Below, in pieces: positions 1 to 32,000 of a DNA stretch of 32,000 bases (the first letter of the stretch is position 1; the number at the start of each line of letters is the position of its first letter). The stretch spans positions 2,910,001 to 2,942,000 of the forward strand of contig NZ_LT934425.1 of the NCBI RefSeq assembly GCF_900232105.1, given 5' to 3'. Both the position numbers and the translations under genes were made by a program. The notes beneath the pieces are model-generated. The model saw only the letters and a program-made list of their open reading frames with translations. It had not been told where the DNA came from and did not search any database. Source of the DNA: Candidatus Kuenenia stuttgartensis (GTDB taxonomy: Bacteria; Planctomycetota; Brocadiia; Brocadiales; Brocadiaceae).

Positions 1-782
1 TTGAAAACTTTACCTTCTTTAACACATTAGCCGGCTATGGCATTACTGACTATTTATCCCTCTATCTTGTGATGCCTTATGCTATTAAAGAACAAGACTC
101 CTTAGGCACATCGAAGGGGTTTGGTGATGCTGGATTTTTAGTACAATACGGTTTTAAGTACGGCGAGAGAAACGGGATTCGGGGTTTTTATAATAACGGC
201 CCGGAAGATACTATTGGAGAAAGTTACACGACTAATGATCTGAAAATGTCGGTTTTAGGGGGTTTTACTGTTCAGACCGGTGATATTACAAACGAAGATA
301 ATAATGGCAACAGGTTTGACATGGGCATGCAGACAGGTTTTGCCGCGCCAACGTTTATGACAGGTTTCTCCGCATCAAAAATGCTTTTTCAGCACTTTAC
401 TCTTACCGGGGAGACATCATTTACCACCTTTACCCGTCATGATGACGGTAAACCTGGAAATGAGATCCGTTTCAATCTGGCCGGAGGGTATGAAATATTT
501 GAAAATCCTCAGGGATTTTTCCAAAGGGTAGATATTATTACTGAATCAAACTTCCTCCATCTGACAAAAGATGAAGACGAACACCATCACGATGAAGATG
601 ACAGCGGGGGAACGATTCTGTATCTTTCACCTGGCTTTCGCGTTTCTCTTAAGAAAAATATCAGTATCGGAGGGCTTCTGAAATTTCCCGTATGGAAGGA
701 TTTGAACAGGGAATCGGAGCAACAGGGCGCTGAAGGACTTGAACACTATAGGGCAATTCTCACCGTGACATATTCTTTTTAA
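1..782 (+). CDS. Outer-membrane beta-barrel protein, 5'-partial (MetA-pathway/transporter-like porin type)
   Basis: The frame of the listed ORF (69..782) stays open back to nt 3, so the gene runs off the left edge. Gly/aromatic-rich alternating strands and a terminal ...TVTYSF typical of OMP barrels. Acidic/His loop DEDEHHHDEDD. Confidence 0.6.
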   Translation, partial: ENFTFFNTLAGYGITDYLSLYLVMPYAIKEQDSLGTSKGFGDAGFLVQYGFKYGERNGIRGFYNNGPEDTIGESYTTNDLKMSVLGGFTVQTGDITNEDNNGNRFDMGMQTGFAAPTFMTGFSASKMLFQHFTLTGETSFTTFTRHDDGKPGNEIRFNLAGGYEIFENPQGFFQRVDIITESNFLHLTKDEDEHHHDEDDSGGTILYLSPGFRVSLKKNISIGGLLKFPVWKDLNRESEQQGAEGLEHYRAILTVTYSF

Positions 783-852
783 GGACGCCAACCCTGGCAG
801 GGTTTTCTGGTCAATAATACCTTAAACCATTTATAGAGAAGGAGGAAAAATT

Positions 853-1422
853 ATGCTAAAAACACGAATATGGAAAAAGCAGATGATTGCAATACTTTTT
901 TGGGCTTGTTGTACATTTCTGTCTCATCAAAAATGCATATTTGCACATGAAGGCCATGACCACTGGAGTAATACCCCTATAACCATTAAAAGATCGACAG
1001 TAGTGCATTTGCAGTCGCTATTGGAATCATATGATCTTCTCTACAAAAAACTTATAGAGAAAGATATCCAAAATATTCCTGTATTGGCGCAAAATATTAT
1101 GGATGCTGCGCAACAGGGTGTTCAAACTGAAAATAAAGGTGAGGGGCGTTATATGATGGAACATATTTTTCAGCATGCGATATCTCTTAAAGAATGTGAA
1201 ACCCTGGAAAATGCAAAAGAATCTTTAGGGTTAATAAGCCGTGAACTGTTTCCGTTCTTTATTGCATGGCCAATGCAGCTTAAAGAAAACAAGTTAAGGC
1301 TTTATCATTGTAAAAATGATGAAAAATACTGGTTTCAGGCAGAAAATAGCGCTCCAAATTGCCCTTATGCTCACGATGAATTATCAACATGCATTATTAT
1401 TGAGGAAGTAGCGTATAAATGA
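853..1422 (+). CDS. Secreted His-rich protein, DUF3347-like (putative periplasmic metal-binding)
   Basis: GGAGG-type SD before the ATG. N-terminal hydrophobic signal followed by HEGHDH. The helical middle and the C-terminal C..Y.....W......CPY......C pattern resemble DUF3347, recalled from memory. Confidence 0.45.
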   Translation: MLKTRIWKKQMIAILFWACCTFLSHQKCIFAHEGHDHWSNTPITIKRSTVVHLQSLLESYDLLYKKLIEKDIQNIPVLAQNIMDAAQQGVQTENKGEGRYMMEHIFQHAISLKECETLENAKESLGLISRELFPFFIAWPMQLKENKLRLYHCKNDEKYWFQAENSAPNCPYAHDELSTCIIIEEVAYK

Positions 1423-1829
1423 ATTGAACGACCATCTTTGCTTTAGAAAAACATGACAGTCTTATGACACCGTGTGCCCATAATTGGTCACTGTTTATAT
1501 CAAGCCTTGCAGGATAGATGCGACTTTGTGTCTTAAGAAAAAAAACCGATGCGTGACCATTTATAGTCTTTCTGCGTTCTCATGTACTAATTGCATCTTT
1601 TTTGTGCTGTAATCGTAACATATTTAACAGTAGTAGCTTGTGCTTTCTTTGGTTGTGGTGGTCGTGTTGTTTTTTTCGAAATGGCGCACTTCTTGCTAAG
1701 TGTTGTTACATACAAAGTGTTTTGTTGTGTATTATTTTGCGCAGAATTTTTTACGGAAGGGGGGTGAATGTACGGACGCATTTAAGTGTAAAAGCAGAAA
1801 TTTTCGTGAGTTAGGATTGAGCAGATGTT

Positions 1830-2993
1830 ATGAATTTTGAAGGAGGTAAGCGAAGAATTATGATACGAAAGGGAATGATAGGAGCGGTGATGCTTGGAGC
1901 TGCGGTAGCGATAAGTGGCGGAGTAGCGACTGCGGGGTATATACAGGGTACGCATGTAAAGACGGATTTACCCGGGCCGTTTCACATAACGATGTCGCCG
2001 GATGGTAGTACGTTATTTATATCGAATCAATCTGGGCACAGTGTAACGTTTGTGGATGCAAGGACGCAGAAGGTAACGGGTGAGGTCGCTGTGAGGGTAC
2101 AGCCTGAGGCTTCAGCGGTTACGCCTGACGGGGCATTTTTGTATGTATGTAATGCAGAGAGCGACAGTGTATCGGTAGTGGACATACAGAGGAAGCAGGA
2201 GATCAAGGAGATAAAGGTAGGTGACTGGCCGAGCGGGATCAAGATTTCGCCTGATGGCAAGACTGCCTATGTTGCATGTTCCGGTTGCATGTGGAACGCG
2301 ATTGATGTAATTGATACGGGGAGGATGGAGAAGGTAAGGTCGATATATACTTCAGATTACGGTCCCAGGATGGTGGAGATATCTCCTGATGGGAAGACCC
2401 TTGTTGCGATACTTGACACGGTAGGATCGATCAACCGGAGCGTTGATTTTATTGACATTGCCAGTGGCAGGGTAGTAGAGAACAGGGTAATCCATGAGAG
2501 TTCCAACCTGAGGGATGTTGTATATACGCCGGATGGTAAATACATAGCTGTAACCCACCAGACGCCGAAGAACTGGTTGCCGGTATGTGAAGCGGAGAAT
2601 GGTCAGGTATTTACGAACAACGTAACAATCATAGAGACCAAGGCCGGTGGTAAGGTAGCGAGATTACCGTTGGACGATCTCAACAATTACGATGGCAATC
2701 CGTATGGTATGGCGATGGACCCTAAGGGCAAGTATTTGTACATTGGGGTAAGAGGGATGCATCGTGTAACGATACTGGATATGGATAAGGTATTGGGTCT
2801 GGTGAGGAGCAGCACGCAGGAGGAGCTTGATTATCTGAGGGACGACCTTGGGTTGGTAAGAGATTATCTTGTTGCCAGGGTTCCTACGGGTCTGGGGCCA
2901 AGTTCGGTATGTTTATCACCTGACGGCAAATTTTGTTATGCGGCCAACTATTTTTCCAACAATGTAACCGTGATAAGGACTGCGGTTGATTAA
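1830..2993 (+). CDS. hzsB: Hydrazine synthase beta subunit (heme-free 7-bladed YVTN beta-propeller)
   Basis: Signal/TM N-terminus. Seven YVTN-type repeats (MSPDGSTLFISN, VTPDGAFLYVCN, ISPDGKTAYVAC, ISPDGKTLVAIL, YTPDGKYIAVTH, MDPKGKYLYIGV, LSPDGKFCYAAN). No CXXCH. Sits directly upstream of hzsC/hzsA. AGGAGG at 1841-1846 suggests the true start is the in-frame ATG at 1860. Confidence 0.9.
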   Translation: MNFEGGKRRIMIRKGMIGAVMLGAAVAISGGVATAGYIQGTHVKTDLPGPFHITMSPDGSTLFISNQSGHSVTFVDARTQKVTGEVAVRVQPEASAVTPDGAFLYVCNAESDSVSVVDIQRKQEIKEIKVGDWPSGIKISPDGKTAYVACSGCMWNAIDVIDTGRMEKVRSIYTSDYGPRMVEISPDGKTLVAILDTVGSINRSVDFIDIASGRVVENRVIHESSNLRDVVYTPDGKYIAVTHQTPKNWLPVCEAENGQVFTNNVTIIETKAGGKVARLPLDDLNNYDGNPYGMAMDPKGKYLYIGVRGMHRVTILDMDKVLGLVRSSTQEELDYLRDDLGLVRDYLVARVPTGLGPSSVCLSPDGKFCYAANYFSNNVTVIRTAVD

Positions 2994-3035
2994 GGATTGT
3001 ATGGAGTGTGAGAGTTATTTATTTTTGGAAAACAA

Positions 3036-4097
3036 ATGGCAAGAGAAATGAGATTAGGAGGAAAAGAAAGAATGAAGACAGGAGTAGTGAAAATAGGATT
3101 AGTTGCGGCCCTGGGGGTAGTGGGGCTGATATCGGCGGGCGGCGTATATGCCGGTCAGCCGCGGGTAATTTCCACGATCCAGACGGGAGCTACGTGGGAA
3201 CCGCTGGGAAGGGAAGAACCTTTGACGGTGCCGGAAGTGCATTTTCGTGTAAAGCATTCACCTTTTAAGAGTGAGCTGGTAAGATACGGGCAGTTCCAGT
3301 TTAACGATGCAGCGTGGAGTTTGCAGGGATCATACTCATGCGCCAGTTGTCATTATGAGAGAGGCCAGACAACCGGTTTGATTTGGGATTTGGGAGATGA
3401 AGGATGGGGTAGCTGGAAGAACACGAAGTATATTCGTGGCGGCCGATATCTTCCTCCGTTCAGGCATGAGGGGTTCACTGGTCATCCTGATGAAATAGTA
3501 GGGGCAACCAGTTCACTTGACAGGGTATGTGGAAGGGATCCTGGATTTGTGTTCAGGAGTGAGAATTTTTCTCCGATGAGATTAGAGGCGCTCATTTGTT
3601 ACATCAGGGCGTTGGAATTTACCGGGAGTCCATTCAGGAATGCGGATGGGAGTTTAACCGAAGCCCAGAAGAGGGGTCAGAAGATATTTGAGGATCCGAA
3701 GGTAGGATGTCTTGAGTGTCATCCTGGCGATCCGATGGATCCGAGGGCATTGTTCAGTGATGCACAGACGCATGATGTAGGAACCGGCAGGGTAGGTGTA
3801 AATGGTTTCAGGTCAACACCTGGGAAGGTATTTAACATATCGGCGTTAGAGGCAGGTGAGGATCCATATGGTGTTGAGAGCAACACGCCGATCATTGGAT
3901 TGGATCTTGTGAAGGAATTTGATACGCCGACATTGAGAGACATCTATGCATCAGGCACCTATTTCCATGATGGTGGTGCAAGGACATTGATGGACACCAT
4001 AAACAACACGGTAAATGATAAGGACATGCATGGAAGGACGTCTCATTTAAAGCAGCAGGAGCTCCAGGATTTGGTGGAGTACCTGAAGGCGTTATAA
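3036..4097 (+). CDS. hzsC: Hydrazine synthase gamma subunit (di-heme, cytochrome c peroxidase/MauG-like)
   Basis: Two CXXCH motifs (CASCH 3339-3353, CLECH 3708-3722). CCP-type motif TPTLRDIYASGTYFHDGG. Signal peptide. AGGAGG at 3056-3061 favours the in-frame ATG at 3072 as start. Confidence 0.9.
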   Translation: MAREMRLGGKERMKTGVVKIGLVAALGVVGLISAGGVYAGQPRVISTIQTGATWEPLGREEPLTVPEVHFRVKHSPFKSELVRYGQFQFNDAAWSLQGSYSCASCHYERGQTTGLIWDLGDEGWGSWKNTKYIRGGRYLPPFRHEGFTGHPDEIVGATSSLDRVCGRDPGFVFRSENFSPMRLEALICYIRALEFTGSPFRNADGSLTEAQKRGQKIFEDPKVGCLECHPGDPMDPRALFSDAQTHDVGTGRVGVNGFRSTPGKVFNISALEAGEDPYGVESNTPIIGLDLVKEFDTPTLRDIYASGTYFHDGGARTLMDTINNTVNDKDMHGRTSHLKQQELQDLVEYLKAL

Positions 4098-4170
4098 GAG
4101 AGAAGTGTATGAATGTGTAGTATAAGCGATAAAAATTTAAGGACAATAAGTGAAAGGAGAAGGCCAATAG

Positions 4171-6600
4171 ATGGGTAAGAGGAAATTAGGAGTGATAGCA
4201 TCGGCGTTTGTAGCGGGTGCGTTGGTCTGTGGGAGTACCCTTGTGAATGCTGAGCCTGTAATGACAGGCGGCCCGGTGCAGGGGAAGGCCTTATGGACTG
4301 ATTATAGTGGGATGTCAAAAGAGGTGCAGGGTCCTGTGAGTCAGATATTGTTTACGCAGTCGCCGAGGACAGCCAAAGGGGATCCGTACCAGAACTATCC
4401 GCACTATATACCGGAAGGAAGCCGGATAGTGTTATTTGATTTAAACACAAAGGAATTGAAGGTATTGACCAATGATTTTGCAACAGCCTTTGATCCATGC
4501 ACCTATTGGGACGGCAAGAAATTTGCGTTTGCCGGGGTACACAAGAAAGGCGGCGGGTGCCAGATATGGGAAATGAACATAGATGGCAGTGGTTTAAGGC
4601 AGATGACTGATCTTAAGGGAACCTGCCGTTCACCGATTTATTATGCAGCGGGAAGTATTGAAGAAGGCGAAGGCCGTATCATATGGCGTGACCGGTATTT
4701 TGAAGGGGACTGGAAAGAGCATGGCATGGTAGAGAAGACGGGCATGATAATATTTTCAGGTTCACCGGAAGGCGTAATGGATGAGTTCCACAATCCATAT
4801 GCGTATAATCTTTACCGTTTGGATACGCAGGGCGGTAAGATCATACAGAGAATCACCGGACACGTGCTATCTGGCATAGAGTTTCCGCACCTCAATACCA
4901 CGATAGACCAGATCACCTACAATTTAAGTTCCAACTTTGATCCATGGTTAACTCCTGACGGAAACATCCTTTTCTCAAGCGTGCAGGCAAATGGCAGCAG
5001 GGCTGGCGGAGAAGGCAGGGTGATGATTTGTGTGGACAACTGGGATGGTGCGTATCCAAGGCCTATCTATGGAAACTGTGATGGGGAAATCGGTGGCACC
5101 AGCGGAAGGTCTCAGGCGAAGATCACCTTTGGAGACAGGAAGATTGTCTATGTTGAGTCTCCGTACATGAATTGGGGCGTAGGTCAGTTGGCAGCGGTGA
5201 GCTGGGATGCTCCGTTCAACAAGACGTATGAGAAGTTGACAGGAAAAGATGGTGGATTGTACAGGAGTCCATATCCGCTTCCGGACGACAGGATGTTGGT
5301 ATCCTATGCAGAAAGAGGGGATTTTGGCATATACTGGTTTAATTTTAGCAAATGTGCTGCAGGGGACAAGGTATATGATGATCCTAACTGGAATGATCAC
5401 CAGCCTGCGCCGGTTTATGTGAAGTACAAGCCAAGGTGGATTAACACCTTTACCGCCGGTAAGAACTTTGGTGTAACGGTCGTAACGTATCAGCCGTTTG
5501 ATCAGGTGAAGGTGGAAGGATATCCGCATTCATGGGGAACATGGATATGCTTTGATACGACATTGTCGGATCAGCCTGTAGGTCCTTATCCGCATCAGAA
5601 GGCAAAAAACGTAAGCCATGGAGATATCAAGGCAGTAAGAATCATCCAGGGATATCAGTGTGTAGAACCGGATTCAACCCGTTTCAGGGTAGGAGCTGGA
5701 GCACATCTTCTTGGTGGAGAGAGATCAAGCAGCAATTCAGGTACAGCATTTCAGCAGAGGGGTATCATCGGGTATCAATATGTAGAGAGCGATGGTTCAA
5801 CAGTTACATCCCAGCTTTCAGATGTTCCTTATTACATGCAGATATTGGATGATAAGGGTATGTCTGTACAGACTGCTTTAACCTGGGCATATTTGAGGCC
5901 ATATCATGGCAGGATTTGTAGTGGATGTCACTATGGATCATATCGTGGAAGGGCGTTCAAGAACATCCATGCAAAGGCGTTGTACAACTGGTGGTATGAT
6001 GACAGAAGCCACTATGATTCACCATTTGCGTTCAGGTATTTGAAGTTTGACAACGATGGGAATTACAAGGGCGTAAAACATGGAGAGGATGTAGTAGTAC
6101 CATCTGACATTTACTATGGTGGTCCATCCGGAACGACATCACAGCCGGTGGAAGGATTGACGCTGGATAAGCAGAGGACGGTGGATTTCCGCAGGGACAT
6201 TCAGCCGATACTTGATGCGAAGTGTGCGATGTGTCATGATTCGAACAATCCTCCGAACCTTGGTGGCGGATTGGAATTGGTAAGTGTAGATGGTATAGCA
6301 GCATACAGTCGTGCATACAACAGCTTGCTTGAGCCGCAGAGGGGGAAAGACCCGAACATTGGCGGAAAATATGTTAATCCGTCAGCAGCGATCAACAGTT
6401 TGTTGGTATGGAGGTTGTATGAAGCTGAGTTAAGCGCGAATGCTCCCAGGGAGAAGATATTCCCGATAGAGGGTCGTTTATTGCACAATAAATTCCTTAC
6501 TCAGGATGAGAGATATGCGATAGTAGAGTGGATAGACCTGGGTGCGCAGTGGGATAACATTCCGGGACCAGATTTTTATCCTGGATATCTTGTAAAATAA
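4171..6600 (+). CDS. hzsA: Hydrazine synthase alpha subunit (propeller plus two c-type heme sites)
   Basis: 809 aa with SD AAGGAGA at 4154-4160 and signal peptide MGKRKLGVIASAFVAGALVCGSTLVNA. CXXCH at 5917-5931 (CSGCH, codons 583-587, followed by YGSY) and at 6223-6237 (CAMCH, codons 685-689). Size, order and heme count match HZS-alpha. Confidence 0.92.
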   Translation: MGKRKLGVIASAFVAGALVCGSTLVNAEPVMTGGPVQGKALWTDYSGMSKEVQGPVSQILFTQSPRTAKGDPYQNYPHYIPEGSRIVLFDLNTKELKVLTNDFATAFDPCTYWDGKKFAFAGVHKKGGGCQIWEMNIDGSGLRQMTDLKGTCRSPIYYAAGSIEEGEGRIIWRDRYFEGDWKEHGMVEKTGMIIFSGSPEGVMDEFHNPYAYNLYRLDTQGGKIIQRITGHVLSGIEFPHLNTTIDQITYNLSSNFDPWLTPDGNILFSSVQANGSRAGGEGRVMICVDNWDGAYPRPIYGNCDGEIGGTSGRSQAKITFGDRKIVYVESPYMNWGVGQLAAVSWDAPFNKTYEKLTGKDGGLYRSPYPLPDDRMLVSYAERGDFGIYWFNFSKCAAGDKVYDDPNWNDHQPAPVYVKYKPRWINTFTAGKNFGVTVVTYQPFDQVKVEGYPHSWGTWICFDTTLSDQPVGPYPHQKAKNVSHGDIKAVRIIQGYQCVEPDSTRFRVGAGAHLLGGERSSSNSGTAFQQRGIIGYQYVESDGSTVTSQLSDVPYYMQILDDKGMSVQTALTWAYLRPYHGRICSGCHYGSYRGRAFKNIHAKALYNWWYDDRSHYDSPFAFRYLKFDNDGNYKGVKHGEDVVVPSDIYYGGPSGTTSQPVEGLTLDKQRTVDFRRDIQPILDAKCAMCHDSNNPPNLGGGLELVSVDGIAAYSRAYNSLLEPQRGKDPNIGGKYVNPSAAINSLLVWRLYEAELSANAPREKIFPIEGRLLHNKFLTQDERYAIVEWIDLGAQWDNIPGPDFYPGYLVK

Positions 6601-6660
6601 GAGAGGTTATTAACAGCATTTTATATAGTTGTGGTAAGTAGTAAGAGGTAAAACAAGCGA

Positions 6661-6703
6661 AGAGCCGGGGAAAAGTGGCAAAACCACGTCCCGGCTCTTT
6701 GTG
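6661..6703. terminator. Hairpin terminator between convergent hzsA and dinB
   Basis: AGAGCCGGG (6661-6669) pairs with CCCGGCTCT (6690-6698). An inner GTGG/CCAC stem sits in the loop, and TTGTGCTT follows. Confidence 0.55.
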
Positions 6704-6759
6704 CTTCCAGAGAGATTTGCATGTTTACCGAATAAGCATGAAGCACAAAATATGATATG

Positions 6760-7745
6760 TTATGACGGTTTCTTTTTCCTCACCTGATTGGCAAAATTGA
6801 TGCATTTAATACCTTTTGGCCTCCATGCCGGAGAAATGACGCCTTTATGGTGGTAACGATTCATCAGCGTGCCAGATGTGATACTGAATTCCCCATAACG
6901 GTTGTTTATCTCGTCCATAACACGCACAACTTTTTGCTTTGTCCTTTCTGCCGGGAAAAGGGGTATTTGTGTATAATCCTTGTGCAGGTTGCTTAAGCAT
7001 ACTCCTAGTAACCGTATCGGATGGCAAGGTCTGGTAGCATTCAATATATCACAGGCAACGAGATAAATATTTAATCCGTCATTTATTGGCGTTCCAATGG
7101 TTTTACTTTTGGTAAGGGTGCTGAAATCCGAATAGCGGATGGTGAGGGTTACCGTTCTGCCGGAATACCCCCCTTTACGCATTCTCCGGCCAACCATTTC
7201 TGACAATTGAAGAATCATTCTTTCAATGGTTTCCTTATCGAGGATGTCTTTTTCAAGGGTCATGCTGTGGCCTACCGATTTTGCGTCAGATTCTTTTTCT
7301 GACGGTATTACGGGACTATCATCAATCCCCTGCGCTATAAGTACCAAGCGTTCGCCGATAATGCCGAATGTGTGTTTTAACTGCGTTACCTGTGCCCGCC
7401 CGAGTTCTCCGCATGTGGTGATTCCAATAGCGGCCAGGTGTTTTGCCAGTTTTGGACCGATTCCCCAGAGTTCCTGTACCGGCAAGTTTTCCAGCAATGA
7501 ACGGATGTCTTTTTCTTCTATAATAAAAAGTCCGTCGGGTTTTTTCATATCGCTGCCAAGTTTTGCCAGGAGTTTGTTTGGGGCAATGCCGATGGAGCAG
7601 GTCAATCTTCCAAGGTGTTTGTGGATATCCTGTTTTATTTTCTTTGCAATATGCTCTATGCTATTAAAAAGAGGAATAGAACCGGCAATATCAAGGAATA
7701 CCTCGTCGACAGAATATACTTCAATAGCGGGGGTGTAGCGCGAAT
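6760..7745 (-). CDS. dinB: DNA polymerase IV (Y-family), exon 2
   Basis: YSRYTPAIEVYSVDEVFLDIAGS, GIAPNKLLAKLGSDMKKPDGL and the little-finger region are typical DinB. This is the in-frame continuation of the exon 1 protein across the intron. The listed ORF 6760..7806 includes intron-derived codons at its 5' end. Confidence 0.85.
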
Positions 7746-7893
7746 AGCTGGTAGGCTGGAGGCCATTAGCCTCCAACCCCCACTCGTCGCCAGATACTTT
7801 GGACAACGTGACAAAGCATCCTTTTTAAACCATACGTCTTTCTCGTAGTCAGCGACCCCGAAGTGTTGCTCTATAACAGAGAAAAGTCAAACA

Positions 7894-8187
7894 TCATGCT
7901 TTAGCACACGCCTTAAGAAATTCTCTTTCGAATGAGAGTAACCCCATTTTAAAGAATCGGTGAACAGGGAAACGCTTGTTGTCTGTTCTCCATTTTCTTG
8001 AGAACTTGAAACATCTCAGTCTCATGCGTACCCAACAGTCTAATGAGCGATATACCTTTTGTACATTGCCCAGCCGAAAATAGTTGACATGCCCACGAAT
8101 TACGGGGTTTAATGTATCAACGATGGCTTGCAGATTGACGCCCTGTGTACGTCTGGTGATGTCTCTGATGTTGTTCCTTCGGCAGGC
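7894..8187 (-). pseudogene. Maturase (X) domain of the intron-encoded protein, in frame directly after the TGA at 8188-8190
   Basis: My manual translation gives ACRRNNIRDITRRTQGVNLQAIVDTLNPVIRGHVNYFRLGNVQKVYRSLDCWVRMRLRCF... (97 codons, stop at 7894-7896). This is the classic X-domain motif NP.IRGW.NYF. It is not in the ORF track because it has no early start codon. Confidence 0.75.
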
Positions 8188-9084
8188 TCAGGACAGGCTC
8201 TTGAGTTTGTTCAGTGATTTCGTGCTTATACCCTTATACTTGCCCTTGGAATCGTATCCGAGAAACCTGAAACCTCTTTCGAAGTTGGCGAGCTTGGTTT
8301 TATCCTCGCTCAGCTTCATTCCAAGTTTCCCTGCAATGATTTCTTTGACATAGCTGAGGGCGGCTGGGAGTTCATCTTTTGTTTTAGTCATGACAACGAA
8401 ATCATCGGCGTATCGGACAAACTTATATCCAGCCTTTTCAAGTTCCTTGTCGATGATGTCACCGATAAGGTTTGCAAGCAAAGGGGAAATGACGCCTCCT
8501 TGCGGAGTGCCTTTGTTTGTCTCGTGCACGATGCCGTCCTCCATGACCCCTGCTTTGAGCATGTTCTCAATACTGTTCAAAACCCATCCATCAGCGATTT
8601 TCTCACGTAAGGAGTCCATAATAAGCTTATGGGGTATGGTGTCATAGAATGCCATTATATCGGCATCAAGGACGCTGGTATACCCTTCCTGCTTATACTG
8701 TTCAAGCCGTTTGATAGCATCGTGACAGCATCTGTCAGGGCGAAATCCAAAGCTGTTATCTGAGAATCCTTTCTCAAATATTGGCTCTATGATTTGCCTG
8801 AACGCCTGCTGTACAATCCTGTCCTTAACAATGGGAATGCCAAGAGGTCTCTTGTCATGCCTGCCTTTGGGGATGTATACCCGCAGGACAGGCGCAGGGT
8901 TGTATATGGCAGTCTTGAGTTCCTGATGGATACTCATGATATTCACATCAAGATTGGACTCAAATTGCTTAATACTTACCCTGTCAAGACCAGCTTTGCC
9001 TTTATTCTTCTTTACGTGTTTGAAAGCAGCATAAAGGTTTTTCAGACTAAACACCTTGTCTCTTAATGAATGATACTTAAGCAT
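8188..9084 (-). CDS. Group II intron-encoded reverse transcriptase (RT domains 0-7), ends at an in-frame TGA
   Basis: RT motifs: RPLGIPIVKDRIVQQA, FGFRP, LDADIMAFYDTIPH, GTPQGGVISPLLAN, YADDFVV. Confidence 0.9.
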   Translation of the reverse strand: MLKYHSLRDKVFSLKNLYAAFKHVKKNKGKAGLDRVSIKQFESNLDVNIMSIHQELKTAIYNPAPVLRVYIPKGRHDKRPLGIPIVKDRIVQQAFRQIIEPIFEKGFSDNSFGFRPDRCCHDAIKRLEQYKQEGYTSVLDADIMAFYDTIPHKLIMDSLREKIADGWVLNSIENMLKAGVMEDGIVHETNKGTPQGGVISPLLANLIGDIIDKELEKAGYKFVRYADDFVVMTKTKDELPAALSYVKEIIAGKLGMKLSEDKTKLANFERGFRFLGYDSKGKYKGISTKSLNKLKSLS

Positions 9085-9773
9085 CTCTCGATATATTCCT
9101 TTCGATTGATTACGGATAATAGACTTGTCAATCGTGTTTCCTGGGTACGGATTCTCCCAAACATAGGCAAAACAAGAGAGGCTCTTGTTACTGCTTACCT
9201 ACGCAAAAGAGTTTCTTTTCTCATTGAACGTATTCAATCTACCACTTTCATCAATTCCACTACGGTTATGCCCCTTTCATTTCCGATTCACACCGGAAAC
9301 TATTATGAGCAATGCTGACGACTTCAAAGATAGACTTGTGAGAGAAGCTTGTCTATCACCATCTCATACAGCTCGGACTTCGGAATTTCCTTATACCTTG
9401 CTGTTAGGGAATTTTGCCCAAGGCGTAAGTCCTCCCCCGGTCATATGGATTACCCCTTTTCCCTTCGTGATGTATGTTCAAACGCATTAACCAGAGATGG
9501 TTTTACTTAATCTGTTTATCCATCTCCAACAAAGGACATTGTCAGTGCTTCGCTGAGAAATGGCAGTTGGCACGGAATAACACGCCACACTCATACACCC
9601 CAAAAGGTCGTCTGTACCTCGTAACTCCGTCATACCCCTCACGGGTATATGCTATCTTTCTACGCATACGGATTGCTCCATTGTGTGCGCATAGGCACAA
9701 ACTTCTCTACGAGGATTAGGCTCGCAGAGGTGGTATTTTCAACCACTCAGGTATTCCATACTTCAAGGCACAC

Positions 9774-10065
9774 ATATCTCTACAAGCCTGCGACAGGTAT
9801 CTGTATAGCGGCCGGTATTACCTTCCACCAATATAATATGAGGACACAGCCGCTTCGCCTCATATTTAGTCATACCCGTTTTGACGCCGTATTCCCGTGC
9901 TTCATAAGAAGACGTGGTAACGACCGTTCTTTCATTGGAACCGACCACCGCAATGGGTTTTCCCCGCAAGGATGGGTTTATCTGCTGCTCAACGGAGGCA
10001 AAGAAGGCATCCATGTCGATATGCATAATGGTTCTTTGTGAGCCATTGACTTGTGAGGGTTTCAC
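9774..10065 (-). CDS. dinB: DNA polymerase IV, exon 1
   Basis: MHIDMDAFFASVEQQINPSLRGKPIAVVGS...YEAREYGVKTGM is the DinB N-terminus with the catalytic DMD. The start may be the upstream M (10065) or MHIDMD. Confidence 0.85.
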
Positions 10066-10153
10066 CTGAAAATACTCATGGAAACCCTTATGGCAACGCT
10101 TTCGTACCTTATCAGCAATTTCTTTGCATTTTTAAACAAAATATTTAATCGTG

Positions 10154-10182
10154 AAATCCAAAACAAATCCAAAACATCCAAC
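10154..10182. repeat. Tandem 11-mer AAATCCAAAAC x2 plus a partial third copy, upstream of dinB
   Basis: Perfect copies at 10154-10164 and 10165-10175, then ATCCAAC. Confidence 0.9.
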
Positions 10183-10240
10183 AATGCGAAGCACGAAATA
10201 CGAAAAATACGCTCGTTTAGCATTTCAAATTATTTTGTCA

Positions 10241-10450
10241 TTACGCTCTCGCATTTAAGTGCTCCCATACCGTTGTTTCATGTATGCGTAATGCCTGTGC
10301 TATTTGCTTTAGGGTCCAGCCTTCGCTAGTCAATAATACAGCCTTTATCCGATCATATATTCTACTGCCTTTTTAGATTTTGTGCTGTTCTTCTGGCTTT
10401 TGCATCTGATCTTCGGTTAGGGTTGTTTTTATAGGTCGGTGGTTTAACAT
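10241..10450 (-). pseudogene. Transposase N-terminal HTH remnant (IS630-like), in-frame TAA
   Basis: Manual translation: MLNHRPIKTTLTEDQMQKPEEQHKI*KGSRIYDRIKAVLLTSEGWTLKQIAQALRIHETTVWEHLNARA*. No DDE domain follows. Confidence 0.5.
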
Positions 10451-10534
10451 AATAAAGGAGATATCAACTTTGAATTTTCAATCCGTTTGAGTATATACGT
10501 TTAAAAAACTCTTTTAACAGTATTTTGTTAAAAA

Positions 10535-10990
10535 TTAAGCAGCGATTTTTTTCTTAAATCGAGCGGATTTAATTTTAAAATATTCTTGTGAGAGTTTTTC
10601 GTTCTTTGATAAAGCGTTTGTTGATGAGAATTCAAGCAGGGAATTGATTGCTTTTTTGAATTCATTAAAGGTAGAAGGTTTTGTTTCCATGATTTTATCC
10701 AAATAAGCATTTTGTTTTATCCAATAAACGAACGTCCATGAGATCAGACAAATATTCCAATACCGCTCAATCTTGTTAATGTGCCTTACCTGAGAATGAT
10801 CAAAATAAAAAGTATCCTTCAATTCCTTGAAACAGTGTTCAATGCTCCAACGCAACAGATAGTTTGTGATAACCGTTTTCATAGAGGCATCGAGTTGGTT
10901 GGTGATAAGGATATGATGTTTTTTGTCATCTTCCCTGTTCCATTTTCCCAAAATTATCATAAACTTCAAATGGACATTCATTGCAACCAT
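10535..10990 (-). pseudogene. IS701/IS4-type DDE transposase, C-terminal fragment
   Basis: YLLRWSIEHCFKELKD matches the Y-2-R-3-E-6-K signature of IS4-type DDE transposases. Confidence 0.7.
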
Positions 10991-11447
10991 TCAGTTCGGC
11001 GTCAAACGTGTAGGTTTTATCGGAAACTTCGCTTCCATCCGAGAATTTTAAAGTAACATGCCTGATTTTGTCGGCATAATGTTTTTTGATGAGGGTCACG
11101 AGCTCATCGGGTTTGACACGACAATGTTTTTGTTTTTCCGGATGGTACATGAAGATATTTCTGTCTCGAAAGTAAGACTACAAAAAATAGCTTAAGTACA
11201 TATACTACAACACGATCTGGTTATAAAACCATTTTCATTGTTTCTGGGTGTTGCTAATGCAACATGATGATTGTTTGCTTTTATTTCTGAAAAAAAGTAT
11301 TTCTTTTTTGCGTGAATATGTTCGAGATACCGTTGAGATGCATACCATGAATCGAAGGCAATGGCTGAAAAATCAAAGACGTTCGAAGCAGTATCAAATA
11401 TCCATTGCTATTTGTATTTTGTCTTTAAATTTGGGGTCATTTTTTCC

Positions 11448-11777
11448 TTACCCGAACTCGTCGGCAGGAAGGTAGGGGATAACATCCAGAGGAAAATGTT
11501 TTATTTTTGAGACAAATGCGGCGCCAACAACAACATTGCGGTTTTCCGGCCTTTTAAGCGAACCGCAATATTGCCATTTGGCGGCTTCTGTGTTTTTAGC
11601 ATAGGGCTTTGGACACCCAGTATCATCTATGGTAAGGATGCTGTCTTTTGTCAATGCCTTGGTTCTTTGTTTTTAGATAATGTCCATTCTTTTCTGCTTT
11701 AATGCGGGTAAATCCCATTTGGATTCAGAAAAGAAGTATTGAAATTTCTGGTAATCCGTATGAACGTCTTGTGCCAT
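11448..11777 (-). pseudogene. IS701-family transposase, N-terminal fragment with in-frame TAA
   Basis: MAQDVHTDYQKFQYFFSESKWDLPALKQKRMDII*KQRTKALTKDSILTIDDTGCPKPYAKNTEAAKWQYCGSLKRPENRNVVVGAAF. Matches the first catalytic D region (IDDTG..K.G......QYCG). Confidence 0.7.
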
Positions 11778-11888
11778 GGCCCTCCAGTGAATTTATTTTA
11801 TAGTCTTTAAACATTACTTAGGCGACAAGGAGAAACATTGCAAATTGTTTTTTAGTAAAACACGATGCAAAATGTTCAAGAAATTTAT

Positions 11889-12179
11889 TTAATAACGATG
11901 CTTTGATAAACTCAGCAACCATATGTTTGTTATGAAAATACTCAAATCCTTTCCCTTATCATTACGAACAAGCACACTCTTTAAAACATACTCACTTTTT
12001 ACTACTTTAAGATGTTGGTCGACATCTGCATAGTCCTTGTCTCTTCTTGTACTCTTTGCACATTTAGCCATCAACGGATTGTTTGCAACCACATGGGTAT
12101 TCTTCATCCTTTCGCTAATCCAGGTTGTGACCAGTTCTGACTGCTTATGCCCAATGTCGTCGAGGTTTCTAATTAACAC
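11889..12179 (-). CDS. Hypothetical; possibly a fragment of an extracytoplasmic sensor (Cache-like) domain
   Basis: Only weak pattern resemblance. Bounded by IS debris and has no clear SD. Confidence 0.2.
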   Translation of the reverse strand: MLIRNLDDIGHKQSELVTTWISERMKNTHVVANNPLMAKCAKSTRRDKDYADVDQHLKVVKSEYVLKSVLVRNDKGKDLSIFITNIWLLSLSKHRY

Positions 12180-12372
12180 ATGCCTGAATATCCGACTACA
12201 TCCCTGGATAGGTCACAATCCTTTGCAGAACAAACGGTAATTACGGAAATACAATGAGTAAGAAAATGAGCCGATTTTTAATCGAGAGATACATTTTCTC
12301 TCCGTAATTTAACGAAATTGGACATCCATGTTCATGAAATATCAGACATCTCCTATGCTTATCATACATCCT

Positions 12373-12909
12373 TCACCACCAATGTGCCGGATAATCTCTC
12401 TTCATCGCCTTATTAAAGATAACCGCTATCACCACCATGGTAAACACTCCCAGAACGGTGGGATTCAGGATAAAAAGATACCCGACACCCAACCCCCCCG
12501 ATTGAATAGCTACATATGCCGTTGCGCCTGCCGGGGGGTGTACCGAGTACGTCACAAACATAAGAACAACAGCAAGGGCAACGCCAAGCGCAAGCGACCA
12601 CCACGTCACGCCAAATAAATCATAGATAATCACCCCGATACTTGCGCCAAGAAAATGCCCCATCAGAACATTCCTTGGCTGTGCCAGGGGCGACTTATAC
12701 GCACAATAAAGCAATGGTGCGGTAGATCCTAAAGACCCTAATAACATCGGACAATTCCATGTAAAGGCCAGTATCGCCGTTACCCCTATCCCAAGAATCG
12801 TTCCCCAGAGAGAAAGCCACGTCTCTCTTGTGGTGAGCACGGGTTGCGGCGCTCTGGGTAACTTTTTTACATACACACAAAATTTATTTATTCCATTCAT
12901 TACCAGCAT
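12373..12909 (-). CDS. HPP-family integral membrane protein (putative nitrite/anion transporter family)
   Basis: Diagnostic motifs SPLAQPRNVLMGH and HPPAGATA. Four to five hydrophobic helices. Confidence 0.85.
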   Translation of the reverse strand: MLVMNGINKFCVYVKKLPRAPQPVLTTRETWLSLWGTILGIGVTAILAFTWNCPMLLGSLGSTAPLLYCAYKSPLAQPRNVLMGHFLGASIGVIIYDLFGVTWWSLALGVALAVVLMFVTYSVHPPAGATAYVAIQSGGLGVGYLFILNPTVLGVFTMVVIAVIFNKAMKRDYPAHWW

Positions 12910-13472
12910 TTTTTTATCCCCTCCTCTGTATAAGCCCTTTTAAAACCTCTTATTAAACAAGCAGAAAAACTCTCTTTATCTGCTACAAAATCGTTTTTTA
13001 CCTCAAGTGCAACATCGATAACTTTTTTAACCTCTGTGTTTTTTCTTTTCTTGAACATCTGATAAAACTCTTCACTTCTTCCTCATCTCCAGTCGCAAGA
13101 TTCACAAAAAACAATCTATGAAGTACAGAAGAGGAATTATCACCCACATCGGTTTTTCACTATCTTTGTCTTGAGGCGATTTACAAAGACAAACCAGCTT
13201 TTTGCTTTGTAACCTTATTAAATCAAGCAAGGTATAAATTTTACTTTCTGGTTCGTTGTAATAACGAAAGATATACCAATGTCGTAATGAGGAGGAAAAA
13301 TACCATTTATATTTCACATAAGTGGTATTTAATCAACGTTTTATTAAAACGATTATATTTTCATCTTCTTAATAATCTGCGTCTTATCGGTTCACGAAAA
13401 CATTCCATTATGCAATAGTGGTTTCAGTATGAAATTAATTATTTGCCGATAGTGTCCGAGATTTAGTGTTGT

Positions 13473-13950
13473 TATTTGATTCTGTATTTTAAAATCTTCC
13501 TACACAGTGTCGTTGTGGATATTCCAGGCACCTGCGAAACCTTTGTTTGAATTACCACCGTATTTGTTCATGGCCTCAATAATGGCATTTTTTTCCTGTT
13601 CAGCAAGGGTAGTAACAATAAATGTTTTCCTTCTCTCATCATCTTACGGATTTCTGGAAAGTGCGACAAATTCTTCCACGGTAACTGGAAGCGGAAGTTC
13701 ATCAATATTCATTATCTCGCTTTTAGACAATGCAACTGCTATTTCTATCATATTCTGCAGTTCCCTGATGTTGCCTGGCCAGTCGTAATTCATAAATGCG
13801 TACATCGCCTCTTCGGAGAACACTCTTTTAACCTTTTTAAATTTTTCTAAAATTTTCTCTAAAAAATACTCCACTAAAAACGGAATATCTTCCCTTTGCT
13901 CCCTCAAAGGAAGAATATGAACACGTATTACATTAGATCCGAGAAAACAG
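13473..13950 (-). pseudogene. Sigma-54-dependent transcriptional activator, C-terminal remnant
   Basis: NVIRVHILPLREQREDIPFL...YDWPGNIRELQNMIE (AAA+ lid). In-frame TAA at 13644-13646. The Fis-type HTH (GISTTTLCRKILKYRIK*) is only readable after a frameshift. The receiver and Walker regions are missing, cut off at the IS fragment. Confidence 0.75.
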
Positions 13951-13965
13951 ATCTTTTCTAAATAT

Positions 13966-14200
13966 TATTTTGTTAAAAATTAAGCGGCGTTTTTTTTATT
14001 AAAGCGAGCGGATTTAATTTTAAAATATTCTTGTGAGAGTTCTTCGTTCTTTGATAAAGCGTTTGTTGATGAGAATTCAAGCGGGGAATTGATTGTTTTT
14101 GAATTCATTAAAGGTAGAAGGTTTTGTTTCCATGATTTTATCCAGATAAGCGTTTTTACAGAGGTATCGAGTTGATTGGTGATAAGGACATGATATTTTT
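13966..14200 (-). repeat. Second, internally deleted copy of the IS701-type element end
   Basis: 13966-14155 aligns by eye with 10521-10710 (few mismatches). 14160-14200 aligns with 10873-10920, implying loss of about 160 bp. Confidence 0.8.
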
Positions 14201-14404
14201 ATGACAGATGCAGATATAATGCCGGATGAAAAGAATGGCGTCTTAAGGATAACGATTCATAACATGACAAACCCAGGGAACAACAGATATGTTCAGCAAT
14301 TATGCGATGTACTTAATAGTTCCGAAACATTATTCCCAGGCACAAATCCGCGCCTTGTATATAATCTGGTATCAAATCAAATTCCACCAGATCGGGGGTT
14401 CTGA
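14201..14404 (+). CDS. Hypothetical small ORF; possibly a transposase C-terminal remnant
   Basis: Starts exactly where the similarity to the IS copy stops. The LC..LN...T.FPGT...L.Y pattern is vaguely transposase-like, recalled from memory only. Confidence 0.2.
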   Translation: MTDADIMPDEKNGVLRITIHNMTNPGNNRYVQQLCDVLNSSETLFPGTNPRLVYNLVSNQIPPDRGF

Positions 14405-14490
14405 GATTATGCTGAATAGTTACCTAAAATCATCATAATCACCGTCTTTTTGTTATATGATTCCTGCCTTCAGACTAATTAAAAAATGAC

Positions 14491-14519
14491 TTGAACATAA
14501 AAATGCTTTGTGGTAGAAT
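14491..14519 (+). promoter_or_regulatory. Sigma-70-type promoter candidate (extended -10)
   Basis: TTGAAC (14491-14496), a 17-nt spacer, then TAGAAT (14514-14519) preceded by TGg. Lies about 235 nt upstream of the cytochrome gene. Confidence 0.35.
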
Positions 14520-14754
14520 CCCTTAGATTTTTGTGTATTTTAAGGTGGTTCACTTGTAGTGAAAACACCATCCTTTTTAACAAGCACCGCAAATTCCACA
14601 TTGTCATCTATCGTCTTAGCGGTTATCGTTATGGGTTATAGGTCTTTTTTACACGCTGCAAATCCCACGCAATAATTAATATTATTGTAATTTAGATGTT
14701 AATTGTTTTATATAAAAGCAGCAGATTTCATTAAACAAAATTTAGGAGGTATCT

Positions 14755-15969
14755 ATGGCGCGGTTGAAGCAGTTGATAGAGTTTATTAAGCGAAGAAAAA
14801 AGCTGGTAGGCTTCTTCTCCATAATTGTTCTCGTTGTTTTTTTCGTCACGTTAAATAAAGTATACCACTATTCGGAGACAAACGAGTTTTGTGCAAGCTG
14901 CCATGAAATGGATATCCATTACGAATCTTTTATGGCGTCGAAACATAATAATGAACATGTTGAACATTGTCACGCATGTCATGTGGGGCCTGGGCTGAAA
15001 GGTTACGCACACGCAAAGTTAAGCGATGGAACGCATGACTCCTTAATGCATTCATTTCAAGCCTTTTCCGACGGTTCACTCATTGAGGTTGCCGAAGACA
15101 GCATAGAGATAATAAATGGTAATTGCGAACGTTGCCACGCGGAAGGTTTTACAAAAGACAAGACGCATATCGAGTTTGTTGCAAAGAGTAGCAAGCACAG
15201 TAAGGATGGAAGGGAACTAGAAAAATTAATGTGTACCGATTGTCATTTAGGCGTTGCGCATCCGCACATGCCAGGAGACCTTTACGAGCTTTATGCCGAA
15301 AAAAAGGTGAAGCCCTATGGCAAATATAAAGAAACGGATTGTTTTGCATGCCATAAGATAGCTACTCCCGATGTCATAAAGCAATGGACGGGAAGCCCTC
15401 ATGCTGCAAAAGGGGTAACCTGTATTAGCTGTCACGGCGATGACCATGGATATATCACAAAGCGACACGGTCGTGTGTCAGCGAGCGCTTGTGGAGAATG
15501 TCACATGGCTCAATTTACAGAGTTCCAGGAAAGTTCTCACCTCCAGGGACGTACGGTGGCATTTGGTGGTACGTATGATGTGATTACTACAAGGCAGCTT
15601 AGTATGGAAGGTTGCAAAGAGTGTCATAAGCTGGGTTTAACATATGAAGACGACAGGGTTGGTGGAAGTTGCAATGCATGTCACGGAAGCCATAAATTTT
15701 CTACCGTCGAAGCGATGGCTTATGACGCGTGTGAAAAATGCCATATTGGCGGACCGGAACATTCCCAGTTAAATTCAAGCGAAAATTCCGTTTTTGGAAG
15801 GGTGCAAAAGATGCGTAGTCAGGGATTAATCTCTGACGATCTGGTGAAATGCCAAGCATGTCACGGACCTAATAAATCCCATAATTTCAATAAAATATCA
15901 ATCCCTCAGGAAATCGATGTGCTACTTTTCGGGGGGCACGGGTTAGTAAAAGTACCGGAAAATCATTAA
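14755..15969 (+). CDS. Membrane-anchored undecaheme cytochrome c (NapC/NirT-type tetraheme module fused to a 7-heme domain)
   Basis: AGGAGG SD and an N-terminal TM helix. 11 CXXCH: CASCH, CHACH, CERCH, CTDCH, CFACH, CISCH, CGECH, CKECH, CNACH, CEKCH, CQACH. FCASCHEM and MCTDCHLGVAH are NapC/NirT hallmarks. Confidence 0.9.
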   Translation: MARLKQLIEFIKRRKKLVGFFSIIVLVVFFVTLNKVYHYSETNEFCASCHEMDIHYESFMASKHNNEHVEHCHACHVGPGLKGYAHAKLSDGTHDSLMHSFQAFSDGSLIEVAEDSIEIINGNCERCHAEGFTKDKTHIEFVAKSSKHSKDGRELEKLMCTDCHLGVAHPHMPGDLYELYAEKKVKPYGKYKETDCFACHKIATPDVIKQWTGSPHAAKGVTCISCHGDDHGYITKRHGRVSASACGECHMAQFTEFQESSHLQGRTVAFGGTYDVITTRQLSMEGCKECHKLGLTYEDDRVGGSCNACHGSHKFSTVEAMAYDACEKCHIGGPEHSQLNSSENSVFGRVQKMRSQGLISDDLVKCQACHGPNKSHNFNKISIPQEIDVLLFGGHGLVKVPENH

Positions 15970-16006
15970 TAGGTTTACATGTTAAATCTTATTCAAAGTA
16001 GTCACG

Positions 16007-16039
16007 AAAAATCCCACCCTTATAAAGGTGGGATTTTTT
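16007..16039 (+). terminator. Rho-independent terminator
   Basis: AAAAATCCCACC / GGTGGGATTTTT stem (core 16011-16018 pairs with 16027-16034) followed by a T-run. Confidence 0.8.
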
Positions 16040-16121
16040 ATTATATCGGCATGCTTTTATATATAAGATACAAAATGCAAGTGTTTTACACGCTTTTTTA
16101 GATGTATGGGAGGACAGAATT

Positions 16122-18047
16122 ATGGGGAAAAATATAGTTCAGAAGATTTTAAGTTCACATCTTGTTTCCGGCAGACTAAAAGCAAAAACCGAGATTGCGA
16201 TTGTTGTTGATCAAACCCTTACTCAAGATGCAACAGGCACGATGGCATATTTACAATTTGAGGCAATGGGGTTGCCGGGGGTAAAAACGAAGTTATCGGT
16301 GAGTTACGTTGATCATAATATGCTTCAGGCCGGATTTGAAAACTTTGATGATCATTTATTTTTGCAAAGCTTTGCAAGCAAATATGGCATATACTACTCT
16401 AAACCTGGAAATGGTATTTGCCACCAGGTACACCTCGAACGTTTCGCTGTGCCTGGTGGAACATTGTTAGGTTCCGATAGTCATACACCAACATGCGGTG
16501 GGTTGGGGATGCTTTCTATTGGGGCGGGCGGACTTGACGTTGCAATTGCAATGGCCGGAGGGTCATTTTATTTCTCAATGCCGGAAATTGTATTGGTAAA
16601 ACTCTCCGGGGCCTTGTCCCCCTGGGTTACAGCAAAAGATGTAATCCTTGAATTATTAAGAAGACTTACGGTAAAAGGCGGCGTCGGGAAAATCTTTGAA
16701 TATGGAGGAGAGGGAGTCAAAACGCTTACGGTAACAGAACGTGCAACTATTACCAATATGGGCGCGGAGCTTGGCGCCCTTACCTCAATTTTCCCTAGTG
16801 ACGCTCAGACAAAAAAATATTTAAAAATGCAGGGGCGCGAAGATGTTTGGCAGCCTTTAAAGGCGAGCGCAAACGCACAGTATGATGAAACGGTGGAAAT
16901 TGATCTTTCATCCCTGGAACCAATGGTAGCGAGGCCGCACAGTCCGGATAACGTCTGCAAGGTGAGAGAGATCCAGGGGACTATGGTACATCAGGTTTGC
17001 ATAGGCAGTTGTACTAATTCATCTTATCACGATTTAATGGTAGCGGCGGCAATGTTAAAAGGGAAAAAAGTTCATCCGGACGTCAGCCTAACCATCTCCC
17101 CCGGATCACGGCAGGTACTGGAAATGATATCGAAAAACGGGGCATTAACAGATATAATTGCCGCCGGAGCAAGGATATTGGATGTTGCTTGCGGACCATG
17201 TATCGGAATGGGGCAAGCACCGCCTTCCGGAGGCGTCACTGTCCGGACATTTAACAGAAATTTTGAGGGACGAAGCGGAACCCTTGACGCAAAAGTCTAT
17301 CTGGTAAGTCCGGAAACCGCGGTCATTACTGCAATAAGAGGTGTGATTAGCGATCCAAGAGATTACGACATGCCCATTATTATTAAAGATCCGAAAACAT
17401 TTTTAATAGACGACAGCATGATAATCCCTCCTTCTGAAAATCCTGCACAAGTAACCATAATCAGAGGCCCTAATATTAAACCTTTGCCTAAAAAAGAACC
17501 CATGCCGGATACGTTGCATGGTGAAGTCCTTTTGAAACTAGGGGATAATATCACCACCGACCACATTATGCCGGCAGGCGCCAAGGTCTTGCCCCTGAGA
17601 TCAAATATTCCCGCTATTTCTGAATTTGTGTTTGAAAAAATTGACAAAGAGTTTGCGAAACGGGCAAAAGAAAAAGGTGGCGGTTTTTTGGTCGGCGGCA
17701 TAAATTACGGACAAGGTTCCAGCAGGGAACATGCAGCGCTTGCCCCGATGTATTTGGGTGTGAAAGCTGTTATTGCAAAATCTTTTGCGCGCATTCACCG
17801 GTCAAATCTCGTTAATTTTGGCATATTGCCATTAACCTTTACCGAAGAAAATGATTACCTCGTGCTGGACCAGGGAGATAGTTTAGAATTAGTGGATATT
17901 AAGAAGCAATTAAAACCTGGCGGTATCCTTGTTGTTCATAACCGGACAAAAAATAAAGAAATCAAGGTAACGCACCTGTTATCATCCCGCGAAATTGATA
18001 TCCTTTTCGCAGGAGGCCTGTTAAATTACCAGGCACAAAAAAATTAA
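16122..18047 (+). CDS. acn: Aconitate hydratase (short, about 640-aa type)
   Basis: Aconitase family motifs: DHN, GSDSHT, CIGSCTNSS, CGPCIGMG, NRNFEGR. C-terminal swivel domain with GSSREHA. Confidence 0.9.
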   Translation: MGKNIVQKILSSHLVSGRLKAKTEIAIVVDQTLTQDATGTMAYLQFEAMGLPGVKTKLSVSYVDHNMLQAGFENFDDHLFLQSFASKYGIYYSKPGNGICHQVHLERFAVPGGTLLGSDSHTPTCGGLGMLSIGAGGLDVAIAMAGGSFYFSMPEIVLVKLSGALSPWVTAKDVILELLRRLTVKGGVGKIFEYGGEGVKTLTVTERATITNMGAELGALTSIFPSDAQTKKYLKMQGREDVWQPLKASANAQYDETVEIDLSSLEPMVARPHSPDNVCKVREIQGTMVHQVCIGSCTNSSYHDLMVAAAMLKGKKVHPDVSLTISPGSRQVLEMISKNGALTDIIAAGARILDVACGPCIGMGQAPPSGGVTVRTFNRNFEGRSGTLDAKVYLVSPETAVITAIRGVISDPRDYDMPIIIKDPKTFLIDDSMIIPPSENPAQVTIIRGPNIKPLPKKEPMPDTLHGEVLLKLGDNITTDHIMPAGAKVLPLRSNIPAISEFVFEKIDKEFAKRAKEKGGGFLVGGINYGQGSSREHAALAPMYLGVKAVIAKSFARIHRSNLVNFGILPLTFTEENDYLVLDQGDSLELVDIKKQLKPGGILVVHNRTKNKEIKVTHLLSSREIDILFAGGLLNYQAQKN

Positions 18048-18173
18048 CCTAATATAAAAGTGCATTGAATTCAATAACTTATTGCCTTGTTAAAATATTA
18101 ATTCATCTCCATTTTGCGAGGATATTTGTGCTGAATATCTCATCTTTTCATTCAAATACATTGTAAATACACT

Positions 18174-18851
18174 ATGCGTATCTCTTTAACAAAATATGGC
18201 ATAAGGGAACTTGTGCTTTTTGGTATACCCTGTGTTGCTGGAATTTATTTTTCCCTTATTCTTTTCCCCTGGGCTGTGCCGATTCCCTTGTTTTTTATGT
18301 TGTTCCTGCTTAATTTTTTTAGGGATCCTGAACGAAACACACCGCAAGGCAAGGGACTTGTCATTGCTCCGGCGGATGGTGTTGTCTCACACATTGTTCC
18401 TGTTTTTGAGGAACATTATCTGAAATGTGACTCAATAAAAATAAGTATTTTCATGTCAGTCACCAACGTTCATGTTAATCGTATACCGGCGTATGGAACC
18501 GTGGAATTTATCAAACATACCCCCGGTAAATTTCTGGATGCCAGGGATGACGAATGTTTCAGCAGTAACGAAAATAATGTGGTTGGGTTATCGCTGGCAG
18601 AAAAGAAAGGGAACATCGCGGTAAAACAAATTGCCGGCAGGATTGCCAGACGGATTGTATGTGCCTGCAAAATCGGCGATGTCATGCAGCAAGGCGAGCG
18701 TTTTGGCATGATAAAGTTTGGCTCACGAGTAGAAGTATTCGTTCCCAAAACCATTCCGTTCGAACCAATGGTAACGGTAGGTGGAAAAGTAACCGCCGGG
18801 AAAACAATATTGGGGAAAATGCACGGGAATGGCGCCTCTGCGGCAGAATAA
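18174..18851 (+). CDS. psd: Phosphatidylserine decarboxylase proenzyme (short form)
   Basis: N-terminal TM segments. FGSRV self-cleavage motif (MIKFGSRVEVFVP). NRIP motif. Confidence 0.85.
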   Translation: MRISLTKYGIRELVLFGIPCVAGIYFSLILFPWAVPIPLFFMLFLLNFFRDPERNTPQGKGLVIAPADGVVSHIVPVFEEHYLKCDSIKISIFMSVTNVHVNRIPAYGTVEFIKHTPGKFLDARDDECFSSNENNVVGLSLAEKKGNIAVKQIAGRIARRIVCACKIGDVMQQGERFGMIKFGSRVEVFVPKTIPFEPMVTVGGKVTAGKTILGKMHGNGASAAE

Positions 18852-18918
18852 AACCCGTACTTTTTTAACGAAATTTATTTCATACCTTTTGTCATTCTTC
18901 TATGTATAAGACGCTGTT

Positions 18919-19566
18919 ATGTTCACTGGAATTATAGAACATCTGGTTGTGGTAAATAAACTCTCCACTTCTCCTCACGGAGCAGAATTGTTTTTGGATT
19001 TAGGAGGTTTTTACGATAATCTTGTAATCGGCGAAAGTATTTCCGTAAATGGTGTATGCCTTACCGTAAAAACAATTCATGGCAATGTGGTTAGTTTTGA
19101 CGTTTCAGGTGAGACGCTAAAAAAAACAACAATAGGGTCTTTACGAAGCCGGGAAATGGTAAATATTGAGAGAGCGCTAAGGATTGGTGACCGGCTGGGA
19201 GGGCATTTTGTAACTGGGCATGTGGACAGCATTGGCACGATAAAAGAAAAGAAACACATTGCGGAGCAATGTCTCATAACTTTTTCCACTGATAAGAGAT
19301 TTACCGGCATGTTGATTGAAAAAGGTTCCGTGGCAATAGACGGCATAAGTTTAACAAATTTTGAGGTAAAAGAAATCGCTTTCTCCGTGGCCATCATTCC
19401 CCACACACTTGCTTCAACCACGTTGGGTTATAAAAAACCGGGAGACAATGTAAACATTGAAATAGATATGATGGGAAAATGGATAAATAAACTTTTAGAA
19501 AATAATTTTACAGGGAAAAAGAGTGTTCTTACCATGGATAAGTTAATAGAACAAGGTTTTGCCTAA
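18919..19566 (+). CDS. ribE: Riboflavin synthase alpha chain
   Basis: MFTGIIE start. Duplicated lumazine-binding repeats (GESISVNGVCLTV / GSVAIDGISLT). Confidence 0.9.
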   Translation: MFTGIIEHLVVVNKLSTSPHGAELFLDLGGFYDNLVIGESISVNGVCLTVKTIHGNVVSFDVSGETLKKTTIGSLRSREMVNIERALRIGDRLGGHFVTGHVDSIGTIKEKKHIAEQCLITFSTDKRFTGMLIEKGSVAIDGISLTNFEVKEIAFSVAIIPHTLASTTLGYKKPGDNVNIEIDMMGKWINKLLENNFTGKKSVLTMDKLIEQGFA

Positions 19567-19570
19567 TAAA

Positions 19571-20599
19571 ATGAATGCCTTGTATATAAATAAAAAACCA
19601 AAACTGCTTATTGGCATTACCATGGGGGACCCTTGCGGTATTGGACCGGAAATAATTGTACGTTCCCTCGCATCTTCCGCATTAAAACGTGCTGCAAACT
19701 ATATAATAATAGGGAATCAGGCTGTATTAGACAGTACGGCGCAATCTTTAAAAATTCCCTTTCGATACCGCGTTGTTTCACTTGAGACGGATATAGAGCG
19801 CGTATCCACCCCAATATCATTGCTATCTTCTGAACATTTTGACCTCAATCTTATAAAAAAAAGGCTCCCCACGGCGGAAGGGGGAGAATTATCTTTCCTA
19901 TGGATAAAAAAAGGCATCGACCTTGCCTTACAGGGAAAAATTAATGCCCTCGTTACAGCGCCGATATGTAAAGAAGCTATTCACATGGCAGGCTATCAAT
20001 ATCCCGGCCATACGGAAATATTACGTGACCTCTCGAAAGTAAAACGCGTTGTGATGCTTATGATTGGTGGTTCGTTAAGGGTTGCCTTTGTCACTACCCA
20101 TATTGCCCTGCATGAAGTTGCGCAGAGTATTACGGTTAAAAACGTTCTGGAGACAATTACCATCTGCAATACATATCTGAAAAAATATTTTACTCCAAGA
20201 AACCCAAGGATAGCCGTTTGCGGCGTTAATCCCCATGCTGGTGAAGAAGGAATTTTTGGAAATGAAGAAAAAAATATTATAGTCCCTGCCGTAAAAAAGG
20301 CAAAGAAACTAGGCGTCGAATGCAACGGCCCCGTTTCCGCAGATACCGTATTTTATAAGGCGTTAAAGGGCCAGTACGATTTGGTGGTCTCCATGTATCA
20401 TGACCAGGGCGCAATCCCTTTGAAACTGCATGCCTTTGAAACAGGAGTAAACATTACGCTGGGAATTCCGTTCATCAGGACCTCGCCTGACCACGGCACC
20501 GCCTACGATATTGCAGGCAAAGGCATTGCAAACCCTGATTCAATGAGGGAGGCAATAATGACGGCAATAATGATGGCAAAATGTGAAGGAAAGGTGTAA
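19571..20599 (+). CDS. pdxA: 4-hydroxythreonine-4-phosphate dehydrogenase
   Basis: GDPCGIGPEI, NPHAGEEG, MYHDQG, TSPDHGTAYDIAG. The listed ORF starts at TTG 19559, but ATG 19571 is the more likely start. Confidence 0.9.
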   Translation: MNALYINKKPKLLIGITMGDPCGIGPEIIVRSLASSALKRAANYIIIGNQAVLDSTAQSLKIPFRYRVVSLETDIERVSTPISLLSSEHFDLNLIKKRLPTAEGGELSFLWIKKGIDLALQGKINALVTAPICKEAIHMAGYQYPGHTEILRDLSKVKRVVMLMIGGSLRVAFVTTHIALHEVAQSITVKNVLETITICNTYLKKYFTPRNPRIAVCGVNPHAGEEGIFGNEEKNIIVPAVKKAKKLGVECNGPVSADTVFYKALKGQYDLVVSMYHDQGAIPLKLHAFETGVNITLGIPFIRTSPDHGTAYDIAGKGIANPDSMREAIMTAIMMAKCEGKV

Positions 20600-20732
20600 C
20601 TTCTCAATAAGTTGTGGCAGGAGGTAGTAAAAAACTACCATCTACCATACTATCATTTTATTTATGTTTATACGGATAAACCCGTGTCCTATTGTTGCTG
20701 GCCATAGGAATATTCTATAAGAGGATACTACG

Positions 20733-21665
20733 CTGGAAGAAAATACTATTATTCCTCACACTCCTGATTTTTTACGGAAACTCTTTGCCAGAAAAGGCAT
20801 CGTTCTCAATAAAAAGTACGGGCAGCACATTCTTATTGACCAGAATATACTATCTTACATTGCCAATAGTGCTTCTTTGCAAAAAGACGATGTGGTATTG
20901 GAAATTGGGACGGGAACAGGAAGTTTGACAAGGTATCTGGCGGAAAAGGCGTGTCATGTATTCACGGTGGAAATCGACAACAAACTCTTCGATTTATCCT
21001 CGGAGATTCTCAAATTTTACAAAAACATTACTATTATTAACGCCGACATATTACAATCCAAACACAAACTCAATGCGGAAATCGTTACGGTGATATCCGG
21101 CTGGCTTGCAACAAATAATCATACTGCCTTCAAAGTAGTTTCCAACCTTCCCTATAACATCAGCACCCCTGTTATTATTAATCTTTTGGAAAGTAATCTG
21201 CCAATCAGCCTTATGGTACTGATGTTACAAAAAGAAATTACCGAACGTTTGACAGCCGCTTCAGGCTCCAGGGAATATGGAATCCTCTCTGTTATTACGC
21301 AACTGTTTTCGGAAGTTGAACTCATGAAAACATTGCCGCCGGAAGTATTCTGGCCAAGGCCGGAAGTATCTTCCTCTATCGTAAAAATGTCTGTTCACCG
21401 GGCAAAATATGCAAACAAAATAACAGATTATCCATTTTTTATAAAAATCATTTATGCCATATTTACGTCAAGACGCAAAACACTGCTGAACAGTATTGAA
21501 AAATTGAAACTGCCAGGCGTTTCAAGAAGTGAATTGAAACTAATACTTGCTGCCATGCAGTTGAACGAAAACATTCGGGGAGAAATGTTAGATCCGGAAC
21601 AATTAATCCATTTAACAGAGTCTCTCTTTCTGGCAATATCCCGCGCTAATACACTTACCTTTTGA
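20733..21665 (+). CDS. rsmA: 16S rRNA (adenine1518/1519-N6)-dimethyltransferase; start inferred at CTG
   Basis: VLEIGTGTGSLT SAM motif and NLPYNIS. The conserved N-terminal KKYGQHILID lies upstream of the first ATG/GTG/TTG (20877) but in the same open frame (stop at 20718-20720). AAGAGGA (20719-20725) sits 7 nt before CTG 20733. Confidence 0.8.
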   Translation: MEENTIIPHTPDFLRKLFARKGIVLNKKYGQHILIDQNILSYIANSASLQKDDVVLEIGTGTGSLTRYLAEKACHVFTVEIDNKLFDLSSEILKFYKNITIINADILQSKHKLNAEIVTVISGWLATNNHTAFKVVSNLPYNISTPVIINLLESNLPISLMVLMLQKEITERLTAASGSREYGILSVITQLFSEVELMKTLPPEVFWPRPEVSSSIVKMSVHRAKYANKITDYPFFIKIIYAIFTSRRKTLLNSIEKLKLPGVSRSELKLILAAMQLNENIRGEMLDPEQLIHLTESLFLAISRANTLTF

Positions 21666-21696
21666 AATGTGTCGCTAAAAACAAATATCTCGTACG

Positions 21697-21731
21697 AAAA
21701 AAGGGACAGGTTTAAAACCTGTCCCTTTTTT
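21697..21731. terminator. Bidirectional rho-independent terminator (rsmA / hsp20 convergent)
   Basis: AAAAAA-GGGACAGG-tttaaaa-CCTGTCCC-TTTTTT, a perfect 8-bp GC-rich stem flanked by an A-tract and a T-tract. Confidence 0.8.
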
Positions 21732-21849
21732 CGGCAAGTATACATCTTTAAGCAGTATTACAAATCCTTAACCCCAGTGCCTCTAAACCTTTTCTACACA
21801 TCAAGTGTGGAAAATTTGTTTTTGTGAGTTGTCAAATGCAAAATGTACT

Positions 21850-22296
21850 TTAACTGACTTTTACAGAGATCTGCTTCGGACGTACCTCTTCTTTTTTCGG
21901 AAGCGTAATTTCAAGAACGCCATTTTTGCACTCTGCGTTTACTTTATCCATGTCTACAGAAGCGGGAAGCTCTACGGAACGGGAGAATCTGCCATAGCTC
22001 CTTTCCATACGGTAATAGTTTTTCCCCTTTTCTTCCTTTTCTTCTTTTTTCTCTCCCTTTATGATTAAATTATTATCTTGTATTGAAATGTTAACCTCTT
22101 TTGGGTCAATACCGGGAATCTCCGCTTTTACGACAATGTTGTCATCCGTCTCTGAAAGGTCGATGCTAGGAGACCACGCTCCGGCTTCCTGGCCGAACCC
22201 TGAAAAGTCCCAACCCCTAAAGAACTGGTCAAACATGCGGTTTATCTCGTTCTGAAGAGATGATACATTCGTCCACTTCATTAAATCCTTAGCCAT
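21850..22296 (-). CDS. Small heat-shock protein, Hsp20/alpha-crystallin family
   Basis: WSPSIDLSETDDNIVVKAEIPG...ERSYGRFSRSVELP...A.CKNGVLEITLPK is a canonical ACD. Confidence 0.9.
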   Translation of the reverse strand: MAKDLMKWTNVSSLQNEINRMFDQFFRGWDFSGFGQEAGAWSPSIDLSETDDNIVVKAEIPGIDPKEVNISIQDNNLIIKGEKKEEKEEKGKNYYRMERSYGRFSRSVELPASVDMDKVNAECKNGVLEITLPKKEEVRPKQISVKVS

Positions 22297-22349
22297 AGAA
22301 TATCCCCTATAAAAAAAACCAATAAAGTAAAATTACTACTGGTACTTTG

Positions 22350-22365
22350 AGCAATATTCGTGCCT
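22350..22365 (-). promoter_or_regulatory. Sigma-54 (-24/-12) promoter candidate for hsp20
   Basis: The minus strand reads AGGCAC-GAATA-TTGCT, against the consensus TGGCAC-N5-TTGCW. GG and GC have correct spacing. Lies about 55 nt upstream of the hsp20 ATG. Confidence 0.5.
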
Positions 22366-22454
22366 AATAGTATGGTTGGGAGAGCGGCAGATATAAGTCT
22401 TTTGAAAATCACGCATTGCGAATCAGGTTATACTTTAGCTGACCTAAATATATG

Positions 22455-22469
22455 CTGCCATATTGGCAG
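22455..22469. promoter_or_regulatory. Perfect palindrome CTGCCA-TAT-TGGCAG, candidate enhancer-binding-protein site
   Basis: Lies about 95 bp upstream of the -24 element, a typical UAS distance. Confidence 0.3.
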
Positions 22470-22575
22470 TAGATTTGATATCCTCACCTGTCCTGCGTAA
22501 AAGATTTCCTGTTACTTCATTATTTTATTCTTACGTCCTAGACAAAAATTGGCATGGCATTAACCATGACAAGGT

Positions 22576-23156
22576 TGTTCTTTCATCTGAAATAAAAATG
22601 GAGCTATAAATATTATAAGAGCTGTGGGTTTTTATTTTAAACAAAATTTGTAAGGACAGACGGTAAACATCCGCCCGATACTTCTTACTACTTACCTCGT
22701 ACAACGTGTATAACCAGTAGGTCTAACGCAACAAGGTTAGCCGTTCCTACGACAACCATAATGCGTATGGGCTGGTCCCAGTTTCTCCAAAAGTTCCTCA
22801 TCCGTATATGTCTCTATTTTTGGTGCTTCGTATTTTTGCAGTTTGTTTTCTACCATTATACACCTCTTTCGGGGTTAAATTTTAAACACCTTATTCCCAT
22901 TTGATTAAACATGTGCCTTGCCACAAACAAGTACCCATGGGTGGGTTTGTTTTGCGGTTTTTTACCCACAGCTCTTTTTTAATTCACCGATAAAAAATTT
23001 ATGTTATGTCGTTTTTCTCCAACACTACATGCTCTTCTTTATGGCCGCACACTACAATTCTTATTGTCTACTATTTATTAAATTTGTCAATACCTGCAAA
23101 TGGGGGTATCCATTTGGATATCTGTTTTTCAAAGCGCTGTTTTGTTTTTACGTAAG
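22576..23156. repeat. Copy 1 of the ~580-bp intergenic repeat (part of a 982-bp tandem duplication)
   Basis: Aligns by eye with 24885-25464 over its full length, with scattered substitutions and small indels. Confidence 0.9.
22737..22856 (-). CDS. 39-codon sORF, copy 1 (MVENKLQKYEAPKIETYTDEELLEKLGPAHTHYGCRRNG)
   Basis: ATG preceded by AAAGAGGTG. The ORF is intact in both repeat copies, and the last 25 codons are identical at nucleotide level. Confidence 0.45.
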   Translation of the reverse strand: MVENKLQKYEAPKIETYTDEELLEKLGPAHTHYGCRRNG

Positions 23157-24479
23157 GAGTTGTCAGATAATAACTTTTACAACTATGGCGCGGGATAACA
23201 AGGTGTGAATGACTCAATTTTTTGAAATTGTATAATTCCAATCTCAATGGAAATTATGCTTTCCAATATTAATCTTTTCCATTTCCTGATCGGAAACCTT
23301 TATCCCTGTTGGATATTTCCTTTTGTCAATTTTAACTACAACCTTCAATCCGGTTTTTGTTTTTGTTGCGCCAATTAAATTAACCATAACATCATGGCTG
23401 GTCAGCGGATGGCCTTTCCAATTCATGCTAATATGAGAAAAAAGTCTATGTTCAATTTTGTTCCATTTACTTGTTCCTTTAGGAAAATGGCATACTGTAA
23501 TTTCCATGCCTGATTTATTTGCAAATTCTTGTAGTTTGATTTTCCACAGGCGAACTCTATAGCCGTCACTGCCACCACTATCTGCACATATCAACAGCTT
23601 TTTTGCATCAGGATAAATCTTTCTTCCCATATAAGTCCACCACCTATGAATGCTTTGTACTGCAAAATCTGAGGTATCATGATCGCATCCGACATTGATC
23701 CAACCTAAATTTTTACCCTGATCATAGATGCCATAGGGGATGCCTATTTCTTTTCCTTTGGGATCAGGGAAATCTCGACCATTAACTTTTCGGGGAGAAC
23801 CTTTTTTCCGCCATTCCTGCCCTTTGTTTGCATAGTTTCCCAGCAATTCCTTCTTTTTAGTGGCAACAGAAATGACAGGAAAATTGTCTTTTAAAAACTT
23901 TTTTACTTGCATAGTGATATACTTGAATTGTGCATCACGATCAGGATGAGAATCTTCCAAAGATTTATCATTACCTTGAAGACTATACCCAAGTTGTTTA
24001 AGAATGACTCGAATTGTTTCGTAAGAAACTTCATATCCTTTTTTATAAAGCTCCTCGGATAAATGACGCGTACTTTTAGAGGTCCATTTCAGTGGAGACA
24101 TTGGGTCCCCTCGGGTAGAATCTTCAATTAACGACTCAATTGTTTTTAATAATTTTTTGTTTTGAGCATGTTTGGGTTTAGGGTCGCCACCAGAAACTCT
24201 CACACTCTCACTGGCATTATTCCCTCCACTCTCTAAATCAGATATCCCCTGATGGATAGTAGGCCTGGATACGCCTGCAAGTCTTGCGATTTTAGAAATT
24301 CCACCATAGCCAATAGATTTTGCTTCTGCCCCTAAAAAGATTCTCTTTTGTCTTTCATTTAAAAAGGGTAAAATATCATTGATTTTTTCTTTAAGTTTTT
24401 CGGTAGACATAAAAACTTTTTAGCCGATTCCAGAATATATTTCAATCCAAAGTTGTACATGTTATTATCTGACTGCCCC
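23157..24479 (-). mobile_element. ISAzo13-family insertion sequence (1323 bp)
   Basis: Imperfect terminal inverted repeats share GTCAGATAATAAC (23157-... and the reverse complement of ...-24479). Flanked by TAAG (23153-23156 and 24480-24483). An uninterrupted paralogous site gTAAGacc lies at 25460-25467. Confidence 0.85.
23244..24410 (-). CDS. ISAzo13-family (Rhodopirellula-type DDE) transposase
   Basis: 388 aa. N-terminal LNERQKRIFLGAEAKSIGYGGISKIARLAGVSRPTI HTH. C-terminal WNKIEHRLFSHIS motif. Confidence 0.9.
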   Translation of the reverse strand: MSTEKLKEKINDILPFLNERQKRIFLGAEAKSIGYGGISKIARLAGVSRPTIHQGISDLESGGNNASESVRVSGGDPKPKHAQNKKLLKTIESLIEDSTRGDPMSPLKWTSKSTRHLSEELYKKGYEVSYETIRVILKQLGYSLQGNDKSLEDSHPDRDAQFKYITMQVKKFLKDNFPVISVATKKKELLGNYANKGQEWRKKGSPRKVNGRDFPDPKGKEIGIPYGIYDQGKNLGWINVGCDHDTSDFAVQSIHRWWTYMGRKIYPDAKKLLICADSGGSDGYRVRLWKIKLQEFANKSGMEITVCHFPKGTSKWNKIEHRLFSHISMNWKGHPLTSHDVMVNLIGATKTKTGLKVVVKIDKRKYPTGIKVSDQEMEKINIGKHNFH

Positions 24480-24546
24480 TAAGACCTTAACCTGGAAATG
24501 CACCCTTTGTTATTCAATCGCAAATTGCGAGCCTCCAAAGTATGAT

Positions 24547-24885
24547 TCATAAATCTCGCAGGGACTCCACGGTGTTCATGCGTGATGCGCGAAATGCAGG
24601 CAGTATGCCCCCAAGAAATCCCATAAGGAGCGCAAATGCCATTGCCTTGAGAAAGATTCCATGACTAAGCCTGAAGCGGAAGGCGAGTTCTGAAAATGTC
24701 TGGGAATTGGTTGTCGATACACTGATAAATTGCAGCACGGAAGCAAAAGACAATCCGGTACATCCCCCTAAAAAACCAAGAATAAACGATTCCAAAAGAA
24801 ATGCCATAAGGATGTTTACCCTGCCAAAACCCAACGCACGCAATGTGCTAATTTCTGAAGTGCGGTTTGCGACTGCCGCGTACAT
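24547..24885 (-). pseudogene. Duplicated 3' fragment of the FtsX/MacB-type permease gene
   Basis: The 112 aa are nearly identical to the C-terminus of 25528..26694 (AVANRTSEI.TLRALGF...ILPAFRASRMN.VESLR). Similarity stops at the duplication junction (about 24884). Confidence 0.85.
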
Positions 24886-25464
24886 GTTCTTTCATCTGAA
24901 ATAAAAATGGTGCTATAAATATTATAAGAGCTGTGGGTCTTTATTTTAAACAAAATTTGTAAGGACAGACGGTAAACATCCGCCCGATACTTCTTACTAC
25001 TTACCTCGTACAACGTGTATAACCAGTAGGTCTAACGCAACAAGGTTAGCCGTTCCTACGACAACCATAATGCGTATGGGCTGGTCCCAGTTTCTCCAAA
25101 AGTTCCTCATCCGTATATGTTTCTATTTTTGGTGCTTCGTATTTATGCAAATTGTTTTCTACCATTCTACACCTCCTTCGGGGTTAAATTTTAAACACCT
25201 TCTTCCCATTTGATTAAACATGTGCCTTGCCATAAACAAATACCCATGGGCGGGTTTGTTTTGCGGCTTTTGCCCACAGCTCTTTTTTAATTCACCGCTA
25301 AAAATTTATGCTATGTCGTTTTTCTCCAACACAACATGCTTTTCTTCAGGAGGGCACATTACGACATCTATTATTTACTATTTATTAAATTTGTCAATAC
25401 ACGCAAACGGGGGTATCCATTTGGAGATATGTTTTTCAAAGCGATGTTTTGTTTTTTTTGTAAG
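24885..25464. repeat. Copy 2 of the ~580-bp intergenic repeat
   Basis: See copy 1. Confidence 0.9.
25046..25165 (-). CDS. 39-codon sORF, copy 2 (MVENNLHKYEAPKIETYTDEELLEKLGPAHTHYGCRRNG)
   Basis: ATG preceded by AAGGAGGTG with a 5-nt spacer. Lies directly downstream of the ABC transporter operon on the same strand. Confidence 0.5.
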   Translation of the reverse strand: MVENNLHKYEAPKIETYTDEELLEKLGPAHTHYGCRRNG

Positions 25465-25527
25465 ACCTAAACCTGGGAATATGCCATTTGTTATTCAATC
25501 ACAAATTGCGGGCTGTCAAAGTATGAT

Positions 25528-26694
25528 TCATACCTCTCTCAGGGACTCCACTATGTTCATGCGTGATGCGCGAAATGCAGGCAGTATGCCGCCGAAAAAT
25601 CCCATAAGGAGCGCAAATGCCATTGCCTTGAGAATGATTCCCGGACTAAGCCTGAAGCGGAAGGCGAGTTCTGAAAATGTCTGAAAATTGGTTGTAGATA
25701 CACTGATAAACTGCAGCACGGAAGCAAAAAACAATCCGGTACATCCCCCTAAAAAACCAAGAATAATCGATTCCAACAGAAACGCCAGAAGGATATTCAC
25801 CCTGCTAAAACCAAGCGCACGCAATGTGCCTATTTCTGAAGTGCGGTTCGCTACTGCCGAGTACATGGTAACCATTGCGCCAATTACCGCCCCGATTGAA
25901 AATATCGCGGTAAGTGAAATACCCAATATTCTTAAAAACTTTGCCATCATCTCGGACTGTTTTTTGTAATAATCTACTTCAATCATCGCATCAAAGGTCA
26001 ACCGCGGATCGTTTTCAATACGGCGTTGTAATTTCTGCAAGGAAGCATCGTCCTCCGCGCGAAAAATAAGGGATGAATATGCGTTTCTTCGAAAAGCCTG
26101 CATAAACTGATCGGCGTCTCCCCATATTTCAGAACTGAACCCGGTATCGCCCGCGTCAAAAATCCCCACAACCTTCCATGGCCTCATTGCAAAAAATATC
26201 GAATCGCCCAACCCTGCATTTTTAAACCGTTTTGCCACGCTATTCCCTGTCATTATTTCTGATGTTCCCATAAGAGGCAGCCTGCCCGCCGAAAGTTTTA
26301 CCTGAGGCCGCATATCAACGGAGGCATTGCCAATCCCACGGATAACAACATTTGCAGAACTGCTGCTTCCTTTTTTTTGAAGAGTAATTAAAACCACCAG
26401 TTCTTTTGCAAACATTCTGCGCCCGTTTTCATCCAATGCCACTTCCGGCTGCGTTTCAATAATAGACGCCTGATATCTTTCGATGATGCTTTGCACCTCT
26501 GTAGACGAGGACTTTCTAAGCACAACGATATTATTGTATGACCCTGTTTCGATAAGGGTTTTTTGCAGTCCTTCGGCGAGCATAATAATTGCGGCAAAGA
26601 CGAATACAACCAGCGCCATGCCTGATGCAGTTAGCGCGGTAGTCACCCGGCGGGTCAATAAATTCCGAAAACTATAAAAAAAAAGGAGTCTCAT
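25528..26694 (-). CDS. ABC transporter permease, MacB/FtsX (LolC/E-like) family
   Basis: N-terminal TM, large periplasmic domain, C-terminal FtsX 3-TM bundle. Start abuts the stop of the upstream permease. Confidence 0.85.
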   Translation of the reverse strand: MRLLFFYSFRNLLTRRVTTALTASGMALVVFVFAAIIMLAEGLQKTLIETGSYNNIVVLRKSSSTEVQSIIERYQASIIETQPEVALDENGRRMFAKELVVLITLQKKGSSSSANVVIRGIGNASVDMRPQVKLSAGRLPLMGTSEIMTGNSVAKRFKNAGLGDSIFFAMRPWKVVGIFDAGDTGFSSEIWGDADQFMQAFRRNAYSSLIFRAEDDASLQKLQRRIENDPRLTFDAMIEVDYYKKQSEMMAKFLRILGISLTAIFSIGAVIGAMVTMYSAVANRTSEIGTLRALGFSRVNILLAFLLESIILGFLGGCTGLFFASVLQFISVSTTNFQTFSELAFRFRLSPGIILKAMAFALLMGFFGGILPAFRASRMNIVESLREV

Positions 26695-26695
26695 C

Positions 26696-27850
26696 TCACC
26701 CTATCTTTCTCAGCCCTTCGGATATTCGCACACTCATTGCCCTCCATGCAGGAAGTATGCCGGCAGATAGACCTACGATTATGATAACAACCGCATCCAT
26801 AAAAATAGTTTTTCCGGTGATATTAAATACCGGGAAATAAGTCCCTACGGCATTTGAAAATGCGATAGCCGCCGGATATGTTGCAGATATGCCCAGTATC
26901 CCTCCGATTAGCGTAATCATCATAGACTCTCCAATGATAAGCGCAGCAATATATCCGCCTGAAAAACCTATGGTTTTAAATATCGCATACTCCGCAGTGC
27001 GTTCACGTACAGACATTACCATCGTGTTTGCGACAACGATGAGAATAATCACAATAATCACAAACGAAACCAGTTGAACCGCTTTAAGGATGGCTTCGCT
27101 CATGGCAACAAATCCGAGTTGAAATGCCTTTTCAGTTTCGGTAAGCGTTTCCGCCAGTGAATTTTTAAACATAGCATCAATAGCCTCTGCAATGCCGGCA
27201 GCGTTTTCAGGTCTATCGATGCCAATAATATAAAATCCTACATTATCCGCTGAAAAGGGTCTCACCTTTTTCATTGTTTCATTAAAATAATCCCAATGGA
27301 AGAAGAACATGGTCTCGTCCACATTTTTATGTTTCCCTTCATAAACGGCGCTTAAGACAAATTCCCATTTCCCGGGGTAAATGGCACTGACCAATGTAAT
27401 ACTATCCCCAACTGCCCACCCAAATCTGTCGGCCAATTTCTTCCCAACAAGGCAGCCTTTTCTGTTTTTAAGAAACGATGTCGTTTCATTTTCAGGTATT
27501 TTGTATTCGGGATAGAGTTTAAGATATGAGGTGGGTTCCACGGCGAAGTTTGCGAAAAAGTCTTTTTCATCTTTATAATATCCGCCAAACCAATTGCCAT
27601 AGGAAACTATTTTGACGCCATCGGCAGAGCGGATTTTTTCGCGATAGGAAAGCGGTAGACGGAAAACAAGTGATATTGAATTCCTCGTGACCAGCCGGTT
27701 TGCAGATGAAGCTGCAACCCCGGCATACCATGCGTCAATTACAGTGTGAAGTAATCCATAGGCTAACACGGCGATTGCTATGCCCGCTATGGTTAAAACA
27801 CTGCGGAGTTTATGCCTGAAGGCGTTACGAATGAGAATCTTGATCATCAT
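26696..27850 (-). CDS. ABC transporter permease, MacB/FtsX (LolC/E-like) family
   Basis: Same architecture as above. Overlaps the ATPase gene by 26 nt. Confidence 0.85.
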   Translation of the reverse strand: MMIKILIRNAFRHKLRSVLTIAGIAIAVLAYGLLHTVIDAWYAGVAASSANRLVTRNSISLVFRLPLSYREKIRSADGVKIVSYGNWFGGYYKDEKDFFANFAVEPTSYLKLYPEYKIPENETTSFLKNRKGCLVGKKLADRFGWAVGDSITLVSAIYPGKWEFVLSAVYEGKHKNVDETMFFFHWDYFNETMKKVRPFSADNVGFYIIGIDRPENAAGIAEAIDAMFKNSLAETLTETEKAFQLGFVAMSEAILKAVQLVSFVIIVIILIVVANTMVMSVRERTAEYAIFKTIGFSGGYIAALIIGESMMITLIGGILGISATYPAAIAFSNAVGTYFPVFNITGKTIFMDAVVIIIVGLSAGILPAWRAMSVRISEGLRKIG

Positions 27851-28511
27851 TGCTCAAAACTCCCTTGTCAAGATGCTTCATGCTATGCGCCCTGTTTCCC
27901 GCCCAGGGATCATGGGTTACCACGATAATGGTTTTCCCCATATCCTTGTTTAAACGATCCATAAGCTCAAGCACTATTTCCGCAGAAACCCTGTCCAGGT
28001 CTCCGGTCGGTTCATCGGCGACAAGTATCGCCGGGTCTGTTACTATTGCCCTCGCAATCGCAACCCTCTGTTGTTGTCCTCCGGATAGTTGGGAAGGATA
28101 ATGCCACAGCCGGTCTTCCATATTTACGGCTTTTAAAGCGGTATACACATGTTCTTTTCGTTCTCTGCCGGAAAGGCTGGTGAGGATAAGGGGCAATTCA
28201 ACATTTTCATATGCCGTAAGAACTGGAATGAGATTGTAAAACTGGAAGATAAACCCCACATTAGTAGCACGCCACCGCGCGAGTTCGGATTCTGATAATA
28301 TGGCGATATCTATGCCGTCCACTTCTATCGAACCGGCGTCTGCACGATCAAGTCCGGCAATAAGGTTCAGGAGCGTGCTTTTCCCCGAACCTGAAGGCCC
28401 CATAAGCGCTAAATATTCGCCTTGTCCGATATTCAGGGAAATGTCTTTTAATACACTTATTACCTCGTTTCCCCTCTTATAGGTTTTTGTCACATTTTGA
28501 ATAGATACCAT
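27825..28511 (-). CDS. ABC transporter ATP-binding protein (LolD/MacB-type)
   Basis: Walker A GPSGSGKST, signature LSGGQQQRVAIARA, Walker B ILVADEPT, H-loop VTHD. Confidence 0.9.
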   Translation of the reverse strand: MVSIQNVTKTYKRGNEVISVLKDISLNIGQGEYLALMGPSGSGKSTLLNLIAGLDRADAGSIEVDGIDIAILSESELARWRATNVGFIFQFYNLIPVLTAYENVELPLILTSLSGRERKEHVYTALKAVNMEDRLWHYPSQLSGGQQQRVAIARAIVTDPAILVADEPTGDLDRVSAEIVLELMDRLNKDMGKTIIVVTHDPWAGNRAHSMKHLDKGVLSNDDQDSHS

Positions 28512-28520
28512 CGAATCAAA

Positions 28521-28540
28521 TAGTCAAACAAATAAGGTTT
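28521..28540. repeat. Solo copy of the MITE terminal repeat (TAGTCAAACAAATAAGGTTT)
   Basis: Identical 20-mer to 28879-28898. Lies 9 nt upstream of the ABC ATPase start codon. Confidence 0.7.
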
Positions 28541-28600
28541 CAGAAAGATGTATAATGTAACTAAAAAAACGTAAACCCGAACCCTCACGAAGTTGTTCTT

Positions 28601-29122
28601 TTACTTACGAATTATTTCAATAACTTTACCGATAATCGCATTAATTTTTATTTTAGTAAGATTGCCAATGCGGTACAAGATAATATGACTATCTGCGGTA
28701 AATAACCGATTAGGTCTTATGTTACTTGGTTGTTTGAGGCTCCCTGTCTCGAAATCTCTATCATCAATGGAAATAGAATAATTGTCTTTTATGGTTTTGC
28801 TTGTTATCTGACAGAGAATTACATCATCTCCTTCTAAGGTTGCAATTACTAAAGCAGGCCGTCTTTGGGATTGTGATATAGTCAAACAAATAAGGTTTTC
28901 GAAAAATTTACACCCCCCCGGCCCCTCTTTTTAGAGGGGAGATGAGAAGTCCCCTCTATCAAGAGGGGATTTAGGGGTGTGTTTGATAGTATGCTTAGTC
29001 AAATAAATCTATTTTTCAGAAAGCCATTTTATCGCCAAATTTCTAAAATCATATTTATTTGGCTATAGATCGGAGAAGGGAAAAGGAACAACAACGACAT
29101 CACCTTTTACAAACTTTGCCAT
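28601..29122 (-). pseudogene. PemK/MazF-family toxin gene split by a 187-bp insertion
   Basis: 5' piece at 29066-29122 (MAKFVKGDVVVVPFPFSDL), then a premature TAG. 3' piece at 28601-28876 (SQSQRRPALVIATLEGDDVILCQITSK...). Deleting 28879-29065 plus one TA restores a continuous 110-codon ORF. Confidence 0.8.
28879..29065. mobile_element. MITE-like insertion (possibly two nested/tandem units) with TA target duplication
   Basis: Termini are TAGTCAAACAAAT and ATTTATTTGGCTA (11/13 inverted match). TA is found at 28877-28878 and 29066-29067. An internal third terminus, TAGTCAAATAAAT, lies at 28996-29008. Two GC-rich hairpins are present: CCCCTCT/AGAGGGG at 28922-28939 and TCCCCTCT/AGAGGGGA at 28950-28969. 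Confidence 0.65.
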
Positions 29123-29301
29123 GCCTCGTCTTCCTCTGGTCTTAGCCAATCTTTTTTAAGAGAAGATTCACTCACAATAGTGATATCGAGCTTTTCCCTG
29201 AGTATCTTTGTCTTTAGAAAATGGACAAAATCTAATACCTCATCAAGAAAAGGTTCTGGAACTTGTTCAATTTCACGTATAAGTAATTCTTTTTTGCTCA
29301 T
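29107..29301 (-). CDS. Type II antitoxin, DUF2281-like
   Basis: GGAGG (29308-29312) sits 6 nt before ATG 29301. MSKKELLIREIEQVPEPFLDEVLDFVHFLK... The 3' end overlaps the toxin start codon (29122-29120). The listed ORF 29107..29496 is an in-frame read-through from the upstream remnant. Confidence 0.7.
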   Translation of the reverse strand: MSKKELLIREIEQVPEPFLDEVLDFVHFLKTKILREKLDITIVSESSLKKDWLRPEEDEAWQSL

Positions 29302-29496
29302 AGTCTGCCTCCGTTCTTGCTCTTTAAATTCAAGTTGAAAAGATTTTTTACGATGGTGATCGTGTTGGCTTCGAATATGTTGAACTATTGCCTCTTCCGA
29401 TGATTTTCTCACGGAAAAAGCCCCATATCCATTCTGCCATTTTGGTGCTAACCACAAAATGCATTCCGAGAAATGTGAAGGTATCAGCCAAAACAA
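29302..29496 (-). pseudogene. IS200-like/RayT-type Y1 transposase, C-terminal remnant
   Basis: KWQNGYGAFSVRKSSEEAIVQHIRSQHDHHRKKSFQLEF matches the conserved C-terminus (WQ.GYGAFSVS......YI..Q..HH). The N-terminal catalytic part is absent. Confidence 0.5.
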
Positions 29497-29783
29497 AACA
29501 TCTTTTTCTTTCGTCCCTTCGTGGCTTGATATTTTTTTCTCTTTTTTCAGAGGGCTTCACCCTCTGCTATATCCTTACGGCCTTTCGGGCCTATAAGAAC
29601 ACCTTTGTTTCGAGTAATTGCTCTCAGATAAACCCTGCGGCATTTTACAAATTACGGTTTAGGATTTCAGATTTACGCCATTTTCAATCTAAAATAACAA
29701 ATATTTTACAAGGTGAAATATTTTTGAAATAAACTAAATCAAGGGTTCAGGTTGCAAACACGTAAGAGTTTGAAACTTAAACC

Positions 29784-30227
29784 CTAACTAGGGAATAAAA
29801 AAGGTGTGAGATAAGTGTCACCATTTTGGCGCTTGAGAGGAAGGGATGTATTACCAGAAATGATAACGTCTTGAAAGCTGATAGTTGACGGATACAGGTA
29901 ATTTACCACCTTATTATGGAGAAACTTCTTTAGAGATTCGGAGTCTTCAACACCACAAAACTCACCCGCGATCTTATACCCCTGCGGAGACTTAATTTCT
30001 TCCACTCCAACAAGAAGGCACCCTCCCCATGTGTTTGCAAACTGAGCTATATCTCTGGCAGTTTCTTTTGCACTATTCGGGTTTTTCAAGGGAATCTCTT
30101 TTTTAAAATCCAATATGATAGATTCATGAGTTTTACCGAGTATGATGTATTTCTGAATATCATCCCACGAACGGATAGATAATGGCTTCTGATATTTAAG
30201 TTGCATGGATCGGTGGCTCCATTTCAA
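29784..30227 (-). CDS. AlbA_2 (Schlafen/divergent AAA-4-like) DNA-binding domain protein, probably truncated
   Basis: ESIILDFKKE...ARDIAQFANTWGGCLLVGVEE pattern of PF04326-type domains. It lacks the usual C-terminal ATPase/HTH part. Confidence 0.5.
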   Translation of the reverse strand: MKWSHRSMQLKYQKPLSIRSWDDIQKYIILGKTHESIILDFKKEIPLKNPNSAKETARDIAQFANTWGGCLLVGVEEIKSPQGYKIAGEFCGVEDSESLKKFLHNKVVNYLYPSTISFQDVIISGNTSLPLKRQNGDTYLTPFLFPS

Positions 30228-30666
30228 GGTTCCTCTGCATTAATACGAAACTTAAGGGACGTAAGAGACCATTCACCGAAAATCTGTATATATCAATATC
30301 TTCATATTTACTAACTATTCCTAAAATATTTTGCAGATATTATAACAAATTTTTAGATAAGTTGAAATCATCGTATGATAAATACGATTACCTAATTTTG
30401 ATATTTGAAATCATTTTCTTTCAATCTTTATCTCTGATTATCTGCTTTATATACTTTTATATATCGATCTTCCATACATGATAGCTTCTTATGTACTCTT
30501 TCTAAAAGCTGCACGTCTTTTTGTTGTGTAACGAAATATATTCCAGTGCCTTTGGATTTACCACACTCACCTTTTCCCATAATTCTGGTGACAGGGTAGT
30601 TTTTTGACTCCTCGTATACCCATAACCTCCGCCATCACGTCTAAACGGTTTCTCTGTAGTTTTAGG

Positions 30667-31149
30667 TTATTGTTTGTTTTTATGCATTGTACTTAGAATA
30701 TTATCTATAAATTTCTTGTCATTACTCGTGTTTACTTTTAACTCTATAAAATGATCAAATTCTACTTTTAAATGCTTTGATAATCCATTTTTGAAAAAAC
30801 CGCCTCCAACTATTTGTCCATAGCGCTTAACATCTTTAACCAGTACAACATAATCTTCATCGCTTGTAATAAGAAAGCCAATATCAAAATTCTGGTTAAA
30901 TGCATTAATTAACATTTCTCGGGTTAGAGCTATATCAACTCCTTTTTCTCGATCTCCGCGTTTCTTAAAAAGAACAGGTTCAAATCCTAAGCATCTCAAT
31001 TCTGTTTTTAGATTATTACCAATGTCTTCACTTCCTTTATAAGAGGAGAACCAGTAACGTCTAATTGTTATAGTATTAACATAGGGAGTAAACTCATCAC
31101 GTTGAAAAAAATTTGTTACAAATGCTTTTGTATATTTATCAATAATCAC
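30667..31149 (-). CDS. NYN/LabA-like domain protein
   Basis: KGVDIALTREMLINAFNQNFDIGFLITSDEDYVVLVKDVKRYGQIV matches the NYN core (KGVD.AL..D......D...L.SGD.DF..L). GTG start; the frame is open further upstream without a canonical start. Confidence 0.6.
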   Translation of the reverse strand: MIIDKYTKAFVTNFFQRDEFTPYVNTITIRRYWFSSYKGSEDIGNNLKTELRCLGFEPVLFKKRGDREKGVDIALTREMLINAFNQNFDIGFLITSDEDYVVLVKDVKRYGQIVGGGFFKNGLSKHLKVEFDHFIELKVNTSNDKKFIDNILSTMHKNKQ

Positions 31150-31399
31150 CTTGGAATATTCCAGAATTGCATTGGTAGGTTTCTCAACACAAGAAGGAAC
31201 CTTAATTTCTTTGCTTAGGGAGCGACCACAAATAACATGGTATTGTATAGTACCAATAGTATCGTTGCAGTGTCTTTGTGTATGTCACGGTAATAGCCGT
31301 TACAACTAGTAAATATAGGCATTGACACCCTCCAGCCATTATGATAACATTAGGATTAAGTGGTATTTTATCCGGCGTATTAATCCTAATGGTGTCATT

Positions 31400-32000
31400 A
31401 TGCGTTTAGCTAAGTATTCTCATCGCAAGCTCTTGGGACTATTCAGCAGGGATGTCGTTTTAACTCTGGACAGTATCAAAGAAGCTTTGGGAACGACTTC
31501 AAAAGCAACGGTTTTCAGGAAGCTAAAATCGCTCGGACATCGTGCGAGTTATTCCCATGCGGGCAAATACCATACACTGGATACACTTGCAAGCTATAAT
31601 AAATATGGCATTTGGAGTTTCAATCAAATATATTTTTCTCAACAAGGAAGTCTTGTAGATACTCTCGAGGCCATCATTAATAAATCCCAGGAAGGTTATT
31701 TTGCCTCGGAGCTTCAAACGCTGGTACATGTGCGAGTCTTTAATGCACTGACTCAATTAGTGGTATCTGGAAGGGTCTTGCGCGAGCAGATTGCCGGAGA
31801 ATATTTGTATATCTCCAAGGTGTTAGGTACGGATCAACTCGCCAGACGTAAACAGTCAATCATGTTGTGTGCTTGTAAGGAAGAAAAGGTATTAATTCCC
31901 GGCTTTGGGAGTGAAGTGGTTACGGATTGCCTGCAGACATTTCTTTCCATACTTGATGAAAGGCAGAAACGGCTTTATCTTGGTTTAGAATCAATGAAAC
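31400..32000 (+). CDS. Transposase-like protein with N-terminal wHTH, 3'-partial (ISAzo13-like N-terminal region)
   Basis: Open frame from ATG 31400 to the window end, absent from the ORF track because it has no stop. It ends ...LSILDERQKRLYLGLESMK, paralleling LPFLNERQKRIFLGAEAKS of the transposase at 23244-24410. Confidence 0.45.
   Translation, partial: MRLAKYSHRKLLGLFSRDVVLTLDSIKEALGTTSKATVFRKLKSLGHRASYSHAGKYHTLDTLASYNKYGIWSFNQIYFSQQGSLVDTLEAIINKSQEGYFASELQTLVHVRVFNALTQLVVSGRVLREQIAGEYLYISKVLGTDQLARRKQSIMLCACKEEKVLIPGFGSEVVTDCLQTFLSILDERQKRLYLGLESMK

Follow-up and report, generated by a model that had tools for sequence, protein, structure and literature searches.

Hydrazine synthase (HZS) is, to our knowledge, the sole enzyme known to make free hydrazine. 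This anammox enzyme, which forms the N-N bond, is slow and hugely abundant, and much of the N2 produced worldwide depends on it. The closest described system is the HZS of Kuenenia (PDB 5C2V/5C2W; HZSA/HZSB/HZSG_KUEST; kuste2859-2861). Its catalysis, from NO, ammonium and three electrons to hydrazine, has been shown experimentally with an enzyme identical to the one encoded here (10.1101/2023.01.22.525020; 10.64898/2026.02.25.707902). The subunits are exported via N-terminal signal peptides and assemble as (alpha-beta-gamma)2 in the anammoxosome. According to the two-step scheme (10.1101/2023.01.22.525020), heme gamma-I, ligated by His106 and with a third covalent link to Cys165, uses NO and three electrons to form hydroxylamine, which then travels through an internal tunnel bordered by a loop of the beta subunit. 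At heme alpha-I, ligated by Tyr591 and with His587 and Cys303 binding Zn, hydroxylamine and ammonia/ammonium condense to hydrazine; hemes gamma-II and alpha-II are bis-His. The second half-reaction has been corroborated by experiment, and whether free hydroxylamine acts as an intermediate is a matter of continuing debate (10.64898/2026.02.25.707902). The beta and gamma genes lie directly upstream of the alpha gene, whose product has an N-terminal six-bladed propeller, a middle domain with heme alpha-I and a C-terminal heme alpha-II domain (PMC12758564).

The window analysed here, a stretch of 32,000 nucleotides, contains three co-directional ORFs on the plus strand: 1830-2993 (387 aa), 3036-4097 (353 aa) and 4171-6600 (809 aa). 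We are nearly certain that Candidatus Kuenenia stuttgartiensis has at 1830-6600 a complete hzsB-hzsC-hzsA operon with all three genes intact, present there as a second copy. The ORF positions given in the preliminary description were exact, and the AGGAG-type Shine-Dalgarno (SD) sequence that it had assigned to each gene was located in all three cases. With the start codons that we favour, the genes and their translation signals are:

1840..1846, plus strand: hzsB Shine-Dalgarno AAGGAGG, 13 nt before ATG 1860 (M11)
1860..2993, plus strand: hzsB from its probable start, HZS beta, a heme-free seven-bladed beta-propeller; maximal ORF from 1830; signal peptide to A35
3055..3061, plus strand: hzsC Shine-Dalgarno TAGGAGG, 10 nt before ATG 3072 (M13)
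3072..4097, plus strand: hzsC from its probable start, HZS gamma, di-heme, with a CCP/MauG-like fold; maximal ORF from 3036
4154..4159, plus strand: hzsA Shine-Dalgarno AAGGAG, 11 nt before ATG 4171
4171..6600, plus strand: hzsA, HZS alpha; signal peptide to A27

The mature beta, gamma and alpha products are 100% identical to chains B (residues 36-387; E = 3e-240), C (residues 40-353; E = 1e-223) and A (residues 28-809; E = 0) of PDB 5C2V. All three also pass the cut-offs of their NCBIfam equivalogs: NF052340 for beta (719 bits against 560), NF052341 for gamma (725 against 625) and NF052339 for alpha (1546 against 800, covering residues 8-806). BLASTP and HMM comparisons, proposed beforehand as a check of the HZS call, thus bear it out as strongly as they could, and no result speaks against it. 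Mature sequences, gene order, heme motifs and cleavage points are those of Kuenenia HZS; the first residues of the crystal chains imply cleavage before beta G36, gamma G40 and alpha E28. The system is therefore already known, as had been said at the outset, the proteins being identical to those crystallised and assayed. As for nomenclature, the order of UniProt/ENA accessions fits beta as kuste2859 and gamma as kuste2860 (CAJ73611 = HZSB, CAJ73612 = HZSG). The two assignments are swapped in some papers.

The SD sites of hzsB and hzsC fall within the maximal ORFs, and no SD precedes either ATG 1830 or ATG 3036. Since only ATG 1860 and ATG 3072 have SD sites, and since the window and the canonical Kuenenia cluster diverge upstream of ATG 1860, these two codons, 30 and 36 nt below the maximal-ORF starts, are probably the true starts. 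The 13 nt between the hzsB SD and ATG 1860 make a spacing close to the longest that is usual. The first ten residues of the maximal beta ORF, upstream of M11, differ from the reference CAJ73611, and hzsC is annotated as a 341-aa form in several annotations; the published gamma residue numbers, used below, follow the 353-aa form (start 3036). With the starts at 1860 and 3072 the spacers measure 78 and 73 nt, close to the approximately 75 nt first described, a figure that does not hold for the maximal ORFs, where the first spacer is 42 nt.

The heme motifs agree with this identification. Beta was thought to be a secreted, heme-free protein of seven repeats, and indeed it has a signal peptide, lacks CXXCH and contains seven repeat motifs of the (S/T)PDG type (residues 56, 98, 140, 185, 233, 297 and 363). 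Gamma, taken for a secreted di-heme protein of the CCP/MauG kind, contains CASCH at C102 and CLECH at C225 and matches CCP_MauG, and the secreted 809-aa alpha has its two expected CXXCH sites, CSGCH at C583 and CAMCH at C685. The string of residues highlighted in alpha by the preliminary description is exact and is encoded as follows:

5917..5943, plus strand: codons of C583-S-G-C586-H587-Y-G-S-Y591, where heme alpha-I is attached, including the His that ligates Zn and the proximal Tyr

The ligation of Zn by His587 and of heme alpha-I by the proximal Tyr591, as given in the preliminary description, agrees with the literature (10.1101/2023.01.22.525020; PMC12758564), and this coordination is established for the identical Kuenenia protein. 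The published key residues of HZS are all found at their published numbers in the three proteins. They comprise C102, C105, H106, the third link C165 and His144 (where CCP has Trp) for heme gamma-I; C225, C228 and H229 for heme gamma-II; C303, C583, C586, H587, S590 and Y591 for heme alpha-I; and C685, C688, H689 and the distal H772 for heme alpha-II. The roles of the gamma residues and the bis-His nature of heme alpha-II with distal H772 have been described (PMC12758564).

Gamma shares two CXXCH hemes and a weak Pfam match (CCP_MauG, 37 bits, besides Cytochrom_C) with the bacterial di-heme cytochrome c peroxidase/MauG proteins, and its PDB relatives 6E1C, 1IQC and 3O5C are found at E = 1e-7 to 8e-6. 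However, the catalytic Trp of that family is replaced by His144, an extra covalent heme link is made via Cys165 (PMC12758564), and gamma is the NO-reducing subunit of HZS, not a peroxidase. The Pfam matches of beta are generic as well (Lactonase, YNCE, Cytochrom_D1), while alpha contains the HZS_alpha middle domain (residues 484-587). Together with the distant HZS-like gene pairs reported in non-anammox Planctomycetota and Desulfobacterota (PMC12758564), such generic matches could suggest that the genes belong to a non-anammox organism and encode a common YVTN/TolB-like propeller and proteins of the cytochrome c peroxidase/MauG type, with no more than a resemblance to HZS. The probability of this is negligible: the products show 100% identity to the crystallised chains, the DNA of the window matches a Kuenenia contig at 100%, and Tyr591, Ser590, Cys303 and gamma His144 (not Trp), missing from non-anammox homologues, are all here. 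The identity to 5C2V and the residue check already refute it.

The contig in question is OCTL01000095.1 of GCA_900232175.1, identical to the window over the first 16.6 kb, which is all the overlap. Because of this identity the assignment to a Kuenenia host holds, and the anammox host named in the preliminary description is further backed by the Brocadiia relatives of alpha. That contig differs in carrying, upstream of the window region, an extra partial repeat made of the two genes upstream of the operon and the first ~730 nt of hzsB.

The mature proteins had been matched to kuste2859-2861, and they are identical to those HZS chains, but the locus is another one. The window operon is the second of two full hzsBCA copies in Kuenenia (KsCSTR_12670-12690 type), not the canonical kuste2854-2861, as the kuste2854-2858 genes are not immediately upstream. 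Neither the electron-transfer module kuste2854-2856, nor the sigma-54 activator kuste2857, nor kuste2858 lies next to the window operon, and a tblastn search of the window with the five canonical upstream proteins returned nothing but the decayed remnant of a regulator at 13.5-13.9 kb. Upstream there is instead a nikR-cbiMNQO cluster followed by two uncharacterised genes; the window includes the 3' end of the first of these (335 aa) and the second (189 aa). Both neighbourhoods occur with the exact HzsA in the closed CSTR1 genome (CP049055.1), one canonical (L037) and one window-like (L038), the latter 99.90% identical to the window over 16.6 kb, and the mature proteins from the two Kuenenia copies are identical. 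The context of the window is also found in several other Kuenenia assemblies. In the literature, two complete copies of hzsBCA were reported as a duplication in strain MBR1 (PMC5854607), and both locus-tag sets of CSTR1, including KsCSTR_12670-12690, have been listed (PMC12053348).

Megablast of the window against L037, L044 and L046, together with junction alignments, delimited what the two copies have in common:

1841..6778, plus strand: segment ~99.7% identical to canonical hzsBCA, a repeat or putative gene-conversion tract
6657..6702, plus strand: strong hairpin, a putative terminator by folding, between the convergent hzsA and dinB genes

The shared segment is ~4.9 kb long. Its left edge is marked by the hzsB SD (1840-1846), and everything upstream of that SD differs from the kuste2859-2861 locus. 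The second copy of CSTR1 differs from the window in the 12 nt preceding ATG 1860, where it has the canonical sequence. The hairpin has a minimum free energy of -28.5 kcal/mol (z = -5.2; none of 200 shuffled sequences folds as stably) and is invariant in 6/6 aligned loci from both contexts; a simple terminator scan made no call at it.

It could be argued that the window copy is a duplicate that is silent or in decay, or an artefact of repeat assembly, and makes no enzyme while only the canonical cluster is expressed. The shared segment begins at the hzsB SD, leaving the canonical promoter region, regulator and electron-transfer genes uncopied, mobile-element debris surrounds it (transposase fragments and a dinB split by an intron), and MAG assemblies often break at the hzsBCA repeat. 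We consider this very improbable, since the three ORFs are intact and the proteins they encode do not differ from the canonical ones, the closed CSTR1 genome and several further independent assemblies show this arrangement too, and the MBR1 report also counts two complete copies. Moreover, at least four lineages have kept their second copies, and a sigma-54-type element is conserved upstream of such copies across genera. Both CSTR1 locus-tag sets are reported as differentially expressed (PMC12053348), though with coding sequences ~99.7% identical the reads cannot separate the coding regions, and thus the expression of the two copies.

In the leader of the window copy two elements stand out:

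1682..1697, plus strand: candidate sigma-54 (-24/-12) promoter TGGCGCACTTCTTGCT, 163 nt upstream of ATG 1860
1755..1767, plus strand: SD-like block GGAAGGGGGGTGA in the leader, second conserved block of the five-locus alignment

The sequence TGGCGCACTTCTTGC at 1682-1696 has GG at -24 and GC at -12 with the exact spacing, and it is the sole match to TGGCNC-N5-TTGC on both strands of the window (0.23 expected). Among the second-copy hzsB upstream regions of five loci, whose alignment shows poor conservation elsewhere, GG (1683-1684) and TTGC (1693-1696) do not vary. In canonical loci a sigma-54-type site is found only where a sigma-54 activator gene is present. From this pattern we infer that transcription of the window hzsBCA would start at the site 1682-1697. 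There is no activator gene adjacent to the operon in the window, and no Kuenenia orthologue of the second-copy activator appears among the matches listed; the canonical activator, with its GAFTGA motif, is present elsewhere in Kuenenia (L037). In canonical loci a kuste2858-like gene comes after the sigma-54-type site, and its SD is similar to the SD-like block of the window, directly 3' of which lies a 5-codon mini-ORF (MYGRI*, ATG 1768). The block could be a vestige of the start of a kuste2858-like gene, or a leader element.

Relatives of HzsA were found at 36 loci in a collection of species-representative genomes. All belong to Brocadiia or unclassified Planctomycetota, save three that lie on short contigs (2.6-3 kb) assigned to Terriglobia, Ignavibacteria or Bacteroidales, probably by mis-binning. 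All anammox loci retrieved that cover the whole operon keep the B-C-A order. Four genomes have two hzsBCA copies that are 99.8-99.98% identical within the genome and 77-85% between genomes, and this difference suggests that gene conversion keeps the two copies identical. Three genomes of Brocadia type share an orthologous second-copy context: their upstream regulators are 84-88% identical to one another and ~40% to the canonical regulator, whereas the identity of the operons is 80-85% from genome to genome and 99.8-99.9% within a genome. Like the window, these second loci (for example in Ca. Brocadia pituitae, AP021856.1, L014) hold an intact extra operon nearly identical to the canonical copy of the same genome, and they share with it the GG-N10-GC (TTGC) sigma-54-type element and the SD-like block upstream of hzsB. 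They differ in having a dedicated sigma-54-dependent response regulator immediately upstream, which the Kuenenia copy lacks.

Alternatively, the near-identity within genomes could stem from independent recent duplications in each lineage rather than from an old duplication homogenised by gene conversion. The upstream set of Kuenenia (cbi genes and two unknown genes) differs from the sigma-54 regulator of the Brocadia type, so that the Kuenenia second locus, at least, could have arisen separately, and PMC5854607 describes simply a duplication. Nevertheless, the orthologous context in the three Brocadia-type genomes would need insertion at the same site three times, and the Kuenenia leader aligns with the Brocadia-type loci at the promoter and SD-like blocks. 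We thus regard independent duplication as unlikely.

Taking these observations together, we tentatively propose, at somewhat less than even confidence, that anammox genomes have two hzsBCA operons, with gene conversion homogenising the coding regions while the control regions remain distinct, the window copy being a separately regulated dosage copy. The conversion tract would begin at the ribosome-binding site of hzsB and end shortly after the terminator hairpin of hzsA. In the Brocadia type, each copy would have a sigma-54-type promoter and its own NtrC-like activator; in Kuenenia, the window copy would have kept its sigma-54-type promoter, while the activator next to it and the kuste2858-like gene would have been lost. 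The copy may then serve as a dosage copy of the most abundant catabolic enzyme of the cell, possibly cross-activated by kuste2857 under ammonium limitation.

In summary, the window adds nothing to the enzymology of HZS, whose proteins have already been crystallised and assayed. The locus serves as an anchor, fixing the organism as Kuenenia stuttgartiensis and marking a second hzs copy. In an incomplete literature search, which leaves novelty unproven, we found no paper on activator-linked sigma-54-type promoters or near-identical hzs operons in four lineages. These promoters and operons could give testable handles on the control of HZS expression.

The mature products of the three genes are identical to the hydrazine synthase (HZS) of Candidatus Kuenenia stuttgartiensis in its published crystal structure (5C2V/5C2W). 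In a search of all PDB sequences, residues 36-387 of the hzsB product matched chain B (beta; E = 3e-240), residues 40-353 of the hzsC product chain C (gamma; E = 1e-223) and residues 28-809 of the hzsA product chain A (alpha; E = 0), each at 100% identity. Runner-up matches were generic propellers (E = 4e-40 or weaker) and di-heme peroxidases (E = 1e-7 or weaker). The cut-offs of the NCBIfam HZS equivalogs were also passed (beta 719 bits against 560, gamma 725 against 625, alpha 1546 against 800), Pfam recognises the HZS_alpha middle domain in the hzsA product, and the UniProt entries HZSG_KUEST and HZSA_KUEST match the window products exactly and HZSB_KUEST nearly so.

Features of the operon, in window coordinates
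1682-1697, +, candidate sigma-54 -24/-12 site TGGCGCACTTCTTGCT (consensus TGGCNC-N5-TTGC)
1830-2993, +, hzsB, called ORF, 387 aa
1840-1846, +, Shine-Dalgarno sequence of hzsB
3036-4097, +, hzsC, called ORF, 353 aa
3055-3061, +, Shine-Dalgarno sequence of hzsC
4154-4159, +, Shine-Dalgarno sequence of hzsA
4171-6600, +, hzsA, called ORF, 809 aa

Two start codons and the assignment of the locus aside, the preliminary description was borne out completely. ORF positions and a motif scan agree with its three co-directional genes, repeats and heme counts: CXXCH is absent from the hzsB product, which carries seven (S/T)PDG-type repeats; the hzsC product has CASCH (C102) and CLECH (C225), and the hzsA product has CSGCH (C583) and CAMCH (C685). 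The alpha string C583-S-G-C586-H587-Y-G-S-Y591 is exact. Alpha residues C303, C583, C586, H587, S590, Y591, C685, C688, H689 and H772, and gamma residues C102, C105, H106, H144, C165, C225, C228 and H229, all lie at their published numbers. The ligand roles named for His587 and Tyr591 agree with the literature: zinc is bound jointly by Cys303 and by His587 from the CXXCH motif of heme alpha-I, and the heme iron has Tyr591 as its proximal ligand (10.1101/2023.01.22.525020; PMC12758564). The chemistry described also agrees with current understanding. In the accepted model, heme gamma-I is the site of a three-electron reduction of NO to hydroxylamine, which then travels through a tunnel to heme alpha-I, where it is condensed with ammonium/ammonia to hydrazine (10.1101/2023.01.22.525020). 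According to a 2026 preprint, the isolated enzyme forms hydrazine from hydroxylamine and ammonium, probably on oxidised heme, and the role of free hydroxylamine in HZS is still under debate (10.64898/2026.02.25.707902). The system is already known and, since the proteins encoded here are the same ones that were crystallised, the novelty of finding it is low.

The genomic position of the operon differs from the one first assumed. Look-up of every site encoding the window's exact HzsA revealed two neighbourhoods among Kuenenia genomes. In the canonical one, the kuste2854-2861 cluster (PMC12053348), genes for cytochrome c554-like, multiheme and membrane proteins, a sigma-54 response regulator and a 181-aa protein precede hzsBCA. 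The second consists of nikR, cbiM, cbiQ, an ABC ATPase gene, a 335-aa gene, a 189-aa gene, hzsBCA and a convergent dinB, with a small unassigned gene in the cbiN position. The first 16.6 kb of the window, the entire overlap with the fetched locus, are 100% identical to L042, a locus of the second type that lies on a contig of 522 kb in GCA_900232175.1. With the corresponding second-type locus in the closed genome of CSTR1, the window shares 99.90% identity. The similarity of the window to the canonical locus is confined to 1841 to ~6750-6780, from the hzsB Shine-Dalgarno sequence to 150-180 nt beyond the hzsA stop, a tract that includes a strong hairpin at 6657-6702. Consequently, the window operon is a second copy, complete in its three structural genes and without the electron-transfer module or the regulator. 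An additional complete hzs cluster has been reported in strain MBR1 (PMC5854607), and for CSTR1 the locus-tag sets KsCSTR_12670-12690 and KsCSTR_28190-28210 are both listed (PMC12053348). L042 further carries, at 188-2748 (~5.6 kb upstream of window position 1), an exact repeat of window 1-2561. The repeat takes in both genes upstream of hzsB and the initial ~730 nt of hzsB itself. It ends in a chimeric gene, called as 281 aa, whose Pfam matches are to propeller and NikR_C families, and is a third, truncated hzsB copy in GCA_900232175.1.

The earlier mapping of beta, gamma and alpha to kuste2859-2861 agrees with the UniProt/ENA accession order (CAJ73611, beta propeller; CAJ73612, di-heme gamma), which is also the B-C-A order of the window, and with PMC12053348, where beta is implied to be the first gene and gamma the second in CSTR1. 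Elsewhere beta is assigned to kuste2860 and gamma to kuste2859 (10.1101/2023.01.22.525020), and hzsABC is written against tags in descending order (PMC5854607). We treat the beta/gamma disagreement as a naming inconsistency in the literature.

Comparison of the two contexts also bears on the start codons. No ribosome-binding site was found before ATG 1830 or ATG 3036, and one is present for ATG 1860 (M11) and for ATG 3072 (M13). The hzsB product is identical to CAJ73611 from M11 on and unrelated N-terminal of it, and the window and canonical DNA have nothing in common upstream of AGGAGG at 1841-1846. Therefore hzsB probably starts at ATG 1860, the sole well-spaced start common to both contexts; for hzsC, ATG 3072 is the probable start from its ribosome-binding site. 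With these starts the spacers measure 78 and 73 nt, in keeping with the ~75 nt first noted. Signal peptides end at A35 (beta), A39 (gamma) and A27 (alpha), in line with the first crystal-chain residues.

The 437-nt gap upstream of ATG 1860 holds TGGCGCACTTCTTGCT, the sole TGGCNC-N5-TTGC match in the window, against an expectation of 0.23 for 32 kb read on both strands. The regions preceding hzsB in five second-copy loci were aligned: that of the window, L020 from a Kuenenia-like MAG, and L002, L014 and L018 from Brocadia-type genomes. Identity averages 54% per column, yet GG and TTGC are invariant at exact spacing in the five loci, and a second conserved block, GAAGGrGGTG, lies ~70 nt downstream of the element. 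Brocadia-type second copies directly follow a sigma-54-dependent response regulator carrying the GAFTGA motif; these regulators share 84-88% identity with one another and ~40% with the canonical kuste2857-type. Canonical loci with the regulator gene (Kuenenia, two Brocadia, H5_AMX3, Scalindua) show TTGG(T/C)A(T/C)-N5-T(A/T/G)TGC 86-103 nt before the kuste2858-like gene. In the canonical CSTR1 locus (L037) the strict pattern gave no match and the relaxed pattern TGG-N9-TGC finds the site at 7001. In one canonical-type locus, where the regulator gene is truncated, the site is degenerate; it is absent from four canonical-type loci without that gene, one of which has a perfect TTGACA-N17-TATAAT in its place. 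Mainly from this association between activator gene and promoter type across loci, we infer that hzsB of the window would be transcribed from a sigma-54-type promoter at 1682-1697. Upregulation of the hzs cluster under ammonium limitation, as reported, fits this proposal. No published description of hzs sigma-54-type sites was found in the searchable literature.

In a database search for a Kuenenia orthologue of the second-copy activator, the 120 matches listed belonged to Brocadia, Jettenia, Wunengus and Wujingus and had identities of 84% or more; an orthologue from Kuenenia is expected to fall below 84%. A decayed sigma-54-dependent activator fragment (AAA_lid_14 region) lies at 13542-13964 (-), amid transposase fragments. 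As a candidate remnant of the second-copy activator it was uninformative, with 34-46% identity to either hzs-linked regulator type, values that argue against a recent remnant of either. Rfam gave no RNA family over the whole window at the gathering threshold, hence neither a riboswitch nor a known leader ahead of hzsB. Simple scans of 1400-6800 gave sigma-70-like promoter matches no commoner than in shuffles and did not call the hairpin as a terminator.

Upstream of hzsB lie two uncharacterised genes: the 3' part of the 335-aa gene (ORF 69-782, +), whose product ends in …YSF like an outer-membrane beta-barrel, and, next to hzsB, the 189-aa gene (853-1422, +; Q1Q0F8_KUEST), whose secreted product contains a HEGHDH motif. 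Neither product has a Pfam or NCBIfam match. As both genes follow the nikR-cbiMNQO nickel/cobalt uptake cluster in the source genomes, a metal-related role is possible. On the other side, the DNA polymerase IV gene (dinB, IMS family; 6760-10065, -) is interrupted by a 2028-nt insertion (7744-9771). Two ORFs of the insertion, in the same frame with an in-frame stop between them, code for a group II intron maturase domain (7894-8169) and for a reverse transcriptase (8188-9084). The insertion begins with GUGCC and ends with AU; its removal yields a 425-aa DinB without stops, in which …RRLVEIC is followed by SRYTPAIEVYSVDE…, with …GAGATATGT / TCGCGCTAC… as predicted exon junction. Rfam at E <= 1 gave two chance-level matches and no group II ribozyme model on the insertion, so its designation as a putative group II-type intron relies on the two domains and the splice geometry. 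Other Kuenenia assemblies (L040, L041) have additional IS insertions at this place.

Several further features were observed. Over 2001-6000 the G-over-C skew of the hzs coding strand is unusually strong (0.24-0.32 per kb), and GC is 0.47-0.49 against 0.33-0.45 for most of the window. Transposase genes or fragments (DDE_Tnp_1, DDE_5, Transposase_29) lie at 10535-10990, ~11.4-11.7 kb, ~14.2-14.4 kb and 23244-24410. The last encodes a complete DDE transposase of the ISAZ013 type. Beside it is a C-terminal FtsX fragment of 112 aa (24547-24885), which precedes a MacB/FtsX-type ABC transporter cluster (25528-28511), so a permease gene may have been interrupted by the transposase. A membrane-anchored NapC/NirT-like cytochrome with 11 CXXCH motifs (14755-15969, +) is followed by aconitase (16122-18047). 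A small AT-rich cluster at 29107-31149 (-), with DUF2281, Schlafen/AlbA_2 and NYN-domain matches, is possibly a toxin-antitoxin or defence-type islet. An HPP-family membrane protein is encoded at 12373-12909 (-) (PF04982, E = 2e-44). Among the HPP proteins are nitrite transporters of plants and cyanobacteria; such a function, if true, would be interesting here, as anammox bacteria consume nitrite.

A scan with the alpha subunit, one genome per species, gave 36 loci at 61-91% identity to the window HzsA, from Kuenenia, Brocadia, Jettenia, Scalindua, Anammoxibacter, Loosdrechtia, Wunengus and unclassified Planctomycetota. None was a 100% match, K. stuttgartiensis itself being apparently not exposed in this set. 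Gene order was B-C-A in every locus whose contig spans the operon. Three contigs of 2.6-3 kb (L003, L010, L021), 81-83% identical to the window HzsA and containing little beyond hzsA, had been placed in MAGs labelled Terriglobia, Ignavibacteria and Bacteroidales. Most likely they were mis-binned, because assemblies fragment at a duplicated hzs operon and leave short contigs of high coverage, and they could mislead marker-gene surveys.

Duplication is found beyond Kuenenia. In Kuenenia CSTR1, B. pituitae, H5_AMX3 and MFD09964 the two hzs copies are 99.8-99.98% identical over 4.8-4.9 kb, from the hzsB start or just upstream to 117-178 nt beyond hzsA, and within each genome their flanks are unlike. 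Between these four genomes the block is only 77-85% identical. That the copies are identical and their surroundings different was reported in PMC12758564, where gene conversion and regulators go unmentioned. Since the regulator context of the second copy is orthologous among Brocadia-type genomes, the most economical reading would be an old hzs duplication homogenised by gene conversion.

Follow-up and report, generated by a model that had tools for sequence, protein, structure and literature searches.

The window, meaning the whole 32,000-nucleotide stretch of Candidatus Kuenenia stuttgartensis DNA that was analyzed (contig NZ_LT934425.1, positions 2,910,001 to 2,942,000), contains two 39-codon open reading frames (ORFs) on the minus strand, termed here sORF copies A and B (Table 1). 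Both were found at the positions and with the sequence given in the original prediction. Relative to copy B, the copy A peptide has two residue differences only, N5K and H7Q, and the ORFs differ at four nucleotides (codons 5, 6, 7, and 15; two synonymous and two nonsynonymous changes), all of them within the first 15 codons as had been reported; codons 16 to 39 are identical. The strong Shine-Dalgarno sequence claimed for copy B was present, with a spacer that measured 4 nt rather than the 5 nt originally given. The TTGACA-N16-AATAAT element upstream of copy B, a putative promoter, was likewise where it had been placed, and a promoter-like TTGACA-N16 element is kept in the units of sister species. 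Promoter-like sites as a class were not enriched across the region (13 found versus 9.8 expected).

Table 1. Positions of the sORF copies, their surroundings in the window, and the maturation genes located elsewhere in the genome
Feature	Position	Strand	Remarks
sORF copy B, 39-aa precursor peptide	25046..25165	-	Stop codon 25046-25048
Predicted leader of copy B	25073-25165	-	Residues 1-31
Predicted core of copy B	25049-25072	-	HYGCRRNG
sORF copy A	22737..22856	-	Core same as in copy B; leader with N5K and H7Q
Shine-Dalgarno sequence of copy B	25170-25178	-	AAGGAGGTG; ATG 4 nt downstream
Shine-Dalgarno sequence of copy A	22861-22869	-	AAAGAGGTG
Sigma-70-like promoter element upstream of copy B (putative)	25370..25397	-	TTGACA-N16-AATAAT; score 11/12
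Promoter-like element upstream of copy A	23063-23090		TTGACA-N16-GACAAT
Upstream arm of 12-bp perfect inverted repeat around sORF unit	25273..25284		AAGAGCTGTGGG; copy A, 22965-22976
Downstream arm of 12-bp inverted repeat	24926..24937		CCCACAGCTCTT; copy A, 22617-22628
Older-core relic in 3' UTR	25001..25045	-	In frame past TAA; copy A, 22692-22736
9-bp hairpin followed by U-rich stretch, 3' UTR	24963..24985	-	Candidate terminator
Tandem-duplication unit 1	24885..25866	-	Permease 3' end and intergenic segment with copy B
Tandem-duplication unit 2	22576..24884	-	Permease fragment, ISAzo13, and intergenic segment with copy A
Permease fragment inside unit 2	24547-24885
ISAzo13 element inside unit 2	about 23157-24479		Transposase ORF 23244-24410
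ABC ATPase, LolD/DarD/MacB type	27825..28511	-
FtsX-type permease a	26696..27850	-	384 aa
FtsX-type permease b	25528..26694	-	388 aa; final gene ahead of copy B
PqqD-family RRE gene	922,572-922,847 (genome)
Archaeal-type signal peptidase I (SipW-like) gene	about 923,030-923,638 (genome)
HprK/PEPCK-fold kinase gene	927,220-928,359 (genome)

In the 3' UTR, the reading frame continues past the stop codon into a relic that reads P-C-C-V-R-P-T-G-Y-T-R-C-T-R-stop and aligns with the live core TGYARCTR-stop of a sister species (G045). The hairpin in the same region may serve to terminate the sORF transcript, and its stem is kept in a sister species via G-U to A-U changes. An Rfam scan of positions 21500 to 26000 gave no match to the repeat unit, and Pfam and NCBIfam scans of both peptides at an E value of ≤10 gave zero matches.

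The two sORF copies arose by a 982-bp tandem duplication and lie in its two units (982 and 986 nt), one of which contains the ISAzo13 element. The identity between the units was 90.9% in the permease 3' end, 83.5% in the spacer, and 87.9% in the 5' UTR, compared with 96.7% in the ORF and 98.8% in the 161-nt 3' flank. The original prediction had drawn attention to an identical ORF end within a diverged repeat. The ORF is indeed kept better than most of the duplicated unit, but the 3' flank is even more conserved, and since the identical stretch extends 160 nt beyond the stop codon, the identity of the copies is not specific to the ORF and does not alone prove that it is a gene. Two other interpretations of this region were considered and rejected: the 388-aa ORF at 23244-24410 is not a third permease but the ISAzo13 transposase, and the repeat is not a genome-wide mobile element, as the genome has just two occurrences of the 572-nt unit and four of the 12-mer repeat arm.

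Upstream of copy B, the ATPase and two FtsX-type permease genes of an ABC exporter were confirmed, and such an exporter adjoins the short-core peptide genes in all four species of the genus. The exporter linked to the peptide family is of the MacB type: its ATPase is encoded separately from the two FtsX permeases, and sister species add a MacA-like adaptor; no MsbA-like export pump was found in this role. In the present genome, the adaptor gene has been displaced and lies at 1.19 Mb, and the exporter in the window may therefore be impaired.

The ORFs were judged to be genes from comparative data and not from the identity of copies A and B. The dN/dS between the two copies, which had been proposed as a check, was uninformative because there are only two synonymous and two nonsynonymous differences, and a family-wide analysis was used instead. 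Homologs of the peptide were present in 29 of the 89 genomes of the order, with a maximum of nine copies per genome, and all matches with an E value of ≤0.001 sat in open frames. A large protein search of public data, with a 43-aa paralog as the leading query, yielded 526 clusters when grouped at 90% identity (315 when grouped at 50%) and more than 500 distinct variants, every one annotated as "hypothetical." The start codon and a GGAG-type ribosome-binding site were conserved at equal distance in 46/46 unique family copies. Across 45 leader segments the pN/pS was 0.21, versus 0.97 and 2.47 in the shifted frames, and the variable sites fell 12/10/20 over the three codon positions; gathering these segments via a protein motif necessarily lowers pN, and the informative part of the result is that the motif still persists with synonymous sites near saturation (pS of 0.79). 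By this comparison, purifying selection acts on the leader across genera. The short-core orthologs are intact in all four species and also in strain variants that have identical leaders and different cores. On these comparative sequence grounds, the two 39-codon ORFs are real genes for precursor peptides of a large family in anammox bacteria. A literature search found no relevant report on anammox or Kuenenia RiPPs.

The family leader has the consensus YExPx[VI]xTYTDEE[IL].E.LG.A.T and is followed by a hypervariable tail of 5 to 13 residues. The RRE-type Y-x-x-P-x-[IL] motif that had been noticed in the window copies is thus a feature conserved across genera, and the short Cys-containing tail that had been proposed as a core behaves as such, with 27% identity among the 14 short-core members of the genus compared with 83% for the leader. 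The Tyr at core position 2 is invariant among these 14 members and is the sole invariant core residue. Of 243 family members, 226 have Ala at position -3 and 234 have Thr or Ala at position -1; a hydroxyl residue occurs inside core positions 1 to 3 in 226, and position 2 is Tyr, Ser, or Thr in 181. The window core, HYGCRRNG, comprises eight residues, has no acidic residue, and has no Gly, Ala, Ser, or Cys at position 1. When the peptide profile was compared with PDB sequences, only spurious pentatricopeptide-repeat matches were obtained and no related chain.

As had been noted in the original prediction, the window encodes no maturase, nor does it contain a PqqD gene. Genes for a PqqD protein, an HprK-like kinase, and a SipW-like peptidase were found at 0.92 Mb in the same genome, 2 Mb from the window, beside a third paralog of the peptide. 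This paralog is 81% identical to the window leaders over residues 7 to 33 and is directly upstream of the kinase gene. PqqD (PF05402) scored 39 to 44 bits against a cutoff of 23.4 and was present in 11 family loci, including the 0.92-Mb locus and the metagenome contig L077. In the PDB, the anammox PqqD profile had LppB as its best relative (entry 9X8Z; E value of 1.7e-4). The leader Pro and Tyr are held in LppB by N33 and D70, and these two residues align with the invariant N36 and D74 of the anammox proteins. The HprK-like kinase was present in 10 family loci with HMM scores below threshold (TIGR04352, 59 to 60 bits against a cutoff of 200; PF07475, 21 to 24 bits against 33.3). The kinase profile matched only HprK/P in the PDB, and the only significant fold relatives of its structural model (pLDDT of 81) were PEPCK and HprK/P. 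All 15 genomes with a kinase ortholog also had the peptide, and the presence or absence of the two was concordant in 13 of the 14 genomes of one genus. The SipW-like peptidase (TIGR02228, 78.4 bits against a cutoff of 51.85) was present in seven family loci and in L077; its closest PDB relatives were SEC11A/C, and its role on the peptide is a predicted one.

Further genes were linked to the family in some of the loci. A C25 peptidase is conserved in seven of them, and PF14907 occurs in three loci (L025, L045, and L050) and in L077. The 0.92-Mb locus has no PF14907 gene, and the single one in this genome is at 4.187 Mb in another cluster. In L077, PqqD, peptide, kinase, S24/S26 peptidase, and PF14907 genes form one operon, which contains neither a C25 nor a radical-SAM gene. 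In the congeneric sister species G043, the adaptor, ABC genes, short-core peptides, PqqD, SipW, C25, and kinase are all on one contig within ~25 kb.

These findings support the RRE-recognized RiPP precursor that the original prediction had put forward as a hypothesis. From them we consider it likely that each sORF encodes the ribosomal precursor of a pathway like that of the linear polyphosphorylated peptides (LPP), needing a leader-binding protein (RRE), a kinase, and a signal-peptidase-like enzyme, with export by a MacB-type transporter. The first step of such a pathway is shown by the comparative sequence data: the sORF is translated, and purifying selection acts on its leader. Leader residues 9 to 14 (Y-E-A-P-K-I) would, by homology, dock on the PqqD-family RRE. 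By analogy with LppK, and given the gene linkage, the HprK/PEPCK-fold kinase may then phosphorylate a hydroxyl residue at the core start, with Tyr33 (core position 2) as the candidate acceptor. Signal peptidase I is predicted from the family-wide A-x-T/A rule to cleave past Ala29-His30-Thr31, freeing the 8-residue HYGCRRNG, and the adjoining ABC transporter, whose adjacency is conserved in four species, would export the product.

Since the enzymes of this proposed pathway are located elsewhere in the genome, a likely view of the window is that it represents one half of a cluster, the precursors and the exporter; the cluster is contiguous in a congeneric species and would have been broken up by rearrangement of the present genome, which is rich in IS elements. 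The sORFs are probably orphan LPP-like precursors beside their probable exporter, and with the maturation genes 2 Mb from the window, action in trans is assumed. Alternatively, the rearrangement could have left the window copies as stranded, dead orphans that are intact only through recent duplication or gene conversion. Their distance from the enzymes, the IS and MITE insertions throughout the locus, and the displaced adaptor gene would be in keeping with this, and the near-identical ORF and 3' flank could be a conversion tract. It is nonetheless quite improbable: both copies retain the start codon, ribosome-binding site, promoter-like element, and frame, the permease fragment and 5' UTR that were duplicated with them have diverged by 9 to 16%, and the short-core orthologs are intact in four species and in strain variants.

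LPP (LppA/B/K/S/N/D) was described in Bacillota and reported as restricted to that phylum (Popov et al., Nat Commun 2026, PMC13381572). The PqqD, kinase, and peptidase set of the anammox family corresponds to the enzyme set of LPP (PMC13381572), and neither system has a lasso cyclase. Both have precursors with a conserved YxxPxV leader and variable C termini, Thr at the predicted position -1, and a hydroxyl residue right where the core begins; both are located within cell envelope loci, and in its RRE the anammox family has LppB as the closest solved relative, with the Tyr- and Pro-holding residues conserved. The differences begin with the host, Planctomycetota rather than Bacillota. The LPP leader consensus is YxxPxVLxHQxIxFETxxS (PMC13381572), of which the anammox leader shares only YxxPx[VI], the hydrophobic position -10, and the Thr at -1; its Tyr is 23 residues from the cut site, compared with 16 in LPP, and the core has 5 to 13 residues instead of about 45. 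Where LPP has an MsbA-like export pump (LppD), the anammox exporter is an ABC transporter of the MacB type, and there is an additional C25/PorU-like peptidase. The anammox precursor genes are multicopy and dispersed, usually just after secreted-protein genes with a shared Fn3-like C-terminal domain, and in the present genome the precursors and exporter are apart from the enzymes. The candidate acceptor also differs: published LPP is phosphorylated at Ser3, and its S3Y variant is not phosphorylated by LppK (PMC13381572), but the anammox candidate is in most cases the Tyr at position 2. This last point speaks against the LPP-like reading, as do the subthreshold kinase scores, the limited likeness of the leaders, the lack of a PF14907 NTP transferase gene (LppN in LPP) at 0.92 Mb, the distance of the maturation genes from the window, and the displaced adaptor gene. 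In LPP, a hydroxyl residue close to the N terminus of the core is polyphosphorylated and the leader is cleaved behind T(-1); apart from the Tyr, the anammox sequences are compatible with such processing.

The same leader motif, YxxPx[IL] with a PqqD/B1-like partner, is found in lasso peptide precursors. In the phosphorylated or phosphoglycosylated lasso peptides (paeninodin, pseudomycoidin, and Bsf type), a YxxP leader and discrete B1/PqqD protein are accompanied by an HprK-like kinase and a PF14907 nucleotidyltransferase as tailoring enzymes, and the Thr near the leader end of the anammox peptides is a further point of likeness. However, the family loci have no macrolactam synthetase, that is, no Asn-synthase-like cyclase (about 30 loci), and no B2 peptidase. 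The PF00733 gene nearest to the third paralog in this genome is 24 kb away, and PF13471 is absent from the family loci, its single gene in this genome belonging to another cluster at 4.1876 Mb. The anammox cores are also too short for the lasso fold, and HYGCRRNG has neither an Asp or Glu acceptor at position 7 to 9 nor a suitable first residue (Gly, Ala, Ser, or Cys). The core sequence effectively refutes the lasso peptide reading, which we reject as having next to no likelihood.

The window peptides could also be RiPP precursors matured by other enzymes. A separate cluster at 4.186 to 4.193 Mb, the second RRE-containing cluster of this genome, has radical-SAM, HprK-like, PqqD, transglutaminase-like, and PF14907 genes. 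Its radical-SAM enzyme could form a Cys-derived thioether, and Cys occurs in the window cores, with Cys-rich tails in many remote family members. Alternatively, the C25 peptidase could replace the SipW-like enzyme, in keeping with its conservation among the family loci; its role there might be that of a leader peptidase or transpeptidase. We regard maturation by either route as unlikely. The 4.19-Mb cluster encodes a 58-aa precursor-like ORF of its own, whose leader is different. The window leaders resemble the paralog beside the kinase/SipW set, and in L077 the kinase/peptidase set is complete, with neither C25 nor radical-SAM present. Of the kinds of neighboring gene suggested for inspection in the original prediction, RRE genes were found beside family members, but radical-SAM genes were found in none of about 30 family loci.

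The original prediction had offered, as an equal alternative, a small regulatory or stress protein upstream of hsp20. Such an unprocessed protein, or a small partner of PqqD, now appears improbable. Copy A is upstream of hsp20, but this arrangement was seen only here and in the orthologous locus of one sister species, and most family members are distant from hsp20. A conserved leader joined through A-x-T to a hypervariable tail, with PqqD, kinase, and peptidase genes strictly linked to the peptide gene, is the pattern of a RiPP, and a folded regulator is hard to reconcile with the low identity of the last eight residues among close relatives.

If the LPP-like reading is correct, it would extend a class of peptides that was defined only in 2026, was believed to be confined to Bacillota, and has a biological role that is not known. 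The anammox branch comprises more than 500 unannotated precursors in hosts important for the nitrogen cycle and wastewater treatment. It is unusual for its minimal, strain-variable cores and for having an invariant Tyr, not Ser, as the likely modification site, as well as for the extra PorU-like peptidase and for its constant association with one class of secreted proteins. HYGCRRNG and GYVNGGNILG would be short synthetic targets, and the enzymes a compact four-gene set. Precursors of this kind can sit megabases from their enzymes and be missed by cluster-based genome mining.

Nearly every long-core member of the family is directly downstream of a secreted-protein gene that ends in one Fn3-like C-terminal domain, a domain which occurs exactly once in this genome, upstream of the third paralog. 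The C25 peptidase has a PorU-like architecture (NF033707, E value of 3e-84, below the cutoff), and the secreted proteins beside it share a C-terminal beta-sandwich domain of roughly 100 residues, as does the cargo of PorU, the type IX secretion sortase. Unlike in PorU cargo, the C-terminal domain has no Pfam match, and its fold matches are those of a generic Fn3-like sandwich and are uninformative; the connection of PorU/C25 to the peptide is purely positional. It is conceivable, though doubtful, that the peptide is a partner of the secreted proteins whose genes precede it, used for tagging or anchoring through C25 ligation, or that its core acts in signaling. For tagging, the kinase and signal-peptidase module would yield a phosphorylated, perhaps glycosylated, peptide with a new N terminus that is usually Gly, and the sortase-like C25 enzyme would remove the cargo C-terminal domain and ligate the peptide to the cargo C terminus, which, if true, would constitute a peptide-based surface-anchoring or tagging system. 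For signaling, the species- or strain-specific cores may be exported as signaling peptides in anammox aggregates.

The original prediction placed two intact 39-codon small ORFs (sORFs) on the minus strand of the window, and both frames were found as described (see table). The copies belong to two units (982 and 986 nt) of one tandem duplication and differ by 4 nt, at codons 5, 6, 7, and 15 (two synonymous and two nonsynonymous), in agreement with the claim that all differences fall within the first 15 codons. The further claim that the ORF was kept while the surrounding repeat diverged was borne out only in part. Identity between the units was 96.7% in the ORF compared with 90.9% at the permease 3' end, 83.5% in the spacer, and 87.9% in the 5' untranslated region (UTR), yet it reached 98.8% in the 3' flank, where the identical tract runs 160 nt beyond the stop codon. 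On its own evidence, this tract could be a gene conversion tract. The proposed Shine-Dalgarno sequence was present, with a spacer 1 nt shorter than the 5 nt claimed, as was the promoter-like element. The 388-aa ORF separating the copies was considered as a permease, a reading that was dropped when it proved to be an ISAzo13 transposase.

Features of the two sORF units (window numbering)
Feature	Position	Strand	Description
sORF copy B	25046-25165	(-)	39 codons
sORF copy A	22737-22856	(-)	39 codons
Ribosome-binding site	4 nt 5' of sORF ATG		AAGGAGGTG
Promoter-like element	25397-25370		TTGACA-N16-AATAAT; top-scoring such match of the region
Relic core	25001-25045 and 22692-22736	(-)	In 3' UTR, in frame after TAA; P-C-C-V-R-P-T-G-Y-T-R-C-T-R-stop
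Inverted repeat, copy B	25273-25284 / 24926-24937		AAGAGCTGTGGG / CCCACAGCTCTT; 12 bp, perfect
Inverted repeat, copy A	22965-22976 / 22617-22628		AAGAGCTGTGGG / CCCACAGCTCTT; same 12 bp

An 11-pair hairpin followed by a T-run was observed at 25308-25337 (minus strand), within the sORF 5' UTR and about 30 nt past the promoter-like element. It is also kept in copy A and in the sister species G045, and may be an attenuator or merely a structured leader.

Whether the sORFs are real genes was settled by comparative data. A translated search of the organism's own 4.4-Mb genome revealed a third, DNA-divergent family member (paralog 3) at 928,863-928,943, with 81% identity over residues 7 to 33. Across 89 genomes of the order, family matches were found in 29 (12 of 27 genera, with up to nine copies per genome), and every match at an E value of ≤0.001 had an open frame. 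All 46 unique nucleotide versions extracted had a start Met 8 to 10 residues ahead of the motif Tyr and, upstream of it, a GGAG-type site with the usual spacing. Within the 20-codon leader core, 12 first, 10 second, and all 20 third codon positions were variable. The pN/pS ratio was 0.21, compared with 0.97 and 2.47 in the two shifted frames, at a pS of 0.79, which places synonymous sites near saturation. Frame conservation among relatives and codon-position bias, which had been proposed as checks, were both found, and we regard the sORFs with near certainty as genes that are translated. At identity thresholds of 90% and 50%, the family formed 526 and 315 clusters, respectively, in public protein collections. 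Named entries were without exception annotated as a "hypothetical protein" from Candidatus Kuenenia, Candidatus Brocadia, Brocadiaceae, or Planctomycetota, and scans with Pfam and NCBIfam models gave no match to the peptide. Among 299 sampled Planctomycetota genomes, 6 of the 9 Brocadiaceae carried the family, as did only 2 others.

The family consensus is M-E-x-K-K-L-P-x-Y-E-x-P-x-[VI]-x-T-Y-T-D-E-E-[IL]-x-E-x-L-G-P-A-[QH]-T, followed by a tail of about 5 to 13 residues. Small residues at (-3, -1) are favored by signal peptidases, and this pattern was observed at the leader-tail junction, with Ala three residues before it in 226 of 243 members and Thr or Ala as the last leader residue in 234. 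Tail residue 2 was Tyr, Ser, or Thr in 181 of the 243, and a hydroxyl residue occurred within tail positions 1 to 3 in 226. Among the 14 short-tail members from the genus, leader identity was 83% and tail identity 27%, Tyr at tail position 2 being the sole invariant tail residue. Strain variants had identical leaders with quite different tails (HYGCRRNG, SYGCTRNSV, and GYNSCPYYKP). A sub-branch in other Brocadiaceae genera (L022, L024, L026, L027, L029, and L053) has the family leader up to E-E-[IL]-L-E-E-L and then V-R-H-R... tails of 15 to 30 residues; it lacks the G-P-A-x-T junction and is paired with PqqD only, with no kinase nearby. A 372-aa metagenome protein (P0133) contains seven tandem leader-like repeats (E-T-P-x-[IV]-T-T-Y-E-R-D-E-L...) and may be a multiunit precursor or a domesticated repeat protein.

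To characterize the neighborhoods, all ORFs around about 30 family loci were clustered and representatives were scanned. A PqqD-family protein of about 90 aa (39 to 44 bits against a cutoff of 23.4) was found at 11 loci, in line with the suggestion that genes for leader-binding (RRE) proteins might lie near the peptide. Also recurrent were a 380-aa protein with subthreshold HprK-related matches (the kinase; 10 loci), an archaeal/SipW-type signal peptidase I (7 loci; TIGR02228, 78 bits against 51.85), a 1,090-aa C25/PorU-like peptidase (7 loci), and a PF14907 nucleotidyltransferase (3 loci). On one metagenome contig, a single operon comprised PqqD, a family peptide, the kinase, an S24/S26 peptidase, and PF14907. 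Immediately upstream of the peptide, 17 loci encoded a secreted protein that varied in length but had one particular C-terminal 100-residue domain. A profile of ten kinase orthologs matched only HPr kinase/phosphorylases (HprK/P) among PDB sequences, and the AlphaFold model (pLDDT, 81; pTM, 0.73) had ATP-dependent PEPCK and HprK/P as its only significant fold relatives. The peptide was present in all 15 genomes of the order with kinase orthologs, and in the genus where the system has been gained or lost, the two agreed in 13 of 14 genomes; no P value is given because related genomes are nonindependent samples. The conserved leader, variable tail, and linkage to PqqD, kinase, and peptidase genes support the original RiPP hypothesis; the rival reading is that the peptide is an unmodified small protein.

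The secreted cargo proteins (L006 11093-12055, minus strand, and about 20 orthologous genes elsewhere) are 196 to 999 aa long and alike only in their last 100 or so residues, an Fn3-like beta-sandwich without a Pfam match, often followed by a short Arg/Lys tail. Their genes are nearly always directly 5' of a family peptide gene. This genome encodes the domain a single time, upstream of paralog 3.

It had been noted that no maturase was visible in the window. The PqqD, SipW-like peptidase, C25 peptidase, and kinase genes were instead found at 0.922 to 0.930 Mb, together with paralog 3 and the genome's only Fn3-tailed cargo gene, while the window (2.91 to 2.94 Mb) holds only the short-core peptides and ABC genes of the cluster. 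In the congeneric genome G043, one contig stretch of about 25 kb contains a MacA-like adaptor, the ATPase, both permeases, two short-core peptides, PqqD, SipW, C25, the kinase, and further peptide-cargo pairs. The window locus is therefore one fragment of a cluster that rearrangement has split. The periplasmic adaptor, the first gene of the ABC operon in the sister species, has been lost locally; its ortholog (77% identity) lies at 1,192,440-1,193,651 of the same contig, 1.7 Mb from the ATPase and permease genes. A less likely, rival reading of this dispersal is that the window copies are dead orphans. The ABC exporter operon predicted just upstream on the same strand was confirmed as an ATPase and two FtsX-type permeases, and this adjacency to short-core peptides is kept in 4 of 4 species of the genus. 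A second, separate RiPP-like cluster was observed in the same genome at 4,186,000-4,193,300 (L060), comprising a 58-aa precursor-like ORF with FAEPKL/FVEPKL motifs, a 328-aa HprK-like protein, an IS-type insert, a radical-SAM/SPASM enzyme, PqqD, a transglutaminase-like (PF13471) protein, and a PF14907 nucleotidyltransferase.

Among solved structures, LppB (9X8Z; E value of 1.7E−4) was the closest relative of the anammox PqqD profile, ahead of lasso B1 proteins and PqqD. LppB belongs to the linear polyphosphorylated peptide (LPP) systems, stated to be restricted to Bacillota and defined by four features, one being a PF14907-type NTP transferase with an MsbA-like pump (Popov et al. 2026; PMC13381572). 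In LPP precursors, a YxxPxV... leader precedes a variable C terminus; cleavage of the leader follows Thr(-1), and core Ser3 is polyphosphorylated (PMC13381572). LppB N33, which fixes the leader Pro, and D70, which hydrogen-bonds the leader Tyr, align with the invariant anammox N36 and D74. In its PqqD protein, kinase, and signal peptidase, and in its predicted logic, the anammox system matches the LPP systems; the PF14907 nucleotidyltransferase accompanies it at only some family loci. It differs in its phylum, in its leader outside the motif (23 residues from Tyr to the cut site rather than 16), in its very short cores, in its MacB-type exporter, in the added C25 peptidase and cargo genes, and in having multicopy, dispersed precursors. 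We conclude that it is a variant of this recently described kind and not a categorically new system. A lasso peptide was excluded, as no family locus has a cyclase or B2 peptidase and the core has no acidic residue.

From homology and linkage, we consider it probable that the sORFs encode precursors: the PqqD protein would bind the leader, the HprK-like kinase would modify the peptide, the SipW-like peptidase would cut it after Thr31, and the neighboring ABC transporter would export the product. The weakest step is the candidate phosphorylation site, Tyr33: the conserved hydroxyl residue is Tyr in this family but Ser in LPP, and LppK rejected an S3Y substrate (PMC13381572). A rival to this pathway as a whole is that different machinery matures the peptides. 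Because peptide genes are paired with a PorU-like peptidase and with secreted proteins carrying the Fn3-like tail, a more novel function is conceivable, such as strain-specific signaling or the use of the peptides to tag or anchor surface proteins, although we regard this as unlikely.

The relic core in the 3' UTR indicates how the tails change. Its final eight residues (T-G-Y-T-R-C-T-R) are homologous to the live core of G045. In the window copies, this older core has therefore been displaced from the frame, and an insertion or duplication at the leader-core junction, about 50 nt long, brought in the present one. The tail thus evolves through insertion at this junction. The 12-bp inverted repeat flanks the short-core sORF units of all four species in the genus without exception; the DNA between its arms diverges, and the genome has no further copy of the 12-mer. 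The repeat may serve as an RNA processing stem, a terminator stem, or a cassette boundary, and covariation is uninformative on its role because the arms never vary. In addition, a plain 12-bp hairpin made of the two arms lies directly 3' of the permease gene in G043 (L035 4616-4656).
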